From NCBI GenBank assembly GCA_964481205.1, contig CAYZYE010000002.1, positions 3,532 to 67,531 of the forward strand: a stretch of 64,000 nt of DNA, in the 5' to 3' direction. Below are positions 1-64,000 of the stretch, piece by piece (positions within the stretch are counted from its first letter, which is position 1; every line of letters starts with the position of its first letter). The stretch comes from an uncultured Anaerolineae bacterium (GTDB lineage Bacteria; Chloroflexota; Anaerolineae; JAFGEY01). The notes beneath the pieces were generated by a model. That model worked only from the letters and a program-made list of their open reading frames with translations. It was not told the DNA's origin and made no database searches. The translations under genes and the position numbers were made by a program.

Positions 1-250
1 CTTTATGCACCTGCTCGATGCAACACAACACATGGCCGCCGGCGTGGACACATTGGGCGCAGCCCCGGACACCTGGCGCGCCGGCGACACGATCGTCCAG
101 CTGCACACCTTTTGGTACCCCGCCGAGGCCGGCGTCTATGCCGTCGAGTTGGGTTGGTACGCGCCGCCGGACGGCCCCCGGCTACCGGTAGACAACGCCG
201 GCGCGCCCGGCCAACGCATCCTCCTCGATCCGCTCAAGGTGTCGCCATGA
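1..250 (+). CDS. 3' fragment of a GT39-like membrane glycosyltransferase paralog; the gene starts upstream of the window, only the C-terminal domain is present
   Basis: The translated C-terminus (ELGWYAPPDGPRLPV...RILLDPLKV) matches the C-terminal domain of the 247..2541 and 7582..10080 proteins. The stop TGA at 248-250 overlaps the next start (ATGA). Confidence 0.5.
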   Translation, partial: FMHLLDATQHMAAGVDTLGAAPDTWRAGDTIVQLHTFWYPAEAGVYAVELGWYAPPDGPRLPVDNAGAPGQRILLDPLKVSP

Positions 251-2541
251 ACCGTGTTCTCTGCCGCCGCCCCGACCACATCGCCTCGATTTTGCTCCTC
301 CTCCTGTTCGGCTTGCTGATTTTCAGCATCGCCCTCAAGTCGCCGACTCTGGACGAGCAAAACCACATCGCCCGTGGGCTGGCCTGGCTAAAAACCGGCG
401 ATCTGCGCCTCAGCCAGGAGCACCCGCCGGGCGTCAACGCCTGGGAAGCGTGGCCGCTGCTGCTTGACCCAAACGTCAACCTGCCGTTAGACAACCCCAG
501 TTGGGCCAACGCCGAGTGGTATGGTTTTGCCGACCAACTGTTGTGGCGCGTCAACGACGGCGCGACGCGGGCGCGCATGCTCATGGCCGCGCGCGCGCCG
601 GTGATGTGGCTGACCTTGCTCCTCGCGGCGGTGGTCTATCGCTGGGCCAAAATGTTGAGCAACGGTTGGGGCGGCCTGTTGGCAATGAGCATGCTCATTT
701 TCGACCCCAACATCCTGGCCCACGGCCGCCTGACGACAACCGACATGGGCGTCACCTGCCTCGCCGTCGTCTCGATCTTTGCCCTGTGGCGGGCGCAGAA
801 CGTGGATCGCTGGCCGCGCTGGCTGTTTGCCGGCGCCACCCTGGGACTGGCGATGGGAACCAAGTTCTCGGCGCTGCTGCTGGCGCCGGTCATCGCCCTG
901 CTCGTCATTGCGGCCCGGACCAGCGCCAGGCCGCACCTGAGCATGCGGGAAAAAATGGGGCGACTCGCGATTTTGTTTGCAACAAGCCTGCTCGTCCTTT
1001 GGGCCGTGTACGGTTTCGAGTGGGGGACGAGCGACCTCTTGGGCAACTGGCCGCTGCCCGCGCCATCTTTTATCGACGGCCTCCACTCGATCCTCGAACG
1101 AACCGGCGGCGGCTCGACGGCCTTTTTGATCGGGCGCTATTCGGAGCGCGGCTGGTGGACTTTTTTTCCCATCGCGTTTGCGATCAAGACCCCGCTGCCG
1201 ACGCTGGCGTTGCTCGGCGCGGCGATCATCCTGGCGCTCAAATCGAAAACCTCGCCCGCCCCATACTCGCACCTCATCGTTCCGGCCCTGGCCTTTGGGG
1301 CGATGGCGATCGCCAGCGGGTTCAACATTGGCTACCGGCATATTTTACCCGTGCTGCCATTTTCGTACATTGCGGCCGGAGCACAGATCGCCAATCACAA
1401 GTCCATTCGCCGTTCACCGTTCGCCGTTCGCGGCCTGCTGCTGGCCGTCTGCTGCTTGCTGTTTGCCACTATCAACATCTTGCCCAACTATTTGGCCTTT
1501 TTCAACCTCGTCGCCGGCGGGCCGGGCAACGGCTATCGCTACCTGGTCGACTCGAACCTGGATTGGGGGCAAGACTTGCCCGCCCTGGCTCGATGGGTGA
1601 AACAACACAACGTTCAACGAATCAATTTGAGCTGGTTTGGCGCGGCGCATCCCGAAATGTACGATTTCGATTTCAACCCGCTGCCCGGATTTTGGCGTTT
1701 TGGCGGCGACCCGGCCGCGTATGGATTCAACCCCTATCGCCCGGCCCCCGGCATATACGCGATCAGCGCCAGCAACCTGCAAGGGATCAAACTCGCCGAC
1801 CGCGACACATTTGCCTGGTTTCGGGCGCAAGCGCCGCTTGACCACATTGGACATTCGATCTTGATCTATGAGGTCAAACCGGCCCCCCCGCCGCGTCAGG
1901 CGCTCGTGCTCCAAACGCCGATGACGCAGCTGTCCCAACCCGAACGCGCCCTGCTGCGCGAGGGCGCGTCCGTTCGACAATTCGACCCGGCAAGCGGGGC
2001 GATCTGGCCCGCCGTCGAGCGCGTCTGGTTTGTCACGCGCGAACCGTTGGCCTGGGGCAAAGCGGCGCGAAGAAAAGCGGGCTATGTCGTGACCGCCGGC
2101 GCTTGGAGCGAGGCCGAACCACGCTTCCGCCAGGCGCGTCCGTGCGACGCCGACACGCGCTTTGGGCGGCTGATCGCCTTGCGCCGCTACCAGGTGCCCA
2201 ACATGTCGCTCGCACGAGACGAAACGCTCACCGTGACCGCCTGGTGGACAGTCATCGACCGCCCGCGCCGCCCGGCCACGTCATTTGCACATCTGCTCGA
2301 CGCGCAGGGACGCTATGTCGCCGGGTGGGACGGCCTGACCGCGCCGGCGACGTGCTGGCAACCGGGCGATCTCGTCGAACAAATCTATGCCATCCCCCTC
2401 CCCGATGATTTGGCTCCGGCCAAGTATCAACTCGAAATCGGATGGTACGACGCCGAAAGCGTGCAACGCTGGCCGCTCACCGTCGGCGGCGCGCCCGGCG
2501 GCGACCGGCTGCTCATCGCCGACGTCGAGATCGGCCCGTAA
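247..2541 (+). CDS. Glycosyltransferase family 39 (PMT/ArnT-like, GT-C fold) polytopic membrane protein with a C-terminal extracytoplasmic domain
   Basis: Long ORF with many hydrophobic segments. A PMT-like DE motif (SPTLDEQNHIARG) lies in the first loop. It is a paralog of 7582..10080 (shared YRYLVDSNLDWGQDL block). The ATG at 247 overlaps the upstream stop. Confidence 0.75.
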   Translation: MNRVLCRRPDHIASILLLLLFGLLIFSIALKSPTLDEQNHIARGLAWLKTGDLRLSQEHPPGVNAWEAWPLLLDPNVNLPLDNPSWANAEWYGFADQLLWRVNDGATRARMLMAARAPVMWLTLLLAAVVYRWAKMLSNGWGGLLAMSMLIFDPNILAHGRLTTTDMGVTCLAVVSIFALWRAQNVDRWPRWLFAGATLGLAMGTKFSALLLAPVIALLVIAARTSARPHLSMREKMGRLAILFATSLLVLWAVYGFEWGTSDLLGNWPLPAPSFIDGLHSILERTGGGSTAFLIGRYSERGWWTFFPIAFAIKTPLPTLALLGAAIILALKSKTSPAPYSHLIVPALAFGAMAIASGFNIGYRHILPVLPFSYIAAGAQIANHKSIRRSPFAVRGLLLAVCCLLFATINILPNYLAFFNLVAGGPGNGYRYLVDSNLDWGQDLPALARWVKQHNVQRINLSWFGAAHPEMYDFDFNPLPGFWRFGGDPAAYGFNPYRPAPGIYAISASNLQGIKLADRDTFAWFRAQAPLDHIGHSILIYEVKPAPPPRQALVLQTPMTQLSQPERALLREGASVRQFDPASGAIWPAVERVWFVTREPLAWGKAARRKAGYVVTAGAWSEAEPRFRQARPCDADTRFGRLIALRRYQVPNMSLARDETLTVTAWWTVIDRPRRPATSFAHLLDAQGRYVAGWDGLTAPATCWQPGDLVEQIYAIPLPDDLAPAKYQLEIGWYDAESVQRWPLTVGGAPGGDRLLIADVEIGP

Positions 2542-2562
2542 TCCCCGCCTCTGCATTTTGCC

Positions 2563-2691
2563 TAGGGCTGTTCAATTCTAATTCGTGACTAAAGTCACCG
2601 CTGGTGAGGACTCGTCGCCGTAGGGGGACGACCAGCCAACGGCTCACCCAACGCGGTTTCAACCGCTGGATTGTAGAATTGAACAGCCCTG
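2563..2691. mobile_element. MITE-like repeat, family 1, copy 1 (short form). Terminal inverted repeats are CAGGGCTGTTCAATTCTAA ... TTGTAGAATTGAACAGCCCTG
   Basis: Near-identical copies occur at 29438..29600 and 49029..49201. It is flanked by the direct repeat GCATTTTGCC, a TSD-like duplication. Confidence 0.7.
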
Positions 2692-2697
2692 GCATTT

Positions 2698-2726
2698 TGC
2701 CAAAGCGCACCCAGGCGAGTATACTT
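2698..2726 (+). promoter_or_regulatory. Sigma70-like promoter candidate (TTGCCA-17-TATACT) for the 2770..10080 glycosyltransferase operon
   Basis: Hexamers read directly. An AAGAGG RBS precedes the ATG at 2770. Confidence 0.3.
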
Positions 2727-2769
2727 GTGTCCTACAACAGTCCCGCTTTCCTGAGATCAAGAGGCACCG

Positions 2770-5004
2770 ATGTTTACCGTAATATACCTTACCATATTGC
2801 TCTGCATCGACCTGGCGATCGCCTTGTTGCCGGCCGGCGATTGGCGCGCCGCGCTCGCCTTTGTGTTGCTGTGGGTCATGCCCGGCTATGCCTGGGGCCG
2901 GGCGCTCAAAAATCGCTGGCTGATCGGAATGGGCATTGGCGTTGGCGGCAACGTGCTGTTGATGTTGTTGCTCCATTACTGGCCCGGCCCGATCTCGTTT
3001 GGGCCGGCGCTGATCCTGTTTTCGCTATCCGCCTCGCTCCCGTTGTCGATGCGCCGCGTCGCGCCCAAAACGCCCCGAATCTCGCCTTACCTCATTGCCG
3101 TGCTACTCATCGGCGCATTGTTCCGGCTGCCCAACCTCGGCTACAGCGAATTTCAGGGCGACGAGGGAATCATTATGGTTCGCGCTGCCGCCGCGCTCAC
3201 CGGCGACGACGCCGAATTGTTTTTGCACCAAAAAGGGCCCGTCGAAATCTTGCTGCCGATGGCCGCCTGGACGCTCGGCGGCGCGCTCGACGAGTTTTGG
3301 GCGCGGTTGCCCTTTGCCTGGGCCGGTCTGCTGGGGCTGGCAACGATATTCGAGTTGGGACGGCGCTGGTTTGGCCCGGCCGGCGGGCTGGTCGCCGGGC
3401 TGCTGCTGGCGATCAATGGGTTTCACGTCGCCTTTGGCCGCATCGTCCAGTACCAGGATGTCGTGGTCTGGATGGGCTTGTTATCGCTCCTCGTCCTCGA
3501 CGAGTACCGCGTGCAGCGGCGACGGTGGGCGCTGCTGCTGGGCGCCGCTTTCCTGGCCGCCGGCGCGCTGGCCCATTACGACGCCATCCTCTTTGCCCCG
3601 GCCGCGGCCATGCTCGCCCTGCGCTGGACGCCGGGGCAACGATGGCGGTGGGTCGAGATCAAAGCGGGGCATTACCTCTATCCCTTACTCGTTGGTCTGA
3701 CAATCTTGGCAGTGTTCTATGTGCCATTCGTGCTCGATCCCAACTTTGGCAAGACCGCCAGCAACCTCGCCGGGGGGCGTGTGCGCGGCGGCCTGCATTT
3801 CAACGCCGGGCAAGCCTGGACAATGAGCACCGTCTACAATTCGAGCTATTACGTGATCGTGCTGCTGGCGCTGGCTCTGGCCTCACTGTGGGCGTGCAAA
3901 TCGCTGCCCCAGACGTGGTACGCCTGGGCGCTTTTTGCCGCGCCGTTCTTTTTCTACCTGATCATTGTTTTCGACCCGCGCACGCATCTCTACACCTGGT
4001 ACCCCGGCGCGGCGCTGCTCGCCGGCGCGGCCGCCGCCGGCCTGTGGAAACGCCTTCGCGGCGCAACCTGGCGCCGGGGTGTAATGACCGTGAGCGCGTT
4101 GATTTACATTCTCTTTGCCGGTTATACCTGGATAATGTTTATCGATCACCAGCCCGAATACCAGCGCACCTGGCCCGAAAACAAACGCCGCCTGTACTGG
4201 ACGACATATACCGCCATGCCGGTCTATGGACGTTTTGGCTTTCCGCACCGCGCCGGCTGGCACGCGATCGCCGCGCTGATCGCCGAGGGCGTGATCGAGG
4301 GGCGATATGCCAGCAACGAAGAACAGGAAATCACCGACTTTTACACCAGGCAAACCCCGCGCACGCACTGCGCCAAACCCAATGTGTACATTGTTGCCGA
4401 GCGGGTACAAGATCGAATCCGCATCGACTGGGACGAGCTGGAACGCGATTACACCCTGGCCGGCGTGGTCACGGCCTTTGGCGAGCCGCGCATCCGCTGG
4501 TACACGCCCGGCGACGTCGCCGAGGTGCTGCGCGTCGACCAGGCCGATTATCGCCAGTGGTGGACGCCGGAACAGGTCGCGCCGCCGGCCGCGCGCGGCC
4601 AACATCGCGTGCATTACGTGCTCGACGACCAGATCGAGTTACTCGGCTACGACCTGCGCGCCGGTCAGGCCAGGCCGGGCGGCTGGTTCGAGGTGACGCT
4701 GTATTGGCGCGCGTTGACGCCGCTGACGCGCAACAGCCAGGTTTTTGTCCACCTCTACGACGGGCAAACGCTGTGGGCGCAGCACGACGGCGCGCCAGAA
4801 TGCGCCGTCATGCCGACCACGCGCTGGGAGCCGGGGCAGGTGATCCCCGACCCGCACCTGGTTATGATCCGGCCCGACACGCCGGCCGGATCGATGTCGG
4901 TGCTGGTGGGAATGTACGACCTGCTGACCCTGGAACGACTGCCCACACCGGGCATGGTCAATAACCTCATTCCTCTGACCGAGATCGAGATTCAAGATGA
5001 GTGA
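2770..5004 (+). CDS. GT39/ArnT-like membrane glycosyltransferase (GT-C) with a C-terminal domain
   Basis: About 12 hydrophobic helices. An ArnT/PMT-type motif (YSEFQGDEGIIMVRAAAALTGDD) is present. The C-terminal ~110 aa are shared with the other paralogs. Confidence 0.7.
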   Translation: MFTVIYLTILLCIDLAIALLPAGDWRAALAFVLLWVMPGYAWGRALKNRWLIGMGIGVGGNVLLMLLLHYWPGPISFGPALILFSLSASLPLSMRRVAPKTPRISPYLIAVLLIGALFRLPNLGYSEFQGDEGIIMVRAAAALTGDDAELFLHQKGPVEILLPMAAWTLGGALDEFWARLPFAWAGLLGLATIFELGRRWFGPAGGLVAGLLLAINGFHVAFGRIVQYQDVVVWMGLLSLLVLDEYRVQRRRWALLLGAAFLAAGALAHYDAILFAPAAAMLALRWTPGQRWRWVEIKAGHYLYPLLVGLTILAVFYVPFVLDPNFGKTASNLAGGRVRGGLHFNAGQAWTMSTVYNSSYYVIVLLALALASLWACKSLPQTWYAWALFAAPFFFYLIIVFDPRTHLYTWYPGAALLAGAAAAGLWKRLRGATWRRGVMTVSALIYILFAGYTWIMFIDHQPEYQRTWPENKRRLYWTTYTAMPVYGRFGFPHRAGWHAIAALIAEGVIEGRYASNEEQEITDFYTRQTPRTHCAKPNVYIVAERVQDRIRIDWDELERDYTLAGVVTAFGEPRIRWYTPGDVAEVLRVDQADYRQWWTPEQVAPPAARGQHRVHYVLDDQIELLGYDLRAGQARPGGWFEVTLYWRALTPLTRNSQVFVHLYDGQTLWAQHDGAPECAVMPTTRWEPGQVIPDPHLVMIRPDTPAGSMSVLVGMYDLLTLERLPTPGMVNNLIPLTEIEIQDE

Positions 5005-7585
5005 GCCAGACGCGCGCAAGCACATCGAACGGGGTAACAACCCGCCGGGTCGCGCTGCGAACGCATTTTACAATAAATCTCGTATATTCATCAACACACA
5101 CTGGCCCGACCTGGCGGTCTTGATCGTGTACATTGTCCTCAGCCTGGCCATGTGCTGGCCGCTGCCCGCGCAGTTTGGCGCGCGTCTGGCGGGCGCGCAC
5201 TCGGACGCGCGCGTGTTTCAATGGAACAACTGGTGGATCAAGCAGGCCGTGTTGGCGCTAAAAAACCCAATGCGCACCGGCGCCATCTATTACCCCTCCG
5301 GCGCCTCGCTGTCGAGCCACAACACCAATTGGGTCAGTTCGCTGATCGCTTTGCCCCTCGATCTGCTTTTTGGCCCGGTGGCAGCCTACAACCTCACCTT
5401 TTTGCTCACCCTGTTCCTCGCCGCTTTTGCAATGTACCTGCTGGTGCGACACCTGACCCGGCAGCGCGGCGCGGCGCTGGTGGCCGGGCTGATTTTTGCC
5501 TTTTTCCCCTACCACCTCTCCGGCAACTGGGACGGGCAAATGAACCTCGCCAACATCCAATGGCTGCCCTTGTTCGCGCTCTTTTGCCTGCGCACGGTGC
5601 GCCGGCGCAGATGGCGCGACGCAGTGTGGGCCGGCATCTTTTTGGCCCTGTCCGGCCTCGACTGCCTGTTCTTCCCAATCTTTGCGGGCATGTGGGCGCT
5701 GATCTATGCGCTCTATGTGTTGTCGTTCGAGCGGCGCGCGCTCGACCGGCGGCTGTTCAAATTGGGCGGCGCCGGCGCGCTGGTCGCCCTGACGCTGCTC
5801 GCGCCGGTCATGATCCCGGCGCTGGCTGACGCCCGGCGCGGTTCGACCGAATCGGCGCTCAACTATTACGCCACGGAAAAATCGACCGACCTGCTGGCCT
5901 TTGTGCTGCCCAGCACACAGCACCCATTGCTGGGACGGCTCGTAGCCCCGATCTATGCCGGATTCCAGCACTGGCGTCCGGCGTTTCTGGGCGTAACGCC
6001 GCTGCTGCTGGCATTGTGGGGCCTGCTGCGCGGGCGCAAAAAAGCCGTCTTGTGGGGCGCGGCGCTGCTGTGGTTTGCGCTGCTGTCCCTGGGTACCACC
6101 TTGACCATTCAGGGCGTCGAATACACAAAAGTACCGATGCTTTACGATATTTTAACCAAATGGATTCCGGCGCTCAAGATCATCCGGCAGGCCAGCCGGT
6201 TCAACATCATGGTCATGTTTTCGCTGTCCGTCCTGGCAGGGCTGGGCTGCGCCGATCTGTGTGCGCGACGACACGGCGTCATCGCCGGCGCACTTGGGGC
6301 GATCATTTTGTTCGAGTACCTGGCCTGGCCCTGCCCCACCCTGCCCGCCGAGGTCTCGCCATTTTACACCCAACTGGCGCAAGAGACGGGCGATTTTGCG
6401 ATCCTCGAACTGCCGCTCGACGACTTTTACTCTCGCCGTTCGCTCTATGCGCAGACGATCCACGGCGCCAAATTGGTCAACGGCTACCTGGCCCGCGTCC
6501 CCGCCCACGCGCACGATTTTGTCCAGGGCAACGCGCTGCTGAAAAAGCTGTTCATCCGCATGGAGGTCGATCCCCGCCTGATCGACCTCGAACGCGAGAT
6601 CGGCCTGCTGCGCGCCAACGGCATCCGCTATGTCGTCATCCAAAAGCAGCCGCTCCCACCGCACCCGGCGGTCGAGGCCGGCGTGCAGGCCGGGTGGCGC
6701 GAGTTGTTCGGCCCGGACGTGTTTTACGAGGACGCGGACATTGCCGTCTACCGGCTGACTGCGCCCCGGCTGCCGCCCGCCGAGGCCGGCAAGCCGGTCA
6801 ACGACGACCTCGCGCTGGTCGAGGTGCAAACGCGCCGCGTCGAGGCGGCCGGGCGGCAGTGGCTGCGCGTCGATGTTTTGTGGAGCGCGCGGCAAAAAAT
6901 GACCCGCGATTACCGTTGCCAATTGTCTATCTTTGATGGTCAAGGAATTGAAACGACGTTCGACGATCTGATCTCGCCGCGTTTCCCCACCTCACGCTGG
7001 ACGCCGGGGCTGCTCGTCGCCGAACGCTATGCGTTGCCGATCCCGGCCGCGCTGCCGCCGGGCGAATACCGGCTGGCGATGACGCTTTCGGATGGCCGGC
7101 AAGAGACGGCATATACGACGTCGATCGTCGCGCCGCCAGAGGCGACATCGCTCAGTCCGGCGCTCGACGAGATGCAGGCCAGCGCCGACGTCACCTTTGC
7201 CGGCCGGCTGTGGCTGATCGGCTATACGGCGGCGCAGGACGGCGGGCAGCTCAAACTCGATCTGTACTGGCAGGCGCTGCGGGCCATGGCGGTCGATTAC
7301 AAAATGTTTGCGCACCTGATCGACCCCAACGACGATGCGATTGTCGCGCAGAGCGATTGGATGCCGCGCGACTGGTCTTATCCCACCTCATTGTGGGACC
7401 GCCGGGAAATGTTCATCGACCGGGTTGTGTTGGATGTCGGCGGCGTTGCCCCGGGCCAATACCGGCTGGCCCTGGGCGTGTACCGGCCGGGCGGTGATCG
7501 CCTGACGGCGGTGGACGGCGCGGGGCGCGAGATCGCGGACCATCGCGCGCTCATGGCGCAAATGGTCGAGGTGCGAGCGCCATGA
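4997..7585 (+). CDS. Polytopic membrane protein, putative GT-C glycosyltransferase, carrying two tandem copies of the family C-terminal domain
   Basis: The ATG at 4997 overlaps the upstream stop (ATGA). Hydrophobic N-terminal half. Two repeats of the W-rich ~100 aa domain at the C-terminus. Confidence 0.6.
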   Translation: MSEPDARKHIERGNNPPGRAANAFYNKSRIFINTHWPDLAVLIVYIVLSLAMCWPLPAQFGARLAGAHSDARVFQWNNWWIKQAVLALKNPMRTGAIYYPSGASLSSHNTNWVSSLIALPLDLLFGPVAAYNLTFLLTLFLAAFAMYLLVRHLTRQRGAALVAGLIFAFFPYHLSGNWDGQMNLANIQWLPLFALFCLRTVRRRRWRDAVWAGIFLALSGLDCLFFPIFAGMWALIYALYVLSFERRALDRRLFKLGGAGALVALTLLAPVMIPALADARRGSTESALNYYATEKSTDLLAFVLPSTQHPLLGRLVAPIYAGFQHWRPAFLGVTPLLLALWGLLRGRKKAVLWGAALLWFALLSLGTTLTIQGVEYTKVPMLYDILTKWIPALKIIRQASRFNIMVMFSLSVLAGLGCADLCARRHGVIAGALGAIILFEYLAWPCPTLPAEVSPFYTQLAQETGDFAILELPLDDFYSRRSLYAQTIHGAKLVNGYLARVPAHAHDFVQGNALLKKLFIRMEVDPRLIDLEREIGLLRANGIRYVVIQKQPLPPHPAVEAGVQAGWRELFGPDVFYEDADIAVYRLTAPRLPPAEAGKPVNDDLALVEVQTRRVEAAGRQWLRVDVLWSARQKMTRDYRCQLSIFDGQGIETTFDDLISPRFPTSRWTPGLLVAERYALPIPAALPPGEYRLAMTLSDGRQETAYTTSIVAPPEATSLSPALDEMQASADVTFAGRLWLIGYTAAQDGGQLKLDLYWQALRAMAVDYKMFAHLIDPNDDAIVAQSDWMPRDWSYPTSLWDRREMFIDRVVLDVGGVAPGQYRLALGVYRPGGDRLTAVDGAGREIADHRALMAQMVEVRAP

Positions 7586-10080
7586 GCAGACAAGGCGAAA
7601 TTTTTGTCGCCACGGCGCTGCTGGCGATCATGTTTGCCCTAATGATCACCAGCGCCGTGCAAAAATCACCCACCTATGACGAACAGGTTTATATCTCGCG
7701 CGGTTACGCCTTTGTCAAACGAGGCGACCTGCACATCCTGGTCGGCGAGCCGGTGCTGCTCAACGCGCTCAACGCGCTGCCGCTGCTGGCGCTGCCGGGC
7801 GTCCGTCTGCCCACCGGCCAACCGGCGTGGGCGGGCGACAATTTTCACCCCATCGCCGAGGCGTTCATGTGGCAGGTCAACGCCAACGCCGATCAAATGC
7901 TGTTCCTGGCCCGCGCGCCGACGATGCTGCTCGCGTTGCTGCTGGCCGTTTTTGTCTACCGCTGGGCGCGAGAGGCGTTCGGTCGCGCGGCGGCGCTGCT
8001 GTCACTGGCGCTGTGCGTGTTCGACCCCAACTTGCTCGCCCACGGGCGGCTGGCCGCCACAGATCTCGGCTCGACGGCGCTCATTTTCATCTGTACCTAT
8101 TGGCTGTGGCAATTGCTGCGCCGGCCGTCCTGGGGCAACGTGCTGTGGAGCGGCTTTTTTTTCGGGCTGGCGCAGGCCGCGCGATTTTCGGCGCTGCTCT
8201 TTGCGCCGGGCTTTGCCCTGCTCTTTGCCGCGCGCGTCCTCTCGCCGGCGCCTTTTGCGCTGCCCCGGCGCGGCGCAAGCGTCGAGGTGCGGCCAACGCC
8301 ATCCCCCCAGCCCCGGTGGAAGCGCCTGGTCTGGCTGGCGGCGGCCGGCGCGCTGATCGTGCTGATCGGTTATGCGACTTTGTGGGCTGTACACGGCTTT
8401 CAATGGACGCCGGTCCGTGGCGCGACGACCTGGCCCGTGCCGGCGGCATCTTTGTGGGAACAATTGCGCTACATTTCGGGGCGTCTGTCCGGCGACAAGG
8501 ATCCCGTGACCGGTTTTTTGCTGGGCGAGTTGTATGTGGGCGGCAAATGGCAATATTTTCCGGTGGCGTGGCTGCTAAAAACCCCGCTGCCGACATTGGC
8601 GCTGTGGCTGACCGCCGTTTTCGGCAGCCTCCGTTCTGCGCTGCGACGCGCCGGACCGGATCGCCGGCCGGGGTTGGCCCTCTGGCTGCCCCCGCTGCTC
8701 TATTTTTTGATTACCTTGAACAGCAAACTCAATCTTGGTTATCGCTACATTTTGCCCGTGCTGCCTTTTGCCATCGTGCTGGCCGGGCGGTGTGGAGCAT
8801 GGGCGGTCGAGCGCATCTCGACGCTGGGCGGAGAACGTCGCGCGCTGGCGACATCGTTGGCCGCGCTGGCGGTCGGCTGGGCGGTGTGGAGCGGGATCGA
8901 CATTTGGCCGCATTATCTGGCCTTTTTCAACGAGCTGGCCGGCGGCCCCGACGGAGGCTGGCGCTACCTGGTCGATTCAAACCTCGATTGGGGCCAAGAC
9001 CTCAAACTGCTCAAACGATGGGCAGACGAGCATCACGTCGCCAAGATCAAGCTGGCTTATTACGGCGAGGGCGTCCCCGCGTATTATGGGCTGGACATAG
9101 AGCCGCAAATTTGCTCCCCCGACCGCTGGCAGCACCCCCTGTACCACGATCTCTATTTCGACGACCCCGCGCCCGGCGTATACGCGATCAGCGCCAACCT
9201 GCTTCAGGGGCGCAATCTGGCGCGCCCGGAGACCTATCGCTGGTTCCGCGAGCGCGCCCCGGTGGACAAGGTGGGGTATTCGATTTTCATTTACGAGGTC
9301 CCCCGGTGGGGAGATGAGGCAGTGATCGCGCTGTCGGGGTTGTCGCCGCCGGACATTCGCGCCGAGGATTACGCGCTGCTCGGCGGCAATGATGTGCGCG
9401 TGCTGTGGTTCGACGCCGCGCGGTCGGCGCTTTTTCCGTCCGGCGATCAGCCCACGTTCTCGTTTGTGCCTGGTGAAATGGAAACGCCCCCGGCGCTCGT
9501 ACATTTGGGGGCAGGCGCTTTGCTTCGCTCAAGCACACTCCGCGACGGCCGCCCGCTGCGTATTTTCAAAAATATAGATCGTGTTGATGCGCTACGTTAC
9601 ATTGATTCCCTTGATTTCGCGGCCTGGTATATGCCCGCGTCGACATTTGCGCCCGGCGATCCGGCCGGGCATGGCGCGCCGTTGGGCGCGCCGGTGCGGT
9701 TTGGCTGTGTCGAATTGCTGGGCTATGAATCGAGCCAAAGCAATGCGCTGCCCGGCGAGAGGTTGACGTGGATCACGTACTGGCGCGTCGTCGAGCCGGC
9801 AGCAGAGCCGCTGACGCTGTTTGTCCACCTGCTCGACGCCGGCGGCGTCAATCGCGCGGGCGAGGATCGCGGGGACGTATGGTATGATAACTGGCGGCGC
9901 GGCGACGTATTTGCGCAGCTAGAAGAGATTCAGCTGCCGGCCGAGTTGGCGGCCGGACGTTATCAAGTCGAGATCGGCTGGTACACGCCGAGGACGATGG
10001 CGCGGCTGCCGGTGCTCAAAGAGGGGCAAGAGATCGCCGACCGGATATTGTTGGCGCCGGTGACGATAGCCGACCGGTGA
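7582..10080 (+). CDS. GT39 family membrane glycosyltransferase, paralog of 247..2541
   Basis: ATGA overlap with the upstream gene. Conserved blocks (DEQVYISRGYAF, WRYLVDSNLDWGQDL). Same C-terminal domain. Confidence 0.75.
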   Translation: MSRQGEIFVATALLAIMFALMITSAVQKSPTYDEQVYISRGYAFVKRGDLHILVGEPVLLNALNALPLLALPGVRLPTGQPAWAGDNFHPIAEAFMWQVNANADQMLFLARAPTMLLALLLAVFVYRWAREAFGRAAALLSLALCVFDPNLLAHGRLAATDLGSTALIFICTYWLWQLLRRPSWGNVLWSGFFFGLAQAARFSALLFAPGFALLFAARVLSPAPFALPRRGASVEVRPTPSPQPRWKRLVWLAAAGALIVLIGYATLWAVHGFQWTPVRGATTWPVPAASLWEQLRYISGRLSGDKDPVTGFLLGELYVGGKWQYFPVAWLLKTPLPTLALWLTAVFGSLRSALRRAGPDRRPGLALWLPPLLYFLITLNSKLNLGYRYILPVLPFAIVLAGRCGAWAVERISTLGGERRALATSLAALAVGWAVWSGIDIWPHYLAFFNELAGGPDGGWRYLVDSNLDWGQDLKLLKRWADEHHVAKIKLAYYGEGVPAYYGLDIEPQICSPDRWQHPLYHDLYFDDPAPGVYAISANLLQGRNLARPETYRWFRERAPVDKVGYSIFIYEVPRWGDEAVIALSGLSPPDIRAEDYALLGGNDVRVLWFDAARSALFPSGDQPTFSFVPGEMETPPALVHLGAGALLRSSTLRDGRPLRIFKNIDRVDALRYIDSLDFAAWYMPASTFAPGDPAGHGAPLGAPVRFGCVELLGYESSQSNALPGERLTWITYWRVVEPAAEPLTLFVHLLDAGGVNRAGEDRGDVWYDNWRRGDVFAQLEEIQLPAELAAGRYQVEIGWYTPRTMARLPVLKEGQEIADRILLAPVTIADR

Positions 10081-10123
10081 GAAAAAACAATTGCCGTGAA
10101 TAGTTGCGCGGCCGGCGCGACCT

Positions 10124-10152
10124 TGACAACAAACCACCTCCATTGTAGAATG
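10124..10152 (+). promoter_or_regulatory. Sigma70-like promoter candidate (TTGACA-17-TAGAAT) upstream of ridA, followed by an imperfect palindrome TGAATGA-C-TCGTTCA
   Basis: Read directly from sequence. Confidence 0.35.
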
Positions 10153-10219
10153 TCAACACGAACCTGGACGAGCAATTGAATGACTCGTTCACGTAATCCA
10201 ATTCACAGAGGAGCTGTCT

Positions 10220-10609
10220 ATGACACGTCAAGTTGTTTCTACCCCCCATGCGCCGGCGGCAGTCGGGCCGTATTCTCAAGCCATCAAGATCGACCAGCTG
10301 GTGTACACCGCCGGGCAGTTGGGTATGGACCCGCAAACCGGCAAACTGGTCTCCGGCGGCGTTCAGGCTCAAACCCGCCAGGCGCTCACCAACCTGCAAG
10401 CCGTTCTCGATGCCGCCGGTGCCTCGATGGACACGGTGATCAAGACCACCGTCTTTATGGACGACATGCATGATTTCCAGGCAATGAACCAGGTCTATGC
10501 CGAGTTCTTTGCCCAAGCGCCGCCGGCGCGCTCGGCGGTGCAGGCCGCGGCGCTCCCGCTGGGCGGGCTGGTCGAGATCGAAGCGGTTGCGGTCATCGAC
10601 CAATCATGA
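10220..10609 (+). CDS. ridA: RidA/YjgF family reactive-intermediate deaminase
   Basis: 129 aa with the typical RidA sequence (PAAVGPYSQA...TVFMDDMHDFQAMNQVYAEFF). An AGGAG RBS is present. Confidence 0.9.
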   Translation: MTRQVVSTPHAPAAVGPYSQAIKIDQLVYTAGQLGMDPQTGKLVSGGVQAQTRQALTNLQAVLDAAGASMDTVIKTTVFMDDMHDFQAMNQVYAEFFAQAPPARSAVQAAALPLGGLVEIEAVAVIDQS

Positions 10610-10619
10610 CCGAGACCTC

Positions 10620-12089
10620 ATGTTTGCCCGCCTGAACCTCGAACGGCTGGTCACGGCCATCGTACTCGTTGCCGTGTTTGCGATGGCCGTGCGTGTGCCG
10701 GCCAGCCCGGACACATGGTGGCACTTGCGCTGCGGCGAGGTGCAGTGGCAAACCCGCGCGGTGCTCAAATCCGATCTGTTTTCGCACACCGCGCAAGGCG
10801 CGCCCTGGGTCAACCAAAGCTGGCTGCCTCAATTGGCAATGTACGGCCTGTGGACACTGGGCGGCTTTCCAGCCCTGGCCCTGGCCGTCGCGGCCCTGGT
10901 TGCCGGCGCGGTCGCCCTGATTCTGGCCGCCTCTGAGGCGCCGGGGCGTTACGGTTACCTGTGGCGCGCCCTGGTCGTCATTTGGGCCGCCATCTCGACG
11001 GGGCGCGTGTGGGCGGCGCGCCCGCACCTGATCTCCTTTTTGCTCACCGCCGCGTGGCTCTATTTACTCGATCGACACCGCGCGGGCAAGCCGAAGGCGC
11101 TGTACTGGCTGCCAGGGCTGATGGCGCTGTGGGCCAACAGCCACGGCGGTTATATCGTCGGCTTTTTGCTGCTCTGCGCCGAGATCGGCGGCCAGGTATT
11201 GGACTGGCTGCCGGCGCGCCGAACGAGTTCACTCTGGCCGCGCATCAAGCCGTTCGTCCTCCTGACTCTGCTCGCGGCACTGGCGGCATCGATCAACCCA
11301 CAGGGTCTTGGTCTGCTCTTGTTTCCCTTTCAGACCTTGAGCAGCCCGGCTCAACAAAACTATGTCGCCGAATGGGCTTCGCCCGACTTTCACGCCGCCG
11401 ATATGCTGCCTTTTTTGGGGCTGCTTTTAGCCACGTGGAGCGCGCTGGTGTTCAGCACCCGGCCGGTCAACGGCGCCGAGTGGCTCCGGCTGCTGGGCTT
11501 TTCGGCGATGGCGCTCCGTTCGGGCCGCTATCTGGGATTGTGCGCCCTGGTCATGGCGCCACTGTTGGCGCAGCACGGCGCCGCCGCGCTGGCGCGATTT
11601 GGGTTGCCCGGCGGCAACAATGTTCGATCGCGGCCAACGCGAGGGCATCCGGCGATCAACTGGCTGCTGCTCGCGCTCATTGTAACCGCGTCCGTCCTCA
11701 AAATCGCCCGTCCCCTCGACGCCGCGCTGATCGAACGCATTCACCGGCAGTCCTTTCCCGTCGACGCCGTTGACTATATGCAGCAACGCCAACTGCCCGC
11801 CACGCTGTTCAACGAATACGCCTGGGGCGGATACCTGATTTGGCGTCACATTCCCGTCTTTATCGACGGGCGCGCCGACCCTTATGGCGATGCGCTGATC
11901 ACTGCCTATCGCAACGCCATTTCGGCACAGCCGGGCTGGGAGCAAACGCTAGATTCATCCGGCGTCCACACGGCATTGCTCGCCGCCAACAGCCCTCTGG
12001 CAATGGTGATGGAAACAAACGCCGGTTGGAAAAATGTGTACCGGGACGACATCGCCGTCCTTTATGTAAAAACACTCGCCCACCGTTGA
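10620..12089 (+). CDS. Polytopic integral membrane protein of unknown function, possibly GT-C-like
   Basis: About 490 aa, mostly hydrophobic helices. The start was chosen at the first ATG after the ridA stop. Confidence 0.55.
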   Translation: MFARLNLERLVTAIVLVAVFAMAVRVPASPDTWWHLRCGEVQWQTRAVLKSDLFSHTAQGAPWVNQSWLPQLAMYGLWTLGGFPALALAVAALVAGAVALILAASEAPGRYGYLWRALVVIWAAISTGRVWAARPHLISFLLTAAWLYLLDRHRAGKPKALYWLPGLMALWANSHGGYIVGFLLLCAEIGGQVLDWLPARRTSSLWPRIKPFVLLTLLAALAASINPQGLGLLLFPFQTLSSPAQQNYVAEWASPDFHAADMLPFLGLLLATWSALVFSTRPVNGAEWLRLLGFSAMALRSGRYLGLCALVMAPLLAQHGAAALARFGLPGGNNVRSRPTRGHPAINWLLLALIVTASVLKIARPLDAALIERIHRQSFPVDAVDYMQQRQLPATLFNEYAWGGYLIWRHIPVFIDGRADPYGDALITAYRNAISAQPGWEQTLDSSGVHTALLAANSPLAMVMETNAGWKNVYRDDIAVLYVKTLAHR

Positions 12090-12131
12090 TCGGAGACAAA
12101 CGCTGCGGCATAAAATACTTTATGTCAAAAT

Positions 12132-12163
12132 TGAATAGACAACGTAGGCGTTTGATGATATAA
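12132..12163 (+). promoter_or_regulatory. Promoter candidate TAGACA-17-TATAAT upstream of the FHA cluster
   Basis: Read directly from sequence. Confidence 0.3.
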
Positions 12164-12226
12164 TCGAATCCAGTGGCTACCCTGGGGGAGCTGATCGAGA
12201 TCATCCAGCCATTTTGGGAGCGCCAG

Positions 12227-13444
12227 ATGGCCCAGTACAAGTTCAAATGCCGCCCTTGCCCGCCCCACATCCGCCGACAATGTATCCAAGAAGCGCACGT
12301 CTCGCCTGCGGCAAAACGGATCATCATCCAATCATTTGAAGCAAGAACAGACACGCAAGCGACCTGGGATCTGCTGCAACACAATTGCCTGCTCGTCCGC
12401 CGCGAAAACATGCCCACCATCGCGCCGGTGTCACGCAAGGGAGGTTTGCGAGATCGCCTTTTTGGCCCAGAGCCGCCTCCTGCCCAGGAAGACAAAGCAT
12501 CTCAACAACCGCCCCCCAGCCAGCAGCTGCCCGTGGTCAAACCATACCAGCCGCGTTCCCCGGCTGCTGAACCCACAACGTCTCAGCCGACCACTCAAAC
12601 AGTCTCGCAGACCAGGTTCATCCGCACCCAACGCCCGGCCGATCGCGCCAGAACACCTACGCCTCGGACGGTTCATTTGCCCAGGCCGCAAACACCCGTT
12701 TCCAAGGCGCCAATCCTGCGCTATCCGCGCGCCCGGCAGCCGCACGTCGTTGCCAACGAACAACCCGGACCGAGAATACTGGTCTCGCAGGTGATCGGCC
12801 ACCGCATCTCGCTGCCCACCGACGGCGAGTTGGTGCTGGGGCGCTTTGATCCGTTCACCAAAATCAAGCCCGACATTGACTTGACATTTGAAGACCGGAT
12901 CACCAGGGGCATTTCGCGCCGCCACGCCCAAGTGATCGGTTGGCAAGGACACTATGCGATCAAGGATTTGGGCAGCACCTTTGGCACCTGGGTCAACGAC
13001 AAACGGTTGTCGCTAGAACAAAAACAACCCTTGCGCATCGGCGATATGATCCGGCTGGGTAATTGTGTCCTATTTCTGGACCGTCCGCCAAACCTATGGA
13101 AAACGCCGTTGTCTCTGGAACGCTGCTTTTTCTATTCCACGTTTTCGGGACAATACCTGGCCATCCCGGCCAAACCGGCGATCGTCATCGGGCGCGCCGA
13201 CGCCGGCCTGGGGTTCAAGCCGGACATCGATCTCGGCGCAGAAGAAGAAGCGGCGTCAGCCGTCTCACGACGACATGCCAGACTACTTTGGCGAAACGGG
13301 CAACTCGTCGTCCAAGATTTGGGCAGCACACAACACACCGCGATCGATGGACGCCAGGTGCCCATCGGCGCCAAGACGCCCATCTTGCCCGGACAGCATT
13401 TGTGGTTGGGGGGATACACCATCGCTTTTGATATGGTCGAGTGA
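12227..13444 (+). CDS. Twin FHA-domain protein with an N-terminal Cys-rich motif and a Pro-rich linker
   Basis: Two FHA-like segments (GRxDP...DIDL...SRRHA...GSTxGTWVN...GD.I.LG). The start is at ATG 12227 (GGGAG RBS). The track's alternative start is at 12173. Confidence 0.8.
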   Translation: MAQYKFKCRPCPPHIRRQCIQEAHVSPAAKRIIIQSFEARTDTQATWDLLQHNCLLVRRENMPTIAPVSRKGGLRDRLFGPEPPPAQEDKASQQPPPSQQLPVVKPYQPRSPAAEPTTSQPTTQTVSQTRFIRTQRPADRARTPTPRTVHLPRPQTPVSKAPILRYPRARQPHVVANEQPGPRILVSQVIGHRISLPTDGELVLGRFDPFTKIKPDIDLTFEDRITRGISRRHAQVIGWQGHYAIKDLGSTFGTWVNDKRLSLEQKQPLRIGDMIRLGNCVLFLDRPPNLWKTPLSLERCFFYSTFSGQYLAIPAKPAIVIGRADAGLGFKPDIDLGAEEEAASAVSRRHARLLWRNGQLVVQDLGSTQHTAIDGRQVPIGAKTPILPGQHLWLGGYTIAFDMVE

Positions 13445-13495
13445 TCTCGCCCCTACTGAAACACAACACACCATATTCCATTGAGGAGCATCACG

Positions 13496-14320
13496 ATGAA
13501 AGGCAGCACAGCCGCTATCGGCAACATGCCCCCAAGAATCATTTGGGAGCCAGACAACAAAGAAATGATCTTGATTTCGGGCGGTGAATTCTTGATGGGA
13601 CGAGACGACGGGCAGGATGACGAACGTCCGGCGCATACAGTTTATGTATTGCCATTCTACATCGACCGTTATCCTGTTACGCAACAAGAATACCATCGCT
13701 TTGTTCAGGCAACGGATCATCCGATCCCAAGGTACGATGTCGAGTGGGTCGATTCGAGCGCCTATAATTGGGACTCGGATACCCGCACGCCGCCGCCGGA
13801 CAAACTCGACCATCCCGTTGTCCTGGTCACCTGGGGCGACGCGCTGGCTTACAGCCAATGGGCGCAAAAACGCCTGCCCACCGAAGCCGAGTGGGAACGC
13901 GCGGCGCGCGGCACAGACGGACGTCGTTGGCCCTGGGGCGACAAACTGAAAGAGGAAAATTGCAACACCCGTTACCTCGATCTCGGCCAGACCACGCCCG
14001 TTCACCAGTTCTCCCCGCAAAGCGACACCCCTGAAGGAGTCGGAGATCTGATCGGCAACACCTGGGAGTGGACCGGATCACTTTACCGGCCATACCCATT
14101 TGACGAGAACGACGGGCGGCAGGACCCCAGCGCGCCGGGGTGGCGCGTCTTGCGCGGGGGGTCGTGGCTCAACGATTTTTCACAGGCCAATTCGACCACC
14201 CGGCTCGACGGCGACTTTTTGTTCTATACCAACGTCGGCTTTAGGTGCGCCATCTCGGTCAGCGTGGTCCAAGATGCGCTGTACGCAGCGTTTATCGATG
14301 AATGTCAAAGTTCATCTTGA
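13496..14320 (+). CDS. Formylglycine-generating-enzyme (FGE/SUMF1) domain protein
   Basis: FGE-sulfatase domain motifs (HPVVLVTWGDALAYSQWAQKRLPTEAEWERAARG, FRCA). AGGAG RBS. Confidence 0.8.
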   Translation: MKGSTAAIGNMPPRIIWEPDNKEMILISGGEFLMGRDDGQDDERPAHTVYVLPFYIDRYPVTQQEYHRFVQATDHPIPRYDVEWVDSSAYNWDSDTRTPPPDKLDHPVVLVTWGDALAYSQWAQKRLPTEAEWERAARGTDGRRWPWGDKLKEENCNTRYLDLGQTTPVHQFSPQSDTPEGVGDLIGNTWEWTGSLYRPYPFDENDGRQDPSAPGWRVLRGGSWLNDFSQANSTTRLDGDFLFYTNVGFRCAISVSVVQDALYAAFIDECQSSS

Positions 14321-14371
14321 TCCACTCAGACTCTGGTTCACGCCTGACCCAGTCGATCCTGGAGTGCATAC

Positions 14372-15160
14372 ATGCCGCAATACCTCAAATATCCAGACCC
14401 AATTCTGCCCCAACCGCGCGACATAGAGCCGCCTGGGCCGAGAATTCTCGTCTCCCAGGCGCTGGGACATCGCATTTTGCTGCCCGAAGATGGCGAACTT
14501 GTGCTGGGACGCTTTGACCCGACCTATAAAGTCAAACCGGACATCGATCTGACGGCTGAAGACAAAGCCGCGTGGGGCATTTCTCGACACCACGTGCGGC
14601 TTGTCGGCTGGCGGGGGCAATATGAAATCGAGGATATGGGGAGCAGCAACGGCACCTGGGTCAACGATGAACAAATCGAGTCCGGGCGCAAAGTCCCGCT
14701 CACGGTGGGCGACCAGGTACGCCTGGGCGGCAGCATTTTCTATTTCGACCGCCCGCCGACGATCTGGAAAATGCCCATCACCCGGCAACAAGGCTTTTTC
14801 TATGTCACCTTTACCGGACACTATTACCCGCTGCCCGGCCAAAAGACGATCCTGGTTGGACGTTCCGACTCTAAACTCGGTTTCAAGCCCGACATTGCGC
14901 TGAATGACGAAGACGAGTCGATCACCGTTGTCTCGCGCAAACACATCAAATTGACGCTTCGCGGCGAACAATACATGGTCGAGGATATGGGCAGCTCGTT
15001 TGGCACCAGGTTGGACGGGACCAAAGTCTACGCCGGGATCAAAATCCCCCTCCATCCAGGACAGCACTTGTGGCTGGGCGGATACACACTGGCCTTTGAT
15101 GTGATCGCCAAGCCGACCGCCCCGCCATCGACAGGCGCAAAAACAGCCCCACTGCTCTAG
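14372..15160 (+). CDS. Twin FHA-domain protein, paralog of 12227..13444 without the N-terminal extension
   Basis: Collinear similarity to the C-terminal 260 aa of 12227..13444 (PGPRILVSQ.LGHRI.LP.DGELVLGRFDP). Confidence 0.8.
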   Translation: MPQYLKYPDPILPQPRDIEPPGPRILVSQALGHRILLPEDGELVLGRFDPTYKVKPDIDLTAEDKAAWGISRHHVRLVGWRGQYEIEDMGSSNGTWVNDEQIESGRKVPLTVGDQVRLGGSIFYFDRPPTIWKMPITRQQGFFYVTFTGHYYPLPGQKTILVGRSDSKLGFKPDIALNDEDESITVVSRKHIKLTLRGEQYMVEDMGSSFGTRLDGTKVYAGIKIPLHPGQHLWLGGYTLAFDVIAKPTAPPSTGAKTAPLL

Positions 15161-15195
15161 TGGGGCTGTTTGGTGGGCCTTGCCGCGCGCCGTGC

Positions 15196-15810
15196 TTATT
15201 CTTCGATCCCCGCCAAATCGATCGCTGTGGCCGCAATCGGCGCCAAAGTTGTCAACATCTCTAAATCTCTGGCGTCAAAGGGCTGCCCGGAGAACTTGTT
15301 GACCACTTCGATCACGCCCAACATGATCCCGCGACTGATCAACGGCACGCAGGCCAAAGACTGGGTGCGAAATTGAAACGTACTGTCAACGGTCGACGAA
15401 AAACGCTCATCCTGAACAATGTCGTTGGCAATCACCGGCTCGCGATGCTCGACCACCCAGCCGGCGATCCCTTGCTCCCGCCGCATGCGGTGTCCTTGCA
15501 ACTTGGCCGCAAGCACGCCGCGAACCAACACAAAAACCAACTCGTCGGTATCGGGATCGAGCAAAATCAAAGACCCATCGGCCGCATCGACCACGCGCAA
15601 GGCCTCATACATGATCCGGTCCAACAAAGGCTGAAGCTGCTCTCGCGTATCCAAATTGGCAATCACCTGCTGCAACCCACGCACCGACTTGAGACAACCG
15701 CGCAAAGCGGCATTCTCTTCATCCAACTCTTGATTGTCTTGCTGCAACCGTTGATTTTCATCTTGCAGAAAACGCAATGTGGTAGACACAGCGCCAATGC
15801 CATCTGCCAT
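15196..15810 (-). CDS. GAF-domain protein with an N-terminal coiled coil
   Basis: GAF-like core. The start was set at MADGIG so the gene abuts the stop of the amidase gene. Confidence 0.65.
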   Translation of the reverse strand: MADGIGAVSTTLRFLQDENQRLQQDNQELDEENAALRGCLKSVRGLQQVIANLDTREQLQPLLDRIMYEALRVVDAADGSLILLDPDTDELVFVLVRGVLAAKLQGHRMRREQGIAGWVVEHREPVIANDIVQDERFSSTVDSTFQFRTQSLACVPLISRGIMLGVIEVVNKFSGQPFDARDLEMLTTLAPIAATAIDLAGIEE

Positions 15811-15811
15811 C

Positions 15812-16618
15812 TCAGCCTCCCTGTCGATACGTCCCCTCGATAAAACACTTGATCCCGTTGACAATGCCCGTCGCCACCCAAGCCGACCTTTTTGTCAACA
15901 AAACCCGGTCGGCGCGCATAAACCCAATCTCTATGATCGCGCCCGGCGTCTCGGGCGCAATTTCATAAAAAGCATGATATTCGGTCATATCATACGTAAT
16001 ACTGTTCTGGTGAAATGGAAGCCCTGTTGCTTCCTGATACCTGGCGATCAAACAAGAAACCAGGCGATCCTCGATATCGGGCACCAGGCTGGATGAAACC
16101 CGCGCCACCTTGAAACCCGACGCCTCGGCCACATTGCACGAATCGGCGTGAATCGAAACCAAAGCCGCGGCCTCGTACCCGTCCAGTTTGGGCGAAAACT
16201 CGGCCAACATTTCGGCATTGTACCCCGAAAGCGCCAGTTGAGAAACGACACGCTGGGCGACGTCGAGATTGATCTCGACCTCTTGCAGCCCATCCGGGCA
16301 AACAGCGCCGACATCGTTCTGCCAGTGTCCAACCACAATGCCGATCTTGAGCGGCCGCTGCTGCGCGGCAACCGAGGTTTGGGTCCTGGCCGGCAACGGG
16401 GTCATCAATGGCACGGCGGTCGGCGCCGGGATCATCGGCTGCGGCGTTTTCAGCGCCACCAACTGCGTCGCCGTCATCGAGTCGGCCACAGCCGCCGGAT
16501 TCTGCACCATCCAGGCCACGCGCAAACCCAAATAAATGATCGCCAGCAAGACAACAACCAGCGCGGCAATCAAAATCCGCTGCACGCCCTCGAGCATATT
16601 TCGACGAATCAACGACAT
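15812..16618 (-). CDS. N-acetylmuramoyl-L-alanine amidase (Amidase_3 family) with an N-terminal TM anchor
   Basis: Amidase_3 signature segments (KIGIVVGHWQND..., SIHADS, IEIGFM). Confidence 0.8.
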   Translation of the reverse strand: MSLIRRNMLEGVQRILIAALVVVLLAIIYLGLRVAWMVQNPAAVADSMTATQLVALKTPQPMIPAPTAVPLMTPLPARTQTSVAAQQRPLKIGIVVGHWQNDVGAVCPDGLQEVEINLDVAQRVVSQLALSGYNAEMLAEFSPKLDGYEAAALVSIHADSCNVAEASGFKVARVSSSLVPDIEDRLVSCLIARYQEATGLPFHQNSITYDMTEYHAFYEIAPETPGAIIEIGFMRADRVLLTKRSAWVATGIVNGIKCFIEGTYRQGG

Positions 16619-16645
16619 CTCTCAACCTGACCCCAATAAAAGGCT

Positions 16646-17779
16646 CTATTGTCCGGGCAAAAACGAAATTGGATTGCGCAAAACGCCCTTGTACCTTATC
16701 TCGAAATGCAAATGCGGCCCGGTCGAACGACCGGTGCTGCCGCGCGCGCCGATCAGCTGCCCGCGCTCGACCGACTCACCGGCATTGACATAAAACCCGT
16801 ACAAATGCGCGTAATATGTCACAAACCCATTTCCATGATCGATGACCACCAGATTGCCGTAACCATTGCTGTCCCAGGCGGCGTACATGACCACCCCGGC
16901 GTCCGAGGCAACGACGCCTTCGCCGTGCGCGCCGGCAATGTCGATCGCCCGATGAAGCTCCCAGTATCCCTGCGAAATATACCCGCCGGTCGGCCAAACC
17001 CAGTTGCCCGTCCCATGCTGGGCATCGGCAGGCGCCGAACCGCCAAAAGAATGGTGCAAACGCGGCTCGAACGTCTTGACGCCGCCGGGCACGATCAGCT
17101 TTTGCCCCGGCTCAACCAGCGGAGCGTCCGAGTCCAGACCATTGTACTCGCAATCGACGATCGCCGACGCCGGAACCTGATAGCGGGAGGCAATGTCGGC
17201 CAACGTTTCGCCGTCCGCAACCGTGTGATAAACGCCATCCACGGGCAAGATGGTCAATTCCTGCCCCGTATAGATCAAATCAGGTGCCTCTTCCAGCTCG
17301 TGATTGGCCCACAGCAGCGTGTTCGGTTTCAACCCAAAACGCCCGGCAATGGTCAAAAGATTGTCGCCGGCGGCCACGGTATAGGTGATCACCCCTTTGC
17401 GCGCGCGTTCCGGGATGATCGTCTGCGGCACCGCCGCAAGGAACAACCGCTGAACCAGGGTCACGCGGACAGGGGCAGCCGGAAGCGGTCGCTCGGCCTG
17501 CGTGCGCAGTTCTACCTTGCGTCCCAAACCATGCACATCCAGCGACGGCGTGCTAGTAGCCTGCTGTGTCGGCGCCCCGGTCGGATAAGCGACGTCAACG
17601 GGCGGCAAAAGCCGGGTCAGGTCAAGCCTGGGCCACATCACGGCGCACGCGATCAATAAAAGCAGGCCAATATGAAAAAATCCACGCGCCAGCAAAGGAT
17701 AAAAGGCAGACCTCATCCCCCGCAAGCGCGTGTTGAGCCAATCGAGACCGGCATAAAATGGCGGTTTACGCTCCACCAT
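16646..17779 (-). CDS. LysM-domain M23 family metallopeptidase
   Basis: Two LysM-like segments plus an M23 motif (HRAIDIAG...GYGNLVVIDHGNGFVTYYAHL...GSTGRSTGPHLHFEI). Confidence 0.85.
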   Translation of the reverse strand: MVERKPPFYAGLDWLNTRLRGMRSAFYPLLARGFFHIGLLLLIACAVMWPRLDLTRLLPPVDVAYPTGAPTQQATSTPSLDVHGLGRKVELRTQAERPLPAAPVRVTLVQRLFLAAVPQTIIPERARKGVITYTVAAGDNLLTIAGRFGLKPNTLLWANHELEEAPDLIYTGQELTILPVDGVYHTVADGETLADIASRYQVPASAIVDCEYNGLDSDAPLVEPGQKLIVPGGVKTFEPRLHHSFGGSAPADAQHGTGNWVWPTGGYISQGYWELHRAIDIAGAHGEGVVASDAGVVMYAAWDSNGYGNLVVIDHGNGFVTYYAHLYGFYVNAGESVERGQLIGARGSTGRSTGPHLHFEIRYKGVLRNPISFLPGQ

Positions 17780-17798
17780 AACTTTGGGTTTCCTTGGG

Positions 17799-19082
17799 TT
17801 AGACCGCCCCCTTGTTCAACATTGCCAAAAATTCGGCATTGTTTTCGGTGCTTGATATCCGATCGATCAAAACAGAGGTCGCATCGGCCATATCATACCC
17901 GGCGCCCTTTGGAGGCGATGTCATCAATTGAGCCAACATCCGTCTCATTAACCATACCCTAGATAGGGTACTTTTGTCAAGTAGCAATTCTTCACGCCGG
18001 GTGCTGGAACGGTCAATATCAAAAGCAGGATAAATCCGGCGCTCGGCCAGGCGCCGATTCAGATGCAACTCCATGTTGCCCGTACCCTTGAACTCTTCAT
18101 AGATCAGATCGTCCATGCGGCTGCCGGTATCGACCAGACAAGTCGCCACGATCGTCAGACTGCCGCCCTCCTCGATGTTCCTCGCCGCGCCGAAAAAATG
18201 CTTGGGCGGATAAAGCGCCGCCGGGTCCATACCGCCGGACAGGGTGCGCCCGCTGGGCGGGACAATCATATTATAAGAGCGCGTCAGGCGGGTGATCGAA
18301 TCCAACAAAATCACGACATCGCGCCCATCCTCGACCAACCGCTTGGCGCGATTCAAAGCCATTTCGGCGACGCGCACATGATCGCGCTCCGGCTCGTCAA
18401 AAGTCGAGGCCACAACCTCGGCGTCGACAGAGCGATCCATATCGGTGACTTCTTCGGGGCGTTCGCCGATCAGGCAGACCATCAAATGCACGTCATTATA
18501 ATTGGCCGTAATGCCATTGGCAATCTGTTTCAAGATCATCGTCTTGCCGGCTTTGGGCGGCGACACGATCAGCCCTCGCTGACCGCGGCCAATCGGCGAC
18601 ACCAAATTGATCATCCTCGGCGCGATCGGGTGTTTTCCCGTCTCCAAATCAAACCGCTCGTCGGGAAAAATGGGGGTCAACCGCTCGAAACGTGGACGTC
18701 GCTTGGCCTCTTCGGGGTCCAGGCCGTTCACCGCGTCGATGCGCAACAGGCCAAAATACTTTTCCGTGTCTTTGGGCGGGCGCACCTGACCGATGACCAT
18801 ATCGCCGGTGCGCAGACCAAAGCGCCGAATCTGGGACTGCGAGACGTAAATATCTTCCGAAGAGGGCAAAAAACCTCTGGGGCGCAAAAAACCCAGGCCT
18901 TCATCCACAACATCCAGGATACCGCCGCCAAAATTGTATCCCTGCTGTTCGGCCTGGGTGCGCAGCAAGCGCATAATCAAATCATATTTTTTGAGCCGGC
19001 TAAAGCCCGAAGTGCCCATCTCGCGGGCCAGATCGCGCAAATCTTGTAATGTTTTTAAATCCAATTCACCAAAGGATAACAT
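17799..19082 (-). CDS. rho: Transcription termination factor Rho
   Basis: Full-length match to Rho architecture with a Walker A motif ([11 protein letters not shown]). GGAG RBS. Confidence 0.95.
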
Positions 19083-20265
19083 AAAACAACTCCATACTAA
19101 TTGGCGGTCACGGTCATTGCGAACCCGCCGTACCGCGCCATAACTTCAAAAAAACAGGAACGCCAAAACGTGATCGGGCGCACCGCGCCCAACAAAGTCT
19201 CAATGGGGATAACTTGGCTGTGGCTAACGAGTTTTTTCTTGGAGCAAATTTCAACTTTTGGCTCTCTAATCCCTGACTTGGGTCAACAACCCGGCCCAAG
19301 ACAATGAAAACCATGATTGTTTGAAACGTCAGGAAGGCTCTGTTGGTTCCGGTTTAGTTGGGTCAGGCTTTGAGAACCAAAACGGGGCTGAGTCAAAGGG
19401 GCTTGCCTGGATCAAGATTCGCAGATTCTGCCATTCAAGAAAACCGCCTGGAAAAAAGTAGGATGTCGCAGAATGCTGCAATTTGCAAGAACGCAAACAG
19501 GTATCGTATAATGCCTGTATTATATCATCTTTTCCAAGACACGTCAAATGTCTATTATTTTTCTCAAAATAACACCAATTTCATCTCCCGCGCCAGAACC
19601 CACCGGCGAAATCAGGTTTACTTAACTTGCCTTAAATTTTGACCGGGTTTGCAACGCGCTGCAAACCGCTTCTCGCTCGTAGCTGTAGGTTATATTGGTA
19701 AAAAAAATCGAACATGTGGTACTAGAAACATCAAGGCAACACCGAGCGGGTGAAAACAACTTGCCAACTCGAAACGATTTTGCTACAATACACACGTTCA
19801 TCTCCTGAGCGTCTAGCCACCTGACCTGGACAAACCAGCCGGGCACATGCCCTAACTCTCAAATGTCCCTGTGCGCAGCGACATCTGCTGCATCAAGGCC
19901 TGAGAATTTGGGCGCTGTTTTATTTCTTGCATTACATCTGACAACCTTGTTTCGACGGCTCAACCTCATCGCTTTGGGCTAGGTGGCGAACGAGAATTCA
20001 GTGTATTGCCTCTTGTGCCGTTCTGGTGTAACCTCTCAATACAAGCTCATTTGGCCTGTGTACCTAACCCGTGAGATTTGTCTTTTGCGATAATTTTTCG
20101 CCCGACTTGACCGGGGCAGGTTCGCAATGAACATTCAACCACAGCAATGCGCCACACGACCACCGCAAGATCGGCGGGGCAGCGATGATTTTGCCCTGTT
20201 CGTCTGGCCTGCATCGAGTCTTTTATATCCAGGGGAGGAAAAGACAACCTTGTACCGGGAGCAAA
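19083..20265. promoter_or_regulatory. Candidate oriC / dnaA upstream region
   Basis: 1.2 kb with no coding potential between rho and dnaA. DnaA-box-like 9-mers TGGGGATAA and TGTGGCTAA lie at 19203-19225. An AT-rich stretch at 19500-19620 is a possible DUE. Promoter-like TTGCAA-18-TATAAT (19482-19511) and TTGCCA-17-TACAAT (19761-19789). Confidence 0.4.
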
Positions 20266-21657
20266 ATGATGGAAAACGCAAATAAGGTCTGGCAAGCAGC
20301 ATTGGGCGAGTTGGAACTGCAAATGACCAGGGCGACATTCAATACCTGGCTGAAACCGACCAAGGTTGTTGCCTATGACCAGGACAATCTCGTACTGGGG
20401 GTCCCCAACGGATACATCAAAGATTGGTTGGAAAATCGTTTGTATACCCCGATCCAGCGCACCGTGTCTGGCATTCTCGCCAAGCCCATCGACGTCCAAT
20501 TCATCGTCTGGCCTGACGAACAAGGGATCGAGCAGACAGATGATTTGCCGCTGCTGAACAACGAAAACACCACCCACACCGACTTGATGCAACCCGGCCC
20601 GGCCAACGGCAATGGGCATAAAACCAACGGCAACGGACACGCCTCACTCAACCCCAAATACACGTTCGACACCTTTGTCGTCGGCTCCAGCAACAGGCTT
20701 CCCCACGCCGCCGCGCTGGCCGTCGCCAACTCGCCGGCACAGGCCTACAACCCGCTCTTTTTGTACGGCGGCGTTGGCCTGGGAAAAACACACCTCTTGC
20801 ACGCCATCGGCCACAGCTGCCAGGCGCGCAACCTCAAAGTGCTGTACATCTCTTCGGAGCAATTTACCAACGACCTGATCACGGCGATCCGCACTCAGGA
20901 TACAGAAGCGTTCAGGAACAAATATCGCAACCCCGATGTCTTGCTCATCGACGATATTCAATTCATCGCCGGCAAAGAGAGCACGCAAGAAGAGTTTTTT
21001 CACACTTTTAACACGTTACACGCCGCAAACAAACAAATTGTATTGACCAGCGACCGCCCGCCCAAGGCCATCACCACCCTCGAAGAACGTTTGCGCTCGC
21101 GTTTTGAATGGGGACTCGCCGCCGATATTCAACCGCCAGATTTGGAAACCCGGATCGCGATTTTGCAGTTCAAAACCAGAGATCAGGGCTATGCGGTGTC
21201 GGAACAGATCATCAACCTCATCGCACAACAGGTCGTCAGCAACATCCGCGAGTTGGAAGGCGCACTCAACAAGATCGTCGCCTATGCGGACTTGATGCAG
21301 GTCACGCCAAGCGCAGAAACGCTCGAAATCGCGCTGCGCGACCTGGTTGCAGCGCCCAAAACGCTCACCACCTCTTTGGTGCTCAGCGCCGTAGCCAAAT
21401 TTTACCAGGTCAGCGAAGACGCGATCCGTGGACGAAAGCGCAACAAGGACATTGTCCGCCCCAGGCAAGTGGCAATGTACTTGATGCGCAAAGAAACCAA
21501 CTCGTCGCTGCCGGACATCGGCGCGGCGCTGGGAGGACGCGACCACACTACCGTGCTCTATGGAGTTGAAAAAATCAACGGCTTGCTCGAACAAGACAAC
21601 ACACTCAGAAGGCAAGTCATGACCATCCAGGACGTACTTTATCACAAAGCCAATTAG
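20266..21657 (+). CDS. dnaA: Chromosomal replication initiator DnaA
   Basis: Canonical DnaA N-terminus, AAA+ domain (GGVGLGKTHLLHAIG) and C-terminal DNA-binding domain. Confidence 0.95.
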   Translation: MMENANKVWQAALGELELQMTRATFNTWLKPTKVVAYDQDNLVLGVPNGYIKDWLENRLYTPIQRTVSGILAKPIDVQFIVWPDEQGIEQTDDLPLLNNENTTHTDLMQPGPANGNGHKTNGNGHASLNPKYTFDTFVVGSSNRLPHAAALAVANSPAQAYNPLFLYGGVGLGKTHLLHAIGHSCQARNLKVLYISSEQFTNDLITAIRTQDTEAFRNKYRNPDVLLIDDIQFIAGKESTQEEFFHTFNTLHAANKQIVLTSDRPPKAITTLEERLRSRFEWGLAADIQPPDLETRIAILQFKTRDQGYAVSEQIINLIAQQVVSNIRELEGALNKIVAYADLMQVTPSAETLEIALRDLVAAPKTLTTSLVLSAVAKFYQVSEDAIRGRKRNKDIVRPRQVAMYLMRKETNSSLPDIGAALGGRDHTTVLYGVEKINGLLEQDNTLRRQVMTIQDVLYHKAN

Positions 21658-22364
21658 GCGTTTCCAGAAAAATAACTACCCTGCGTTGCTCTCGCCAGAT
21701 TTGGCAATCCAAGCCGCGCATTCTGGAATAATTTCAAGAGTTATGCGGTTTGTGTTTGAGCCTTTCTAGAACGAAACTTGGGTAATCTGTCATTCTGAGC
21801 CAGCCGTCGCAGGCGGCGCAGTGAAGAATCTTGTGGCTTGAATTTGACATACAAAAAGAGATTCCCTTCGACTGCGCTCAGGGCAGACTTTGTCGCTCCG
21901 CTCCTCACAATGACGGTCCCAGAAAAGTCTTGCTCTAGTACCAGAAAGTCCCAACCATCGAGTTATTGGATAGAACGAGTTGTTTTTTGATATATTTCAG
22001 GCGCAAAACGCCCTCTATGACTCGAACCGCGTAACTCCGGCCAAGATTATCACGCTTGCAATGTGACTTTCTGGCTTGGCGTTTCTATTTGATGCAAGGA
22101 TACCATAGGCATACTGGATACACACCCAACGTGGTTCGGATTAAGGCTGCTCTAGCCGCGTAATCCAAACCGGGCACCCCGCGAAATCCTCCCAGGAGAC
22201 CGCTGAAAAACCCAAGATTAACCAATGACGCAGAGATCATCTTGTATTTGCAAATATCAACAATACTACTCGATGTTTTGTTTCTTTGCGTTCTCTGCGG
22301 TTGGCGGATGCACTGGGAGTTTTTCAGCACACTCTCAGGTCGCTTGACCGGCAAGGACAAGATA

Positions 22365-23159
22365 ATGGTCAACCCACTACCCCATCTCGAAAATTTGGCC
22401 GAGCGATTGGTCGAAGGCACCATCGCCCGCATGCTGGGCGCCCAGGTGCAGCCGCTCGAGGTGGCGCGACGCATTGCGCGAGCCATGGAAGACGGCCAGG
22501 TGATCAACCCCCAGGGCGAGATCGTCGTCCCCAACGAATACCACGTTGCTCTGCACCCCAAAGACCTGTCAGCGATGAACCGATTCCAAGACGCCCTCGA
22601 AACCGAATTGACCCAATACATCTCGAACCTGGCGCGTCAGGCCGGCGCGACAATGGTCGGTCGCCCGCGCGTGACCATCGCCGCGAACCCGGCCACGCCC
22701 TTGAAACATGTGCGCGTGACGGCCCAAGTGGTCAGCGCGCGTCATGGCGCCATCGACGTCACCCACACGCAAGAAATGCCCGCCGTGGCCGCGCTCGCCC
22801 GCGACATCCCTGCTTTTGTCCTTTATGACGGCTATCGACGCATGCCGATCAACGAGGCCATCGTCACCATTGGCCGCAGCCTGGACAACGAGATCATTTT
22901 GGACGACAAACGGGTTTCGCGCCAACACGCGCAACTTCGCCGCCGATACGACCAATACGTACTCTATGACCTCGACTCGACGGGCGGCACCACGGTCAAC
23001 GGCCTGCGCGTGCGAGAGGCCGTTCTACAGCCCGGCGATGTCCTCGCCTTTGCCGGGGTCAAAATCCGGTTCGAGCATACGGCCACGCCATTCGTGCCCA
23101 AAGAAGAACTGGCCTCCGGCGCAACGCGAATCTTGCCTCCCAGAGGAACGCACAAATGA
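22365..23159 (+). CDS. fhaA: FhaA-like protein: DUF3662-type N-terminal domain plus C-terminal FHA
   Basis: Architecture and FHA motif (TIGRSLDNEIILDDKRVSRQHAQL...GTTVNG). The start is ATG 22365 after an AAGGACAAG RBS. Confidence 0.8.
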   Translation: MVNPLPHLENLAERLVEGTIARMLGAQVQPLEVARRIARAMEDGQVINPQGEIVVPNEYHVALHPKDLSAMNRFQDALETELTQYISNLARQAGATMVGRPRVTIAANPATPLKHVRVTAQVVSARHGAIDVTHTQEMPAVAALARDIPAFVLYDGYRRMPINEAIVTIGRSLDNEIILDDKRVSRQHAQLRRRYDQYVLYDLDSTGGTTVNGLRVREAVLQPGDVLAFAGVKIRFEHTATPFVPKEELASGATRILPPRGTHK

Positions 23160-23605
23160 CCGCCAACCTATCCATTTTACTGCTGCGCATCTTGTCCGCA
23201 GGACTCTTGTACGCTTTTTTGACCGGCGCGGTGATCATAATATGGCGCGATTGGCGCGCCGTCGCCCGGCAAATGGAACGCAAAGGCGAAACGGCAACAC
23301 GCTCGCTGGGGCGGCTGATCGTCGTTCGCGCCGGCAAAACACAGCTGATCCAGGGCGAGGCCATCCCCCTGAACGTCATCACCCGCCTGGGACGCGCGCC
23401 GGCCAACACGGTTGCCATTCAAGATGCGTTTGCCTCCTCGGAACACGCCCTGCTTGCTTTGCGCAATGGCCGGTGGTGGCTACAAGACCTGAACAGTCGC
23501 AACGGCACACTGCTCAACGAAGAAAAATTGACCGCCTCGGCCATCGTGTCAACCGGCGACGTGATCGGCATCGGCGAGGTCAGATTGCGAATCGATTTAG
23601 GATGA
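23156..23605 (+). CDS. fhaB: FhaB-like membrane-anchored FHA domain protein
   Basis: One TM helix then an FHA domain (GRAPANTVAIQDAFASSEHALL...SRNGTLLNEEKL). The ATG overlaps the fhaA stop. Confidence 0.75.
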   Translation: MTANLSILLLRILSAGLLYAFLTGAVIIIWRDWRAVARQMERKGETATRSLGRLIVVRAGKTQLIQGEAIPLNVITRLGRAPANTVAIQDAFASSEHALLALRNGRWWLQDLNSRNGTLLNEEKLTASAIVSTGDVIGIGEVRLRIDLG

Positions 23606-23617
23606 AAAAGGAGCAAA

Positions 23618-24499
23618 TTGATGAACCCCATACCCAACGCCATCATTGGCGGCAGCGGACTGTACCAGCTGGAAGGCCTGACCGGCGTCCAGAAGCTCGA
23701 CATTGACACCCCGTTCGGCAAACCCTCCGACACGATCATTGCCGGCCAATTGGATGGGATCGGGGTGGCCTTTTTGCCTCGCCACGGGCGCGGGCACCGC
23801 ATTTCGCCCACCGAACTGCCCGCGCGAGCCAATATCTGGGCACTCAAAAGCCTGGGCGTCCAGCGGATCATTGCCAGCAGCGCGTGCGGCTCGCTCAAAG
23901 AACAAATCGCCCCGCGCCACATCGTCATCCCCGACCAACTCTACGACCGCACGCGCCACCGCCGGCCGCACACCTTTTTCGATGGCGGCATCGTCGCCCA
24001 TATTGGCTTTGCCGAACCGTTTTGCCCCACGCTGCGCCAAATTCTGATCGACGGCGTTCAGGCGGCCGGGGCCATCGTCCACGACGGCGGAACGATGGTG
24101 GTGATCGAAGGCCCCCAATTTTCCACCAAAGCCGAATCCAACATTTACCGCCGCCTGGGCTTTGACACCATCGGCATGACCGCCCTGCCAGAGGCCAAAC
24201 TGGCCCGCGAAGCCGAGATTTGCTACGCCTCGATGAACCTGGTCACAGACTATGACGTGTGGCGCGCCGGACACGACCAAGTCACAGTCGAAATGGTGAT
24301 CGCCAACATGCAGGCCAACCTGGAAACGGCCAAAAACATCATCCGCTATGCCCTGCCCAAAATGAACGCCCTCGACGCCGCACCCGCTTGCGGCTGCCCG
24401 AACGCGCTGGCCGGGGCGATCATTACCCACCCGGCGCACATTCCGGCGCACAAAAAAGAGCAGCTCGGGCTGCTGATCGAAAAATATGTCCACGACTAG
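23618..24499 (+). CDS. mtnP: S-methyl-5'-thioadenosine phosphorylase (purine nucleoside phosphorylase family 2)
   Basis: MTAP-type motifs (IIGGSGLY, LPRHGRGHRISP, VIEGPQFSTKAESN). Confidence 0.85.
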   Translation: MMNPIPNAIIGGSGLYQLEGLTGVQKLDIDTPFGKPSDTIIAGQLDGIGVAFLPRHGRGHRISPTELPARANIWALKSLGVQRIIASSACGSLKEQIAPRHIVIPDQLYDRTRHRRPHTFFDGGIVAHIGFAEPFCPTLRQILIDGVQAAGAIVHDGGTMVVIEGPQFSTKAESNIYRRLGFDTIGMTALPEAKLAREAEICYASMNLVTDYDVWRAGHDQVTVEMVIANMQANLETAKNIIRYALPKMNALDAAPACGCPNALAGAIITHPAHIPAHKKEQLGLLIEKYVHD

Positions 24500-25814
24500 C
24501 GCCATCGAGACGCCGGGCGTCTCCACGCGACAACGTCATATCCGATGGGGCGAGTTGAGCCTGCTCATTTTGGCGCTCTTGTTCATGCTCACCGGCTTTG
24601 TCACCCTGTCCCTGGTCGAACAAAAACAAGTCACGCCGCGCTATATCGCACCGACAGTCGTCTTTGGCACGCTGGCAACCATCGCCTGGGCGACGTTGAA
24701 CTGGCGACTGCCCAACCACGACGCGCTCTTGTTCCCGATCACAATGTTATTGTGCGGCTGGGGGCTGGTCGAAGTCGCGCGCCTGCAAGAAACCTTTTTG
24801 CCCCGGCAGCTGATCTGGGTTTGCGCGGGTGTGACCGTCATGACACTCATCGCTGCGCTGCCTTATCGTTGGTATTGGCTCGACCGCTACCGCTACTTGT
24901 GGCTGTTTGGCGGGCTGGGCTTTTTGGCGCTTACCGTCATCTGGGGCGTCAATCCGCTGGGCGCCGGCGACCGGCTGTGGTTGAGCGTAGGCCGGCTGTT
25001 CTACTTTCAACCCTCCGAATTTCTCAAAATCGCGCTGGTCATCTTTTTAGCCAGCTATCTGGCCGAAAAACGCGAGTTGCTCGTTCTCACCCACATGCGC
25101 GTTGGCCGATGGCGCTTGCCGCCGCTGCCTTACCTCATCCCGCTGCTGCTGATGTGGGGATTCTCACTGCTGCTGTTGGTCTGGCAGCAAGACCTGGGCG
25201 CGGCGATGCTCTTTTTCGGCGCCTTTTTGTCCATGCTGTATGCCGCGACCGAGCGCCAACTGTACGTCGCCATCGGGCTAGGCATGCTCGTCCTGGCCGC
25301 GATTGCCGGATACGCGCTGTTCGATCGCGTGCAGCTGCGCGGCGACATCTGGCTCGACCCCTGGGCCGACCCACGCGGCAACGCCTACCAGATCGTCCAA
25401 TCGCTGCTGGCCTTTGCCAGCGGAGGCGTGCTCGGCGCCGGCGTCGGCCTGGGACACCCCACCCCCTATATCCCGGTCGTCCACACCGACTTTGTCTTTG
25501 CCGCCATCGGCGAAGAATGGGGTTTGCTCGGCGGCGTCGGCGTGATCTTGGCGCTGCTGCTGCTCGTGACGCGCGGTTTGCGGACGGCCATGCGCGCGCC
25601 GACGCCATTCACCGCATTGTTGGCCGTCGGCCTGGCCTCGCTGTTGGGTTGGCAAAGCCTGATCATCCTCGGCGGCACGCTGAAACTAATTCCTCTGACC
25701 GGCATTACCCTGCCTTTTGTCAGCTATGGCGGCAGTTCGATGCTGATCGCTTGCGCGATGGTGGGACTGTTGCTCCGCGTCTCCGGGCATAGCGACACAG
25801 GAGCACAGCGATGA
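24486..25814 (+). CDS. rodA: SEDS family peptidoglycan glycosyltransferase (RodA/FtsW)
   Basis: Ten hydrophobic helices and the SEDS C-terminal block (IPLTGITLPFVSYGGSSM). Overlaps the mtnP end. Confidence 0.85.
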   Translation: MSTTSAIETPGVSTRQRHIRWGELSLLILALLFMLTGFVTLSLVEQKQVTPRYIAPTVVFGTLATIAWATLNWRLPNHDALLFPITMLLCGWGLVEVARLQETFLPRQLIWVCAGVTVMTLIAALPYRWYWLDRYRYLWLFGGLGFLALTVIWGVNPLGAGDRLWLSVGRLFYFQPSEFLKIALVIFLASYLAEKRELLVLTHMRVGRWRLPPLPYLIPLLLMWGFSLLLLVWQQDLGAAMLFFGAFLSMLYAATERQLYVAIGLGMLVLAAIAGYALFDRVQLRGDIWLDPWADPRGNAYQIVQSLLAFASGGVLGAGVGLGHPTPYIPVVHTDFVFAAIGEEWGLLGGVGVILALLLLVTRGLRTAMRAPTPFTALLAVGLASLLGWQSLIILGGTLKLIPLTGITLPFVSYGGSSMLIACAMVGLLLRVSGHSDTGAQR

Positions 25815-27229
25815 ACCGCCGTCCCGTGGGGCTGTCGCGCGCCATCGGCCAACTGAACGCCGTGCTGACGGTTTGTTTTGTCCTGATGACCGTGGGTTTG
25901 GGCTACTGGGGATTGGTCCGCGCGCCGGCATTGATCGAACGCGACGACAACCCGCGCAAGATTGAAGACGAACGCCGCATCCGGCGGGGCGACATCCTCG
26001 ACCGGCGCGGCCGGCCGCTGGTGCGTAGCCAGGCAGGGGCGTTGGGCACCTGGGAACGCATTTACGCGGCCCCCGCCGCTGCGCCGGTGGTCGGCTATTA
26101 CTCGATCAATCACGGCACCGGCGGCATCGAAAGCGCGTATGACACCAGCATTCGCGGCGAACGCGCCCTCGGCCCCATCCAACAACTCGAGGCCAACCTG
26201 CTGCACCTCTATTCTGCCGGCGTCAGCGTGACCCTGACCCTCGATCTGGCGCTTGAGCAAACCGCCGACCACTCTCTCGGCGAATGGCCGGGCGCCATCG
26301 TGCTGCTCGACGTGCGTAGCGGCGACATTTTGGCGATGGTCAGCCACCCCACGTTCGATCCAAACACGCTAGAGGCGGACTGGCCGCAGCTGCAATACGC
26401 GGCCAATAACCCGCTGCTCAACCGCGCCGCGCAGGGATTGTACCCGCCCGGCCTGATCTTTCAGACGATCACCATGGCGGCGATTATGGAAGAAGGATTG
26501 GCCGGACCAACGACAGTTTTCACCGACCGGGCCGGCGTGATCATGACCGTCGATCCGCCCATCGCCTGCCCGGACGACCCGCCCAGGACCCGGTTCACCC
26601 TGTTCGAGGCCTATACCTGGCCGTGCAACGTGTTGTTTGCCCGCCTGGGGCTGGAAATGGGCGGCGAAAAACTGGCCGATTTTGCCACGCGCCTGGGCGT
26701 TGGGCTCCCCGTCGATTTGCCCATCCCGGTCGCGGCCGGTCAAATCCTCGAACGCGGCATCTGGAGTGACTTGCTTGCCGCGCGCACGGCGATGGGCCAA
26801 GGCGAATTGTTGGTCACGCCGCTCGAAATGGCGCTCGTCGTCGCGACGATTGCCAATGACGGCGCGCGTCCCGCGCCGAGGCTCGTCCTCGACGTCGGCG
26901 GGGAGCCGGGCGCGCCCCCCGGAGACCCCCATCCGGCGCTGGATGTCAAGGTCGCCCAACAGCTCCAAACCATTTTGAGGCAAGCGTTTGCCGTGGGCTA
27001 TCCGGGCGCGTCAGCGATCGACATCGCCGGGCGGGGCGGGACAGCAAAAAGCGGCCGCGCCGGAGCGCCGCCGCACGCCTGGTTTATCGGTTTTGCGCCG
27101 AGCCGGCAGCCGCGCTATGCGGTCGCCGTCATCGCCGAGCACGGCGGCGACGGGTGGGCCGTCGCTGCGCCGATCGCGGTCCAAGTGCTGGGTCAGGCCA
27201 TCCAGGAACAGGCAAAAACAACGCCCTGA
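25811..27229 (+). CDS. pbpA: Penicillin-binding protein 2-like transpeptidase (PbpA-type)
   Basis: N-terminal TM anchor and a transpeptidase domain. Class B PBP. ATGA overlap with the rodA stop. Confidence 0.85.
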   Translation: MNRRPVGLSRAIGQLNAVLTVCFVLMTVGLGYWGLVRAPALIERDDNPRKIEDERRIRRGDILDRRGRPLVRSQAGALGTWERIYAAPAAAPVVGYYSINHGTGGIESAYDTSIRGERALGPIQQLEANLLHLYSAGVSVTLTLDLALEQTADHSLGEWPGAIVLLDVRSGDILAMVSHPTFDPNTLEADWPQLQYAANNPLLNRAAQGLYPPGLIFQTITMAAIMEEGLAGPTTVFTDRAGVIMTVDPPIACPDDPPRTRFTLFEAYTWPCNVLFARLGLEMGGEKLADFATRLGVGLPVDLPIPVAAGQILERGIWSDLLAARTAMGQGELLVTPLEMALVVATIANDGARPAPRLVLDVGGEPGAPPGDPHPALDVKVAQQLQTILRQAFAVGYPGASAIDIAGRGGTAKSGRAGAPPHAWFIGFAPSRQPRYAVAVIAEHGGDGWAVAAPIAVQVLGQAIQEQAKTTP

Positions 27230-27295
27230 TCCTGGATGCTCCAGGGGGATTGGCAAATTCTCCTCTTGGGTTGACGCTTGATCAATCGCGCCAAA

Positions 27296-29377
27296 TTACT
27301 GCCCCAGCGCCTCCAGCGCCTCCTCGCGGCGATTGATCGCCCACTCGTAATCGCCGTCGATCTCGATCGCGCGATCAAAGGCCATGATCGCCTCTTGATA
27401 GCGCTGCGCGTCGACCAACAGTTGCCCCTTGTGCGCATAGGCCCAACTGTACTGATCGTCGAGCAAAATGGCCTCGTCAAACGCGGCAATGGCTTCATCA
27501 TAACGCGCTTGCAGGCGCAGCGTTTCGCCCTTTTCAGCCCAAACCCAGGGCAAAGTCGGATCCACCTCGGTGGCCCGATCCAGAGCGGCTATGGCGTCCG
27601 TCAGACGCTCCAGTTGCCGGAGCGTCTGACCAATACTGCCCAGCGCCCAGGCATAGCGCGGCTGCAAGTCGATGGCCCGTTCAAAAGCCGCCAGCGCCTC
27701 CTCGTACTCGCCGGTCTGGCGCAGCGTTTCGCCCTTTTGCGCCCACACCCAGGACATTTGATCATTCAACTTGATGGCCTGGTTCAGCGCCACCAGCGAT
27801 TCCTCATAACGGTTGGTATGGCGCAGCGCAAGCCCCAGGTTGCCCCAGGCCCAGGGATAATCTTTATCCAGGCTAACCGCCTGCTGAAACGCCTCGACGG
27901 CCTCTGGATAACGCTTGAGCAGCCGCAAACTCTCGCCTTTTTCACCCCAAATCCAGGCGATGGCGCTGTCGGCCTGGATCGCCCGCTCGATGGTCTCGAC
28001 CGCCTGTTCATATTGCTCCGACATGCGCAGGGCTTGAGCCATACTTCCCCAGGCCCAGGCATAATCTGGGTCCAGCTCGACCGCACGCCGAAAAGCCGCA
28101 ATCGAATCATCATACCGTTCCATTTGACGCAGTGTTTCCCCTTTGGAACCCCAGGCCCAGGCATAGTCCGCGTCGAGTTCAATCGCCTCGACCAATGCGG
28201 CCAGCGCATCCTCGTAACGTTTGGCCTGTCGCAGCGCCTCGCCGCGATGCGCCCAAGACCAGGAATAATCGCGCCGGATCTCGAGGGCGCGCGCAAAGGC
28301 GTCCTCGGCCTGATCAAAGTCCCCATTTTGGCGATACGCCTCGCCCAAATGCGCCCAGGCCCAGTCGTTGTCCTGAACCAGCTGCACCGCGCTTTGAAAA
28401 GCGGCGATCGCTTGATCATAGCGACCCAATTCACGCAGGGCTTCGCCTTTTTCGGCCCAGACCCAACTTTCCGGATCGAGGGCCAGGGCGCGTTCGAGCG
28501 GTGCCAAAGCTTCCTGGTATCGATCTACCTGGCGATAGGCCTGCCCCAGGCTGGCCAGCGCCCAGGCATAGTTGGGGTCAACGGTAATGGCTTCCAAAAA
28601 GGCGGCGATCGCTTCATTAAAGCGGTCCAGTTGGCGCAACGCCTCGCCTTTGCTGGCCCATGCCCAGGCATATTGGGCATCGACGGAAACAGCGCGGTCC
28701 AGCGCCTCGACCGCCTCGTCGTATTGACCGGCCACCCGCAACGCCTCGCCCTTGTGCGCCCACGCCCAGGCGTAATCGGGGTCCAGCTCGATGGCGTGAT
28801 CGAACGCCGCCATCGCCTGGTCATAACGCCGCGCCTGGGTCAACGTCTCGCCCTTTTCTGCCCAGGCCCAGGCATTGTCCGGCTCGGCGCTCAATACCTG
28901 CTCGAATACATCCAACGCATCTTCAATTTGCCCATTTTGACGCAGCGCCTGCCCTTTGCTCGACAGCGCCCAAATGTTTTCGGGGTTGATTTCGATGGCC
29001 AGATCAAAATATTCGAGCGACTCTTGATAGCGCCCCATCTCACGCATCGACTCGGCGAGATGCGCCCAGGCCCACTCGTATTGGGGATCGATCTCGACCG
29101 CGCGTTGAAAGGAAGAGATTGCGCGCTCGTATTGGCCCGCCTCGCGCAGCGTCTCGCCGCGATGCGCCCAGGCCCAATCGTATTTGGGATTAAGCTCCAA
29201 AGCGCGATCAAAGGCCGAGACGGCCAAATCGTATTGGCCTTGCTCGCGCAAAGACTCGCCGCGCCTGGCCCAATCTTGGGCAAACTGTGCGCTGTGCCCC
29301 GCCGAAAGGATATTCAAATGCGCCTTGACTGACTTGGGTGATTTTGGTTTAGACCACTTGTCTACCTGACCGGTCAT
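27296..29377 (-). CDS. Tetratricopeptide repeat protein with ~20 highly regular TPR units
   Basis: 34-aa repeats of the pattern D..YAWAWA.KGEAL...RY.EA..AFD.A.ELDP. The start is at MTGQVDK with an AGGAGA RBS. The ORF extension further upstream runs into the MITE. Confidence 0.85.
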   Translation of the reverse strand: MTGQVDKWSKPKSPKSVKAHLNILSAGHSAQFAQDWARRGESLREQGQYDLAVSAFDRALELNPKYDWAWAHRGETLREAGQYERAISSFQRAVEIDPQYEWAWAHLAESMREMGRYQESLEYFDLAIEINPENIWALSSKGQALRQNGQIEDALDVFEQVLSAEPDNAWAWAEKGETLTQARRYDQAMAAFDHAIELDPDYAWAWAHKGEALRVAGQYDEAVEALDRAVSVDAQYAWAWASKGEALRQLDRFNEAIAAFLEAITVDPNYAWALASLGQAYRQVDRYQEALAPLERALALDPESWVWAEKGEALRELGRYDQAIAAFQSAVQLVQDNDWAWAHLGEAYRQNGDFDQAEDAFARALEIRRDYSWSWAHRGEALRQAKRYEDALAALVEAIELDADYAWAWGSKGETLRQMERYDDSIAAFRRAVELDPDYAWAWGSMAQALRMSEQYEQAVETIERAIQADSAIAWIWGEKGESLRLLKRYPEAVEAFQQAVSLDKDYPWAWGNLGLALRHTNRYEESLVALNQAIKLNDQMSWVWAQKGETLRQTGEYEEALAAFERAIDLQPRYAWALGSIGQTLRQLERLTDAIAALDRATEVDPTLPWVWAEKGETLRLQARYDEAIAAFDEAILLDDQYSWAYAHKGQLLVDAQRYQEAIMAFDRAIEIDGDYEWAINRREEALEALGQ

Positions 29378-29437
29378 TGGGTCTCCTGTACAACACATGG
29401 TGAAAAGCGCCAAACTTGAGATCAGTACAGGGCTGTT

Positions 29438-29600
29438 CAATTCTAATGTGTGACTAAAGTCACCGCTGGCGGGCTGAAGCCGGGCGTCCCACCTGCGTGG
29501 ACGCCACCGTCGGCGGGGCCTCGTCGCCGTAGGGGGACGACCAGCCAACGGCTCGCCAAGCGCGGTTTCAACCGCTGGATTGTAGAATTGAACAGCCCTG
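29438..29600. mobile_element. MITE-like repeat, family 1, copy 2 (long form with an internal GGCGTCC...GGACGCC hairpin)
   Basis: Same TIRs as copy 1. Flanked by a 9-bp direct repeat AGATCAGTA on both sides. Confidence 0.75.
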
Positions 29601-29741
29601 AGATCAGTATAACATCAAACCCCACGCGGGTCAAAAAAACAATGACCTACTGCCGGGCAAAAATGCGAAACCTTGCTAGCCCCTTACACGTAATACCATT
29701 ACAGTGAAACACATGCCCAAGTTATCAAGGAGTCATTCGAA

Positions 29742-30167
29742 ATGCAAAGAACAATGGTCGTTTCAAAACAAGACCCCGGCTGGCTGATGCAGCTTTTGTG
29801 GTTTGCCTTGATCGGTTGGTGGTTTGGCGAGTTGTGGATCGCCGCCGCCTGGTTCCTGACGATCACCATCATCGGCGCGCCGCTGGGAGTGGCAATGCTC
29901 AACCTGTTGCCGCAAATCATCGCCTTGCGCGGACACCGCACCGGCATCGAGGTCATCCAGATGGGCAAACAGGCAGTGATCAAGCGCCATAGACACATAC
30001 CACAACGCAACATTCTCTTGCGCATCGTCTATTTTGTGCTGATCGGGTGGTGGGTCAGCGCGCTGTGGATCGAGATCGCCTATGCGCTCAGTCTGACGAT
30101 CATCGGTCTGCCGATTGGTTTTTGGATGTTCGACCGGGTTCCGGCGCTGGTATCTCTGCGCCGGTAA
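29742..30167 (+). CDS. yccF: YccF (DUF307) family inner membrane protein
   Basis: Internally duplicated LIGWW...IIG.P.G hydrophobic repeats typical of YccF. AAGGAG RBS. Confidence 0.75.
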   Translation: MQRTMVVSKQDPGWLMQLLWFALIGWWFGELWIAAAWFLTITIIGAPLGVAMLNLLPQIIALRGHRTGIEVIQMGKQAVIKRHRHIPQRNILLRIVYFVLIGWWVSALWIEIAYALSLTIIGLPIGFWMFDRVPALVSLRR

Positions 30168-30206
30168 CGGATACACACAAAACAAATCTCGAAAGGAGGC
30201 TCATCG

Positions 30207-30574
30207 TGAGCGAAAAACAAGTTGAATTCAAGGATGTCGAAATCGAAGAACCGGTGGTTCAAGAACCACCCAAGAAAAAGGCGGCCAGCGAAAGCGTGAC
30301 CAAAGCGATCAATAGCTTTATGGAAACGCTGGAATCCGCGCTCAGTGGACGCGGCAACTCGGTGATGGTTCGCGTCAATGACGAAGCATTGGCCAAGTTG
30401 GACATGCTGGTCCAGGCCGGCATCTGCAAGAGCCGTTCAGAAAGCGCCGCATTCCTTTTGCAGCGCGGCATCGAGGGCAGCGCCAAGCTGTTCGATCGCA
30501 TCGAGTCGGTGACGGCCAAGATCACCAAACTGCGCGCAGACCTGTTGTCCTCGGTACAAGAACTGGACAAATAG
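30207..30574 (+). CDS. Small ribbon-helix-helix (CopG/Arc/MetJ-like) protein, candidate regulator
   Basis: GTG start after an AGGAGG RBS. An RHH-like segment (NSVMVRVNDEALAKLDMLVQAGICKSRSESAAFLLQRGIEG). The ORF-track start at 30047 overlaps yccF and was not used. Confidence 0.5.
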
Positions 30575-30586
30575 TCCGCCAGTGTT

Positions 30587-30637
30587 CCCCCCTGAACGCG
30601 CCTGGGCAGATATTTTGCCCAGGCGCGTTTTTTTGAC
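30587..30637 (+). terminator. Rho-independent terminator
   Basis: Perfect hairpin AACGCGCCTGGGCA...TGCCCAGGCGCGTT followed by TTTTTTT. Confidence 0.65.
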
Positions 30638-30703
30638 TTTGGCAAGAGCATAGTGGTATGATATAATCCAGGTGAGCACATTTACCGGGCAAGGAGGAAA
30701 AAA

Positions 30704-31132
30704 ATGAATCAATCCAAGGCCGCTGGCGGCATAGCGATCACGATCATGGGTCTCGTTTTTCTTTGTGTGGGCGGCATCCTCGGCGGATTTGGCGTGCTGT
30801 ACACATTGGCCGCCTTTGACGAAACCGCCGCCAACCCCGGCGGGCGACTGGCTATGGGCATCGGCATGATTGCCGTCGGGCTGATCATCTGGTCGGCGGC
30901 GGCAGTGGGCGCGTTCCTGGCCTGGCGTCGAATGCAGCCCAAACCGGAAACCAAGATCACGATCAAGCAAGAGGTCGAACTGACCGGCGACATTGACCTG
31001 GCCTCATTGAAATGCGACAAATGCAACGCCACATTGGACAAAGACGCCGTCACCGTGCAACAAGGCGCCCTGCTGATCTCTTGCCCCTACTGCGGCGCAA
31101 CCTATCAAGTGATCGAAGAACCCAAGTGGTAA
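30704..31132 (+). CDS. Small membrane protein with a C-terminal CxxC...CxxC zinc-ribbon
   Basis: Two N-terminal TM helices. The C-terminus reads KCDKCNATLD...SCPYCGATYQV. AAGGAGG RBS. Confidence 0.5.
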   Translation: MNQSKAAGGIAITIMGLVFLCVGGILGGFGVLYTLAAFDETAANPGGRLAMGIGMIAVGLIIWSAAAVGAFLAWRRMQPKPETKITIKQEVELTGDIDLASLKCDKCNATLDKDAVTVQQGALLISCPYCGATYQVIEEPKW

Positions 31133-31181
31133 AAATACCCAATACCAGTACCCGATCATTTTCTGATCTGAGGAGTGAGTC

Positions 31182-32864
31182 ATGAACTGGAAACGACTGT
31201 TCCTGGTTGTCTGCTTGCTGGGCGCACTGTTTGTCGGTGCCGCCCCCAAAGCGGCAGCGCAGGCCTATCGATTCACGGTCGATCGCAACATATCGCACGT
31301 CTACGCCAACAGCGACGGCTCGGCCACCATTGAATACGCCCTCACTTTTAGCTGCGCCCCCGGCGCGCACCCCATCGACATCATTGACGTTGGGCTGCCC
31401 AACAACAGCTATGACCTCGACTCGGCCCAGGCCTGGTTTAGTCCTGGCGCCGGCGGAGAGAAACGACACGCACTGACGAAAATCTATAAATCGTCCGAAG
31501 TCGCGATCGGCGTCGAAGTCCACCTGGGACAATACACGATCAAACCGGGCAGCCAGGGCACGCTCATGTTCCGAATCACGGTCAGGGAAATGGTCTATGC
31601 AGACAGCAAAGACCAGGATTACGCCAGCCTCGAATTTGCGCCCACATTTTACGGCAAAAAATACACCCGGGGCGAAACCTACCTCGAAATCAACTTGCAC
31701 TTTCCCCCCGGCTTGAGCAAAGAAGAACCGCGCTATCACAAGGAACAATATCACAAAGCAACAGTGCAAGACGGGCGATTCGTGTTCACCTACATCTATC
31801 CCAACGCCACCGGTTATGAAACCCACCGGCACGGCATCTCGTTCCCGCGCAAATATGTGGACAAGGTCTACAAAGCGCCGCTAATGATCGGCGGACGCCC
31901 CTTTGACGAGTGGGTCAACATTGTAGTCGAAAAGATCAGCGGCTTTACCTGTTTTGGCGGCATGGTGCTGTTCTTTATCCTCTCATCGGCGATCAGCGCC
32001 GCGCAAAGCAAAAAGCGCAAGATGAAATACCTGCCCCCGGCGCTCTCGGTCGAAGGCGTGGGGATCAAACGCGGCCTCACCGCCGTCGAAGCCGCGATCT
32101 TGCTCGAAACGCCGCTCGACAAAGTGATGACCATGATCCTGTTCGGCATCCTCAAGAAAAAAGGCGTCGTCGTCCTGAGCGAAAACCCGCTCAAACTGGA
32201 AAAGGTCGAGCCCGCGCCCAAAGTCAAATGGCGCGACTATGAAACGACCTTTTTGGAAAGCATCAAAAGCAACGGCAAACTCGACGAGAAAAAACTGCAA
32301 AAAATGGTCGTCGCCTTGATCAAAAACCTCAACAAAAAACTCAAAGGCTTTAGCCGCAAAGAAACGGTCGATTATTACAAAACCATTGTCGATCGCGCGT
32401 GGAAACAGGTTCAGGCCGACACCACGCCGGAGGTCAAATCCAGGCACTTTGATCAGGGACTAGAGTGGATGATGCTCGACAAGAACTTTGACGAACGCAC
32501 CGAAAAAACCTTTCAAAGCGGGCCGGTGTACATGCCGCCCTGGTGGGCCTATTACCGCCCCTGGCGTTCGCGCGTCAACACGTCGCGCATCGGCGGCGGA
32601 ACGGGGTCGCCCGGTCGCAGCGGCGGCAAAGCAGTGACCCTGCCCACTTTGCCCGGCTCGGCCTTTGCCGGCGCCATCGTCAGCGGCATCGAAACCACCG
32701 CCGGCGGCATCGTCAGCAAAGTAGAAAACTTTACCGGCGGCATCACCAGGCGCACCAACCCACCGCCGGTCAGCTCGAGCGGCGGCGGCAGCAGCTCTGG
32801 TGGATGCGCTTGCGCTTGCGCCTGCGCCGGATGCGCCTGCGCCTGCGCCGGTGGCGGGCGGTAA
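31182..32864 (+). CDS. Signal-peptide-bearing membrane protein with a DUF2207-like layout, ending in a Gly/Ser-rich tail with a (Cys-Ala)n repeat (GCACACACAGCACACAGGGR)
   Basis: N-terminal signal peptide and a central TM helix. The tail is encoded by a (TGCGCY)n hexanucleotide repeat at 32806-32850. GAGGAG RBS. Confidence 0.6.
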   Translation: MNWKRLFLVVCLLGALFVGAAPKAAAQAYRFTVDRNISHVYANSDGSATIEYALTFSCAPGAHPIDIIDVGLPNNSYDLDSAQAWFSPGAGGEKRHALTKIYKSSEVAIGVEVHLGQYTIKPGSQGTLMFRITVREMVYADSKDQDYASLEFAPTFYGKKYTRGETYLEINLHFPPGLSKEEPRYHKEQYHKATVQDGRFVFTYIYPNATGYETHRHGISFPRKYVDKVYKAPLMIGGRPFDEWVNIVVEKISGFTCFGGMVLFFILSSAISAAQSKKRKMKYLPPALSVEGVGIKRGLTAVEAAILLETPLDKVMTMILFGILKKKGVVVLSENPLKLEKVEPAPKVKWRDYETTFLESIKSNGKLDEKKLQKMVVALIKNLNKKLKGFSRKETVDYYKTIVDRAWKQVQADTTPEVKSRHFDQGLEWMMLDKNFDERTEKTFQSGPVYMPPWWAYYRPWRSRVNTSRIGGGTGSPGRSGGKAVTLPTLPGSAFAGAIVSGIETTAGGIVSKVENFTGGITRRTNPPPVSSSGGGSSSGGCACACACAGCACACAGGGR

Positions 32865-32892
32865 ACATTACATATCGTAAAGGAGCGATCCA

Positions 32893-34260
32893 ATGTCTAT
32901 CCTTTCTCAACTCAAGCGATTTTTTACCTCGGAACAGCCGCTCGAAAAAGCCATGTACCAATATCGCACCCCGCCCGACGCCGAGGAACGTTTTCGGCTG
33001 CATCTGCGCGTCGAAGCAGACGGCACCGGCATCCTGGTGATCAACGCCTCCAAAGTGCTGCACCTCAACCAGACGGCCACCGAAATGGCAAAAATGATCC
33101 TCGAAGAACTGCCCGCCGAACAAGCCGCCAAACAAATGGCCCGCCGCTACCGGGTCACGCAAGCGCAGGCGCTGGCCGATTACCGGTCACTGCACGACAA
33201 AATCTTTGTCCTGAGCCGCACCGACGAGGTTTGCCCGATCACCTACCTCGATGTGCAGCGCATCGACCCTTTCAAAACCCCCGCCTCGGCGCCCTACCGG
33301 ATGGACCTGGCCCTCACCTATGCCTGCAACGACAACTGTGCGCACTGTTATGTGGCCCGCCCACGCGATTTTCCAACCATGAGCGTGGACAAGTGGAAAA
33401 AGGTGATCGACCGCTGCTGGGATGTGGGCATTCCGCACATCACCTTTACCGGCGGCGAAGCGACACTCTATCCGGGACTGCGCGAACTGGTCGAATACGC
33501 CGAGGATGTGGGACTCGTAACCGGCCTGCTGACCAATGGGCGCAAACTCGCCGACCGCGCCTACCTCGACGGGCTGATCGAGGCCGGCCTCGATCACGTC
33601 CAAATCACCCTCGAATCGCACGACGAGGCAATTCACGACCGGATGGTCGGCGCCGAGGGCGCGTGGCAAGAAACGATGGCCGGGATCAAAAACGCCGTCG
33701 ATGCCGACATTTACATGATGACCAACACCACCCTCACCGACCTCAACGCGCCCACGATTGAAGACACGATCGACCTGCTCGCCGGACTGGGCGTACCCAC
33801 CGTCGCCTGCAACGGCCTGATCTTTGCCGGCAAAGGCGTCGACGTCGGCATCGGCATCCCCGAACACGACCTGGAACCGATCATGGCCCAGGTGCAGGCA
33901 CGAGCCAAGGCGCACGAACTGCGCCTGATCTGGTACACCCCCACCCGCTACTGCGAGTTCAACCCGTTGGAACACGACCTGGGCGTCAAAGGCTGCTCGG
34001 CGGCAAAATACAACATGTGCGTCGAACCAAACGGCGACGTGCTGCCCTGCCAGAGCTATTTCCAAAGCATGGGCAACATCCTCACCGACCCGTGGGAGAG
34101 CATTTGGAACAGCGCGCTGGCCAACTCGATCCGCAACCGCGACTGGCTGCCCGACGAATGTCTCGACTGCCCCGACAAAGAAATCTGCGGCGGCGGCTGC
34201 CCGCTATATGCCGCCGAAGGCGAATACCAATGCCGCGACAGCCAGAACACGGCGGGGTGA
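32893..34260 (+). CDS. Radical SAM / SPASM-domain enzyme with an N-terminal PqqD-like RRE domain (RiPP-maturase-like)
   Basis: CxxxCxxC motif (CNDNCAHC) about 145 aa in. C-terminal Cys-rich SPASM region (CLDCPDKEICGGGCP). The N-terminal 100 aa resemble PqqD/RRE (KVLHLNQTATEMAKMILEELP). AAAGGAG RBS 28 nt after the upstream stop. Confidence 0.85.
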   Translation: MSILSQLKRFFTSEQPLEKAMYQYRTPPDAEERFRLHLRVEADGTGILVINASKVLHLNQTATEMAKMILEELPAEQAAKQMARRYRVTQAQALADYRSLHDKIFVLSRTDEVCPITYLDVQRIDPFKTPASAPYRMDLALTYACNDNCAHCYVARPRDFPTMSVDKWKKVIDRCWDVGIPHITFTGGEATLYPGLRELVEYAEDVGLVTGLLTNGRKLADRAYLDGLIEAGLDHVQITLESHDEAIHDRMVGAEGAWQETMAGIKNAVDADIYMMTNTTLTDLNAPTIEDTIDLLAGLGVPTVACNGLIFAGKGVDVGIGIPEHDLEPIMAQVQARAKAHELRLIWYTPTRYCEFNPLEHDLGVKGCSAAKYNMCVEPNGDVLPCQSYFQSMGNILTDPWESIWNSALANSIRNRDWLPDECLDCPDKEICGGGCPLYAAEGEYQCRDSQNTAG

Positions 34261-34312
34261 GAGCCGATGAAAAAAATGGACGCGCCCCGGCAATGACCTG
34301 GGTAAAAATCTA

Positions 34313-35749
34313 ATGTCAACACAAACCCACCACCTGCATTGGACCCGCCAAGACCAACAACAAAACCCATACCCGCTCCTGCCCTTTGATGTCCCAACCG
34401 GCACGGCGCAGATCACGATCACCTACAACGTCCTCCCAACCTCACCCGAAACCCCCCAGACGCAAAACATCATCGATCTGGGGCTGTTCGATCCGCGCGG
34501 GCACAGCTTTCTCGACGCGCCGGGATTTCGCGGCTGGAGCGGCGGCGCGCGTTCGACGATCACCATCTCGGCCCACCAGGCCACACCCGGCTATTTACCC
34601 GGCCCCATCCAGGCGGGAACCTGGCGCGTGCTGCTGGGCCTGTACCGGATCGCCCCGCAAGGATGCGATCTGGCGATCACGATCACCCTGCAACCGGGCG
34701 ATCCCACGCCCACCGCGCCGCCGGCGTACCCGTCGCCGGGCGTGTTACGCGACCGTCCGGGCTGGTACCGGGGCGACCTGCACTGCCACACCCACCATTC
34801 CGACGCCACCGGCAGCGTCGCCGATCTGGTACAGGCCGCGCGCAGCCAAAACCTCGACTTTATCGCCGTCACCGACCACAACACGATCAGCCACCTGCCC
34901 GATTTGGCGCGGCAGCAAAGCCCGGCGCTGCTGCTGATCCCCGGCATCGAGATCACCACCTATCGCGGGCACGCCAACGTGTGGGGCGTCCGCGAGTGGA
35001 TCGACTTTCGCGCCACCGGCGACGCCGAAATGCGCCGCATCCGCGAGCACGTGTATGCCCTGGGACTGCCCTTTTCGATCAACCATCCCAAACACAACGG
35101 CCCGGCCTGGATGTTCGATGATCTGTTTGACGCCGACGCGGTCGAAGCGTGGCAAGGGCCATGGTGGCTGGGCAACCATGAATCACTGGCCTTTTGGGAA
35201 CGCCTGCTGCGACAGGGCAAACGCATCCCCCTGGTCGGCGGCAGCGACAAGCACCAAAAACCATTCACCGGCGAACTGACGCGCCACGAGGTCGGCATGC
35301 CGACAACCTGGGTCTATGCCCAAAACCTCTCCGAGCGCGCCATCCTGGAAGGCATTCGCGCCGGACACGTGTTTGTCTCCCAATCGCCGCTTGGGCCGCG
35401 CATCGAGTGTACGGCCCAAGCGGGCGGCCAAACCGCAATGCTCGGCGACGAACTAGCCGTCGCTCCGGGACGCGCCATCGACCTGACCTGCCGCATCACC
35501 GGCGGCGCGTCATGCGCCGAAAACGGCGGCCTCTTGCGCGTGATAGACAAAAACGGCGAGACGCGCCGCGTCCGCATTGACGCCGACGACTGGCGCTACA
35601 CCTGGCAGATACGCGCCCACCACCAGGACCACAACTATGTGCGCGTCGAGGTCGTCAAAGCAACCACCGCCCCCCCGGATCAAGACCCGGCACCCTTGGT
35701 TTGCGCGCTCGGCAATCCCATCTATATTCGAGCGCCAAGCCAGGCCTAA
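34313..35749 (+). CDS. PHP-domain (CehA/McbA-like) metallohydrolase with an N-terminal beta-rich domain
   Basis: PHP motif GDLHCHTHHSD, then DFIAVTDHN and IEIT, with a later GGSDKH. Confidence 0.7.
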   Translation: MSTQTHHLHWTRQDQQQNPYPLLPFDVPTGTAQITITYNVLPTSPETPQTQNIIDLGLFDPRGHSFLDAPGFRGWSGGARSTITISAHQATPGYLPGPIQAGTWRVLLGLYRIAPQGCDLAITITLQPGDPTPTAPPAYPSPGVLRDRPGWYRGDLHCHTHHSDATGSVADLVQAARSQNLDFIAVTDHNTISHLPDLARQQSPALLLIPGIEITTYRGHANVWGVREWIDFRATGDAEMRRIREHVYALGLPFSINHPKHNGPAWMFDDLFDADAVEAWQGPWWLGNHESLAFWERLLRQGKRIPLVGGSDKHQKPFTGELTRHEVGMPTTWVYAQNLSERAILEGIRAGHVFVSQSPLGPRIECTAQAGGQTAMLGDELAVAPGRAIDLTCRITGGASCAENGGLLRVIDKNGETRRVRIDADDWRYTWQIRAHHQDHNYVRVEVVKATTAPPDQDPAPLVCALGNPIYIRAPSQA

Positions 35750-35792
35750 ATGTTCGGGCGGCGACGGCCTGGTCCGAGCAACAAAGCAGATC

Positions 35793-37742
35793 ATGATACA
35801 CCAGACAGCACAGCGTACAAAACCACATTCATCGATCCACTGGACATTGCTGATCATTTTGCTGATCGGCGCCTGGTTCAGATGGGCCTCACTGGGACGA
35901 ATGAACGACATGCTTCACTATGACGAAGCCTACAACGGCATCGACGCCGCCTCACTGCTCGACGCCCCGCGCCTCACCCCATTCTTTCCAGACAACTTTG
36001 GGCGAGAAAGCGGCTGGCACTATTTGGCCGCGCCGTTCATCGCCATCTGGGGCGCGACCCCTTTTTCCATGCGCCTCCTCTCGACAATGCTCGGCATCCT
36101 CACCCTGGCCGCCATTTACCCGCTAGGCCAGGAATTGCTTGGCCCAACCGGCGCAACGTGGAGCGCGGCCTCGTTGGCCGTGCTCTATTGGCACGTACAC
36201 ATCAGCCAATTGGCCCTGCGCGCCATCCTCTTCCCCTTACTCGGCGTCCTGGCGCTGGCCTGCCTGCTCAACGCGCGCCGCACAAACACCCGCCGGGCCT
36301 GGCTGTGCGGTGGACTGTTTCTCGGCTTGATGGCCTATTCCTATTTTTCTGCCCTGTTGTGGATAATATACACCGTTCTTTCACTGTTGGCATGGACAAG
36401 ATCGTCGGAACGGCGGCGGGGCGCGCTCATCGCCCTGACAATCGCCGCCGTCCTCGCGCTGCCCCTCGTCATCTATACCATCCGCGACCCCGCGCACACG
36501 CTCACGCGCACCAACACCGTCGCTGCCGCCTCGATGACCCAGATTGCCAACAACTCGCTGCTCTGGGCCAAAGCCTGGTTCGAGACAGGCGACACAATTC
36601 CCGAATTCAACCTCAAAGGCCGCCCGATCCTCGACCCATACCTGGGGACACTCGTCCTCGCCGGGCTGGCCGGGTTGTTCCTGGCCGTCCGCCGCAAATG
36701 GGACAGCCTCTGGCTGCTCGGATTGGCCCTTTTTGCCATGCTGCCCTCGATTTTGAGCGAAAACGCGCCCCACTTTTTACGCGCCGTCGGGCTGACGATC
36801 CCCATCTCTCTCCTGACCGGCGCCGGCGCGCAGACAGCGCAGCGTCTTGTGCAGCGCATTTCCGGCCGGAACACACTCGCGCTCCTGCTCCCCCTGGCCC
36901 TGTTGTCTGCCAGCGGCGCAATTGCCTACCGCGACTTTCACCAACGCTGGCTCAACCACCCAGAAACATTCTGGTTTATGGAAGAACACGTCAATCGCGC
37001 CGCCAACTTTATCAAAGCAAACACCGCCGGCGCGATGCCGGTCTACTTGGCGCCATTTGCGCCCGGACACCCCGTAGTGATCTTGCGCAGCCGCGACCTC
37101 GCGCCGCGCTACGTCGGCACGTTTGACCCGCAGCAATGTCTCGTCATCGCCGACCGCCCCGCCATCTATGTCGCGCTGACCCAATATCAGCCCGAATTCG
37201 AGCAAACCATGTCCAAATGGCTCGAGATGACGATCCTTGACCAGGATCGAAACGCGGCCGGCAAGAGACCGCGATACACCGTTTTTCGGGCCGCGCCGCG
37301 CGCCGACGCGCCGCTCGCCGGCAAAACGACATTCATGTTCGCCGACACTTTGCGCCTGCGCGCGATACAACCCATTTCAGACACCGCCCGTCCGGGGCAG
37401 CGCATCCCCATCCTGCTCGCCCTCGACACCAGGCGCCCCCTCAAGCGCCCGTACAGCGTCTTTGTGCATCTCTACGGCGACCCGGCGCCCGCCCAGGGCG
37501 GCGCAATCTGGGGCTATGGCGACAGCCAACTCTGCGTCTCGTACCCCACCAACTTTTGGCGGCCCGGCGAAAGCGTGCTGCAACAATTTACACTCAACGT
37601 CGCACCCAACACGCCACCCGGCGATTACGACATTGCCGTGGGCGTATACGAAAGCCCGGCCGGCGCGAGGCTGCCCGTCACCAACCCGGAATCGCCACCC
37701 GCCGATTATATCCTCTTGAAAACGATCCATGTCCAACAATGA
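35793..37742 (+). CDS. GT39/ArnT-like membrane glycosyltransferase paralog with the family C-terminal domain
   Basis: A YDEAYNG loop motif after the first TM, many TM helices, and the shared C-terminal domain (SVFVHLYGDP...WRPGESV...PGDYDIAVGVY). Confidence 0.7.
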   Translation: MIHQTAQRTKPHSSIHWTLLIILLIGAWFRWASLGRMNDMLHYDEAYNGIDAASLLDAPRLTPFFPDNFGRESGWHYLAAPFIAIWGATPFSMRLLSTMLGILTLAAIYPLGQELLGPTGATWSAASLAVLYWHVHISQLALRAILFPLLGVLALACLLNARRTNTRRAWLCGGLFLGLMAYSYFSALLWIIYTVLSLLAWTRSSERRRGALIALTIAAVLALPLVIYTIRDPAHTLTRTNTVAAASMTQIANNSLLWAKAWFETGDTIPEFNLKGRPILDPYLGTLVLAGLAGLFLAVRRKWDSLWLLGLALFAMLPSILSENAPHFLRAVGLTIPISLLTGAGAQTAQRLVQRISGRNTLALLLPLALLSASGAIAYRDFHQRWLNHPETFWFMEEHVNRAANFIKANTAGAMPVYLAPFAPGHPVVILRSRDLAPRYVGTFDPQQCLVIADRPAIYVALTQYQPEFEQTMSKWLEMTILDQDRNAAGKRPRYTVFRAAPRADAPLAGKTTFMFADTLRLRAIQPISDTARPGQRIPILLALDTRRPLKRPYSVFVHLYGDPAPAQGGAIWGYGDSQLCVSYPTNFWRPGESVLQQFTLNVAPNTPPGDYDIAVGVYESPAGARLPVTNPESPPADYILLKTIHVQQ

Positions 37743-39099
37743 CGCCCGCAGAACGACCAGACGGAGGATGTGTGTGCAAAATACAATCGCAATTATTGCC
37801 AAAATATCGTCTAAAATCGAACCGGCGCTCATCGCCTACCGGCGAGACTGGCACAAGTACGCGGAAACGGGCTGGTGCGAGTTTCGCACCGCGTCGCTGA
37901 TCGCCCGGCGGCTGACCGAACTGGGCTACCGGGTCCACCTGGGGCGCGAGGTGATCGACGAGGCCGGGCGGATGGGCGTGCCCGATCACGACATTTTGCA
38001 ATCTCGCTGGCAGCGCGCGCAAGCGCAGGGCGGCGACCCCGAATTTCTGCCCCTGCTCGAGGAGGGATTCACCGGCGTGGTCGGCGTGTTGAAAAACGGC
38101 GCCGGCCCCACGGTGGGGATTCGCTTTGACATTGACGCCAACGAGCTGCAAGAAAGCGCCGCCGAGACGCATCGCCCGGCGCGAGAGGGATTCGCCTCGA
38201 TTCACCCAGAGGCCACGCATGCCTGCGGTCACGACGGACACGCCGCCGTTGGCCTGGGCGTCGCCGACGTGCTGGCGCGGCTGCAACCCAGTTGGCGCGG
38301 CGTCATCAAGTTGATCTTTCAACCCGCCGAGGAAGGCGTGCGCGGCGCCAGGGCAATGGTCGACGCCGGCGTCGTCGACGACGTCGATGTGCTGCTGGCG
38401 CACCATCTGTACAGCGGCGTGAAACCGGGGCTGGTCACGGGCGGCAAAGGCGGATACCTGAGCACCACCAAGTTCGACGCCTTGTTCACCGGCGCGCCGG
38501 CGCATGCCGCCGGCGCGCCTCACGCGGGCAAAAACGCGCTGTTGGCCGCAGCAACCGCCGTCCTCAACCTCTATGCCCTCCCCCGCCACCGCGAAGGCGT
38601 GACCCGCGTCAATGTAGGGCGGCTACAAGCCGGCAGCGGGCGCAACGTGATCCCGTCGCACGCGCACCTGGTCATCGAAACACGCGGCGCAAGCAACGCA
38701 TTGAACGCCTATATGTACGATTATGCGATCCGCATCCTCGAATCGGCTGCGCAAATGCACGACTGCACCCTCGAAATCAAGCCAATGGGCGCGGCCCAGG
38801 GCGCCGACAGCAGCCCGGAACTGGCCGGGCGGGTCGAACAAATCGCATTGCAGTTTGGCGAATTTACCCTGAAACCGTCAGAGAACGGCGGCGGAAGCGA
38901 AGACTATACCTGGATGATGCGCCGCGTGCAAGAAAACGGCGGTCAGGCGACCTTTATCGCCCTCGGCGCCGACATCGCGGACGGCGAGTCTGGCCTGGGG
39001 CACCACACCGCCGAGTTTGATTTTGACGAACGCGCGCTGGCCCAGGCGGTCAGACTGCTTTCGGCGGTCGCCGTGGATTCATTGGCGCTGGCAGAATAA
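37729..39099 (+). CDS. M20D family amidohydrolase (N-acyl-amino acid amidohydrolase / hippuricase-like)
   Basis: Metal-binding segments (HACGHDGH, FQPAEEG). The start is uncertain (37729 or 37768). Confidence 0.8.
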   Translation: MSNNDARRTTRRRMCVQNTIAIIAKISSKIEPALIAYRRDWHKYAETGWCEFRTASLIARRLTELGYRVHLGREVIDEAGRMGVPDHDILQSRWQRAQAQGGDPEFLPLLEEGFTGVVGVLKNGAGPTVGIRFDIDANELQESAAETHRPAREGFASIHPEATHACGHDGHAAVGLGVADVLARLQPSWRGVIKLIFQPAEEGVRGARAMVDAGVVDDVDVLLAHHLYSGVKPGLVTGGKGGYLSTTKFDALFTGAPAHAAGAPHAGKNALLAAATAVLNLYALPRHREGVTRVNVGRLQAGSGRNVIPSHAHLVIETRGASNALNAYMYDYAIRILESAAQMHDCTLEIKPMGAAQGADSSPELAGRVEQIALQFGEFTLKPSENGGGSEDYTWMMRRVQENGGQATFIALGADIADGESGLGHHTAEFDFDERALAQAVRLLSAVAVDSLALAE

Positions 39100-39142
39100 C
39101 CCCCACATCCTGTGGAAAACCTGTGGACATTGTGGATAACTC

Positions 39143-39167
39143 GGCGCTTTTCCACCCAAAAGCGCCG
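39143..39167 (+). terminator. Stem-loop GGCGCTTTT-CCACCC-AAAAGCGCC downstream of the amidohydrolase gene (terminator candidate, no U-tract)
   Basis: Perfect 9-bp stem read directly. Confidence 0.3.
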
Positions 39168-39178
39168 GTTATGGAAAA

Positions 39179-39254
39179 GGATGTGTTTCATTTGCTTTGT
39201 AGGTCGCCCGCAAGGGGCGATGCTACAAACGCCCAAACCATTTGAAACACATCC
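39179..39254. repeat. Repeat family 2, copy A: imperfect TIRs GGATGTGTTTCA...TGAAACACATCC around a conserved hairpin core GTAGGTCGCCCGCAAGGGGCGATGCTAC
   Basis: Related copies at 44045..44153, 48837..48938 and 49202..49368. Confidence 0.5.
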
Positions 39255-39277
39255 CATTGAAAAGGAAAGGAAAACGT

Positions 39278-41824
39278 GTGGTCAAAAAACCAATTGTACA
39301 CATGATCGGCAACGCGCACATCGATCCGGTGTGGTTGTGGCGTCTGGGAGAGGGACGCCAGGAGGTTTTATCAACCTATCGCGCGGCCATTGAACGCATC
39401 GGGGAAACGCCGGGCTTTATTTTCAGCAGCGGCGGCGCGATCACCTATCGCTGGGTGCAAAAAGACGACCCCGAACTGTTTGCCGCCATCCGGCACTGCG
39501 TCGCCGACGGCAGTTGGTCGATCGTCAGCGGTTGGATGATCCAGCCCGACTGCAACATCCCCGGCGGCGAATCGTTCGTCCGTCAGGGGCTATACGGGCA
39601 ACGCGCCATCGAGGAAATGTTTGGCGTGCGCGCCGCCACCGGCTATAACGTCGATTCATTTGGACACGCCGGCAGTTTGCCGCAAATACTGCGTGGCTGC
39701 GGGCTGAGCAATTATATCTTTTTTCGCCCCGCCCCCGGCGTCGAAAAAGAGCTGCCCGGCAACCTCTTTTGGTGGGAAAGCGACGACGGTTCACGAGTGC
39801 TGACCAGCCGCCCGCCGCTGCACTATCCCAGCCACGACGGCGACATTATGGAACGCATCGACGCGGCGGCGGCGCAAGCCCCGGTCGATGTGGGACACGT
39901 GCTGTGCTTTTACGGCGTCGGCAACCACGGCGGCGGGCCGAGCAAAGCCAATATTGCCTCCATTCTGGCCGCCATGCAGCGCGCCGGCGGGCCAGAGGTG
40001 CGTTTTGGCGCCACCGATGCCTTTTTCGACCTTGTGCGCGCCGGCGGCGCCGACCTGCCCGTGCTGCACGACGAACTGCAACATCACGCGCGCGGCTGCT
40101 ATACCGCCGTCTCCAAAATAAAGTGGTACAACCGCAAATGCGAAAACGCCCTGCTCTGCGCCGAAAAGTTTGCCGCGCTGGCGCATCGCTACTGCGGCCT
40201 GGACTATCCCCAGGCGTCGCTAGAGCAAGCCTGGGAAAACGTCCTGTTTAACCAATTTCACGACATTCTGGCCGGCACCAGCTTGCGCCAGGCGTGCCAG
40301 GACGTGTACGAGGATTACGAAACCAGTTTGCGCATCGCCAACCAGTCGCTTGATCGCGCGCTGGCGGCCTTGTGTACCCGGATCGACACGCGCGGCCTGG
40401 ACCGGCCCTTGATCGTCTTTAATCCACACCCCTGGGATGTGGTCGCCCCCACCGAGGCCGTGGCGACCCCCACCCGGCGTTGGAACCAAGATTGGCGCGG
40501 GCAATTTCGCCCCGGCATCGTCCACCTGACCGACGACCGGGGGAAACCCGTGCCTTGCCAGGTCACAGCGGTCGAACATGACGGCGGATATTACTTGCTG
40601 CATCTGTCCTTTATCGCCGACCTGCCCGCGCTGGGCTATCGCTGCTACAATCTGGACATCCCGCGCGACGCGCCCACCTGGCCGGGAACGGCCACGAGGG
40701 CCGGTGCTATCGGGGAAATGAACCACGCAACCGGGGCCGCGGTACAGAGGGGCGCAAAACCGGGGGAGCTGATCCTGGAAAATCAACACCTGCGCCTCGC
40801 CTTTGACCCAGACAGCGGTTGGCTGACCAGTTTGTACGACAAGGAGAATGTGGTCGAACTGCTTGGCGGCCCGGGGGGTGTGCCACTGGTCATCGACGAT
40901 CCGAGCGACACCTGGAGCCACGACCTGGTCTCGTTCGACCGGGTGATCGGCAAATTCGAGGCCGGGGGGCAGGTCGCCGGCAGGTCGCCGGCGCATATCG
41001 CTGCCGGCGCGCCGGTGCGACAAAGCGTGCGGATAGTCAGCCGGTGGAACTGCTCGACGATCACGATTGATTATATCTTGTACGACAATGATCGCCAGGT
41101 CTACATCGACATGACCGTTGATTGGCACGAGCAGCTCAAAATGCTCAAACTGGCATTCCCGCTGGCGCTAGAGAACGCGACAAGCAGGTCGTCGATCCCT
41201 TATGGCAGCATCCAACGCGAGGGGGACGGCGGCGAAGAGCCGTGCCAAAGTTGGGTCGATGTCAGCGGCAGCATCGACGGGCAACCTTACGGCCTGGCCT
41301 TGCTCAACGACAGCAAATACGGCTATGACGCGCTCGACGGCGAGCTGCGGATGAGTATTCTACGCAGCCCGGTGTTTGCCTTTCACCAGCCGCGCCAGAT
41401 CGAGCCGGGCGTGACCTATCACTATACCGATCAGGGAGAACAGTTTGTGCGTCTGGCGCTGCTGCCGCACGCCGGCGGCTGGCAAGAGGGCGATCTCGTG
41501 CGCCGCGCCGCGTTGTTGAACGCGCCGCCGGTCGCGCGGGAGGTCGATCCGCACGCAGGGGAATGGCCGTTGGCCTTGTCATTTTTGCGCTGTTCAGCGC
41601 CCAACGTCGCGATCACGACGCTCAAACGCGCCCAAGAGGGCGACGCGCTGATCTTGCGTGGTTACGAGACGATTGGAAAAGAAACGATCGCCAGAATCGA
41701 ACTGGGACACGAAAACGCCGGCTGGCCCGTCGCCTGGAAAGCGCACGAGATCAAGACGCTGAAATTAGCGGTGGGCGCGAGCAAGCCGGTCGAGGTCAAT
41801 ATGCTTGAGGAAAACCAATCATAG
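39278..41824 (+). CDS. Glycoside hydrolase family 38 alpha-mannosidase
   Basis: GH38 N-terminal motif (KKPIVHMIGNAHIDPVWLW) and a long collinear match across the protein. GTG start after an AGGAAAGGAAAAC RBS. The ATG at 39242 lies inside the repeat element and is probably not the start. Confidence 0.85.
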   Translation: MVKKPIVHMIGNAHIDPVWLWRLGEGRQEVLSTYRAAIERIGETPGFIFSSGGAITYRWVQKDDPELFAAIRHCVADGSWSIVSGWMIQPDCNIPGGESFVRQGLYGQRAIEEMFGVRAATGYNVDSFGHAGSLPQILRGCGLSNYIFFRPAPGVEKELPGNLFWWESDDGSRVLTSRPPLHYPSHDGDIMERIDAAAAQAPVDVGHVLCFYGVGNHGGGPSKANIASILAAMQRAGGPEVRFGATDAFFDLVRAGGADLPVLHDELQHHARGCYTAVSKIKWYNRKCENALLCAEKFAALAHRYCGLDYPQASLEQAWENVLFNQFHDILAGTSLRQACQDVYEDYETSLRIANQSLDRALAALCTRIDTRGLDRPLIVFNPHPWDVVAPTEAVATPTRRWNQDWRGQFRPGIVHLTDDRGKPVPCQVTAVEHDGGYYLLHLSFIADLPALGYRCYNLDIPRDAPTWPGTATRAGAIGEMNHATGAAVQRGAKPGELILENQHLRLAFDPDSGWLTSLYDKENVVELLGGPGGVPLVIDDPSDTWSHDLVSFDRVIGKFEAGGQVAGRSPAHIAAGAPVRQSVRIVSRWNCSTITIDYILYDNDRQVYIDMTVDWHEQLKMLKLAFPLALENATSRSSIPYGSIQREGDGGEEPCQSWVDVSGSIDGQPYGLALLNDSKYGYDALDGELRMSILRSPVFAFHQPRQIEPGVTYHYTDQGEQFVRLALLPHAGGWQEGDLVRRAALLNAPPVAREVDPHAGEWPLALSFLRCSAPNVAITTLKRAQEGDALILRGYETIGKETIARIELGHENAGWPVAWKAHEIKTLKLAVGASKPVEVNMLEENQS

Positions 41825-41835
41825 GGGCAGGTAAA

Positions 41836-42048
41836 ATGTTTCCATCACACAGCGTGGTCATTCCGATCATTGATTATGAACTCTGCCAGGCCTGCCGCAA
41901 GTGCGTGGCATCGCAGCACTGCCGGTTCAAAGCCTTTGTGCGCATCGACAAGGAGGAACCGCCATTCATCGATGTGTCTCGCTGCGGCGGGTGCTACGAC
42001 TGCGTACCGCACTGCCCCAACCAGGCGATCAAGTTGCCGGACAAGTGA
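41836..42048 (+). CDS. Small ferredoxin-like protein (two Cys clusters: CQACRKC...C and CGGCYDCVPHCP)
   Basis: Cys spacing fits a 2x[4Fe-4S] ferredoxin pattern. 70 aa. Confidence 0.45.
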   Translation: MFPSHSVVIPIIDYELCQACRKCVASQHCRFKAFVRIDKEEPPFIDVSRCGGCYDCVPHCPNQAIKLPDK

Positions 42049-43947
42049 TCATTCGCCCGACCACTGCGGGTAATAGGTGGACAGCCACGAGTACGGAAAG
42101 TCTTGCATCGACTCGCTCTCGTCGGGGTTTTCGACACCGACGACATAGACGTGATTTTCGCCGTCGATATAGGCAATCTGCGCCCCATCTGGGCTAAAGG
42201 CCGCCTCGGCCCGCAAATGCTCCTCGTCTGCGTGATCGGTGACGGCAATCAGCGTCGCTTCGCCGCCGTCGCGGCCGATCACATAAATGCTCCGCGTCAA
42301 CGGAAAGACCCACTCGACATTGGACATTGCCGAAAAAACCACCCACTCGCCGTCGGGCGACCACTGCGGGGCACTCGCGCATTGACCGTTCCCGGGCCAG
42401 ATCACCTCCAGACCCGAACCGTCAGAATGAATACGCGCCAGATCGCAGTTGCGATGAAAAACGATCCATTCTCCGTCTGGACTCCAGGACGGGGCCGTAT
42501 TGTTTTCGGTTGAGGTAATTTGGCGCAAATCGGTGCCATCGGCGTTGACAATGAAAAGCGAGTGCCCAGCGACTTCGCCGGCGTCAGAGCGAATGCCGCT
42601 CACCACCAGTTGCCGGCCTTCAGGACTCCAAGACACATCGTTGATGTGTTGAAATCCGGCGTCCTGCAGAATCTTGGTTGGCGCTTTTTCTTCCAGCAGC
42701 GAATAGATACACAAACCGTTCCCCAACCCGTCCCACTCGCACGGCGCGACGCGAACGGCTTCCTCGTCCGAACCGTCCCCCGGCAACGTCTCGTCTTCGC
42801 CGAGACCGAGAACGATCAGCGCCGCCCCAACAGCGACCGCCGCCACGACCAGCAGCGCAATCACGCCCCCGGCCCAGGCCCACCAGGGAATTTTTCGCTT
42901 TTTGGGCAGAACCCTGGTTGCCGGCACCGCCGGCTCTGGCTCGACCTGAGTAACACTGGCTTGGACCGCCGGCGGCGGCTTGGGTTCAACGACGGTTTTT
43001 GGCGGCGCCGCCTCGACCGCTGGCGCCGTCTCGATCGGCAGCGGCGCAAACGCATCCAGTTTTTCGACCGGCGACAGAGACGGCGGCATGCGCTGGTCAA
43101 AGCCCAAAATGTCGGTCAATGGCACGGCCTGCGCCGCCCGCTTGAGCGCCGCGCTCATTTCACCGCAACTCTGGTATCGATCCTGCGGGTCTTTGGCCAA
43201 GGCCTTGAGGATGACCAGCTCGATCTGTTCGGGAATAGCCGGATTGACCAGCCGAGGCATCGGCAGCGGCTCGGTGATGTGTTTGATCACCACCGCCATC
43301 GGCGTTTCGGCGTCAAAAGGCACGCGCCCGGTCAACATCTCGTACAAGACCACGCCGAGCGAGTAAATATCGGCGCGGTGGTCGGCCTTTTTGCCCTGTC
43401 CCTGCTCAGGCGACATGTAGGCCGGTGTGCCCACGCCCACGCCAGAAGCGGTCAGCTGCACCGATCCCTCGACCATCTTGGCCAGACCGAAATCCATCAG
43501 CAGCGCCCAGTCACCTCGATCCATCAACACATTCGACGGCTTGACGTCGCGATGAATGATCCCCTGCTCGTGAGCATAATCGAGCGCCTGAGCCAAATGT
43601 TCAATGATCTCGATCGCCCGTTCGGTTTCCACCGCTCCGGCCACGATCATATCTTTGAGCGTGCCGGCGGGCACATATTTCATCGCAATAAAAGTATAGT
43701 CGCCTTCCCGGCCAAAATCATAGACCGGCAAAATGTGAGGGTGTTCCAACCGCGCCACGGCCTTGGCTTCGCGAATAAAGCGTTCGGCAAAGCCCTGCTC
43801 ATGTACGTAATAAGGAGGCAGCACCTTGATCGCCACGTATCGCTCCAGCGACGGCTGAAAGGCCTTGAATACCGAAGCCATGCCGCCCTGTCCCAACGGT
43901 TCGATAATGCGATATTGTCCCAAAGTTTGTCCGGTTAAATCTTGCAT
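42049..43947 (-). CDS. Ser/Thr protein kinase with a TM helix and an extracellular PD40/TolB-like beta-propeller
   Basis: Hanks kinase motifs (GQGGMASVFKA, HRDVKPSN, DFGLAK). One TM helix. Repeated SWSPDGEW / FSPDG motifs at the C-terminus. The start is at MQDLTG with a GGAGGA RBS. Confidence 0.85.
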   Translation of the reverse strand: MQDLTGQTLGQYRIIEPLGQGGMASVFKAFQPSLERYVAIKVLPPYYVHEQGFAERFIREAKAVARLEHPHILPVYDFGREGDYTFIAMKYVPAGTLKDMIVAGAVETERAIEIIEHLAQALDYAHEQGIIHRDVKPSNVLMDRGDWALLMDFGLAKMVEGSVQLTASGVGVGTPAYMSPEQGQGKKADHRADIYSLGVVLYEMLTGRVPFDAETPMAVVIKHITEPLPMPRLVNPAIPEQIELVILKALAKDPQDRYQSCGEMSAALKRAAQAVPLTDILGFDQRMPPSLSPVEKLDAFAPLPIETAPAVEAAPPKTVVEPKPPPAVQASVTQVEPEPAVPATRVLPKKRKIPWWAWAGGVIALLVVAAVAVGAALIVLGLGEDETLPGDGSDEEAVRVAPCEWDGLGNGLCIYSLLEEKAPTKILQDAGFQHINDVSWSPEGRQLVVSGIRSDAGEVAGHSLFIVNADGTDLRQITSTENNTAPSWSPDGEWIVFHRNCDLARIHSDGSGLEVIWPGNGQCASAPQWSPDGEWVVFSAMSNVEWVFPLTRSIYVIGRDGGEATLIAVTDHADEEHLRAEAAFSPDGAQIAYIDGENHVYVVGVENPDESESMQDFPYSWLSTYYPQWSGE

Positions 43948-44044
43948 CAGAATCCTCCCCCTCCCACCCACACGCAGATATGTGCCTCCCACCAGCTACC
44001 ATTTTAACACGTTCTGATGTTAAATTCAAGCAGCACTTGCGCAA

Positions 44045-44153
44045 GGATGTATTTCACTTTTGGGGCGAAACCGATCACATTCGGTTTGTTCAGCCGCCCT
44101 CCCCACAGGTCGCCCACGAGGGGCGATGCTACGGACGCCTAAATTCTGAAACT
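44045..44153. repeat. Repeat family 2, copy B
   Basis: GGATGTATTTCAC terminus and a GGTCGCCCACGAGGGGCGATGCTAC core. Confidence 0.45.
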
Positions 44154-44228
44154 CGCTTGGTTGATTTGGCGCGATTGTGGTATACTCGTACATGCTTCAA
44201 CCAAACACAATACTCGCGGAGTGGAACG

Positions 44229-45899
44229 ATGAAATTGGTTACAGTAGCGGAAATGAAACGCCTGGAACAGGCCGCCGATGCCAAAGGGCATTCTTTTGCC
44301 GAGATGATGGAACAAGCCGGACGCGCCGTGGCGCTCGAGATCGCCAAACAGACGCCTGTCAAAGGCAAAATTGTTTTGGTGCTGGTCGGCCCCGGCAACA
44401 ATGGCGGTGATGGCCTGGTGGCGGCGCGCTATCTCAAGGAAGCGGGCGCACAAATCGTCTGCTATATGTTGAAACCGCGCCCCGAGGGAGACACAAACCT
44501 CAAGCTGGTCCAAGAACACAATATCGCCTGTTTGCTCCTGGACGACGATCGTGAGCACAAGATGCTCCGTAAAGTATTGCAAAGCGTCGATATAATCATA
44601 GATGCGCTCCTGGGCACCGGCGTCTCCCGGCCAATCGACGGCGCGCTCAAGGACATCCTCGACGTGGTGCGCCAGACCGTGCAAGCGCGGCGACCGGCGC
44701 AAACCATCGCCTGGACGGCGTTGGCGCCGCCGTCCAGGCCGGCCGATCAGCCGATCCCCGCACCGTTCATCGTTGCCATTGACACGCCCAGCGGCCTCAA
44801 CTGCGATACAGGCGAGATCGACGCTGCCGCCCTGACCGCCGACCTCACCATCGCTCTGGCCGCGCCCAAACGCGGCCATTTCCGCTTCCCCGGCGCGGCC
44901 GCGCTGGGCCGGCTGGTCGTCGCCGATATTGGCATCGACCCCGGGCTGGTCGCCGAAACGTTGGCCGGTATCCCGGTCGATGTGGCGACGGCGAAAATGG
45001 CTGGCGCGTTGCTGCCCGAACGCCCCCCGCAGGCGCACAAGGGCACATTTGGCAAGGCGATGGTCGTTGCCGGTTCGGTCAATTACACCGGCGCGCCTTA
45101 TCTGGCCGCCGCGGCGGCGGCCCGGGTCGGCGCCGGGCTGGTGACGTTGGCGCCGCCGCAACCGCTGCACGCCATTTTGGCCGGCAAACTGGTCGAGGCG
45201 ACATTTTTGCTCTTGCCGCACAGCATGGGCGTGTTGAACGTCAATGCCGTTCCGGTGTTGAGCAAAAACCTCAAGGGGTACACGGCGATGCTTCTTGGAC
45301 CGGGGCTAGGTCAAGACAAAGAAACGGTATCTTTTGTTCATAAATTGCTCGATATGGCCCCGTCGTCACCGCCACCCATCGGTTTTCGACGCGGCCGGGA
45401 ATCATCAGCGCCGGTCACGCTTCCCGCGCTGGTGATCGATGCCGACGGCCTCAACGCCCTGGCTAAAATCGACAGATGGTGGGAATACCTGCCGCCGCAC
45501 AGCATCCTCACCCCGCATCCCGGTGAAATGGCGCGCTTGACCAGCAGTGAGAACGAGAATCGGGAGCGCATCGCCCTGGCCGCCGAAAAGGCCGCCGCAT
45601 GGCAGCAAATCGTCGTCCTCAAAGGGGCGTACACGGTCATCGCAGCGCCAGATGGGGCGATCGCGGCGCTGCCTTTTGCCAACCCGGCCCTGTCGACGGC
45701 CGGCAGCGGCGACGTTTTGGCGGGCTGCATTGTGGGGTTGTTGGCGCAAGGGCTGGCTCCATTCGAGGCTGCCGTCTGCGGCGCGTATCTCCACGGGTTG
45801 GCCGGCGCGCGCGTGGCGGCCCGGTTGGGCGTGGCGGGGACGCTGGCCGGCGATCTGTTGCCGGAACTGCCCGGCGCCATCGCCAGCCTGAAAATGTGA
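44229..45899 (+). CDS. nnr: Bifunctional NAD(P)H-hydrate repair enzyme Nnr (epimerase plus ADP-dependent dehydratase)
   Basis: YjeF-N motif (LVLVGPGNNGGDG) and the YjeF-C carbohydrate kinase domain (GSGDVLAG). Confidence 0.85.
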   Translation: MKLVTVAEMKRLEQAADAKGHSFAEMMEQAGRAVALEIAKQTPVKGKIVLVLVGPGNNGGDGLVAARYLKEAGAQIVCYMLKPRPEGDTNLKLVQEHNIACLLLDDDREHKMLRKVLQSVDIIIDALLGTGVSRPIDGALKDILDVVRQTVQARRPAQTIAWTALAPPSRPADQPIPAPFIVAIDTPSGLNCDTGEIDAAALTADLTIALAAPKRGHFRFPGAAALGRLVVADIGIDPGLVAETLAGIPVDVATAKMAGALLPERPPQAHKGTFGKAMVVAGSVNYTGAPYLAAAAAARVGAGLVTLAPPQPLHAILAGKLVEATFLLLPHSMGVLNVNAVPVLSKNLKGYTAMLLGPGLGQDKETVSFVHKLLDMAPSSPPPIGFRRGRESSAPVTLPALVIDADGLNALAKIDRWWEYLPPHSILTPHPGEMARLTSSENENRERIALAAEKAAAWQQIVVLKGAYTVIAAPDGAIAALPFANPALSTAGSGDVLAGCIVGLLAQGLAPFEAAVCGAYLHGLAGARVAARLGVAGTLAGDLLPELPGAIASLKM

Positions 45900-45900
45900 T

Positions 45901-46830
45901 ATGGACGCGCCAACCCCGCTCGCATTGGCGGCGCCGTTCATCACCATCCTGGTCTTGCTGCTCACCGGCGCGGGGATGCGCCGCTGGGGGATGGTCACGC
46001 CAGAGGGCGCGCGGCAAATGAGCAGCCTGGTGCTCAACGTGTCGCTGCCGCCCTTGATTTTCATCACCCTGGCCGCCGAGATCACGCCCCAAGAGCTGGG
46101 GCAGGCGCCGGCCCTCATTGTCTTGGGCATCGCCGGCACATTGCTCGGCTATGCCGTGGCGACGCTGCTGGGCCGCCTGCCCATATTTTCGGCCAGCGAC
46201 CGCCCAACGCTGCAAGCGATGACGGCGCTGACCAATACCGCTTTTATCGGCTATCCATTGTGCCGGGCGCTGCTGGGCGGGCAAGGGCTATTGTACGCGG
46301 TATTGTACGATGTTGGTTTGACGTTGGTGATGAGCACATTGAGTATCTGGTTACTCAGCCGTGGCGGTCAACGCGGCGGCTGGCAAGACCTGGCGCGCAG
46401 TCCAATGATGTGGGCGCTGCTGCTTGGTGTGGTTTGGGGTTTGTGCGGTTGGTCGATCCCCGCCTGGCTGCGGCAACCACTCGAGACATTGGGACAATGC
46501 ACCACGCCGCTGGCGCTCTTGACCGTGGGTATGCTGATCCGGCCGGCGCCGGCGGCAAAGCCAAAGAGTTTTTGGCGATTGACGGCGTTGTCTGTGGCGC
46601 GCCTCATCATCACGCCGGCATTGATCATGGGACTGGTGATCATGTTCAAGGTCAACCGCGTGACCGCCATCGTCGCCATTTTGCAGACCGCAATGCCCAC
46701 CGCCATTTGCACAACGGCGATGGTGCAACAGTACGGCGGCGACGGCGAGTTGGCGGCAGCGGGCGTCGTCTGGACGACAATGTTGTCCTTGATCACTTTG
46801 CCGGTGTGGAGCGTGAGCCTGGTCAGGTGA
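45901..46830 (+). CDS. AEC (auxin efflux carrier) family transporter
   Basis: About 10 TM helices. Typical AEC N- and C-terminal repeat halves. Confidence 0.75.
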   Translation: MDAPTPLALAAPFITILVLLLTGAGMRRWGMVTPEGARQMSSLVLNVSLPPLIFITLAAEITPQELGQAPALIVLGIAGTLLGYAVATLLGRLPIFSASDRPTLQAMTALTNTAFIGYPLCRALLGGQGLLYAVLYDVGLTLVMSTLSIWLLSRGGQRGGWQDLARSPMMWALLLGVVWGLCGWSIPAWLRQPLETLGQCTTPLALLTVGMLIRPAPAAKPKSFWRLTALSVARLIITPALIMGLVIMFKVNRVTAIVAILQTAMPTAICTTAMVQQYGGDGELAAAGVVWTTMLSLITLPVWSVSLVR

Positions 46831-47013
46831 AAAAAAGTTGGTGTTGGGCCGCCGTTCATCGACGCTGTGAGCGGTGATAGGATCGATAGATCAAAGGAGG
46901 TTTGTATGCCGGAACTGACAGACGGGTGTGTCAAGCCCGCAGGCGGGCCAGTGTTGCCCGCGCCAAAAGCAGCTGTCCCGGTTGCGGGAACAGCACCATC
47001 ACAGGAGGTCAAA

Positions 47014-47607
47014 ATGTTAGCGCGCGTTGGTCAAAAAGCCATTGATTTTGAAGCCACGGCCTTTGTCGCCGGAACGGGATTCAAACCGGTCAAACTGTCC
47101 GACTATGAGGGTAAATGGGTTGTGCTCTGTTTCTATCCGGGTGATTTCACCTTTGTTTGACCGACCGAATTGGCAGCGGTCGCTGCCCTTTATGCGGATT
47201 TTCAGGCGCTGGGTGTCGAGATATTGTCCTTGAGCACCGACAGTCGCTTTGTACACAAAATCTGGCAAGAACAAGAACTATCCAAGATGGTCGATGGCGG
47301 GGTGCCTTTTCCGATGCTCTCGGACGGCGGCGGCAAGATCGGCGCCGTCTATGGCGTGTACGATGAAATGGCCGGCGTCGACATCAGAGGACGGTTCATC
47401 ATCGATCCCGACTTTGTCATTCGGGCGATGGAAGTGCTGACCCCAGAAGTGGGACGCAACCCGGCCGAGTTGCTCCGGCAGATCAAGGCTTTCCAACACG
47501 TGCGCGAGACGGGTCAGGTCACTCCGTCGGGGTGGCAGCCCGGAGGGACCACACTCACACCAGGGCCGGATTTGGTGGGCGCGGTGTGGAAAGTTTGGAA
47601 ACCATAA
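47014..47607 (+). CDS. Peroxiredoxin (AhpC/TSA family) with an in-frame TGA at the peroxidatic Cys position: candidate selenocysteine-containing peroxiredoxin (PrxU-like)
   Basis: The reading frame is continuous across the TGA at 47158-47160: ...[14 protein letters not shown]-[TGA][14 protein letters not shown].... Canonical Prx blocks follow ([19 protein letters not shown]). AGGAGG RBS before the ATG. Confidence 0.7.
47171..47190 (+). promoter_or_regulatory. Candidate bacterial SECIS hairpin GGCAGCGGUCGCUGCC, starting ~12 nt after the UGA
   Basis: Perfect inverted repeat with a GGU-containing apical region. It resembles the E. coli fdhF SECIS upper stem-loop. Confidence 0.45.
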
Positions 47608-47751
47608 GCGCCGGCGAGTGAATTTGCCTGCCAGGCGGGAGGCGGCCCAACACCCGGCCTCTCGGTATTATTTTTCAAACGGCCCCCACCCGGCAACATT
47701 GGGTGGGGGTTGACCATTAGCGGTGCTATTGGCGCAAAAAAGGGAGTAAAT

Positions 47752-48834
47752 ATGAAGTCCAAGATCGGAATCGGTGTTCTCAGCCACGCACACGGGCATG
47801 CAAACGTATATTGCGATGTGATGCGGCGCTTTGAGGACGTGGAATTGATCGCCACCTGGGACGACAATGAGGCGCGGGGTAAAAAAGCCGCGCAAGCATA
47901 CGGGTTGCAATACCGCTCTCGCGCCGACGATGTGATCCAGGACCCCAAGATCGATGCGCTGATCGTGACTTGCGAGACCAACCGCCACGCCGAATTCATC
48001 GAGCGCGCTGCCGCAGCGGGCAAACACATTTTGTGTCAAAAGCCCATGGCGACGACGTTGGCGGATTGTGATCGGATCATTGACGCGGTGCGCAAACACG
48101 GGGTCAAGTTTAGCATGGCTTTCCAAATGCGTCATGACCCGGTCAACCAAAAGATCAAGGAACTGCTCGATCAAGGCGCAGTGGGCAACGTTGCCATCGT
48201 CCGCCGCCGGCACGCGATCAATGTGTTGCTCAATCCGGCTTTTTTCAACGGCCCCACGCGCTGGCACATCGACCCCGTGGCCAACGTGGGCATGTTTTTC
48301 GACGACGCCAGCCACGCCGCCGATTGGTTTTTGTGGATGTTGGGTATGCCGCGCAGCGTGAGCGCCGAGATCGACAATGTTGTGACCCACGTTGCGCCCG
48401 ATGACAATGGCATTGCCGTGTACCGCTTTCAAAAGGGCGAGATTGGCATTTTACTCAACTCGTCGACCACCGTGGCGGCGATCAGTACCACCGAGATTTA
48501 CGGCGATCAAGGCACTATTGTGCAGGATTACGGCGATCAGCCAGGCGCGATCACGCCTCGACCCAAGGGCGTCGCCCCGCTGCGGCTGATCCGTCAAGGG
48601 GACAAGGAATGGACCGAGTTTCCGTTTGCCATCCCGGCAAGCCAACGCGAGCGTCTGGCCAACGTGCCCCGCCCCTTTGTCGATTACGTGCGCGGCCTCA
48701 CCGGGCAGACGATCAGCGCCCAAGAGGGCCGCCAGTCGGTCGAGATGGTGCTTGGCGCATACCGGTCGGCGCAAGAAGGCCGGCGGATCACCTTTTCCAC
48801 CGGGGAGAGGGCAACCCACCCGGACCAGATTTGA
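47752..48834 (+). CDS. Gfo/Idh/MocA family NAD(P)-dependent oxidoreductase
   Basis: Rossmann N-terminus (KIGIGVLSHAHGH) and family-typical length. AAGGGAG RBS. Confidence 0.8.
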   Translation: MKSKIGIGVLSHAHGHANVYCDVMRRFEDVELIATWDDNEARGKKAAQAYGLQYRSRADDVIQDPKIDALIVTCETNRHAEFIERAAAAGKHILCQKPMATTLADCDRIIDAVRKHGVKFSMAFQMRHDPVNQKIKELLDQGAVGNVAIVRRRHAINVLLNPAFFNGPTRWHIDPVANVGMFFDDASHAADWFLWMLGMPRSVSAEIDNVVTHVAPDDNGIAVYRFQKGEIGILLNSSTTVAAISTTEIYGDQGTIVQDYGDQPGAITPRPKGVAPLRLIRQGDKEWTEFPFAIPASQRERLANVPRPFVDYVRGLTGQTISAQEGRQSVEMVLGAYRSAQEGRRITFSTGERATHPDQI

Positions 48835-48836
48835 CG

Positions 48837-48938
48837 AGTGTATTTCACCTTTATGGCGAACCCGGGCCTCGGAATTTCTATTCCGAGGCTGCGGAATCCC
48901 CATTCCGCCGTCACCCCCTGACCCCCAAAGTGAAATAT
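48837..48938. repeat. Repeat family 2-related element, copy C (GTATTTCAC...GTGAAATA termini, internal hairpins)
   Basis: Termini match copies A and B. The inside carries CCTCGGAAT/ATTCCGAGG and GCGGAAT/ATTCCGC stems. Confidence 0.4.
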
Positions 48939-49028
48939 GCCCGGTTTGATATTCCCCTTGTCAACGGGCTTGCAGTTGTGATACAATACAATTGGGTGTG
49001 TCTCAAACAAGTCAAGTTGGTAGGATAG

Positions 49029-49201
49029 CAGGGCTGTTCAATTCTACAATCCAGCGGTTGAAACCGCGCTTGGCGAGCCGTTTGCTGGTCGTCCCCCTAC
49101 GGCGACGAGTCCACGCCAGTGATGGCGTCCACGCAGGTAGGACGCCCGGCTTCAGCCCGCCAGCAGTGACTTTAGTCACAAATTAGAATTGAACAGCCCT
49201 G
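49029..49201. mobile_element. MITE-like repeat, family 1, copy 3 (long form, inverted orientation)
   Basis: Same TIRs. Flanked by a 10-bp direct repeat GGTAG(G/C)ATAG. It is inserted into a family 2 repeat. Confidence 0.75.
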
Positions 49202-49368
49202 GGTAGCATAGCCCCTCGTGGGCGCTTGATGGGCCACCCAGCGGGCACAAGTCCTTACACCAGAAGCGTGCTGCTTGCGCCGGACCGGCTCGCCGACGGG
49301 GATTTGACAATCCCCTTGGAGCGCAGCCGATGAGGGGCTATGCTACAGACGCCCAAATCATCTTGTGC
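49202..49368. repeat. Repeat family 2-related sequence, copy D, split into a long inverted pair (GTAGCATAGCCCCTC ... GAGGGGCTATGCTAC)
   Basis: Core motif present twice in opposite orientation, about 100 nt apart. Confidence 0.4.
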
Positions 49369-49395
49369 CCGGTCAACAATCCTTGAGGTGAGAGC

Positions 49396-50262
49396 ATGGA
49401 AATCAATCTTGCTGATGAACGCGCCTTGCTGCTCAACGCGCAACTCTCGATGGAGCAGGCCCAAGGTCGCGCCTGGGGCAACAAACTCGACGCCTTTGGC
49501 AAACTGCTTCGCGTCGCCACTTTTTTTTCACGGCCCGCGGACGACGATTTCGACCTGGTTTACAAGGAACAACGCTACCAACCGTTTTGGCACATTGTTT
49601 GTACATCACATTACGAATACGAACGCAGCAAGCAGTACAAACTGGCCGTCAGCGGCCCGCAGGTCCAATCGGTCACGATCGAAGGGATGAGTTTTGACGC
49701 GGCCAACGGCTCTGTGGCCTTGACCGGGCTGGAATACTGCCGCGAAGAGATGCGCCGCGAGGTATTGATCGACGGGTTTACCAATCAAGCCGATCCGGGG
49801 CTGGCCGAATACCTCAAATTTGAAGCAACCGAGATCCCCGAAGAAAATTTGGATGACCTGGCTACCGAGAAAACGATCGTGGTGCCGCCGCAGGCGCGCG
49901 CGTCGGCCGTGGTCCGCGATATTTTGATCGGGATGATTAAAAGCATCCAGGCAGACCGCATCATCGAGGATCGGATCGATGTGGAACGGGTGGACTTGTA
50001 CTATCGCCCGGTCTATGCATTTCAATACCGGTGGCGCTCCAAAGAGCGCGAAGCGATCATTGAATACGACGGGGTGACGGGCAAACTGCAAACCGATGGC
50101 AAGACATTTCAACAATATGTCGGCAAGATCGTCGATCCCGAATTTCTGTTCGATATCGGGCTGGACACCATCGACCTGCTGGTGCCGGGCGGTGGACTGG
50201 CGATCAAATTGGCGAGAAAAGGCATTCAAGTGGCCCAGAGCCATAAAAAGGAACAAACATGA
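49396..50262 (+). CDS. Hypothetical protein
   Basis: 288-aa ORF with a GAGGTGAG RBS. No family recognised. Confidence 0.5.
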   Translation: MEINLADERALLLNAQLSMEQAQGRAWGNKLDAFGKLLRVATFFSRPADDDFDLVYKEQRYQPFWHIVCTSHYEYERSKQYKLAVSGPQVQSVTIEGMSFDAANGSVALTGLEYCREEMRREVLIDGFTNQADPGLAEYLKFEATEIPEENLDDLATEKTIVVPPQARASAVVRDILIGMIKSIQADRIIEDRIDVERVDLYYRPVYAFQYRWRSKEREAIIEYDGVTGKLQTDGKTFQQYVGKIVDPEFLFDIGLDTIDLLVPGGGLAIKLARKGIQVAQSHKKEQT

Positions 50263-50290
50263 TGCGTTTTGCCGCAAACAAAAGGAGACA

Positions 50291-51133
50291 ATGATGTCCA
50301 AATCGGGAAAAAAATCAGAGACGCAAACGCTGTCTCAAGACGTCAAGGCCAAGTCTCACAAGATCAAAACCAAAGTCTATGAACGCGAGTTGCGAAAACT
50401 GCACGTCGAGTTGGTCAAGCTGCAAGAATGGGTCAAGGCCCAGGGTCTCAAGGTCGTCGTCATTTTTGAGGGGCGTGACGCGGCCGGCAAAGGGGGCGTG
50501 ATCAAACGCATCACCGAAACGCTCAACCCGCGTTACTGCCGCGTGGTGGCGCTGGGCGTTCCCACCGAACGGGAAAAAAGCCAGTGGTACTTTCAACGCT
50601 ATGTCGCCCACCTCCCTGCCGGAGGCGAGATCGTGCTTTTTGACCGGAGCTGGTACAATCGCGCCCTGGTCGAACACGTGATGGGCTTTTGCACCCAGAC
50701 GGAATATCGCGAGTTTCTGCGTTCTTGCCCCGAATTCGAGCGGATGTTGATTCGTTCGGGCCTGATCTTGATCAAGTACTGGTTTTCGGTCAGCGATGAA
50801 GAACAGGAACAACGTTTCCAGGCGCGGATCAACGACCGCGCCAAACGGTGGAAGCTCAGCCCGATGGACCTGGAAGCGCGCACCAAGTGGGTCGAATACT
50901 CGAAAGCCAAAGATACAATGTTTGCCTCAACCGACATCAAACAATCGCCGTGGTACGTGGTCAATGCAGACAATAAAAAACTGGCCCGGCTCAACTGTAT
51001 CCACCATCTGCTGGGGATGATCCCCTACCAGGACTTGACGCCAGAGCCGATCGATCTGCCGCCGCGCCAACCGGACGGAGGATATGTCCGCCCGCCGTTT
51101 ACGGATCAAACCTTTGTGCCAGAGGTGTACTAG
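50291..51133 (+). CDS. Polyphosphate kinase 2 (PPK2) family protein
   Basis: Walker A (GRDAAGKGG) and the PPK2 lid region (DRSWYNRALVEHV). AAAGGAG RBS. Confidence 0.85.
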   Translation: MMSKSGKKSETQTLSQDVKAKSHKIKTKVYERELRKLHVELVKLQEWVKAQGLKVVVIFEGRDAAGKGGVIKRITETLNPRYCRVVALGVPTEREKSQWYFQRYVAHLPAGGEIVLFDRSWYNRALVEHVMGFCTQTEYREFLRSCPEFERMLIRSGLILIKYWFSVSDEEQEQRFQARINDRAKRWKLSPMDLEARTKWVEYSKAKDTMFASTDIKQSPWYVVNADNKKLARLNCIHHLLGMIPYQDLTPEPIDLPPRQPDGGYVRPPFTDQTFVPEVY

Positions 51134-51185
51134 GGAAAAACCCGAGATTAACCGCCACATCACGCCCAACCAGGGAGCATAAAGA

Positions 51186-51620
51186 ATGCAAGCTCAGGAC
51201 ATTATGCGTTCCAAAGTACAATATGTTTCCGAGACAACGACGCTGCGCGAACTCAGCCACGCCTTTCGCCGTTACAGCGTGACCACCCTGGCCGTTGTCG
51301 ATGACCAAACGCGCCTGGTTGGCGTCGTCAACGAAGACGACTTGCTGCGGGCAATGATGCCCAGCTATTCCGAGCTGCATGACAACCTGAATTACATGCA
51401 GGATTACGAATACCTCGAAGATCGCGCCCAAGAAGTAGAAAACCTGGCGGTGCGCGAGATTATGATCAGAGGCACCATCAGCGTGCCGCCGACCGCGCCG
51501 CTGCTGCGGTTGGTGTCGCTCTTTTTGCTAAAATCCTATTCGCACATTCCGGTGGTCGATCGCGGCAAGATCATCGGCGTGGTCACCCGAACCGACATTT
51601 GCGAACTGATGTTCAACTAG
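51186..51620 (+). CDS. CBS domain pair protein
   Basis: Two CBS motifs (LAVVDDQTRLVGVVNEDDLL; IPVVDRGKIIGVVTRTDI). Confidence 0.8.
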   Translation: MQAQDIMRSKVQYVSETTTLRELSHAFRRYSVTTLAVVDDQTRLVGVVNEDDLLRAMMPSYSELHDNLNYMQDYEYLEDRAQEVENLAVREIMIRGTISVPPTAPLLRLVSLFLLKSYSHIPVVDRGKIIGVVTRTDICELMFN

Positions 51621-51635
51621 CCGCGCACAACACAA

Positions 51636-51700
51636 AAAGGCCCGTGTCGACGCTCTCACCCACCGGTGAGTTGCCAACACGGGCCTTTTGCACTGCCCAA
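51636..51700. terminator. Bidirectional terminator-like long hairpin (AAAAGGCCCGTGT...ACACGGGCCTTTTG) between convergent genes
   Basis: 13-bp perfect stem flanked by A/T runs. Confidence 0.5.
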
Positions 51701-51747
51701 GATCACGGCCGCAAAAACAAGCGGCCGCAAAAACAAGCGCCAAAAAG

Positions 51748-52140
51748 CTAGCGTTTGGTGTACTGGGGCGCTTTGCGTGCGCGCTTGAGACCTGGCTTTT
51801 TCCGCTCCTTGACACGGGGGTCGCGGGTCAAAAAGCCGCCTTTGCGCAGCACCGGACGCAGTTCGGGGTCACTCTTGAGCAATGCGCGCGCCAACCCCTG
51901 GCGAACGGCCCCTGCCTGCCCGGTCATACCACCGCCCTGAACGTGTACGCTGACGAAAAAGTTACCCGCCAGCCCGGTCGCCTCCAACGGCCCTCTCAAC
52001 ACATTTGTGTCGCCAAAGCGAGAAAAATAGGCCTCGACCGGCCGATCGTTGATCATGATCTGGCCCAACTCGCCGTCGGTGTACAACCGTACCCGCGCCG
52101 TCGCTGCTTTTCGTCGCCCAACACCTTCATAATATGCCAT
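51748..52140 (-). CDS. rpsI: 30S ribosomal protein S9
   Basis: Full-length S9 sequence ending in ...APQYTKR. Confidence 0.95.
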   Translation of the reverse strand: MAYYEGVGRRKAATARVRLYTDGELGQIMINDRPVEAYFSRFGDTNVLRGPLEATGLAGNFFVSVHVQGGGMTGQAGAVRQGLARALLKSDPELRPVLRKGGFLTRDPRVKERKKPGLKRARKAPQYTKR

Positions 52141-52195
52141 CTGCTTCTCCTAACCTGGATAAATCAAAACCAAACAAGACCGCGCCGGTCAGTCC

Positions 52196-52624
52196 CTAAA
52201 ACTCGAAAGCCTTGGGCTGCTGCGCCTGATGTGGATGCTCCGAACCGGCATACACTTTGAGCTTTTTGATGATTTTACGCCCCAGCCGGTTGTGCGGCAA
52301 CATCCCCTTGACCGCTTGCTTGATCACCAAATCGGGATGCCGCTTGAGCTGCTCGCGCAAATTGCGCTCCTTGAGACCGCCAATGTATCCAGAGTGACGA
52401 TAATACATCTTTTGATCCAACTTGCGCCCGGTCACTCGGATCTTGTCCGCATTGACAACAATCACAAAATCTCCCAAGTCAAGGTGGGGGCTAAAAGCAA
52501 CCTTGTGCTTGCCTCGTAAAACCTGCGCTATTTTAGACGCCAACCGGCCCAAAGTTTTTCCTTCAGCATCAACGACATACCACTCGCGTTGAATATCACC
52601 TGTCTTTACCATAAATGTCTTCAC
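52196..52624 (-). CDS. rplM: 50S ribosomal protein L13
   Basis: Full-length L13 sequence. Confidence 0.95.
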
Positions 52625-52636
52625 CTTGATACTCCT

Positions 52637-53404
52637 TCAATAATGTACCGCCATCAGGCATAACCCATTTGCCGGCGCCGTGGGGCCGGCCATACTGCGC
52701 CTGGCCGAGGCCAGACGGATCGCAAACTCGTCTGTAGACAGAGCGCCTCTCCCCACCCGAAGCAGTGTACCCACAATGCTTCGAACCATTCGGTAGAGGA
52801 ATGCGTTTGCCGTGATCTCGAAATAAAGCACATCCCCTTTACCCGTCCACGCGCTCCGAATCACCCGCCGCACCGTGTTTGTCCCCTGTGGCGGGCGGCC
52901 AAACGTTGCAAAATCATGTTCGCCCAACAACGATCGCGCCGCTTGCGCCATCGCCGCCACATCAAGCGGCTGCGGAACCCAATGCGCGGTTCGCCGCAGC
53001 AACGGCATTCTGATCGGATGACGCCAAATGGTATACCGGTACGTCCGGCTCGTCGCGCTGTAGCGGGGATGAAACCCCGCATCGGCCTCGGACAAGGACA
53101 AAACAGCAACGTCGCGAGCGAGAACCGCATTCCAGCCCCGGTGCAAAGCCGCAAGCGGACGATTCCAATGGACGCGAAAAGCGATCACCTGCCCCTGGGC
53201 ATGCACGCCGCTGTCGGTGCGCCCGGCGCCAACCACCCGAACCGGTGTTTGCGTGATTCGGGCCAGCGCCGCTTCCAACTCGCCCTGAACGGTGCGCTGC
53301 CCAACCTGAATCTGAAACCCACAAAAATCAGTGCCGTCATAAGCAACCGTCGCGCGGCAAAACAGCGTATCCTGCGCTCCGGCGACCGGCACGCTAGCCC
53401 TCAA
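52637..53404 (-). CDS. truA: tRNA pseudouridine(38-40) synthase TruA
   Basis: TruA motifs (GRTDSGVHA). Confidence 0.85.
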   Translation of the reverse strand: MRASVPVAGAQDTLFCRATVAYDGTDFCGFQIQVGQRTVQGELEAALARITQTPVRVVGAGRTDSGVHAQGQVIAFRVHWNRPLAALHRGWNAVLARDVAVLSLSEADAGFHPRYSATSRTYRYTIWRHPIRMPLLRRTAHWVPQPLDVAAMAQAARSLLGEHDFATFGRPPQGTNTVRRVIRSAWTGKGDVLYFEITANAFLYRMVRSIVGTLLRVGRGALSTDEFAIRLASARRSMAGPTAPANGLCLMAVHY

Positions 53405-53930
53405 CCAACTCGATCAAGGCCATCTTGGCCGCATCGCCTTTGCGCATACCAAGCTTGAAAATGCGAGTGTACCCACCGGGTCGATCCTGATACCGCGGCC
53501 CCAACTCGTCAAACAACCGCCGCACCACCGCCGGCTCGTTCAATTTGGCCGCAGCCTGACGCCGCGCATGCACACCCATACCCCGCACCACCGCCTCCAA
53601 CTCGGCGTCCCTGGCCTCGCGCTCTTGCTCGGTCAGGCCGGCCTCTTGTGCCGCCTCGACCAAAGCCAACAACTTTTGCGCACGCTTTTTCTGCACCAAC
53701 GCGGCAAGCCCCTGTTCATCTTGGGACCTGGCGAGACTGAGGATCGTCTCGGTCTGCCCGCGCCGCGAGAGCGTGATCAGTTTTTCTGCCTGCCCCCGAA
53801 TCGCGCGCGCTTTGGCGTCGGTGGTCTGCACGCGCCCATGTTTGAACAGCGCAGTGATCAAATTCCGGTACAACGCTTTTCTATGTCCGCCGGAGCGGCT
53901 CAATCTTTTTCCTGCTACACGATGCCTCAT
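53394..53930 (-). CDS. rplQ: 50S ribosomal protein L17, with an internal insertion
   Basis: MRHRVAGKRLSR...YTRIFKLGMRKGD. Confidence 0.9.
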   Translation of the reverse strand: MRHRVAGKRLSRSGGHRKALYRNLITALFKHGRVQTTDAKARAIRGQAEKLITLSRRGQTETILSLARSQDEQGLAALVQKKRAQKLLALVEAAQEAGLTEQEREARDAELEAVVRGMGVHARRQAAAKLNEPAVVRRLFDELGPRYQDRPGGYTRIFKLGMRKGDAAKMALIELVEG

Positions 53931-53950
53931 CTTCAAACTCTCTCTTTACT

Positions 53951-54898
53951 CTAAAACTCGTATTCGCCTTCAGCCAAAAAGCCCTTTTCAACCAGTTTGT
54001 CGTTCAATTCGACCAACGATTTGACCCCAAAGTTGCGGATCGCCAACATTTCGTCGGTGCCCTTGGCCATCTTGTCCAACACTTCGCCAACCTGGGTGAT
54101 CCCGGTCCGTTTCAGACAGTTGTAGACGCGCACGCTCAAGTCCAATTCTTCGATCGGCGTGTCATGTTGCGATGCAACCTCTTCCTCTTCTTCGACGATG
54201 ACCGGTTCTTCGACCACAATGGCCTCGACGCCGGCAAAAATCGCCAGATGGCGCACCAACAGTTGCGCCGCCTTGCTCAATGCGTCTTGCGGGCGAATGG
54301 TGCCGTCGGTCCAAATTTCCAGAGTCAGCCGATCAAAGTTGGTCATCTGCCCAACGCGCGCCGGGTCTACATCGTAATTCACTTTGCGCACCGGACTGAA
54401 AATGGCATCGACCGGCAGTTCACCGATGGGCAACTTGGTACGTTCCCCGGTCGGCGAATACCCCCGCCCCACCTCAACCGTCATTTCAATGTCCAACTCG
54501 GTATCGGGCAAATCGACGGTGAACAATTCGAGATCGGGGTTCACCACTTCGACCTCTGGCGGGCACTTCAAATCGCCGGCGGTCACTGTACCGGCGCCGC
54601 GCACCGGCAGTTGAAGCCGCATCGGCTCATCTGCATACATTTTGAAACGGATCTGTTTGACATTCAACAACAACACAATGAGGTCTTGACGAACGCCCGG
54701 AATCGTCGAAAACTCGTGTGGCACATCTTCCACCCGAATCGATGTCACGGCGGCGCCGATCAGAGACGACAACAACACCCGTCTCAACGCATTACCCAAT
54801 GTCGTCCCATAGCCGTTTTCCAGCGGGCTGATCACAAACCGACCATACTGTTGAGTCCCAACTTCACATTCGATTGTGGGCAATACCAAATTCAACAA
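53951..54898 (-). CDS. rpoA: DNA-directed RNA polymerase subunit alpha
   Basis: Full-length RpoA including the alpha-CTD. Confidence 0.95.
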   Translation of the reverse strand: MLNLVLPTIECEVGTQQYGRFVISPLENGYGTTLGNALRRVLLSSLIGAAVTSIRVEDVPHEFSTIPGVRQDLIVLLLNVKQIRFKMYADEPMRLQLPVRGAGTVTAGDLKCPPEVEVVNPDLELFTVDLPDTELDIEMTVEVGRGYSPTGERTKLPIGELPVDAIFSPVRKVNYDVDPARVGQMTNFDRLTLEIWTDGTIRPQDALSKAAQLLVRHLAIFAGVEAIVVEEPVIVEEEEEVASQHDTPIEELDLSVRVYNCLKRTGITQVGEVLDKMAKGTDEMLAIRNFGVKSLVELNDKLVEKGFLAEGEYEF

Positions 54899-54988
54899 TG
54901 CACACCCTCCTCACTCCGCAATACTGCGGCGCTGACGATCCAGCGTCCTGATCGCATCACGACCAATGACACTGCATCTCAAACCTCG

Positions 54989-55627
54989 CTACCGGCTGTA
55001 AAATTCGACAACGAGCTGCTCGTTCAAAGCCAGATCGATCTGATCGCGCGCCGGGTATTCGACAACGCGGCCGGTCATATCCATAGGATCGAACGACAAC
55101 CAGGGTGGCACGGCCTTGGCGGCGCCCGCCTCGGCCAGGTCCTTGAAATACGTCGAACTGCGGCTGGTTGGATGAATGGAAACCACATCCCCCGGCTTGA
55201 GCAGCGCAGACGGAATATCGCAACGCCGGCCATTGAGATCAAAATGCCCGTGAGAGACCAGCTGCCGCGCCTGAACGCGAGACACGGCCAATCCCAAACG
55301 ATAGACGACGTTGTCCAGACGCGACTCGAGAATGACCATCAAGTTGGTACCCGTCATCCCCTTCCGGCGCATCGCTTCCTTGTAATAACGACGGAACTGC
55401 CTTTCGAGCACGCCATAAATGCGGCGCATTTTTTGTTTTTCTCGCAACTGCATTGCATAAGCCGTTGCGCGCCGCCGGCGGAACATGTGTTCGCGGCCAC
55501 GCTCGCCCGGTGGATATGCGCGCCGCTCCATCGCACACTTTGGCGAAAAGCAACGCTCGCCCTTGAGAAATAGCTTGGCGCCTTCTCGCCGGCACAACTT
55601 GCACGCTGGCCCAATATATCTTGCCAT
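54989..55627 (-). CDS. rpsD: 30S ribosomal protein S4
   Basis: [16 protein letters not shown]... with a zinc-finger N-terminus. Confidence 0.95.
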
Positions 55628-55785
55628 TCTGCCTCCTACTTGTCAGTAGATGGAAAACCTAGACACCACAAAGAATACAAACATATCTTGTTATTTGTAA
55701 AATTCGCTGACTAGAGTTATTCGTAATCGATATACCCGCGTCTACAAGCCCGGCCTGCAAACGCCTTCAACATAATGACCAAGTC

Positions 55786-56190
55786 CTACATCCGTCGTTT
55801 CTTGGGCGGGCGACAACCATTATGCGGAATCGGCGTCACATCCGTGATCGTCCGCACCCGCAGCCCCGACGCCTGCAATGCCCGGATGGCCGACTCGCGT
55901 CCTGGGCCAGGCCCTTTGACAAAGACCTGAACCTCGCGCATCCCATTGTCCATCGCCTTTTTGGCGGCGTCTTCGGCAGCCATACGCGCCGCATAAGGCG
56001 TGCTCTTTTTCGAGCCGCTGTACCCGACGGTGCCGCCGCTTGCCCAAATAACGGTATTACCCTGCAAATCGGTCATGGTGATAATCGTGTTGTTAAACGT
56101 CGCATGAATATGCGCCTGCCCAGAAGGCACATTCTTGCGGACACGTCGAGCGCCTGATGACCTGCGGGACCTCTCTCTAGCTCGCGCCAT
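55786..56190 (-). CDS. rpsK: 30S ribosomal protein S11
   Basis: MARARERS...[25 protein letters not shown]. Confidence 0.95.
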
Positions 56191-56227
56191 ACTTTCCTCC
56201 TCTGGAAAACAATCGTCAAAAATCGCG

Positions 56228-56617
56228 CTATTTCTTTTTTGCGCCGCGACGGCGGCCGCGCCCGGCCACAGTCTTTTTTGGGCCTTTGCGCGTGCGCGCA
56301 TTGGTCTTGGTTCGCTGACCATGTACAGGCAGCCCGCGCCGGTGCCGCAAACCACGATAGCAGCCGATCTCCATCAGCCGCTTGATATTCATACTCACTT
56401 CGCGGCGCAAATCGCCCTCAACTCGATAATTGCGCGCAATCACTTCGCGCAACCGGGCGATCTCGTCTTCGGCCAGGTCCCGCACACGAGTATCCGGGCT
56501 TACGCCAGACTGTGACAATATCTCGTTGCTTACAGAACGGCCAATGCCATAAATATAGGTCAGTCCGATCTCGACTCGCTTGTTACGTGGCAGGTCTACG
56601 CCAGCAATACGCGCCAT
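56228..56617 (-). CDS. rpsM: 30S ribosomal protein S13
   Basis: [35 protein letters not shown]. Confidence 0.95.
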
Positions 56618-56628
56618 ACTCTTCCTCC

Positions 56629-56742
56629 TTAGCCCTGTCGCTGCTTGTGACGAGGATTTTGACAAATCACCCGCAAAACCCCACGCCGTTTTATGATTTT
56701 ACACTTGGGACAACGACGTTTTACCGAAGATGAAACTTTCAT
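56629..56742 (-). CDS. rpmJ: 50S ribosomal protein L36
   Basis: Found by hand translation (the ORF is too short for the track): [47 protein letters not shown]. Confidence 0.85.
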
Positions 56743-56754
56743 CACCAAACCTCC

Positions 56755-57534
56755 TCAATTTCCATTCAAACACGTTAAAATCTCGGGCGCGCCCTCGGTA
56801 ATGGCGATCGTGTGTTCAAAATGAGCCGACAATTTGCCGTCGGCCGTCTCGACCGTCCACCCATCGCTCAAAACCTGCGTTTTCCAGGTGCCCATATTGA
56901 CCATCGGCTCCAAAGCCAGCGTCATCCCCGGCCTGAGCAAATAATCGCGCATCTTGGGCGCGTAATAATTTGGCACCTGCGGGTCTTCGTGCATCGCCCT
57001 GCCGATCCCGTGCCCGGTGTACTCGCGCACCACCTGGTAGCCCTGCGACCGCGCATAGGTCTCGACGGCGCGAGAAATATCGCCGGTCCGGTTGCCCGGC
57101 CAGGCCTGCGCAATGCACAATTCGAGCGCCCTTTTGGTCACATCCAACAACCGCTGTGCCTGCTCGCTGATGCGCCCCACCGGCAAAGTGATCGCCCCAT
57201 CGCCCTGATAGCCTTTGTAAATCGTCCCCACATCAATGCTAATGATGTCGCCCTCTTGCAAAACACAATCCGGGCGGGGAATCCCATGCACAATTTCCTG
57301 ATTGATCGAAGCGCATATCGAGGCGGGAAAATCGTTCACCCCGCTATACGGATACCCCAAAAACGACGGCGTCGCGTTATGCTGGCGGATGATCCGGTCT
57401 GCAATATCGTTGAGCTGCTGGGTCGTCACCCCAGGAGCCACCGTATCGGCCATCGCCTCCCAGACAACGGCCACAATGCGGTTGGCCTCGCGCATCAAAT
57501 CCAATTCGCGCTTTTTTTTGATAATGATCGCCAT
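56755..57534 (-). CDS. map: Methionine aminopeptidase type I
   Basis: Full-length MetAP with metal-binding His/Asp/Glu blocks. Confidence 0.9.
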   Translation of the reverse strand: MAIIIKKKRELDLMREANRIVAVVWEAMADTVAPGVTTQQLNDIADRIIRQHNATPSFLGYPYSGVNDFPASICASINQEIVHGIPRPDCVLQEGDIISIDVGTIYKGYQGDGAITLPVGRISEQAQRLLDVTKRALELCIAQAWPGNRTGDISRAVETYARSQGYQVVREYTGHGIGRAMHEDPQVPNYYAPKMRDYLLRPGMTLALEPMVNMGTWKTQVLSDGWTVETADGKLSAHFEHTIAITEGAPEILTCLNGN

Positions 57535-57535
57535 A

Positions 57536-58201
57536 TTACGCCCGCGCCCGAATCACCTCGATCAAGGCCGCGTAAACGTCCTCGACATCGTTTTCACCGT
57601 CTACCTGGGCCAACACCCCCAGCGATCGATAATATTCGATCAATGGCCGCGTTTGCCTGATATAGACATCAATACGGTTCTTTTGCGTTTCCGGCGTATC
57701 ATCGGGACGTTGGTACAACTCGCCGCCGCACACATCGCACACCCCCGCCGCCTTGGGCGGGCTATAAAGCTCGTGATAAACCGCCTTGCACTGCCGGCAC
57801 GTCCATCGACCGGCCAAACGCTTCAACAACACATCCTCGGCAACGTGAATATACGGCGCCAACGATATCTTGGCGCCCTGCTCGGCCAGCGCCTGGTCCA
57901 GAGCTTGCGCCTGCGCCAGTGTACGCGGAAACCCGTCCAAAATCACTCCCTGGGCGCAATCGGGATGGGCCAAACGCGCCATCACCATCCGAATCGTCAC
58001 CTCATCGGGCACCAACTCGCCCTGGTCCATAAAAGACCGGGCCAACAAACCCAACTCGGTCTTTTTACCCAGGTTTTCGCGAAACAAGTCCCCGCTCGAA
58101 ACGTGTACCAAACCCAGCTGCTCGACCAGCAACGCAGCCTGCGTGCCCTTGCCCGCGCCCGGCGCACCCAACAAGACCAGGTACATTGGTTTCTGAGACA
58201 T
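57536..58201 (-). CDS. adk: Adenylate kinase with a zinc-binding lid (CxxC...CxxC)
   Basis: GAPGAGKGTQ P-loop. Lid with CRQC...CDVCG. Confidence 0.95.
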   Translation of the reverse strand: MSQKPMYLVLLGAPGAGKGTQAALLVEQLGLVHVSSGDLFRENLGKKTELGLLARSFMDQGELVPDEVTIRMVMARLAHPDCAQGVILDGFPRTLAQAQALDQALAEQGAKISLAPYIHVAEDVLLKRLAGRWTCRQCKAVYHELYSPPKAAGVCDVCGGELYQRPDDTPETQKNRIDVYIRQTRPLIEYYRSLGVLAQVDGENDVEDVYAALIEVIRARA

Positions 58202-58212
58202 ACGGCGCTCCC

Positions 58213-59544
58213 CTACTTGATAAACCCTTCATAGTGACGCATCAACAACTGCGCCTCCAACTGCTTCATCGTATCCAGCACCACGCCCACGGCGATCAGC
58301 AAACCAGAACTGGAAATAAGCATCGAAGACGAATAGCGCACCCCAGAAATGTTGAACAACCCAAGCACCGAATTTACCAGCCATGGCGTGACCGCCACCG
58401 CGCCCAAAAACAACGCGCCAACAAAGGTAATTCGCTGCAAAACACCGTTGAGATAGTCCAATGTGCGCCGACCCGGACGGATGCCGGGAATAAAACCACC
58501 CTGTTTTTGCAGCGTCTCGGACATATTTTGCTGTTCAAAGATCATCTGGGTGTAAAAATAGGTAAACAAGACCACCATCACAAAATAAGACAACCAATAC
58601 CACGGACTGTTCCCGCCAAAAATACTGTATATGGTATTAGCCGTCTGGCTGATCCACGCCGTCTCTGAATTGACAAAATAAGACGAGATCACACCGGGAA
58701 ACATTAGCAACGACTGGGCAAAAATGAGCGGAATCATCCCCGCCGAGTTGACGCGCAACGGGATGAATGTACTCTGCCCGCCGGCAATGCGCAAACGATT
58801 GCCACGCATCCCCAAGACGCGCTTGCCATATTGAACCGGAATGCGTCGCTGCCCTTCTTGCACATAGACAATCACCACAATCGTCAAAATGGTCACAGCG
58901 ACAAACGTAACCAGTTCGATCCACTGCTCGCTGGCGATCAATGAGGCCAGGCGATTTGGCGTCCTGGACACAATCCCGCCAAAAATAATGATCGACAACC
59001 CGTTGCCAATACCATCGTTGGTGATCAATTCGCCCAGCCAGATCGCAAACATTGTTCCCGCCGTCAGCGTGCATAACGTCGAAATCGTCGGCAGCAACGC
59101 CTCCGGCGTAAAACCAAAGTTTTCAGGAGCAATGACCTGGTATTGCGCCTGCAAGATGCGCACCTGAGCATACGCTTGCAACATGGTCAATGGAACGGCC
59201 AACAAGTACTGGTAACGCTCCAACTTTTCACGACCATTGCGCTCTTGCTGCATCTTTTCCAAAGCCGGGATGATTGGTATGAGCAGCTGAAAGATAATAT
59301 TGGCCGTAATATACGGCGAGACGCCCAACATCATCACCGAAAAGTTGGTCATTGCCCCGCCAGAAAACATGTCCAGCAAATTGATCAGCTGGTTTTCCTG
59401 AGCGATCTTTTGCAGCACGCTCCGGTCGATATTTGGCAGCGGCACATGCGCGCCCAGGCGGTAAATCACCAAAATCAAAAAGGTGATCAATAACTTGCGC
59501 CGCAAATCGGGCAACTTGAAGGCGTTTATCACACCTCGTAACAT
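58213..59544 (-). CDS. secY: Preprotein translocase subunit SecY
   Basis: 10 TM helices. Canonical SecY sequence. Confidence 0.95.
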   Translation of the reverse strand: MLRGVINAFKLPDLRRKLLITFLILVIYRLGAHVPLPNIDRSVLQKIAQENQLINLLDMFSGGAMTNFSVMMLGVSPYITANIIFQLLIPIIPALEKMQQERNGREKLERYQYLLAVPLTMLQAYAQVRILQAQYQVIAPENFGFTPEALLPTISTLCTLTAGTMFAIWLGELITNDGIGNGLSIIIFGGIVSRTPNRLASLIASEQWIELVTFVAVTILTIVVIVYVQEGQRRIPVQYGKRVLGMRGNRLRIAGGQSTFIPLRVNSAGMIPLIFAQSLLMFPGVISSYFVNSETAWISQTANTIYSIFGGNSPWYWLSYFVMVVLFTYFYTQMIFEQQNMSETLQKQGGFIPGIRPGRRTLDYLNGVLQRITFVGALFLGAVAVTPWLVNSVLGLFNISGVRYSSSMLISSSGLLIAVGVVLDTMKQLEAQLLMRHYEGFIK

Positions 59545-59594
59545 GGTTCTCTCCTCGAAAAATCACACCCTTGACCAACGCCGGCTTGCGAATC

Positions 59595-60050
59595 TCAGCC
59601 TTGCGCGTCTATCGCCAAGACCTCCACCGCGCCGCCGGCCGCCTCGATCTTGGCCCTGGCCGACGCAGAAAAACGATGAGCCTTGACCGTCAAAGCGCGA
59701 TCCAATTCGCCATCGCCCAAAATGACGATTGGCGCGGTGGCTTTTTTGATCACACCCACCCCGGCCAGCGTCTCGGGCGTCACCTCGCCCTCAAAACCGG
59801 TCAGACTGGACAGGTTGACCGCAACATAATTCACACGGCTGCGGTTGCGAAACCCCCGCTTGTAAGGCAAGCGGCGCACCAGGGGCAGCTGCCCACCCTC
59901 AAAATAGGGGCCTTTGCCGCCGCCAGAGCGAGCATTTTGCCCTTTTGTGCCCCGACCGGCGGTCTTGCCTTTTCCGGCGGCAATGCCTCGGCCTTTGCGG
60001 GTACGTCGTTTCTTTGCCCCACGAGCGGGCCGCAAATCATGTAACTTCAT
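59595..60050 (-). CDS. rplO: 50S ribosomal protein L15
   Basis: [22 protein letters not shown]... Confidence 0.9.
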
Positions 60051-60107
60051 CCTCTATATCCCTCCAACACGATCCTTCGCAACATCGTGCCTGTTGACCT
60101 GCAAATC

Positions 60108-60296
60108 CTACTCGACAGTTTCTACCTGAACCAGGTGGCTGACGGCGCGAATCATCCCCTGCATCACCGGGGTGCTCTCGACCTGAACCACATCTCCCAG
60201 CCGCTTAAGCCCCAACGCACGCAACGTGCCCTTTTGCCGCCGGGGATAGCCAATCTGGCTCTTGACATACTTGACGCGCAACTTTATGCTACTCAT
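60108..60296 (-). CDS. rpmD: 50S ribosomal protein L30
   Basis: MSSIKLRVKYVKSQIGYPRRQKGTLRALGL. The start was chosen at the internal Met of the track ORF. Confidence 0.85.
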   Translation of the reverse strand: MSSIKLRVKYVKSQIGYPRRQKGTLRALGLKRLGDVVQVESTPVMQGMIRAVSHLVQVETVE

Positions 60297-60813
60297 TTTT
60301 CTGACTCCAAAGCGGGCTGGTCTCAGAAACAGCAACCCCACGCATACGGGCCACATCCTCCGGGCTTCGCAGCGCGCGCAGCCCCTTTAACGTCGCCATC
60401 ACCACATTGAGCACATTCGAGCTGCCCAAAGACTTGGACAAAACGTCCTTGACCCCGGCCGCCTCGACAATCGCGCGCACCCCGCCGCCGGCGATAACGC
60501 CCGTTCCGCGAGAGGCCGGCCGCAACAAAACCTTGGCCCCGGCGTGCTCGGTAATGATCTCGTGCGGGATCGTCGAGCCGGCCAAAGACACCAACTTCAT
60601 ATCCTGACGAGCATGCTCCGACGCTTTGCGAATCGCATCGGGCACGGTTCGCGCCTTGCCCATGCCCACGCCCACCCGGCCGTTATTGTCACCGACAACC
60701 ATGACCACGCGAAAACCAAAACGACGACCACCCTTGATCACCTTGGCGACGCGAACAATATCCACCACTCGTTCGTCTAATTCTTCAACTTGCTCAAATC
60801 TCCGTCTTGCCAT
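60289..60813 (-). CDS. rpsE: 30S ribosomal protein S5
   Basis: MARRRFEQVEELDERVVDIVRVAKVIKGGRRF. AGGAGG RBS. Confidence 0.9.
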   Translation of the reverse strand: MARRRFEQVEELDERVVDIVRVAKVIKGGRRFGFRVVMVVGDNNGRVGVGMGKARTVPDAIRKASEHARQDMKLVSLAGSTIPHEIITEHAGAKVLLRPASRGTGVIAGGGVRAIVEAAGVKDVLSKSLGSSNVLNVVMATLKGLRALRSPEDVARMRGVAVSETSPLWSQKNE

Positions 60814-60876
60814 CGTTCCTCCTGATTGCTCGATCCCGGTGCGAGCAGCAATATCACCCTCAGAACGCGCCCGCAA

Positions 60877-61239
60877 TTAGAATTGCAAGCCATTCTCACG
60901 AGAAGCATCGGCCAGTGCCTTGACCCGACCGTGATACTTGTATCCACCCCGGTCGAAAACAACCGTTGTCACCCCATTCGACAATGCCTTTTCAGCCAGA
61001 CGCTTGCCCACCAACTTGGCCTGTTCAGTCTTGCTCAATTCCGAAACCTGATCGCGAATATCCGAATCCAGCGTAGATGCCGCAATCAACGTCCTACCAG
61101 AAATATCATCAATTATCTGCGCGTAAATATGTTTCAAACTGCGAAAAACACTCAGACGCGGCACATCAGGGGTCCCAGAAATTTTCTTTCTTACCCGCAC
61201 ATGACGCCGATTGCGTGCAGCCCTACGTGTTTCTTTCAT
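60877..61239 (-). CDS. rplR: 50S ribosomal protein L18
   Basis: [22 protein letters not shown]... Confidence 0.9.
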
Positions 61240-61434
61240 CTAGTTCCTCCTAACCCGGACAGAGCCGGAGCCACACAGGATGCTTGCCTGACCAAACACT
61301 TGCCCAACAACCAAGCCTCCCCAACCCGGACAAATCAGAACCCCCGTCGATCGCGCGCCTGCCGGAACAGCGCCCCGCAGCGATGAGAAATGGGCGCGAT
61401 CTCGAGCAAGAGTTGCTGCTTGCCCCGCATTTAT

Positions 61435-61980
61435 TTAACCGATCTTGCCAGCCTTACCGGCTTTACGGCGCACGTACTCGCCCCGATAACGTACCCCTTT
61501 GCCCTTGTACGGCTCTGGGGGACGCCAGGCGCGAATGTCGGCCGCAACCTGCCCCACCACCTCTTTGTCAATACCCGAAACGGTGATCGTCGTACCACGG
61601 TTCTCGATCGTAAAGCTGACATCCGGCGGCGGAACAACTTCGACCGCGTGCGAGTGTCCCAAAAACAGCACCAGGTTGTTCTGTCGCATCACCGCGCGAT
61701 ACCCGACACCGACAATTTCCAACACTTTGCTAAAACCATCACTGACGCCAACGACCATATTATTGATTAAAGCCCGTGTTAACCCGTGCAACGCCCTGTG
61801 CTGCCGCTGATCTGAGGGGCGGTCAACCACAATCTGACCATCTCGGAGCAAAATGCGCATCTCGGGATGAAACGACTTTTCAAGCGCGCCCTTTGCCCCC
61901 GTCACCTTGACGGTACTGCCCTTAATCTCAACTTTGACCCCAGACGGCACCGGAATGGGCATCTTGCCAATTCGTGACAC
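61435..61980 (-). CDS. rplF: 50S ribosomal protein L6
   Basis: MSRIGKMPIPVPSGVKVEIKG... GTG start. Confidence 0.9.
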   Translation of the reverse strand: MSRIGKMPIPVPSGVKVEIKGSTVKVTGAKGALEKSFHPEMRILLRDGQIVVDRPSDQRQHRALHGLTRALINNMVVGVSDGFSKVLEIVGVGYRAVMRQNNLVLFLGHSHAVEVVPPPDVSFTIENRGTTITVSGIDKEVVGQVAADIRAWRPPEPYKGKGVRYRGEYVRRKAGKAGKIG

Positions 61981-62147
61981 CGCAAATACCTCCTAACCTG
62001 GAAAACCCAGACCCAATAAGGACAGGCGTCATGACCGAAATCCTGCCACAAAAACAAGCATTTCGCGGCTTTGACGCCAACCCGGACAGGGCCGGACCAA
62101 AATATGTGCCCTGAAGGCACTCACCGACTGATCACGCCCAGATCGTG

Positions 62148-62552
62148 CTACCAAACGTAGCACATCACCTCGCCGCCCACACCGGCCTTGCGCGCCTGAC
62201 GGTCGGTCACAAGCCCTCTGGACGTAGACAAGATCGCAATCCCCAAACCACTCAACACCCAGGGGATTTCTTTTTTGCCTGCATACACCCGGCATCCCGG
62301 CTTGCTGACGCGCTTGAGGCCAACGATGACCGATTTGCGCGTCTTGCGCTCGCCCACGTACTTGAGCCAAATACGAACCTTGGGCTGTGGACGCTCGGGA
62401 ATCACATCATAATTCTGGATAAAACCTTCGTCTTTGAGGATACGCACAATCGCCAATTTGAGCTTGGAACTCGGCATCACCACCGACGTATGCCCGGCCT
62501 GGATTGCATTTCTGATCCGAGTCAACATATCCGCAATTGGGTCTGTCATCAT
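62148..62552 (-). CDS. rpsH: 30S ribosomal protein S8
   Basis: [16 protein letters not shown]... Confidence 0.9.
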
Positions 62553-62582
62553 AATCTTTTTACTCCGCCTTTGTCGCCCAGC

Positions 62583-62765
62583 TTACCAACTGGCCTTCAC
62601 TACACCAGGGATTTGCCCCTTTAACGCCATTTCCCGAAAACAAATTCGGCACAACTTGAAGCGACGCATATACCCTCGCGGGCGTCCACAAATTTGGCAG
62701 CGATTTCTCACGCGCACCTTGTACTTGCGACGTTCCTCTCGATACGGCATACAAGTTTTTGACAC
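62583..62765 (-). CDS. rpsZ: 30S ribosomal protein S14, zinc-binding type Z
   Basis: 61-aa form with [20 protein letters not shown]. Confidence 0.9.
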
Positions 62766-62777
62766 ATCACCCTCCTT

Positions 62778-63332
62778 TTATTGTGAACGCTGTGCAAACG
62801 GCATGCCCAACAACGCCAACAAATGACGTCCCTCTTGATCACTCTGAGCAGTGGTCACGATCGTGATCCCCATACCGCGTATCTTGTCGATCTTGTCGTA
62901 ACTGATCTCTGGGAACACCAACTGCTCGCGCAGTCCCACCGCATAATTTCCATGCCCATCAAAGGCATCGGGCGAAATGCCGCGAAAGTCGCGCCGGCGA
63001 GGCAAAGCAACGTTCATCAACCGGTCCAAAAAAGCCCACATCCGGTCCCCGCGCAACGTCACCTTGACGCCAATTTGCCGCCCTTCACGAAGCTTGAACC
63101 CGGCAATAGAAGTACGCGCCTTGGTCACAACCGGCTGCTGCCCGGTAATCGTCCGCACATCTTCCACCGCGGCGTCCAACGCCTTGGCATTCTGCAATGC
63201 CTCACCCACGCCAATATTGATCACAACCTTTTCCAGGCGCGGCACCTGCATGACATTTTCATATTCAAACGCTTTGATCATCTCATCGACCACTTGGGTC
63301 CTGTAACGCTCTTTTAATCTCGGTATAGCCAT
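62778..63332 (-). CDS. rplE: 50S ribosomal protein L5
   Basis: [10 protein letters not shown]...[10 protein letters not shown]. The start was chosen at the internal Met of the track ORF. Confidence 0.9.
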
Positions 63333-63354
63333 CGATCGCTTACTCCCCGCAAAC

Positions 63355-63678
63355 TCAGTCGAACTGGGCTTTGCACTTTTTGCAAACACGCTGTCGTCGA
63401 CCATTTTCACCCCGGACATACCCGACGCGAGTACGTTCCTGGCAACTGGGACAGACCAACATCACGTTCGATATATCGATCGGCGCCTCAAGCTCGATCC
63501 GCCCGCCTTGCGTCTGCTGGCGTCCCGCCGGAATGGGGCGCTGGTGCTTGATCACAATATTCACACCCTCCACCACAATCCTATTCTTTCTCGGATCGAC
63601 CACGCGAACCGTGCCCCGACGATCTCGGTCCTCCCCACGAATCACTTCTACTGTATCTCCTGCTTTAATCCTCACCAT
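63355..63678 (-). CDS. rplX: 50S ribosomal protein L24 with a C-terminal zinc-ribbon extension (CPSC...CKKC)
   Basis: KOW-domain N-terminus ([17 protein letters not shown]) plus a Cys4 tail. Confidence 0.9.
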
Positions 63679-63724
63679 GTTCCTCCCGAGGCGAATTCTC
63701 TTGCCTCATTCTGCACCCAAGACG

Positions 63725-64000
63725 CTACAGCACTTCTGGAGCCAAAGAGACGATTCGCATAAACCCTTTTTCTCGCAACTCTCGAGCCACCGGGCCAAAA
63801 ATGCGCGTACCCCTTGGGTTTTGGGTCAACGGATCCAAAACGACGGCCGCGTTATCGTCAAAGCGAATGGTCGAACCATCGGGACGTTTGATCTCTCTTT
63901 TGGTGCGAACAATGACCGCACGAATCACCTCGCCCTTTTTCACCGAAGCGGTAGGCGAGGCCTGCTTTACCGAAGCAATGATCACATCGCCAACGGCGCC
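63725..64000 (-). CDS. rplN: 50S ribosomal protein L14, partial; the 5' end lies beyond the window
   Basis: The C-terminal L14 sequence (...[11 protein letters not shown]...[10 protein letters not shown]) is present. The N-terminus is not in the window. Confidence 0.85.

Follow-up and report, generated by a model that had tools for sequence, protein, structure and literature searches.

Five consecutive genes at one end of the window (the whole 64,000-nt stretch of DNA analysed here, from an uncultured bacterium of the Anaerolineae, Chloroflexota) encode polytopic membrane glycosyltransferases of the GT-C type with a PMT/ArnT-type acidic motif in the first loop, and their dependence on a lipid carrier is predicted. 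Judging from sequence divergence, the paralogs are ancient subfamilies, and their gene order is conserved in a related genome. The five enzymes probably decorate the cell envelope, with surface proteins as the alternative acceptor. The array is laid out as follows.

1..250 (ORF 2..250), + strand: G0, last 82 codons (3' end) of a gene cut by the window edge
247..2541, + strand: G1, GT-C glycosyltransferase, 764 aa, of a subfamily shared with G4; ATGA overlap with G0
2770..5004, + strand: G2, GT-C glycosyltransferase, 744 aa
4997..7585, + strand: G3, most divergent GT-C, 862 aa; 8-nt overlap with G2
7582..10080, + strand: G4, GT-C glycosyltransferase, 832 aa; ATGA overlap with G3

An earlier, sequence-only reading had described five consecutive genes, the first truncated, with three stop/start overlaps, and this layout holds. 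All five genes (G0–G4, 2..10080) lie on the + strand, and the junctions are ATGA at 247–250, an 8-nt overlap (ATGAGTGA) at 4997–5004 and ATGA at 7582–7585. The called gene boundaries are exactly those of the proteins predicted on the 74,248-nt NCBI source contig. An alternative long ORF (2604..4964) was rejected as an Arg-rich out-of-frame artefact, with GC3 and Pfam favouring 2770..5004.

Searches with the two Pfam models proposed in that reading differed in outcome. PMT_2 (PF13231; gathering cut-off, 26.1 bits) is exceeded in G1 (42.2 bits), G2 (41.8), G3 (27.7, marginal), G4 (40.8) and a further gene of the window, G6 (38.9); the G0 ortholog of L001, an Anaerolineae MAG (GCA_016931365.1), reaches 19.9 bits, under the gathering score. 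For PF02366 (PMT; cut-off, 22.7 bits), G1 passes with 32.7 bits, G4 (15.8) and G6 (17.0) fall below threshold, and G2 and G3 give no match. The Pfam scan shows no MIR domain in any paralog, and no NCBIfam model, those for ArnT included, matches any GT-C protein at E ≤ 0.1. G3 has YfhO/DUF2079-like traits, its DUF2079 and PTPS_related matches lying below the Pfam threshold. The polytopic membrane domain of the GT-C superfamily (GT-C_A fold) is present. ALG12, ArnT, Pmt4 and STT3 all resemble this fold to about the same degree, with Pmt4 as the top Foldseek match, and EmbB, AftA, AftB and AftD are also among the fold matches. Against PDB sequences, the best profile match is yeast Pmt1, a weak one (E = 0.027, G1/G4 profile); nothing significant was found there for G4, the G1/G4 profile, the G5 profile or the profile of the C-terminal domain. 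Because PF02366 passes only in G1, MIR is absent and the fold is about equally near four families, GT39 is an annotation-level label without specific support. Of the original GT39/GT-C assignment, the GT-C part stands.

Directly after TM1, the families of G0, G1, G2, G4 and G6 have an Asp-Glu pair that is invariant or close to it. D36-E37 of G1 is kept in 60 of 61 homologs and, in homolog alignments, D131-E132 of G2 is invariant and D44-E45 of G6 conserved; each subfamily also has a large number of further invariant positions. The DE loop motif attributed to the whole array is thus found in all of these families, but the G3 family retains a single Asp in loop 1. In G2, an additional N-terminal extension of ∼100 aa contains two predicted TM helices. 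The N-termini are rich in Arg and Lys, and by the positive-inside rule only, an extracytoplasmic location is predicted for both the loop-1 motif and the C-terminal domains. In the model of G4, ∼11 TM helices precede an alpha/beta region of predicted extracytoplasmic location, and the protein ends in an Ig-like beta-sandwich.

A C-terminal beta-sandwich of ∼120 aa is common to all paralogs (hhalign E, 1e-19 to 1e-26), even G3, whose C-terminus consists of two tandem copies of the domain. By translation, the G0 fragment encodes this Ig-like sandwich. The C-terminal region, predicted to be extracytoplasmic, spans 300–420 aa with beta-sandwich modules. Among the nearest solved folds of the C-terminal domain are the carbohydrate-binding domain of Wzt (O-antigen) and glycoside hydrolase domains of the Ig-like type. 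With the G4 domain alone as query, a word-index search returned two short matches only. In EmbA/B/C, AftD and GT136 ORF12, all GT-Cs, C-terminal Ig-like CBMs bind the polysaccharide acceptor (PMC11127046).

These features liken the array to the mycobacterial EmbC-EmbA-EmbB and AftA/AftB/AftD enzymes, in which paralogous GT-Cs encoded by tandem genes combine a polytopic membrane domain, an acidic motif in loop 1 and extracytoplasmic C-terminal Ig-like modules, and in which the donor is a polyprenyl-phosphate sugar. At the sequence level, the paralogs do not match the Pfam arabinosyltransferase or Emb C-terminal domains. We favor Emb/Aft-like extracytoplasmic glycosylation of an envelope polysaccharide by the G0–G4 module, a reading to which we assign roughly an even chance. 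By analogy with characterised GT-C enzymes, each GT-C would draw a sugar off a polyprenyl-phosphate carrier at the outer face of the cytoplasmic membrane and pass it to an acceptor outside the cell membrane; its catalytic acidic motif would sit on the first loop outside the cytoplasm. We infer a division of labour in which the linkages or sugars supplied would differ among the five subfamilies, while the C-terminal sandwich would hold the growing acceptor. Neither an LPS nor a BAM pathway exists in Chloroflexota, whose outer layers are considered to consist of polysaccharide or protein (PMC13319060). The most likely acceptor would be the cell-envelope polysaccharide of such an LPS-free lineage, and the module would be a functional analogue of the EmbC-EmbA-EmbB/Aft enzymes or of GT-C side-chain glycosylation systems.

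Another explanation is that the enzymes decorate the head group of a membrane lipid or glycolipid in the manner of ArnT/Rgt and thereby tune surface charge, the targets being a lipid A analogue, a lipoglycan anchor or a glycolipid. We consider this improbable. ArnT (PF13231; CAZy GT83-type) is ∼550 aa long and has no counterpart of the long extracytoplasmic C-terminal region with its beta-sandwich modules, and the NCBIfam ArnT models match none of the proteins. The acceptor of ArnT, lipid A, is not expected in Chloroflexota, from which the LPS biosynthesis pathway is absent according to a phylum-level statement (PMC13319060). Moreover, one modification hardly explains five conserved, distinct paralogs.

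Comparison of the paralogs with each other and with their orthologs indicates old divergence. The highest identity between any two paralogs is 37% (G1 versus G4, over the full length), and beyond this pair relationships are detectable only at profile level. In hhalign comparisons, the G0 ortholog family is homologous to G6 over the full length (E = 1.8e-85) and also to G1/G4, G2 aligns with G0, G4 and G6 over ∼600 columns (E, 1e-26 to 1e-31), and G3 aligns with G6 over 520 columns (E = 7e-32). By contrast, per-gene identity to the L001 ortholog is 59–68%, compared to ≤37% to any paralog; the G0 fragment is 68% identical to residues 651–732 of the 732-aa first array gene of L001. Recent tandem duplication was rejected on these values. 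The five-gene order in L001 is identical, with overlaps of 4, 8 and 4 nt, and since order and overlaps recur in this MAG, the arrangement is not due to chance. Hence the term paralogs, used in the sequence-only reading, is apt for G0–G4 and G6 as profile-level homologs that diverged anciently, but not in the sense of recent local duplicates. Its suggestion of several distinct enzymes, and not one housekeeping enzyme, agrees with the finding of anciently diverged subfamilies in a conserved module.

The same identities largely refute the idea that the array is a local gene amplification, made up of redundant or decaying copies with no division of labour, which we regard as very improbable. A tandem same-strand layout is what amplification would give, and GT-C copy number among related loci does vary, from 1 to 7 within 20 kb. 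However, paralogs are far less alike than same-position orthologs, each subfamily keeps the catalytic Asp-Glu and numerous further positions without variation, and all array ORFs are intact with a strong GC3 coding signal.

The 228-nt spacer between G1 and G2 contains two features.

2564..2690, no strand assigned: MITE-like insertion with 17-nt perfect terminal inverted repeats
2697..2725, + strand: promoter-like site TTGCCA-17-TATACT upstream of G2, a consensus match only (scan)

The insertion is flanked by a 10-nt direct repeat (GCATTTTGCC, 2553–2562 and 2692–2701). Two more copies of the element lie in the window (29430–29598 and 49031–49199), and it was found in none of the 84 related loci fetched. 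A TTGCAA...TATACT arrangement is kept upstream of the G2 ortholog in L001, and this conserved promoter-like element suggests two units, G0-G1 and G2-G3-G4. From sequence, then, the five genes may not form the single co-translated operon that had been proposed, although they do constitute a tightly coupled, conserved module.

Related loci were gathered by a genome scan with alignment A1; a scan with the single G4 protein matched nothing. Among loci of at least 18 kb, 32 of 38 hold at least two GT-C ORFs and 8 have tandem runs of at least five, which makes tandem GT-C arrays a common feature of Anaerolineae. In 13 related loci, there are GT-Cs of the YfhO type. Genes for GT2 proteins (candidate polyprenyl-P-sugar synthases) lie 0–2.7 kb from arrays in 5 related loci, in one case (L018) 49 nt downstream of the G4 ortholog, and LPG_synthase_TM (flippase-like) genes lie within the same distance in 10. 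Such neighbors recall, in a minority of related loci, three-component systems (Gtr, YfhO/CsbB, GT136 ORF12), which consist of a polyprenyl-P-sugar synthase, a flippase and a GT-C, and in which a GT-C with a C-terminal CBM modifies a pre-formed surface glycan. The window differs from these systems in having five GT-Cs in a row as opposed to one, and the window ORFs that were scanned include neither a GT2 donor synthase nor a flippase, so that the window itself gives no sign of a three-component arrangement. In 15 related loci, the array includes a gene for a secreted Ig-like protein, rich in Thr/Pro and outside any Pfam family, which is a hint of a protein substrate in those loci. Hidden GT-C homology was also considered for the secreted cluster-2 protein and for clusters 7 and 12, and rejected (hhalign probability <1%).

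A protein acceptor is the basis of a further explanation, which we hold to be possible though doubtful. Like PMT, TMTC or actinobacterial Pmt, the five enzymes would O-glycosylate proteins, for example by O-mannosylation. Their substrates would be Ser/Thr-rich secreted, sheath or S-layer-like proteins emerging from the membrane, the paralogs would differ in protein substrate, and the sandwich would be a protein- or glycoprotein-binding module. PMT family matches (PF02366 in G1 and precomputed PF02366 matches in many G1/G4 homologs) and the top Foldseek match to Pmt4 fit protein acceptors as well as a polysaccharide. The weak Pmt1 profile match, the ∼11-helix membrane domain, which resembles that of PMTs, the Thr/Pro-rich protein inside related arrays and a GH38 alpha-mannosidase gene near G6 point in the same direction. 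On the other hand, no candidate substrate gene lies in or beside the array of the window, MIR and TPR domains are both absent, and G2, G3, G4 and G6 either score below the PF02366 threshold or lack a match, which sets the paralogs apart from PMTs (GT39; PF02366, actinobacterial Pmt included). To our knowledge, bacterial Pmt also has no MIR domain, so its absence excludes the eukaryotic PMT architecture only. The fold resembles ALG12, ArnT and STT3 just as closely, and the C-terminal alpha/beta and beta-sandwich domains of the array are absent from PMTs and include a module resembling polysaccharide-binding domains.

Chloroflexota build the outer layers of their envelope without LPS or BAM machinery, and the arrays offer concrete candidate genes for the assembly of an envelope glycan or glycoprotein in Anaerolineae, which are abundant, have few cultured members and comprise filaments of wastewater and sediment among others. 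The richness of Anaerolineae genomes in GT83-type matches has been mentioned in passing (PMC11650866); our literature searches found no study of these GT-C arrays. The GT83-type matches resolve into modules with a conserved gene order, whose members are distinct GT-C subfamilies that have a CBM-like tail in common. Enzymes of this kind are known, and the result refines the annotation of established families without adding a new mechanism. More tentatively, G0–G4 and the longer arrays of other Anaerolineae might be the core extracytoplasmic assembly and branching machinery of an uncharacterised heteropolysaccharide or glycoprotein layer, with one linkage per subfamily and with the common C-terminal Ig-like module as a new carbohydrate-binding family. 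The layer would then be the non-LPS outer envelope or the sheath of filamentous Chloroflexota. If so, several GT-C families would have to be added to CAZy for the array subfamilies and the G5 family, and an Emb/Aft-like system would exist outside Actinobacteria.

Two other genes of the window had been listed as further paralogs, and only the second, G6, proved to be one.

10220..10609: RidA gene, separating G5 from the array and paired with G5
10620..12089, + strand: G5, membrane protein of 489 aa from a family outside Pfam; predicted GT-C fold like that of STT3/PglB/AglB
35793..37742, + strand: G6, 649 aa, solitary GT-C of the G0 subfamily

G6 combines its PMT_2 score with the full-length homology to the G0 family noted above. 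Its neighbors encode a PHP/CehA-type metallohydrolase and an M20 peptidase, and the GH38 alpha-mannosidase gene lies two genes downstream. G5 was rejected as a PMT_2 paralog: it has no Pfam match even at E ≤ 10 and no NCBIfam match, its probability of homology to the other paralogs is <8% in profile–profile comparison, and it belongs to a separate RidA-linked pair. In a related locus (L082), the synteny RidA-G5-FHA-...-rho-dnaA occurs where the GT-C array is absent. By predicted fold only, G5 appears to be a GT-C. Its AF2 model (pLDDT 93.1) finds its best fold matches among STT3/PglB/AglB proteins (GT66), with query-normalised TM-scores of 0.56–0.63 to STT3/AglB and E values down to 2e-6. An Asp after TM1 (D31) is invariant, as in those enzymes, and the order of invariant Arg/Glu/Arg residues (R134, E251 and R303) and a C-terminal aromatic-Gly motif are features that we take to resemble theirs. 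The family is large (40,570 cluster representatives at E ≤ 1e-3 and >15,000 at E ≤ 1e-30), and the homologs all carry 'hypothetical' names. G5 is unlike STT3/PglB/AglB in its length of only 489 aa and in having no STT3 Pfam match at E ≤ 10. The WWDYG sequon-binding motif of STT3 is replaced by (N/A)WGGY, making N-glycosylation of N-x-S/T sequons by G5 unlikely; the family consensus reads YNWGGYLIW and the protein of the window YAWGGYLIW.

The first 10 kb of the window hold, as the sequence-only reading had it, five consecutive genes, the first of them truncated; all are on the plus strand. These genes, G0 to G4, encode GT-C (lipid-carrier-dependent membrane glycosyltransferase) proteins:

2..250, plus strand, G0 (last 82 codons only, cut by the window edge)
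247..2541, plus strand, G1
2770..5004, plus strand, G2
4997..7585, plus strand, G3
7582..10080, plus strand, G4

The boundaries give proteins identical to those predicted on the NCBI source contig (74,248 nt). A 786-aa ORF at 2604..4964 competes with G2 and was rejected as an Arg-rich, out-of-frame artefact; 2770..5004 was preferred because of its GC3 (0.80) and Pfam match. All three stop/start overlaps read from the sequence are real: ATGA at 247-250 (G0/G1), ATGAGTGA at 4997-5004 (G2/G3) and ATGA at 7582-7585 (G3/G4). They had been taken to imply one co-translated operon. G1 and G2 are separated by 228 nt. A promoter-like site, TTGCCA-17-TATACT (consensus match only), lies upstream of G2 at 2697-2725. 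This element is kept in a related locus, L001 (MAG GCA_016931365.1), at about 5105-5140 as TTGCAA...TATACT, the common form being TTGC(C/A)A-17-TATACT. Its conservation suggests that G2-G3-G4 are transcribed separately from G0-G1, and makes two coupled units more likely than a single five-gene operon.

In a Pfam search of the array proteins and G6, a further gene at 35793..37742, PMT_2 (PF13231) exceeded its gathering score in G1 (42.2 bits), G2 (41.8), G4 (40.8), G6 (38.9) and, marginally, G3 (27.7), while PMT (PF02366) passed in G1 and in no other paralog. No NCBIfam model matched any of the GT-C proteins. In L001 the syntenic array begins with a 732-aa gene, whose C-terminus matches the G0 fragment at 68% identity; the family of this ortholog shares homology along its whole length with G6 (hhalign E 1.8e-85) and also with G1/G4. 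Fold comparison gave ALG12 (25.7), ArnT (24.7), Pmt4 (24.2), STT3B (23.4), Pmt2 (22.9) and AglB (22.6). Pfam matches and fold together establish the array proteins as GT-C_A-fold enzymes of the PMT_2 superfamily. The narrower assignment to GT39 does not hold up as well: the fold cannot tell GT39, GT83 and GT22 apart, so "GT39" is an annotation-pipeline label only. The superfamily is a known one, and public annotation already labels the proteins so. New here are a conserved five-gene module of old subfamilies, a C-terminal Ig-like module in all of them, the commonness of GT-C arrays across Anaerolineae, and the move of another gene, G5 (10620..12089), to a separate, Pfam-less, STT3-like family.

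The PMT/ArnT-type DE motif is found in most, not all, of the paralogs. An Asp-Glu pair directly follows the first TM helix in G1 (D36-E37), G2 (D131-E132), G4 (D33-E34), G6 (D44-E45) and the G0 ortholog (D46-E47); the homologs within each of these subfamilies conserve it with few or no exceptions. In the G3 family a lone Asp is kept, with a Trp-rich stretch behind it. About 11 membrane helices make up the first part of the G4 model, and some 390 residues with alpha/beta and beta structure come after them. Because the N-termini are Arg/Lys-rich, the acidic motif and the C-terminal region are predicted, by the positive-inside rule, to lie outside the membrane. Further invariant positions of the G1/G4 family (D161, K333-T334-P335, N384, G386-Y387-R388 and a VDSNLDWGQDL stretch) are candidate sites for binding the donor phosphate and the acceptor, and may correspond to residues of ArnT or PMT.

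The C-terminal end of every paralog is a roughly 120-aa beta-sandwich built on a shared pattern (L.GY...PG..L.V.L.W, F.HL.D, PT..W.PG, PG.Y.L..G.Y, RLPV). G3 carries it twice, and it is the strongest tie of G3 to the other paralogs (hhalign E 1e-19 to 1e-26). It matched no Pfam family and no sequence relative among PDB sequences; in the G4 model it resembles Ig-like folds (GH2-enzyme and dextranase Ig-like domains, RbmA, NPC2). C-terminal Ig-like CBMs bind the acceptor glycan in the polysaccharide-acting GT-Cs EmbA/B/C, AftD and GT136 ORF12 (PMC11127046).

Only G1 and G4 are a recognisably close pair (37% identity, full length). A second pair is made up of G0 and G6; G2 and G3 are separate subfamilies, tied to the others at profile level only. 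L001 has these five genes too, in unchanged order (732, 809, 751, 863 and 807 aa), with identical 4-, 8- and 4-nt overlaps and the long G1-G2 spacer; the genes downstream differ from the window's. Between each window gene and the ortholog at its position in L001, identity is 59-68%; the duplications are therefore much older than the split of the two genomes, and the module has been maintained as a unit. Two other loci (L018 and L026) show a variant order, G0-G1-G0'-G0''-G4. That the array reflects redundant amplification seems extremely improbable.

Every window protein has its nearest relatives in Anaerolineae (Chloroflexota) MAGs, and a genome scan with the G1/G4 alignment returned 583 relatives, nearly all from Anaerolineae or other Chloroflexota MAGs. 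Counting GT-C ORFs of 450 aa or more in the 38 loci that span 18 kb or more, we found at least two in 32/38, at least three in 25/38 and a same-strand tandem run of five or more in 8/38. Tandem GT-C arrays are therefore a lineage-wide trait and no peculiarity of the window. Numerous GT83 hits in Anaerolineae are mentioned, without analysis, in a CAZyme survey (PMC11650866); we found no paper on these GT-C arrays in the literature.

Near related arrays lie a YfhO-type GT-C (13 loci), an LPG_synthase_TM (flippase-like) protein (10 loci, 0-2.7 kb away) and a GT2 (five loci; in L018 it follows the G4 ortholog after 49 nt). A secreted Thr/Pro-rich Ig-like protein of no Pfam family is embedded inside the array in 15 loci and may serve there as glycosylation substrate or accessory. 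None of the four adjoins the window array, and the last is absent from the whole window. The Thr/Pro-rich protein (for example L010 8101-9777, L004 8326-9825, L012 8229-9821) is some 540 aa long and combines Ig-like repeats rich in Thr with a Pro-rich linker and a beta-rich domain at the C-terminus; it is secreted or membrane-anchored; its hosts are Ardenticatenaceae, Promineifilaceae and Leptofilum MAGs.

As is established for the family, every characterised GT-C takes its sugar from a polyprenyl-phosphate or polyprenyl-diphosphate carrier and passes it to an extracytoplasmic acceptor. Chloroflexota are without LPS, and their outer layers are attributed to polysaccharide or protein (PMC13319060); ArnT-like lipid decoration is quite unlikely here. 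Given an LPS-free phylum, the conserved motif, distinct subfamilies in fixed order and the shared CBM-like tail, G0-G4 would perform several extracytoplasmic glycosylation steps, none of them redundant, on one shared envelope glycoconjugate. A polysaccharide is the favoured acceptor, at about even odds, on the analogy of Emb/Aft or side-chain glycosylation systems. The main rival, protein O-glycosylation, is favoured by the PMT-type matches and the secreted protein embedded in related arrays, and we regard it as possible but doubtful. The original observation is confirmed, and the earlier idea of diversified glycosylation, not one housekeeping enzyme, is partly supported; the paralogs are not recent duplicates, and G5 is not among them.

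G5, a 489-aa membrane protein whose homologs are all named "hypothetical", has no Pfam match even at E<=10, no NCBIfam match and, in profile-profile comparison, no relation to G0-G4 or G6. Its AF2 model (pLDDT 93.1) matches STT3, AglB and PglB (TM-score 0.56-0.63), then ArnT and AftA. The family has an invariant Asp after TM1 (D31, in DTWWH) and a (N/A)WGGY motif, presumably at the position where oligosaccharyltransferases have WWDYG. It is large (40,570 cluster representatives at E<=1e-3, none of them named; 15,273 at E<=1e-30). G5 forms a conserved pair with RidA (Ribonuc_L-PSP, 10220..10609; pair at 10220-12089 in the window and 9618-11551 in L082), with its own promoter-like site, TTGACA-17-TAGAAT, at 10123-10151. 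The surrounding block, RidA-G5-FHA-FGE-GAF-amidase-M23-rho-dnaA, occurs in L082 without any GT-C array. The missing profile relation, the RidA pairing and this array-free block place G5, a GT-C-fold gene, outside the array as neither paralog nor member; its model puts it in a separate STT3-like family.

G6, by comparison, was rightly listed as a paralog: it genuinely belongs to PMT_2, within the G0 subfamily. It is flanked on one side by a PHP/CehA-type metallohydrolase and on the other by an M20 peptidase that overlaps its end by 14 nt (37729-41824 region), an order that recurs on three short metagenome contigs with identical protein. A GH38 alpha-mannosidase (860 aa, 39242..41824) two genes downstream makes a link of G6 with mannose-containing glycans possible.

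The window is chromosomal and near the origin, with dnaA (20185..21657), rho, a FhaA/RodA/PBP cell-wall cluster and a ribosomal-protein/secY/rpoA block at 52-64 kb. The origin-proximal cell-wall and signalling block (12173-27229) includes three FHA-domain proteins (12173.., 14372.. and, FhaA-type, 22242..), an FGE-sulfatase-domain protein, a GAF protein, Amidase_3, a LysM-M23 peptidase, rho, dnaA, a PNP_UDP_1 phosphorylase, FtsW/RodA and a PBP transpeptidase. The 1.1-kb spacer upstream of dnaA (19083-20184), of lower GC, is likely oriC.

Perfect 17-nt terminal inverted repeats (AGGGCTGTTCAATTCTA) mark a MITE-like element that has three copies in the window, at 2553-2701 (G1-G2 spacer, flanks included), 29430-29598 and 49031-49199, and none among 84 related loci. 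In the window its pattern has 6 exact matches, versus 0.26 expected by chance. The first copy, with an internal deletion, lies immediately upstream of the G2 -35-like hexamer and is flanked on both sides by a 10-nt direct repeat, GCATTTTGCC, likely a target-site duplication; the third is internally inverted.

A 560-aa signal-peptide/TM protein (31182-34260 region) of no Pfam or NCBIfam family ends in ...GGCACACACAGCACACAGGGR. Its gene is immediately followed by that of a radical SAM/SPASM enzyme, which has a PqqD-like RRE domain and falls below every NCBIfam equivalog cut-off; the two resemble an unclassified maturase of protein tails (Cys-Ala repeat) together with its substrate.

Follow-up and report, generated by a model that had tools for sequence, protein, structure and literature searches.

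Insertion sequences (IS) of the ISAs1 family are characterized by an inverted repeat of 14-22 bp that begins with CAGGG and by a 10-bp direct repeat (PMC11946415). The family member ISArsp11 has the left inverted repeat (IRL) CAGGGCTGATGCAAAGTCG (CAGGGCTGATGC...) and a 10-bp direct repeat (PMC6305408). MITEs are short (less than ~600 bp) and have no transposase open reading frame (ORF), and they carry terminal inverted repeats (TIRs), are flanked by target-site duplications (TSDs) of constant length and variable sequence, and occupy many sites. Here we analysed three related repeats in a window of 64 kb (the whole stretch of 64,000 nucleotides) from an uncultured Anaerolineae bacterium. The repeats show all of these MITE features together with those of an ISAs1 derivative, namely CAGGG repeats within the 14-22 bp range, a direct repeat of ~10 bp and ends common to transposase-encoding elements. 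With a probability of about 0.9, they constitute a short non-coding MITE family whose ends are identical to those of an ISAs1-family insertion sequence.

Results

Element copies in the window

Reading and alignment of the sequence showed related elements at all three places where the initial annotation had put copies of one MITE-like element. The copies are as follows.

MITE copy 1, 2563..2691, + strand: 129 bp, deletion form; IRL 2563-2580 with T as the first base; right inverted repeat (IRR) 2674-2691
MITE copy 2, 29428..29600, + strand: 173 bp, full form; IRL 29428-29445; IRR 29583-29600; internal hairpins at 29450-29463, 29483-29505, 29520-29540 and 29562-29575
MITE copy 3, 49029..49201, - strand: 173 bp, full form, in the opposite orientation to copies 1 and 2

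The boundaries first given for copies 1 and 3 are correct, whereas a 10-base slip had placed the start of copy 2 at 29438 and shortened it to 163 bp. The 18-bp TIR of the family is CAGGGCTGTTCAATTCTA. The TIRs are perfect overall, as claimed, except that copy 1 starts with T (TAGGGCTG...) instead of C and is perfect over 17 nt only. The 17-nt core of the TIR, AGGGCTGTTCAATTCTA, occurs exactly six times in the window, forming three inverted pairs, against an expectation of 0.03 (the mean of 100 dinucleotide-preserving shuffles, none of which reached six). A GTGACTAAAGTCAC palindrome is common to the three copies, and the GGCGTCC-N9-GGACGCC hairpin described for the two long copies was found in both, with one loop difference in copy 3. 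BLASTN comparisons showed that copies 2 and 3 are 94% identical and that the window holds no further copies or fragments of the element. Copy 1 is a version of this element that lacks 44 internal bp, with the deletion junction located at a repeated CACCGCTGG. The length of the family members ranges from 102 to 173 bp, and there is no transposase ORF inside the element.

Target-site duplications

Direct repeats of 9-10 bp lie beside every window copy, in agreement with the earlier description. They are given below by position, without strand.

Left TSD of copy 1, 2553..2562: GCATTTTGCC
Right TSD of copy 1, 2692..2701: GCATTTTGCC; overlaps the -35-like hexamer TTGCCA at 2697-2702
Left TSD of copy 2, 29419..29427: AGATCAGTA; 10 bp if G29418 and G29600 are counted
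Right TSD of copy 2, 29601..29609: AGATCAGTA
TSD of copy 3, left on the + strand, 49019..49028: GGTAGGATAG
TSD of copy 3, right on the + strand, 49202..49211: GGTAGCATAG, with one mismatch

The initial annotation regarded copies without flanking repeats as evidence against a transposed element. Among the 18 complete testable copies of the window and the metagenome contigs described below, 15 carry a TSD of 9-10 bp (13 exact, two with one mismatch), the sequence of which differs at every insertion site. The remaining three (L079, L087 and L094) have none, and two of these three have decayed ends.

The two ends of the element differ in their outermost bases. The right-end terminal base is always G in the window copies and in L077-L107, and the outermost IRL base is C, T, G or A among near-identical copies of the same set (window positions 2563, 29428 and 49201). 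The T-ended subfamily comprises many copies with distinct TSDs; thus, the left terminal base seems either dispensable for transposition or changed during transposition. At a position adjoining the site of transposase cleavage, such variability would not be expected, and it counts against the explanation favoured here, a MITE mobilized by an ISAs1-family transposase.

Ends shared with ISAs1-family elements

A scan of the 17-mer end against one genome per species gave at least 75 loci from many phyla, and the 18-nt end is identical across phyla. In L011, L022 and L051, two inverted 17-mers are positioned 1215-1231 bp apart with transposase ORFs between them. In these ORFs, the N-terminal half gave a match to NCBIfam NF033564 'ISAs1 family transposase' at 1e-36 and the C-terminal half at 1e-27; Pfam DDE_Tnp_1_assoc was matched at 8e-20, and the stop codon of the transposase is a TAG inside the right-hand repeat. 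Autonomous IS with the same TIRs, which the initial annotation had proposed to look for in the host genome, were recovered as 1.2-kb ISAs1 elements in other genomes, whose 18-nt ends are identical to those of the window element. The full-length element L022 is flanked by a 10-bp TSD with a single mismatch. Among the loci listed, tblastn showed an ISAs1 transposase adjoining this end in Bacteroidota, Desulfobacterales, Lentisphaeria and cable bacteria, and an uninterrupted ISAs1 transposase homologue of 372 aa exists (P0121).

The similarity is confined to the ends. For all of the at least 75 listed loci, the sequence in common with the window element is limited to the 20-21 terminal bases, and the plasmid collection contains nothing similar to it. 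The interiors of the recovered ISAs1 elements are unrelated to the GC-rich, hairpin-rich core of the window family, suggesting that the family is probably not a simple internal deletion of those elements. No ISAs1 transposase was found by tblastn in the 64-kb window, and none is encoded in 96 kb of contigs from the same metagenome. A repaired ISAs1 transposase used as the query gave 1537 homologues, none attributable to an Anaerolineae partner or to the host organism.

Short, GC-rich, hairpin-rich intergenic repeats with several internal hairpins could also be palindromic units of the REP/BIME type, for the spread of which a RAYT (IS200/IS605-like) transposase or recombination, and not a DDE transposase, would be responsible. 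However, REP elements are not known to possess long TIRs or to be flanked by TSDs. Both are present here, and the ends equal those of ISAs1 elements, leaving this origin with a negligible probability.

Six diverged ISAs1 elements that share these ends encode their transposase in two frames, with the break at an A run: A9 in three elements and, ~50 nt further upstream, A8 in the remaining three. The sites are the following.

L011, 2940-3040: split-transposase site
L022, 6020-6130 (minus): split-transposase site
L039, 4900-5000: split-transposase site
L051, 1090-1200: split-transposase site
L024, 560-680: split-transposase site
L071, 3450-3550 (minus): split-transposase site

Uninterrupted homologues of 366-372 aa also exist, and ORF1-only products are common. 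Judged from the sequences, the frame split looks like programmed slippage, of which we know no description in the ISAs1 family.

Other short elements with the same ends

Several other short elements share the ends of the window family.

L004, 4165-4357: 193 bp, same 18-nt ends
L008, 6577-6800: about 220 bp, same ends
L056, 6679-6892: about 220 bp, same ends
L027, 4036-4197: 161 bp, same ends
L048, 4647-4807: 161 bp, same ends
L047, 2655-2786: 132 bp, 9-bp TSD
L052, 4653-5115: 463 bp, same ends

The size groups further include L042 (with L008 and L056, about 220 bp) and L072 (with L047, 132 bp). Exact 10-bp TSDs flank L004, L008, L027, L048, L052 and L056. The 18-nt ends of these elements are identical or near-identical to those of the window family and their TSDs are likewise 9-10 bp long, but their cores are unrelated to the window core and their hosts are Bacteroidales, Prolixibacteraceae and other Anaerolineales. 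They have the appearance of MITEs that were born separately from the same IS lineage. The combination of the same ends and TSDs with different interiors indicates that this lineage has spawned miniature derivatives several times, the window family being one of them.

Copy number, deletion forms and spread

Metagenome contigs were scanned using 21 bases of the right subterminal region as the query, which gave 31 contigs, 30 of them from one sample. Two of the 31 are the window's own loci at 99.9-100% identity, indicating that the sample holds the same organism, and the element-bearing contigs probably all derive from one genome. Many contigs stop within the element, in line with the behaviour of a repeat at which assemblies break. 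An unpaired element end is present in 14 of the 31, most of these ends lying within ~250 nt of the contig end. The outer flanks on the right-end side, taken over the window and the metagenome contigs, comprise 33 distinct sequences and thus represent at least 31 distinct insertion sites. Together with the ISAs1-like ends and the TSDs, this number of sites bears out the proposal of the initial annotation that a non-autonomous element was inserted by a transposase.

Full-length copies are 89-99.4% identical and are grouped in subfamilies, with identities of up to 99.4% within a subfamily. The full form contains three internal direct repeats of (C)ACCGCTGG. In the 129-bp form (copy 1, L104 and L091), the segment between the first and the second ACCGCTGG repeat is lost, and in the 102-bp form (L090), the segment between the second and the third. 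The shorter forms arose by deletion between these internal repeats and then spread to new sites: the 129-bp form is found at several sites with different TSDs and thus still moved after the deletion.

Deletion between short direct repeats does therefore occur in the family, as would be needed if every copy were a separate relic of a full-length ISAs1 insertion that had lost its interior. However, the same non-IS core is present at more than 30 sites with 89-99% identity, which independent deletions would not yield, and this core has no similarity to the recovered ISAs1 interiors. Separate decay of full-length elements is accordingly a highly improbable origin of the copies, and dispersal of an already miniature element remains the preferred reading.

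Empty sites were reconstructed by removing the element and one TSD, and 17 of the 19 are not spanned by a coding-like open frame. The copies are thus intergenic, either by target choice or by loss of in-gene insertions. Copies 2 and 3 are also present, at unchanged positions, in two other assemblies of the organism. Look-ups for an empty site in a close relative through the YccF-like and the 288-aa genes gave only assemblies that carry the element or are broken by it.

Two adjacent or partial copies, or a ~60-bp pair of ends, were observed in L092 (1-246), L080 (12543-12646) and L099 (8-67). Nested or tandem insertion may account for them, as may faulty assembly.

Neighbouring genes and promoter-like sites

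Promoter-like sites were located near each window copy by matches to the consensus only.

Promoter-like TTGCCA-17-TATACT, 2697..2725, + strand: 10/12 match; upstream of the GT39 glycosyltransferase gene 2770-5004
Promoter-like TTGACC-17-TATACT with TG, 29606..29634, - strand: reads into copy 2 towards the TPR gene
TPR gene, 27470-29377, - strand: start taken from the gene call in another assembly, L108
Promoter-like TTGTCA-18-TACAAT with TG, 48958..48987, + strand: 42 nt upstream of copy 3

Copy 1 is located 22 nt past the stop of a PMT_2/GT39-like gene and directly upstream of the site at 2697-2725. Its right TSD overlaps the first hexamer of this consensus match, consistent with the overlap with a -35 noted in the initial annotation. 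In the relative L076, whose orthologue is 63% identical, the same intergenic region holds TTGACA-17-TATACT preceded by GATGATTT and has no insertion. This uninterrupted promoter region is the nearest thing to an empty site, in a relative as distant as 63% protein identity. Relatives of the GT39 glycosyltransferase beside copy 1 are 59-67% identical, and those with a source name are Anaerolineae. Four long ORFs follow one another on the same strand in this region (112-2541, 2770-5004, 4997-7585 and 7582-10080). The first two match PMT_2/GT39 glycosyltransferases, and in a relative there are three consecutive genes of this type.

The distance from the second hexamer of the minus-strand promoter-like site to the start of copy 2, further downstream, is six bases, and the copy lies 51 nt upstream of the TPR start as called in the other assembly, consistent with the position in the leader of the TPR gene previously described. 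The spurious N-terminal extension attributed to it was also seen, as the mechanical ORF runs to a TTG inside copy 2. The window at 27339-29237 contains repeats with a 102-nt period, which correspond to the 34-residue TPR units of this minus-strand gene (19 TPR_1 stretches). A separate DNA element at this position was considered and rejected, the repeats being TPR coding repeats.

Copy 3 ends 195 nt upstream of the next gene, which starts at 49396. A 37-nt motif occurs three times on the + strand of the window (39201-39237, 44107-44143 and 49321-49357) and consists of the hairpin GTCGCCC-NNNN-GGGGCGA followed by TGCTACARACGCCYAAA. Each occurrence is ~40 nt upstream of a gene start or likely gene start, and the genes that follow are unrelated (a GH38 alpha-mannosidase, a YjeF-type NAD(P)HX repair enzyme and a 288-aa protein). 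Rfam gave no match around the third occurrence. The G+C content of the window is 0.52-0.59 at 12001-24000 and 0.54-0.58 at 50001-64000, compared with 0.62-0.645 at 1-12 kb and 24-28 kb.

A promoter-like site was found by script within 60 nt of six of the 19 copies, or of seven when the site of copy 2, which had been removed by the 10-bp trimming, is included; the background is ~0.8 such sites per kb. Targeting of promoters was considered and rejected, since the enrichment is modest and can be explained by intergenic AT-richness. The three window copies contain no promoter-like or terminator-like site, leaving a role as a portable promoter or terminator unsupported. In copies 2 and 3, which are positioned between a promoter-like site and the start codon, the strong hairpin of the element would be carried into the 5' untranslated region.

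Fold of the element

Folding of the element, which the initial annotation had proposed as a check, showed that it is very stable on either strand, at -102.9 kcal/mol (z -8.4) and -98.4 kcal/mol (z -7.5) for the two strands. Such stability, and the location of copies 2 and 3, which follow promoter-like sites and have the same orientation with respect to the gene, would be expected if the repeats were structured-RNA genes or cis-elements (a small RNA or a 5' leader) that are conserved for their fold and not transposed. However, much of the stability comes from the 18-bp terminal stem, as in any MITE, and copies without whole hairpins still spread. Rfam gave no match in the window at the gathering score and none around copy 3 at E<=1. 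In the consensus fold of 19 copies, none of the 47 pairs is compensatory and the covariation term is +1.49 (positive), the copies being too alike for a strong test. A single structured-RNA gene would sit in a fixed context, which the initial annotation had held against a mobile element, but the flanks differ at every site (at least 31 different ones) and TSDs are present. Thus, with no Rfam match, no covariation, TSDs and varied contexts, nothing supports an RNA gene, and conservation for the fold is very unlikely to explain the repeats.

Discussion

The three window copies and their metagenomic relatives are best explained as MITE copies, which most probably were moved in trans by a DDE transposase of the ISAs1 family. 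A matching transposase would be present in the host genome now or would have been there recently, and movement would follow the usual DDE chemistry. The ISAs1-family transposase would bind the 18-bp TIRs and join both ends of the element to target DNA at a staggered cut of 10 nt (in some cases 9 nt), the repair of which would give rise to the direct duplication on either side.

For annotation, the element matters in two ways: it gives rise to false ORF extensions, as at the start of the TPR gene, and short-read assemblies are interrupted by it. For IS biology, it is a MITE family tied to ISAs1, a family with an unstudied mechanism. The active-looking short copies define the minimal cis requirements as the 18-bp ends, with variation of the left terminal base tolerated. 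The family has a use in annotation and provides naturally occurring minimal substrates for ISAs1 transposases. Putatively, insertions beside promoter-like sites could also change the expression of neighbouring genes.

A more far-reaching claim would be that this is the first described ISAs1-derived MITE lineage, that it is still active, and that it also acts as a mobile expression modulator and undergoes unusual end processing. We consider this claim unlikely. If it were true, insertion between a promoter and a start codon, as for copies 2 and 3, would add a hairpin of ~-100 kcal/mol to the 5' untranslated region, and the variation at the left terminal base would be a sign that ISAs1 transposases process the ends in an unusual way. 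The literature searched contained no paper describing an ISAs1-derived MITE, which is weak negative evidence. The repeats are a new MITE family of a well-known kind, that is, ordinary mobile DNA, and as such are not surprising.

Comparison with the ISAs1 family (ISAs1, IS1358, H-repeat/ISEc1, ISArsp11 and ISPmar4) showed that the window element likewise starts with CAGGG, that its 18-bp repeat falls within the 14-22 bp of the family, and that its TSDs of 9-10 bp match the 10-bp TSD of the family. The first eight nucleotides, CAGGGCTG, are the same as those of ISArsp11. The 18-bp repeat with this start and the TSDs thus fit the window element to the ISAs1 family. In contrast to the ISAs1 family, the window family has no transposase gene, is only 102-173 bp long and has a variable left terminal base. 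Comparison with described bacterial MITEs (Correia of Neisseria, RUP of Streptococcus pneumoniae, Nezha of cyanobacteria, MaeMITEs of Microcystis and the Tn3-derived TIMEs) showed that the window family is likewise small, non-coding, multi-copy and intergenic, with TIRs that match an autonomous element, TSDs and a strong hairpin potential (for the general definition, PMC2779907 and PMC4133298). However, the partners of those MITEs are of the IS630, IS4/IS1634, IS5 or Tn3 types and their TSDs have other lengths, whereas the partner of the window family is of the ISAs1 type.

Follow-up and report, generated by a model that had tools for sequence, protein, structure and literature searches.

An FHA-linked SEDS polymerase operon in Anaerolineae encodes a putative pseudoenzyme penicillin-binding partner

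We analyzed a 64-kb stretch of DNA from an uncultured Anaerolineae bacterium (hereafter, the window), in which five + strand genes occupy positions 22365-27229 in the order fhaA, fhaB, mtnP, a SEDS polymerase gene, and a gene for a PbpA-type penicillin-binding protein of class B (bPBP). This order and the gene overlaps, which the original prediction had proposed, were confirmed by Pfam and NCBIfam matches and by direct reading of each junction. The features are as follows.

20185-21657: dnaA, the upstream boundary, separated from fhaA by a 707-bp gap
21658-22364, + strand: non-coding dnaA-fhaA leader, 707 bp, with one sigma-70-like match at 21967-21996
22365-23159, + strand: fhaA, short-linker FhaA of 264 aa with FhaA_N (DUF3662) and FHA domains (Pfam); AAGGA Shine-Dalgarno upstream
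23156-23159, + strand: fhaA/fhaB junction, ATGA overlap
23156-23605, + strand: fhaB, 149 aa, one N-terminal hydrophobic helix plus FHA (FipA/FhaB architecture; Pfam/NCBIfam)
23605-23621, + strand: fhaB/mtnP junction, from the fhaB stop (23605) through a strong AAGGAG Shine-Dalgarno to the mtnP ATG (23621); 15-nt gap
23621-24499, + strand: mtnP, S-methyl-5'-thioadenosine (MTA) phosphorylase, 292 aa; alternative TTG start at 23618
24486-24499, + strand: mtnP/SEDS junction, with the mtnP TAG (24497-24499) lying 14 nt within the SEDS ORF (start ATG 24486)
24486-25814, + strand: SEDS peptidoglycan polymerase (RodA/FtsW family), 442 aa, FTSW_RODA_SPOVE; HTDF Asp codon at 25488-25490
25811-25814, + strand: SEDS/bPBP junction, ATGA overlap
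25811-27229, + strand: PbpA-type bPBP, 472 aa, with membrane anchor, PBP_dimer_2, and transpeptidase fold; catalytic motifs lost
26453-26464, + strand: degenerate SxxK, L215-I-F-Q218 (S-T-F-K in PbpA), with the nucleophile Ser replaced by Leu and Lys by Gln
26621-26629, + strand: degenerate SxN, P271-C-N273 (S-C-N in PbpA), with Ser replaced by Pro
27032-27040, + strand: degenerate KTG, R408-G-G410 (K-T-G in PbpA)
27296-29548, - strand: convergent TPR-repeat gene, the 3' boundary, not an operon member
42049-43992, - strand: sole Ser/Thr kinase gene in the window, Pkinase plus PD40 beta-propeller, no PASTA (Pfam); 15 kb away and unlinked

The largest intergenic gap in the operon is 15 nt, and three of its junctions overlap. 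No internal promoter- or terminator-like site rose above the shuffle expectation, including any that would give mtnP a promoter or terminator of its own, and the proposed membership of mtnP in the operon, overlapping the SEDS gene, held up. The operon promoter can lie only in the dnaA-fhaA leader, which showed no DnaA-box enrichment, no Rfam match, and no notable repeats. The five genes would thus be a single operon with transcription starting in the dnaA-fhaA gap. Because dnaA and the convergent TPR-repeat gene close the operon within the window, pstP and pknB cannot adjoin it in the same transcription unit, which excludes their presence in this operon just beyond the window.

Conservation throughout Actinobacteria or Mycobacteriales has been described for the cluster fhaA-fhaB-pstP-rodA-pbpA-pknA-pknB (PMC6554272, PMC11898655). 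Like its M. tuberculosis version (Rv0020c-Rv0014c), the operon described here runs on one strand with stop/start overlaps in the order fhaA, fhaB, one further gene, SEDS, and PbpA-type bPBP; the two share the FhaA_N plus FHA, transmembrane plus FHA, and PBP_dimer_2 pedestal architectures and, in this window, the proximity of dnaA, an adjacency not conserved in relatives. The cassette corresponds, as predicted, to the FhaA/FhaB/SEDS/PbpA core of the actinobacterial cluster. In contrast to that cluster, mtnP occupies the slot of the PP2C phosphatase PstP between fhaB and SEDS, no PknA, PknB, or PASTA is encoded and a convergent TPR gene follows the bPBP, FhaA has a short linker, and the bPBP appears to be catalytically dead. 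The arrangement fhaA-fhaB-(variable insert)-mtnP-SEDS-bPBP recurred in species representatives of several Anaerolineae orders, in 25 of the 36 loci with 10 kb of downstream sequence.

In FhaA, the FhaA_N domain matched PF12401 with 92.6 bits, followed by FHA (PF00498), and we preferred the start at 22365 over the publicly annotated 283-aa protein (ATG 22308) because all homologues start M-x-NPL. The pThr-binding residues G170, R171, S185, R186, H188, and N212 were invariant in the homologue alignment. FhaB carries the corresponding motif GR...SSEH...NG, read from its sequence, and scored 78 bits against the FhaB_Rv0019c model (NCBIfam), under the 125-bit cut-off. By their motifs, both proteins qualify as intact phospho-threonine readers, and fhaB directly followed fhaA in 77/80 related loci.

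No PASTA kinase was found in the operon or the 64-kb window, and Pfam scans of large ORFs and phmmer with two PP2C seeds found no PP2C in the window. When the window and 92 loci were searched, the two seeds, which Pfam confirmed as PP2C_2, gave no phmmer match at E < 0.03; this DNA contained no positive control, and a few loci were judged by precomputed Pfam labels. Among the 96 insert ORFs of related loci there was no recurrent PP2C, none of 80 related loci carried one, and a kinase lay near the cluster in only three of the 80. The predicted lack of pstP and pknAB therefore stood for the operon and the window, but, judged by these searches, their absence from the cluster is a property of the whole lineage and not peculiar to this genome: the cassette without a cluster PP2C recurs across Anaerolineae. 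The kinase at 42049-43992, whose PD40 and not PASTA domain had been correctly foreseen, is a candidate trans-acting kinase for the FHA proteins. Outside Actinobacteria, the FhaA/FhaB-SEDS-PbpA module occurs here with neither its phosphatase nor its PASTA kinases, and a differently wired control of wall synthesis, as originally suggested, is plausible.

The SEDS protein matched PF01098 with 258 bits. Alignment to FtsW (8BH1) and RodA (6BAR/6PL5) revealed the conserved W, QPSExxK, DLG, H(T/S)DF Asp, and LPFxSYGGSS, so that by alignment the protein retains all glycosyltransferase motifs, as did 34 of 35 orthologues. It scored 261 bits against TIGR02614 ftsW (cut-off 337.5) and 221.5 bits against TIGR02210 rodA (cut-off 336.7), and its best PDB match was FtsW; the labels "RodA" and "elongasome" apply here by analogy only.

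The bPBP matched PF21922 with 35.4 bits (cut-off 27) and PF00905 with 142 bits (Pfam). Its best sequence match was M. tuberculosis PbpA (phmmer, 1.5e-38), and its AlphaFold2 model (pLDDT 94.9, pTM 0.91; helix 8-42) retrieved PbpA as the top Foldseek matches (TM 0.76-0.84, ∼31% identity). The two proteins share a two-domain layout (PDB 3LO7, 3UN7, 3UPN-3UPP). In a residue-by-residue alignment to 3LO7/3UN7, however, the S-T-F-K, S-C-N, and K-T-G motifs of PbpA, an enzyme acylated by beta-lactams (acyl-enzyme complexes per PDB titles), are replaced by L-I-F-Q, P-C-N, and R-G-G, leaving the bPBP with no serine for acylation, no general-base lysine, no Ser in SxN, and neither Lys nor Thr in KTG; N273 is kept. 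With all three motifs destroyed, the protein is predicted to be catalytically dead. Its earlier designation as pbpA thus fits the PBP_dimer_2 and transpeptidase fold but probably not a working transpeptidase.

Degenerate motifs were present in 28 of 29 cluster bPBPs. The closest database homologues were dead throughout (64/64), and 39 more distant ones (39-48% identity) were intact. Public annotation names these bPBPs "penicillin-binding protein 2" or "D,D-transpeptidase FtsI family", and this transpeptidase-type annotation is probably functionally wrong. Conservation of the transpeptidase domain (0.64) matched that of the N-terminal domain (0.60). Among 69 columns at least 95% conserved in active relatives, 49 were kept and 10 were lost, including S215, K218, S271, N273, K408, T409, and T411, a pattern that suggests selection on the fold and not on catalysis. 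We found three dead bPBP clades, plus a deletion allele in one locus (L009), indicative of inactivation on at least three independent occasions, a number that is approximate because the trees were neighbor-joining with a midpoint root.

The probable explanation, in our view, is an FHA-regulated SEDS polymerase whose partner is a pseudoenzyme bPBP acting as activator or scaffold. The bPBP would be unable to cross-link peptidoglycan or to bind beta-lactams covalently and would be kept as a non-catalytic SEDS partner, an allosteric activator or scaffold and possibly a stem-peptide binder; cross-links would be made by other enzymes, presumably encoded outside the 64 kb of genome read. Precedent for such a role comes from engineered transpeptidase-dead bPBPs, C. 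difficile SpoVD S311A and B. subtilis PBP2b, which still support their SEDS partners: they are needed as allosteric partners without catalysis, and another PBP supplies cross-linking (PMC12713402; PMC12516126). The activator role proposed here is extrapolated from these Firmicutes mutants, which are laboratory point mutants of active enzymes, whereas the putative loss described here occurred in nature, extends to every motif, has become fixed across clades, and has several origins. Through FhaA and FhaB, the synthase may respond to Thr phosphorylation set by trans-encoded kinases and phosphatases, since the cluster has none in this lineage; we take these, too, to lie outside the 64 kb.

A bPBP that still works as a transpeptidase or other acyl-transferase through non-canonical residues would fit the retained fold, many pocket-lining residues, N273 in the window protein, and the Ser at position 215 of a few clade members. 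Those relatives (PPGSIFQT), however, lack the Lys, SxN, or KTG, all three motifs changed at once, and in most of the clade the nucleophile position is Leu, Val, Ala, or Pro. Moreover, the substitutions are not uniform (L/V/A/P/Q/S at 215, Q/E at 218, R/Q/Y/W at 408), a variety hard to square with a newly fixed set of catalytic residues, and we regard such activity as extremely improbable. It is very unlikely, if slightly less so, that the cassette is a decaying remnant that lost pstP and pknAB and carries a near-pseudogene bPBP while another SEDS-bPBP pair makes the wall. Such decay would fit the repeated loss of catalytic residues, an internal low-complexity replacement in one lineage, and a second, distant SEDS gene near the cluster in two loci (L027, L035); but the ORFs run full length in over 90 independent sequences, the transpeptidase domain is as conserved as its N-terminal neighbor, translation of the bPBP is coupled to SEDS, and the SEDS catalytic motifs persist. 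Alternatively, the dead domain might be a sensor of stem peptide or muropeptide that gates SEDS and replaces the extracellular PASTA sensing of PknB. An extracellular fold conserved under selection while catalysis was lost, and clusters devoid of PASTA kinases across the lineage, would agree with this; the proposal is purely inferential, it overlaps the activator-or-scaffold explanation, from which only the function given to the domain sets it apart, and lineages with active bPBPs also lack cluster kinases, so that the loss of PASTA does not correlate with that of catalysis. We consider a sensor unlikely.

SEDS-bPBP pairs are core bacterial wall synthases and beta-lactam targets. Whether catalysis or allostery is the bPBP's essential role has, to our knowledge, been examined solely through point mutants engineered in a handful of model species. 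We tentatively propose, as a possibility wider than the probable pseudoenzyme partnership at this locus, that much of Anaerolineae pairs SEDS with a pseudoenzyme bPBP, evolved repeatedly (at least three times), that does an indispensable non-catalytic job, activating, positioning, or gating the polymerase, with cross-linking outsourced, for example, to other PBPs or L,D-transpeptidases. The FHA adaptors would read this SEDS-bPBP unit without a cluster-encoded kinase or phosphatase. If true, an intact SEDS translationally coupled to a natural, conserved, and repeatedly evolved dead bPBP would provide an evolutionary experiment answering the catalytic-versus-allosteric question, a clean system for studying SEDS activation without transpeptidation, and a synthase intrinsically blind to beta-lactams.

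MtnP scored 314.6 bits against TIGR01694, the MTA phosphorylase (MTAP) equivalog (cut-off 274.85), and its PDB matches were MTAPs at 1e-78 to 1e-68 (RsfP 4GLF, Aeropyrum 1WTA, human 1CB0). It retains GGSG, RHGRGH, SACGSL, GPQFST, GMT, and TDYDVW, the motifs that bind phosphate, ribose, and base are all present, and the catalytic motifs were invariant among orthologues; on these grounds MtnP is an intact MTA phosphorylase that is like known MTAPs as an enzyme and differs only in its genomic context, joined to a SEDS-bPBP pair. The original prediction had called mtnP inserted. Of 36 full-length Anaerolineae loci, 25 had the gene, among them the loci whose FhaA is most divergent (35-39% identity); FhaA, MTAP, and SEDS co-varied in their pairwise identities (Mantel r 0.81-0.89); and mtnP-SEDS-bPBP trios also occurred without fhaAB. 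By these comparisons, mtnP is an old, vertically co-inherited operon member and not a local insertion.

Such a member would be a conserved, co-expressed housekeeping gene, and E. coli offers an example in rsfS-rlmH-mrdA-mrdB, where the RodA-PBP2 pair shares its transcript with unrelated housekeeping genes, although that operon has other passengers in another order, an active bPBP, and no FHA proteins. That precedent and the resemblance of MtnP to an ordinary MTAP speak against a functional coupling to wall synthesis (clearance of MTA or 5'-deoxyadenosine, adenine supply in step with wall growth, or MtnP as an FHA or phosphorylation target), and we know of no biochemical link between MTA salvage and SEDS or bPBP; we judge coupling somewhat unlikely. 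The linkage may hint at a metabolic input into wall growth and exposes a strongly conserved connection between an MTA phosphorylase and a wall polymerase. In 25 of 29 pairs, spanning deep divergence and with shuffled surroundings, mtnP was the gene immediately preceding SEDS, and MTAPs of similar sequence distance elsewhere adjoined SEDS in only 4/49. The trio was kept even where it had moved to the other strand (L066), and in a sister architecture purB, another adenine-nucleotide gene, follows the bPBP.

The operon lies on the plus strand between dnaA and a convergent TPR gene:

20185-21657, plus strand, dnaA, the 5′ neighbor of the operon
22365-23159, plus strand, fhaA, with FhaA_N and FHA domains (Pfam)
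23156-23605, plus strand, fhaB, with a hydrophobic N terminus and an FHA domain
23621-24499, plus strand, mtnP, an MTA phosphorylase (MTAP; TIGR01694, 314.6 bits against a cut-off of 274.85)
24486-25814, plus strand, SEDS polymerase gene (PF01098, 258 bits)
25811-27229, plus strand, gene for a penicillin-binding protein of class B (bPBP), with PBP_dimer_2 and Transpeptidase domains
27296-29548, minus strand, convergent TPR gene, the 3′ neighbor of the operon

Domain matches and direct reading of the junctions confirmed the five-gene cassette and its overlaps as originally predicted. ATGA overlaps join fhaA to fhaB and the SEDS gene to the bPBP gene, mtnP overlaps the SEDS gene by 14 nt, and a 15-nt spacer containing AAGGAG separates fhaB from mtnP. 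Promoter- and terminator-like matches within the five genes did not exceed shuffle expectation, and 66 nt separate the bPBP stop from the end of the TPR gene. The genes thus form one tightly coupled block. We place the fhaA start at 22365 instead of the publicly annotated ATG at 22308, because M-x-NPL opens every homologue. Since both ends of the operon fall within the window, a pstP or pknB gene adjoining it in the same operon just beyond the window is ruled out.

We scanned one genome per species with an Anaerolineae-type FhaA profile and mapped gene neighbors by tblastn. The scan returned 80 loci (FhaA identity 35-70%), nearly all titled Anaerolineae, Anaerolineales, Thermoflexales, Ardenticatenales, Aggregatilineaceae, or Chloroflexota. 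The fhaB gene follows fhaA in 77 of them. Where the full 10 kb downstream was available (36 loci), same-strand genes for MTAP, SEDS, and bPBP were present in 25, 21, and 19 loci, respectively, and in 25 of 29 pairs mtnP precedes the SEDS gene by <400 nt. Between fhaB and mtnP, only 11 of 41 loci have a gap of <150 nt; the remainder hold 0.6-7 kb of variable cargo.

Cargo between fhaB and mtnP
SDR, 27 loci
Unknown membrane protein of ~500 aa, 12 loci
GNAT, 8 loci
CHAT/NB-ARC/TPR proteins, ~8 loci
CoA-transferase, 6 loci

The SDR gene (adh_short) sits directly 3′ of fhaB in 27 of the 80 loci (within L013-L092; e.g., L065:1745-2539 and L004:11372-12190) and is absent from the window; Table 1 of PMC11898655 includes two short-chain dehydrogenases among the FhaA interactors of Mycobacterium smegmatis. 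Large STAND-type CHAT, NB-ARC-like, or TPR genes occupy the same slot at L017:2258-4786, L069:3377-6481, L071, L074, L079, and L009:11257-13457, and one locus has an MreB/Mbl gene there.

The last gene of the operon has lost its catalytic motifs. When aligned with M. tuberculosis PbpA (HMMER alignment; 3LO7, 3UN7), the window bPBP places L215-I-F-Q218 on S-T-F-K, P271-C-N273 on S-C-N, and R408-G-G410 on K-T-G; as judged from these substitutions, it is catalytically dead. Among the cluster bPBPs from the loci, only that of L017 keeps all three motifs (SxxK, SxN, and KTG), and the others read YQPG-x-A-[LF]-[QE], ACPAPF, and GHxG or resemble the window. In the sister species of L017 (L009, L010, and L018), ~100 residues including SxxK and SxN are swapped for GELEE repeats; the L009 protein (15823-16950), with its low-complexity replacement, retains KTG and the reading frame. 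In a search covering 5.8 billion proteins, 64 of 64 full-length homologues at 53-68% identity had none of the three motifs, the three were intact in 39 homologues at 39-48% identity, and a third group had PPGA[TI]FN, YGCN, and GK[VA]G. Public records name the dead proteins "penicillin-binding protein 2," "peptidoglycan D,D-transpeptidase FtsI family protein," or "peptidoglycan glycosyltransferase," names that are probably wrong in function for this clade.

We considered whether the bPBP gene is simply decaying. Mean pairwise identity in the dead clade is 0.64 for the transpeptidase domain vs. 0.60 for the N-terminal domain (0.54 vs. 0.48 in active relatives, those with all three motifs), and 49 of the 69 columns that are ≥95% conserved in active relatives are kept. 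The ten lost columns include S215, K218, S271, N273, K408, T409, and T411. An AlphaFold2 model of the window protein is confident (pLDDT 94.9, pTM 0.91), and in the PDB it matches PbpA structures best (TM 0.76-0.84). On the domain conservation, the retained columns, and this PbpA-like model, we rejected decay; the alignments show a protein that lacks the catalytic residues yet appears to be under purifying selection. NJ trees built with the catalytic columns excluded place the dead sequences in three distinct clades, of which one is nested among active sequences. With the L009 deletion allele as a further case, they indicate at least three independent inactivations, a count that rests on NJ trees with midpoint rooting only.

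The original prediction described mtnP as inserted into the cassette, and here the survey disagrees. Loci whose FhaA is most distant (L077, L078, L080, L083, L089, and L091) again show the compact, window-like form, and the identities of FhaA, MTAP, and SEDS, compared pairwise, vary together (Mantel r 0.81-0.89, 0 of 2000 permutations). This makes mtnP an old member that was inherited along with the others. Nor is the linkage a general property of MTAP genes, since neither a SEDS nor an FHA gene neighbors most metagenomic MTAPs at 52-61% identity. In an MTAP-anchored metagenome control, a SEDS gene adjoins in only 4 of 49 loci (52-66% identity, with enough downstream DNA), which shows that the linkage is lineage-specific. 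MtnP itself looks, from its sequence, like an ordinary and catalytically complete MTAP. We favor a co-expressed passenger over a direct functional coupling of mtnP to wall synthesis, which we regard as unlikely.

Contexts of active relatives date these features. Three contigs (L173, L174, and L176) carry mtnP-SEDS-bPBP with no fhaAB nearby, and two (L175:6412-11867 and L177:6403-11972) carry fhaA-fhaB-SEDS-bPBP-purB and no mtnP; none of the five has a PP2C or kinase gene. Catalysis was therefore lost later than the mtnP link arose and later than kinases went missing from the cluster, and neither feature depends on that loss. The purB gene (adenylosuccinate lyase) is a second adenine-nucleotide gene joined to the same SEDS-bPBP pair.

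The predicted absence of pstP and pknAB held in the window and beyond it. Pfam scans found no PP2C among ~45 window ORFs, and the sole Pkinase (42049-43992, minus strand) has PD40 repeats and no PASTA domain, as had been proposed. Among every stop-to-stop ORF in the window and in 92 loci, the best phmmer PP2C match had E = 0.037, in a search with no positive control and with two query seeds (both assigned to PP2C_2 by Pfam). No PP2C recurs at the cluster in the 80 loci, a kinase is near it in only 3 of 80, and precomputed Pfam labels on ten independent contigs agree with this survey. Because FhaA and FhaB keep their pThr-binding residues, a Thr kinase encoded elsewhere is required.

The SEDS partner shows an apparently intact polymerase: it aligns to FtsW (8BH1) and RodA (6BAR, 6PL5) with W, QPSExxK, DLG, HTDF, and LPFVSYGGSS all present, and 34 of 35 orthologues conserve them. 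RodA and FtsW are both candidate subfamilies for it, so the word "elongasome" in the original prediction is an analogy. Engineered transpeptidase-dead PBP2b and SpoVD still act as SEDS partners (PMC12713402, PMC12516126). By analogy, we lean toward a model in which the pseudo-bPBP would be an allosteric or scaffolding partner required by SEDS, cross-linking would be supplied by other enzymes, and FhaA and FhaB would tie the synthase complex to trans-encoded Thr phosphorylation. Among known systems, the nearest is the actinobacterial fhaA-fhaB-pstP-rodA-pbpA-pknA-pknB cluster (PMC6554272, PMC11898655), with which the window has both the FHA pair and the SEDS/PbpA pair in common; the window, in contrast, has no PstP, PASTA kinase, or catalytic bPBP. 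The window cassette functions like a pared-down form of that cluster and is not a member of it. In the full-text literature, partially covered, we found no description of an Anaerolineae version of the cluster, of an MTAP-SEDS linkage, or of natural motif-dead bPBPs. As a whole, the cassette is a trait of the lineage; the surprise is the repeatedly evolved pseudo-transpeptidase.

The dnaA-fhaA gap contains no RNA elements by Rfam or tRNA scan and no meaningful repeats. We rejected an oriC there, as DnaA-box matches are not enriched and are zero in 21658-22364. Between rho and dnaA, at 19204-19227, are two near-consensus DnaA boxes, compared with none in the 707-bp gap; if the origin is local, a position upstream of dnaA is more likely. 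GC content is 0.52 around rho and dnaA (18000-22400) vs. ~0.63 elsewhere. A candidate conserved gene 5′ of fhaA was also rejected, being confined to the closest relatives, without a Pfam family, and missing from the window.

Upstream, 12173-17779 is rich in FHA proteins and wall hydrolases and also encodes a GAF protein:

12173-13444 and 14372-15160, double-FHA proteins
13481-14320, FGE-sulfatase-domain protein
15812-16618, minus strand, Amidase_3
16646-17779, minus strand, LysM-M23 peptidase
17799-19082, minus strand, rho, after the LysM-M23 gene

At 112-10080 are four consecutive large membrane proteins (~790-860 aa), three with PMT_2-type glycosyltransferase domains and one with no Pfam family. 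What looks like a peptide-maturase locus (31182-34260) consists of a 560-aa ORF with no Pfam family and, after it, a radical-SAM/SPASM protein whose N terminus is PqqD-like. The minus strand of 52637-63419 carries an ordinary ribosomal-protein operon tail (truA, rpoA, S11, methionine aminopeptidase, and secY).

Follow-up and report, generated by a model that had tools for sequence, protein, structure and literature searches.

The window, by which we mean the whole 64-kb stretch of DNA analysed, contains four consecutive plus-strand ORFs at 30704–35749 that encode a small membrane protein, a 560-residue membrane protein with a Cys-Ala tail (the tail protein), a radical-SAM (rSAM) enzyme and a metallohydrolase. 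The intergenic gaps are just 49, 28 and 52 nt and hence too short to hold a small precursor ORF, in agreement with an earlier note on this DNA that saw no such ORF next to the rSAM gene.

The first gene (30704–31132, + strand) encodes a 142-residue protein with TM windows at residues 4–38 and 47–75, a cytoplasmic CxxC...CxxC zinc ribbon and the C-terminal end ...EEPKW. Its matches to YnfU and zinc-ribbon models are weak; the two TM segments and the paired CxxC motifs nonetheless bear out its previous description as a small membrane zinc-ribbon protein. The last gene (34313–35749, +) encodes a 478-residue member of the CehA/McbA family of PHP metallohydrolases (NF038032, 242.1 bits against a family cut-off of 80). 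The earlier note had named this enzyme correctly and had also counted it as part of the cluster, which does not hold: homologs were found only in the closest relatives (loci L004–L006), and in no other genome locus nor in any of 80 metagenome loci anchored on the rSAM gene. The same distribution (L004–L006 only, none in the 80 rSAM-anchored loci) was found for the 122-residue protein encoded upstream (30206–30574, +), a gene call of the source assembly that starts at 30206 rather than at 30207 as previously given. The pattern of its sequence makes its proposed identity as an RHH regulator plausible; no Pfam hit was obtained, and the only match was a weak one to the C-terminal part of AbmR. Both genes are thus lineage-specific neighbours of the conserved system and lie outside it.

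The RHH-like gene lies upstream of a predicted intrinsic terminator (30594–30630, +; a 17-bp stem followed by a T-run) that separates it from the zinc-ribbon gene and is followed directly by a promoter-like site (30633–30667, +; TTGGCA-17-TATAAT, matching 11 of 12 consensus positions). Together, these two elements, identified by a consensus scan, mark the probable 5' boundary of the zinc-ribbon/tail/rSAM operon. The terminator is the sole strong one, so the clean terminator that had been assigned to the end of the cluster was misplaced: downstream of the PHP gene no terminator was found, only a 7-bp hairpin lacking a T-run.

The radical-SAM enzyme and the tail protein

The rSAM enzyme (455 residues; 32893–34260, +) contains an N-terminal PqqD-like recognition element (RRE; residues ~20–110), a CxxxCxxC core and a C-terminal SPASM domain, the complete architecture of a peptide maturase, which had been read from the sequence and was confirmed by Pfam searches and by an AF2 model compared with Foldseek. 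Its ATG, and not its ribosome-binding site as previously stated, lies 28 nt past the stop of the tail gene; the site itself, AAGGAG at 32880–32885 (+), can be read off the sequence inside the gap. Pfam scores place the protein in the radical-SAM superfamily (Radical_SAM PF04055, 90.4 bits; cut-off 29.5), in the SPASM subfamily (PF13186, 41.8 bits; cut-off 21.5) and among maturases with an N-terminal winged-helix RRE (PqqD/RRE PF05402, residues 51–101, 24.6 bits; cut-off 23.4), peptide binding by the RRE being predicted. The core cysteines C145, C149 and C152, which make up the motif that in this superfamily ligates the SAM-cleaving [4Fe-4S] cluster within a partial TIM barrel, are invariant in the family alignment, and the modelled fold matches rSAM structures. 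SPASM domains are Cys-rich C-terminal domains of the pattern CX9-15GX4C ... CX2CX5CX3C ... C, a ligand set for auxiliary Fe-S clusters; family alignments show no variation in the elements C368, G381-x4-C386 and C423-x2-C426-x5-C432-x3-C436 and almost none at C354, and the final cysteine, C448, is present in some lineages only.

In the AF2 model, the RRE consists of strands at residues 20–58 followed by three helices at 60–109, and Foldseek returned full-length matches to SkfB, SuiB and CteB that include the RREs of SuiB and CteB. A phmmer search of the PDB retrieved SkfB (89 bits), the best solved-structure match by both sequence and fold, and PqqE (71 bits). The nearest solved relatives are thus the RiPP maturases SkfB, SuiB, PqqE and CteB. 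The family-model classification suggested in the earlier note matched the SPASM subfamily and missed every curated equivalog cut-off: all 68 NCBIfam matches fall far under these values, including PqqE (128.3 bits; cut-off 381), MftC (81.3; 265), the sactipeptide enzymes AlbA (89.5; 850), SkfB (92.5; 300) and StsB (74.4; 625), and SbtM (74.8; 350), to which the enzyme may still be similar in chemistry. No pqq or mft genes were found in the conserved neighbourhood. Since no curated cut-off is reached, the sequence of the enzyme gives no pointer to its chemistry. Assignment to the anaerobic sulfatase-maturing enzymes (anSME), which combine a match to the family model with the lack of an RRE and a substrate carrying the sulfatase motif C/S-x-P/A-x-R, had been raised as an alternative and was rejected: the RRE is present, the operon contains no sulfatase gene or motif, the anSME model is absent among the 25 best NCBIfam matches (lowest listed, 58 bits), and the anSME structure 4k37 is a distant fold match at Foldseek rank 23.

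The tail protein (560 residues; 31182–32864, +) ends in GGCACACACAGCACACAGGGR, the translated C-terminus of the ORF reading ...SSSGGGSSSGGCACACACAGCACACAGGGR. Its layout comprises a signal peptide (a signal-like segment at residues 3–26), an extracytoplasmic β-sandwich domain (~30–225), a single TM segment (252–275), a cytoplasmic helical domain (~295–468), helices at 492–525, a Ser/Gly linker and the (Cys-Ala)n tail. With 7 K/R against 1 D/E after the TM segment, the positive-inside rule predicts a cytoplasmic location for the tail, which makes this a predicted type-I membrane protein and upholds its previous reading as a signal-peptide/TM protein with a cytoplasmic Cys-Ala tail. The tail is also predicted to be disordered and would therefore be accessible. 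The family comprises ~1,200 clusters at 50% identity, for which no Pfam or NCBIfam model was found, and both its ectodomain and its cytoplasmic domain are strongly conserved.

In overall plan, the tail protein resembles DUF2207 proteins, with a signal/anchor, an extracytoplasmic β domain, a TM segment, a cytoplasmic part and the Gly-rich C-terminal tail that is typical of these proteins. The window protein has no match to DUF2207 (PF09972 or PF20990), and none of 18 family members reaches a Pfam gathering threshold; there are weak, sub-threshold matches to DUF2207_C in 3 of the 18 (best E 0.004) and to the DUF2207 N-domain in one (E 0.048). We know of no DUF2207 protein with a Cys-Ala tail or an rSAM partner.

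Conservation of the tail and of its neighbourhood

The tail, CACACACAGCACACAGGGR (32805–32861, +; residues 542–560), is the presumed substrate of the rSAM enzyme and contains 7 of the 10 cysteines of the protein. It is invariant in 118 of the 120 closest homologs and unchanged among proteins that are 45–68% identical in the remainder; more broadly, among the best 149 cluster representatives of the ~1,200, 133 terminate in a (Cys-Ala/Val)n tail. The identical 19 residues are encoded by 47 different DNA versions in which all synonymous codons occur, which argues for selection on the peptide, and the purifying selection evident in these comparisons is extreme. The number of repeats is variable (5 to ~10 cysteines) and Val may replace Ala, in keeping with a Cys-centred modification that is repeated for each unit. 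The residue before each cysteine is Gly, Ala, Val or Ser, and neither this small residue nor the GGGR at the end shows more than rare variation. Few short motifs that we have seen across Bacteria and Archaea are conserved as rigidly as this tail. A second conserved segment, FTGGITRRTNPPP (32730–32768, +; consensus FTxxVTxxTNPxP), precedes the tail and is a candidate leader-like recognition element for the RRE. An alignment of 18 sequences shows no variation at F517, T518, T522, T525 and P527 and keeps N526 in at least 90%, and TNPxP-like motifs are retained in archaeal and other bacterial tail proteins.

Co-occurrence of this rSAM clade with Cys-Ala-tailed proteins, a check proposed in the earlier note, proved strong in both directions. 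An rSAM gene is found nearby in 68 of 76 genome loci seeded on the tail, with a median gap of 52 nt from the tail stop; these loci come from Chloroflexota, Planctomycetota, Myxococcota and Clostridia, and, among archaea, from Methanomassiliicoccales, DPANN including Nanoarchaeia, and Heimdall-/Hodarchaeota. Conversely, the end of a tail ORF lies just upstream in 69 of 80 metagenome loci seeded on rSAM motifs alone, and in five further loci no upstream sequence was present. The two genes are apart in 6 rSAM-anchored and ~7 tail-anchored loci; in L097 and L134, the sole neighbour retained by the rSAM gene is a methyltransferase, with no tail gene adjacent. Overall, these gene neighbourhoods indicate that the pairing is more than a coincidence confined to one genome. 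It also outlasts rearrangement, as judged from locus L001, where a toxin-antitoxin pair sits between the tail and rSAM genes, from Planctomycetota, where the gene order is zinc-ribbon, rSAM, tail, and from Oscillospiraceae, which have a short form of the tail protein (350 residues).

A zinc-ribbon homolog adjoins the tail gene in 62 of the 76 genome loci, and the conserved core, as judged from gene order, consists of the two-TM zinc-ribbon protein, the tail protein and the rSAM enzyme. A class-I methyltransferase gene usually comes next, and many Anaerolineales also have a catalytically dead rSAM paralog. The cluster outlined in the earlier note was thus right in including the zinc-ribbon protein and incomplete in that the methyltransferase and the dead paralog belong to the system, yet are missing here: no class-I methyltransferase, usual in relatives, was found throughout the 64-kb window, and neither was the paralog. 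Across the loci, we found no other conserved candidate peptide substrate, and no protease or exporter conserved with the system.

Proposed modification of the tail and alternative readings

We infer, at a probability of roughly 0.6, that the tail protein is a membrane-anchored substrate and the rSAM enzyme its dedicated maturase. The central idea of the earlier note came through the three checks that it had named as able to refute it: no conventional precursor ORF fits within the operon, the co-occurrence is strong, and the enzyme is not an anSME. The analysis established the gene order, the domain content, the conservation of the peptide, the two-way co-occurrence and a predicted cytoplasmic position of the tail. 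The association of the genes points to the tail as the target of the enzyme; where the enzyme docks, which chemistry it performs and what the product does, as described below, are proposals. The tail protein would hold its flexible Ser/Gly linker and (Cys-Ala)n-GGGR in the cytoplasm, and the rSAM enzyme, translated from the adjoining downstream gene, would dock through its N-terminal RRE onto the FTxxVTxxTNPxP segment before the tail. 5'-Deoxyadenosyl radical chemistry, with the SPASM auxiliary clusters as electron conduits, would then modify the Cys-Ala units repeatedly, and the modified tail would remain attached to the protein. An oxidation centred on cysteine would be the likeliest chemistry and might form thioether cross-links between Cys sulfur and C-alpha (sactionine-type, approximately −2 Da each) or convert each pair of small residue and cysteine to a 5-thiooxazole, as SbtM does (approximately −4 Da each). 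These are our leading guesses and equally good candidates; both have precedent in SPASM enzymes (QhpD and SbtM). Either would yield a rigid thiol- or thioether-rich tail that could bind metal. The methyltransferase may later act on the product in most lineages, and the dead RRE-bearing paralog may help substrate presentation. The zinc-ribbon membrane protein, a constant partner in the scheme, could be partner or target, because it is equally conserved and has cysteines.

Several observations stand against the main reading: the conserved, Cys-containing zinc-ribbon protein is a competing candidate, the enzyme reaches no curated cut-off, the two genes are apart in some loci, and the methyltransferase of most relatives is missing from the window. 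Fitting seven cross-links into 15 residues would, moreover, be unusual on steric grounds for a sactipeptide-type reaction, and CxC-rich tails can bind metals without modification. More tentatively, the rSAM enzyme and then the methyltransferase might turn the tail into a previously unknown polymeric, protein-derived structure, either 5–10 contiguous thiooxazoles or a thioether ladder. Tethered to the membrane, it would act as a cofactor that binds metal or carries electrons, on a protein whose ectodomain is OST1-like and whose cytoplasmic domain is GOLPH3-like, and it would be conserved among anaerobes ranging from Chloroflexota to Asgard archaea.

The tail might instead be an unmodified metal- or iron-sulfur-binding motif, resembling the CxC rows of metallothioneins, with the rSAM enzyme acting elsewhere (on the zinc-ribbon protein, a lipid or a small molecule) or relying on the membrane protein for anchoring or for the donation of a cluster or electrons. 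The alternation, which lines up all cysteines along the same side of an extended strand, suits multi-thiolate ligation; the number of repeats is under loose constraint, L097 and L134 have the rSAM-methyltransferase pair with no tail gene beside it, and the enzyme reaches the cut-off of no characterised peptide maturase. However, the enzyme bears an RRE, whose specialised role is to bind peptide substrates, its gene is as close to the tail gene (median gap 52–61 nt) as maturase genes are to those of their precursors, the near-invariant small residue before each cysteine and the GGGR exceed what metal binding needs, and the loci offer no other conserved peptide substrate. We consider this reading unlikely.

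Less likely still, the membrane protein may be an oversized RiPP or cofactor precursor whose modified (Cys-Ala)n would be cut off and released as a small product, for instance a metallophore or redox cofactor, much as happens with PQQ or mycofactocin. Its arrangement of conserved motif, Ser/Gly linker and invariant C-terminal core is reminiscent of a leader and core, PqqE and MftC are among the closest NCBIfam matches, methyltransferases are common tailoring partners, and a metallohydrolase is encoded nearby in the window and in the closest relative. That hydrolase, however, is lineage-specific and no protease accompanies the system; the conserved ectodomain and cytoplasmic domain argue for one functional unit and not for a sacrificial carrier, and one 560-residue membrane protein per product molecule would be costly. 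Nor does the locus fit a conventional RiPP precursor, a short peptide with a removed leader, since the carrier is a conserved 560-residue membrane protein. Finally, the coding DNA of the tail in the window is a simple GC-rich repeat, as would be expected if the Cys-Ala run were chance low-complexity sequence or a TGCGCC microsatellite that happens to adjoin an rSAM gene. This notion is contradicted by the codon variety behind one peptide, by the retention of the tail in 133 of 149 representatives and by the two-way association across bacteria and archaea, and we regard its probability as negligible.

Comparison with known maturation systems

A literature search found no paper on the tail-rSAM system. 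The sacti- and ranthipeptide maturases AlbA, SkfB and CteB resemble the enzyme described here in having an N-terminal RRE, a radical-SAM core and a SPASM/Twitch domain, and in acting on Cys-rich substrates. In contrast to their short leader-core peptides, the presumed substrate here is the tail of a 560-residue membrane protein, in which donors and possible acceptors are interleaved one by one rather than being split into two halves, and no protease or exporter is conserved.

The rSAM-SPASM enzyme QhpD installs Cys thioethers in QhpC, which stays a functional subunit (PMC10114670). By this description, QhpD offers a parallel in which the target of thioether formation is a lasting protein subunit and not a secreted natural product; however, QhpC, the gamma subunit of quinohemoprotein amine dehydrogenase, is small and soluble and provides Asp/Glu acceptors, whereas the tail contains only Cys, Ala and Gly. 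SbtM, another SPASM enzyme, converts Gly-Cys to a 5-thiooxazole with retention of the thiol, in a thio(seleno)oxazole pathway (PMC9204691). Its target cysteine follows a small residue, as does every cysteine of the tail, and the hosts are anaerobic in both cases, SbtM being carried by Geobacter and related bacteria. SbtM works on short peptides at one or two sites, in contrast to the 5–10 tandem sites on a membrane protein considered here.

The enzyme also matches TIGR04340, the model of the ACGX-repeat system, at 67.5 bits (cut-off 400) over the rSAM core only. We take this family to be rSAM/SPASM enzymes paired with a peptide of short tandem Ala/Cys/Gly repeats; the repeat unit differs from that of the tail, and the carrier here is a large membrane protein. 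To our knowledge, RRE-bearing rSAM-SPASM enzymes are known almost exclusively for making small secreted peptides or cofactors, whereas at this locus a large and strongly conserved membrane protein supplies the apparent substrate, in its cytoplasmic tail. The adjacency of the two genes, conserved from Chloroflexota to Asgard archaea, points to an undescribed protein-tail modification; if the tail is modified, it would represent a new post-translational modification of a protein and probably a new function of the anaerobic cell envelope.

Gene layout of the locus

The region from 30.2 to 35.8 kb of the window contains five + strand ORFs. The first (30206–30574, and not from 30207 as noted earlier) encodes a 122-aa protein of no Pfam family, with a weak match to the AbmR C-terminal region and a sequence pattern resembling the ribbon-helix-helix (RHH) fold. 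It is followed by the genes for a 142-aa Zn-ribbon protein with two TM segments and a CxxC...CxxC ribbon (30704–31132), the 560-aa tail protein (31182–32864), the 455-aa radical SAM (rSAM) enzyme (32893–34260), and a 478-aa CehA/McbA PHP metallohydrolase (34313–35749; 242 bits against a cut-off of 80). The tail protein ends in ...SSSGGGSSSGGCACACACAGCACACAGGGR, and its Cys-Ala tail, as read from the sequence, spans residues 542–560 (32805–32861). The gaps among the last four genes are 49, 28 and 52 nt and therefore leave no room for a small precursor ORF, in agreement with the earlier note. It is the ATG of the rSAM gene, rather than its RBS as had been proposed, that lies 28 nt after the tail-gene stop; the AAGGAG sequence is at 32880–32885.

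A strong terminator (30594–30630), directly followed by a promoter-like site (30633–30667), precedes the Zn-ribbon gene, and the operon therefore probably begins at this gene. This is the sole strong terminator, and the clean terminator that was thought to end the cluster is absent after the PHP gene. A PMT_2-type glycosyltransferase gene (35794–37742) starts ~45 nt past the PHP gene with no terminator between the two; the operon may extend into it. A homolog of this glycosyltransferase (27% identity) is also found downstream of the system in the homologous locus L085.

Elsewhere in the window, the segment 12000–24000 has a G+C content of 0.52–0.59, compared with ~0.63 in the flanks, and an inverted AT skew, and could be an island. 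A 750-aa TPR-repeat protein encoded on the − strand (27278–29548) is mirrored on the + strand by a 684-aa ORF that is almost certainly an antisense artefact. The whole window gave no matches in Rfam and tRNA scans.

The tail protein and its linkage to the rSAM gene

Hydropathy analysis of the tail protein revealed a signal-like segment (residues 3–26) and a single TM segment (252–275). The stretch after the latter contains 7 K/R and 1 D/E residues, and the positive-inside rule would thus place the C-terminal half and the tail in the cytoplasm, as previously suggested for this signal-peptide/TM protein. The AF2 model (pLDDT 80.7) consists of a confident beta-sandwich ectodomain (30–225), the TM helix, a confident cytoplasmic helical domain (295–468), two helices at 492–525, and a disordered linker and tail (530–560). 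Just ahead of the linker, the motif FTxxVTxxTNPxP is conserved, with TNPxP-like versions in the archaeal proteins. In the model, the fold of the ectodomain (window 31270–31860) appears similar to OST1/ribophorin I and that of the cytoplasmic domain (window 32065–32585) to GOLPH3/Vps74; the family with this eukaryote-like pair, so described from fold resemblance only, extends to Heimdall- and Hodarchaeota.

Neither Pfam nor NCBIfam has a model for the tail protein, the family profile had no meaningful match among PDB sequences, and the tail by itself produced only noise when scanned against NCBIfam with hmmscan. Weak, sub-threshold Pfam matches of the family hint at a distant relationship to DUF2207. 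The Oscillospiraceae have a short form of 350 aa that lacks the cytoplasmic domain. Long N-terminal extracytoplasmic extensions are present in the family members P0086, P0091 and P0093 (~770 aa) and P0075 (927 aa); DUF1080 and Laminin_G_3 domains occur in P0075, a hint that the ectodomain may take part in binding carbohydrates or surfaces.

Homologs of the tail protein number more than 3,834 and come mostly from Anaerolineae MAGs. Among the best 120 (40–68% identical), 118 end in CACACA(CA)GCACACAGGGR, and the remaining two are C-terminally truncated. When 1.84 billion cluster representatives were searched with the family profile, 1,186 members scored at E <= 1e-3, of which 445 reached E <= 1e-30; the (Cys-Ala/Val)n tail forms the end of 133 of the 149 best representatives, and the remaining 16 seem to be truncated gene fragments. 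An identical 19-residue tail is encoded by 47 distinct DNA versions across 51 loci, in which every synonymous Cys, Ala, Gly and Arg codon is used. Selection thus operates at the peptide level rather than on a DNA/RNA repeat, and a DNA-level repeat as the origin of the tail was rejected. Tail variants contain 4+3, 5+3, 3+3, 3+4 or 2+4 Cys-Ala units on either side of one Gly or Ser, or an unbroken (CA)5-6 in Methanomassiliicoccales, one Thermoplasmatota MAG and Heimdallarchaeota; variants such as CVCACVSCACVCACVSCACACASGGAG have up to ~10 Cys, and the GGGR terminus is nearly universal. A sortase/exosortase-type C-terminal sorting signal was rejected because the motif is followed by neither a TM segment nor a basic cluster and a cytoplasmic location is predicted for the tail. 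The rSAM starts in the ORF lists of L008, L014, L018, L033, L057, L067 and other loci run back into the tail-coding repeat, which in the other frame reads MCLRLRLRR..., an artefact that could mislead automatic start-codon annotation.

The co-occurrence of tail and rSAM genes, proposed as a check in the earlier note, holds in both directions. The tail-seeded set (one genome per species, tail-pattern scan, tblastn confirmation against the rest of the protein) comprises 76 loci, one of them in a complete genome (CP084166.1). Most are from Chloroflexota, including the cultured Ornatilinea apprima; other bacterial loci are from Planctomycetota, Polyangiaceae, Aminicenantes, Hydrogenedentes, Sabulitectum, Clostridia and Oscillospiraceae, and the archaeal ones from Methanomassiliicoccales, Thermoplasmatota, Nanoarchaeia, Hodarchaeota and Heimdallarchaeota. 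Of the 76, 68 encode a homolog of the window rSAM at a median distance of 52 nt from the tail stop. In the reverse set of 80 metagenome loci, seeded on rSAM motifs only (50–81% identity), the end of a CA-tail ORF lies directly upstream in 69, upstream sequence is absent in five, and six have upstream room yet no tail. Two of these six, L097 and L134, keep the rSAM gene with a class-I methyltransferase gene directly after it and so resemble loci that have been split. Rearrangements have not broken the link: in L001 (9638–10358), L002 and L003 an inserted NTP_transf_2/HEPN toxin-antitoxin pair separates the tail and rSAM genes, with the pairing otherwise kept; the gene order in Planctomycetota is Zn-ribbon, rSAM, (paralog), tail; and the Oscillospiraceae short form retains the link. 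In L048 (7025–10806), L126 and L147, two tandem CA-tailed paralogs lie beside one rSAM gene.

The rSAM enzyme and its accessory genes

The PqqD-like element, CxxxCxxC core and SPASM domain that had been read from the rSAM sequence were all matched in Pfam (PqqD/RRE, 24.6 bits against a cut-off of 23.4; Radical_SAM, 90 bits; SPASM, 41.8 bits). Assignment to a named family failed: all 68 NCBIfam matches are far under their cut-offs (PqqE, 128 bits against 381; AhbD, 119 against 500; SkfB, 92.5 against 300; AlbA, 89.5 against 850; MftC, 81 against 265; SbtM, 75 against 350; ACGX-system rSAM, 67.5 against 400). SkfB and PqqE are the nearest solved proteins by sequence. In the AF2 model (pLDDT 78, pTM 0.82), the whole chain aligns with the RRE-bearing maturases SkfB, SuiB and CteB, and the match to anSME is only distant; an anSME identity, named in the earlier note as a refuting outcome, was rejected on the Pfam and NCBIfam results. 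Bacterial and archaeal members share the invariant residues C145/C149/C152, C368, C386, C423, C426, C432 and C436; C354 is nearly invariant, and the last SPASM Cys, C448, is found in some lineages only. Thus, judged by its sequence and predicted fold, the enzyme is a bona fide RRE-rSAM-SPASM maturase outside the described families.

Clustering of all ORFs from the loci defined a conserved core made up of the Zn-ribbon and tail proteins and an active rSAM (CxxxCxxC, 12–17 Cys). Of the further cluster members proposed earlier, the Zn-ribbon protein was confirmed (62 of the 76 tail-seeded loci), whereas the PHP hydrolase and the RHH-like protein, with homologs only in L004–L006, were rejected as parts of the system. 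No natural Zn-ribbon–rSAM fusion was seen in the two Planctomycetota loci checked (L066 and L076), where the genes overlap in different frames and are unfused. Among the 76 genome loci, 48 encode a class-I methyltransferase (~250 aa; Methyltransf_11), as do 28 of the 36 loci anchored on the rSAM with >=3 kb downstream; its best NCBIfam match, below cut-off, is the DVU_1556 family. A subset of Anaerolineales has extra genes between rSAM and methyltransferase (L013:14271–15278; L015:14664–15641; L011:6254–7258; L012:5737–6078), which by eye seem to encode a PTP-like phosphatase (HCxxGxxRTG), an HExxH protein, 113-aa and 334-aa proteins, and a C_GCAxxG_C_C-like protein.

Most Anaerolineales encode a second rSAM paralog of ~385 aa (e.g., L025:12129–13289; L013, L014, L016), in which the PqqD-like domain and some of the rSAM fold are retained; the loss of CxxxCxxC and nearly all Cys makes it a pseudo-rSAM. 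The window's clade (L004, L007, L083, L085, L090) has a single rSAM, usually with the methyltransferase directly after it. Neither the methyltransferase nor the dead paralog was found by tblastn in all 64 kb of the window, where the PHP hydrolase occupies the usual methyltransferase position. Among the two-paralog loci L025, L031, L016, L013, L045 and L043, the dead-paralog RRE is closer to the window RRE (32893–33228) in 6/6 Anaerolineales pairs (111–116 bits for the best two, against 75–80 bits and at best 80.5 bits for active paralogs), whereas the catalytic domain of the window enzyme is closer to the active paralogs. These opposed similarities suggest that the dead copy may have specialised in substrate recognition after duplication (subfunctionalisation).

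Possible fate of the tail and comparison with known systems

The tail is predicted to be cytoplasmic and disordered and is extremely conserved, a peptide-maturase-type rSAM is encoded beside it in two domains of life, and no other peptide substrate was found in the loci. We consider covalent modification of the tail the main reading, with a probability of about 0.6. An unmodified tail serving as a metal-binding or partner motif appears unlikely, and a tail cleaved off as a product is more improbable still. If the tail is modified, the rSAM would bind the pre-tail segment via its RRE, with FTxxVTxxTNPxP as a candidate docking site, and would modify the Cys-Ala units successively.

Few chemistries are realistic because, apart from its terminal Arg, the tail is composed of Cys, Ala and Gly only. 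Val in place of Ala in some lineages and the varying repeat number favour Cys-centred or C-alpha chemistry over Ala-methyl chemistry. Cys-S to C-alpha thioethers, which are made by sactipeptide enzymes, may be formed in the tail, an option we hold tentatively; QhpD forms thioethers in a protein substrate (PMC10114670). Only slightly less probable is a 5-thiooxazole formed by oxidation of each small-residue–Cys pair, the reaction that SbtM carries out on Gly-Cys (PMC9204691); with this option, free thiols would remain that could bind metal or be S-methylated by the associated methyltransferase. Other chemistry, such as formylglycine formation or epimerisation, seems less probable than either.

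Full-text literature searches returned no description of the tail protein, no occurrence of two peptide-specific tail strings, and nothing relevant on Cys-Ala/ACGX repeats, DUF2207 with radical SAM, SPASM proteins in Chloroflexi/Asgard, or TrsS/DVU_1556. Membership tests failed for all named families tried (anSME, AlbA/SkfB/StsB, PqqE, MftC, SbtM and the ACGX system), and the substrate class, accessory set and chemistry are undescribed. The system appears to operate in the manner of rSAM-SPASM maturation of RiPPs or proteins, and its distribution is unusually broad. The enzyme class is familiar from known rSAM-SPASM systems; in contrast to these, a large conserved membrane protein would provide the substrate in the form of its C-terminal tail.
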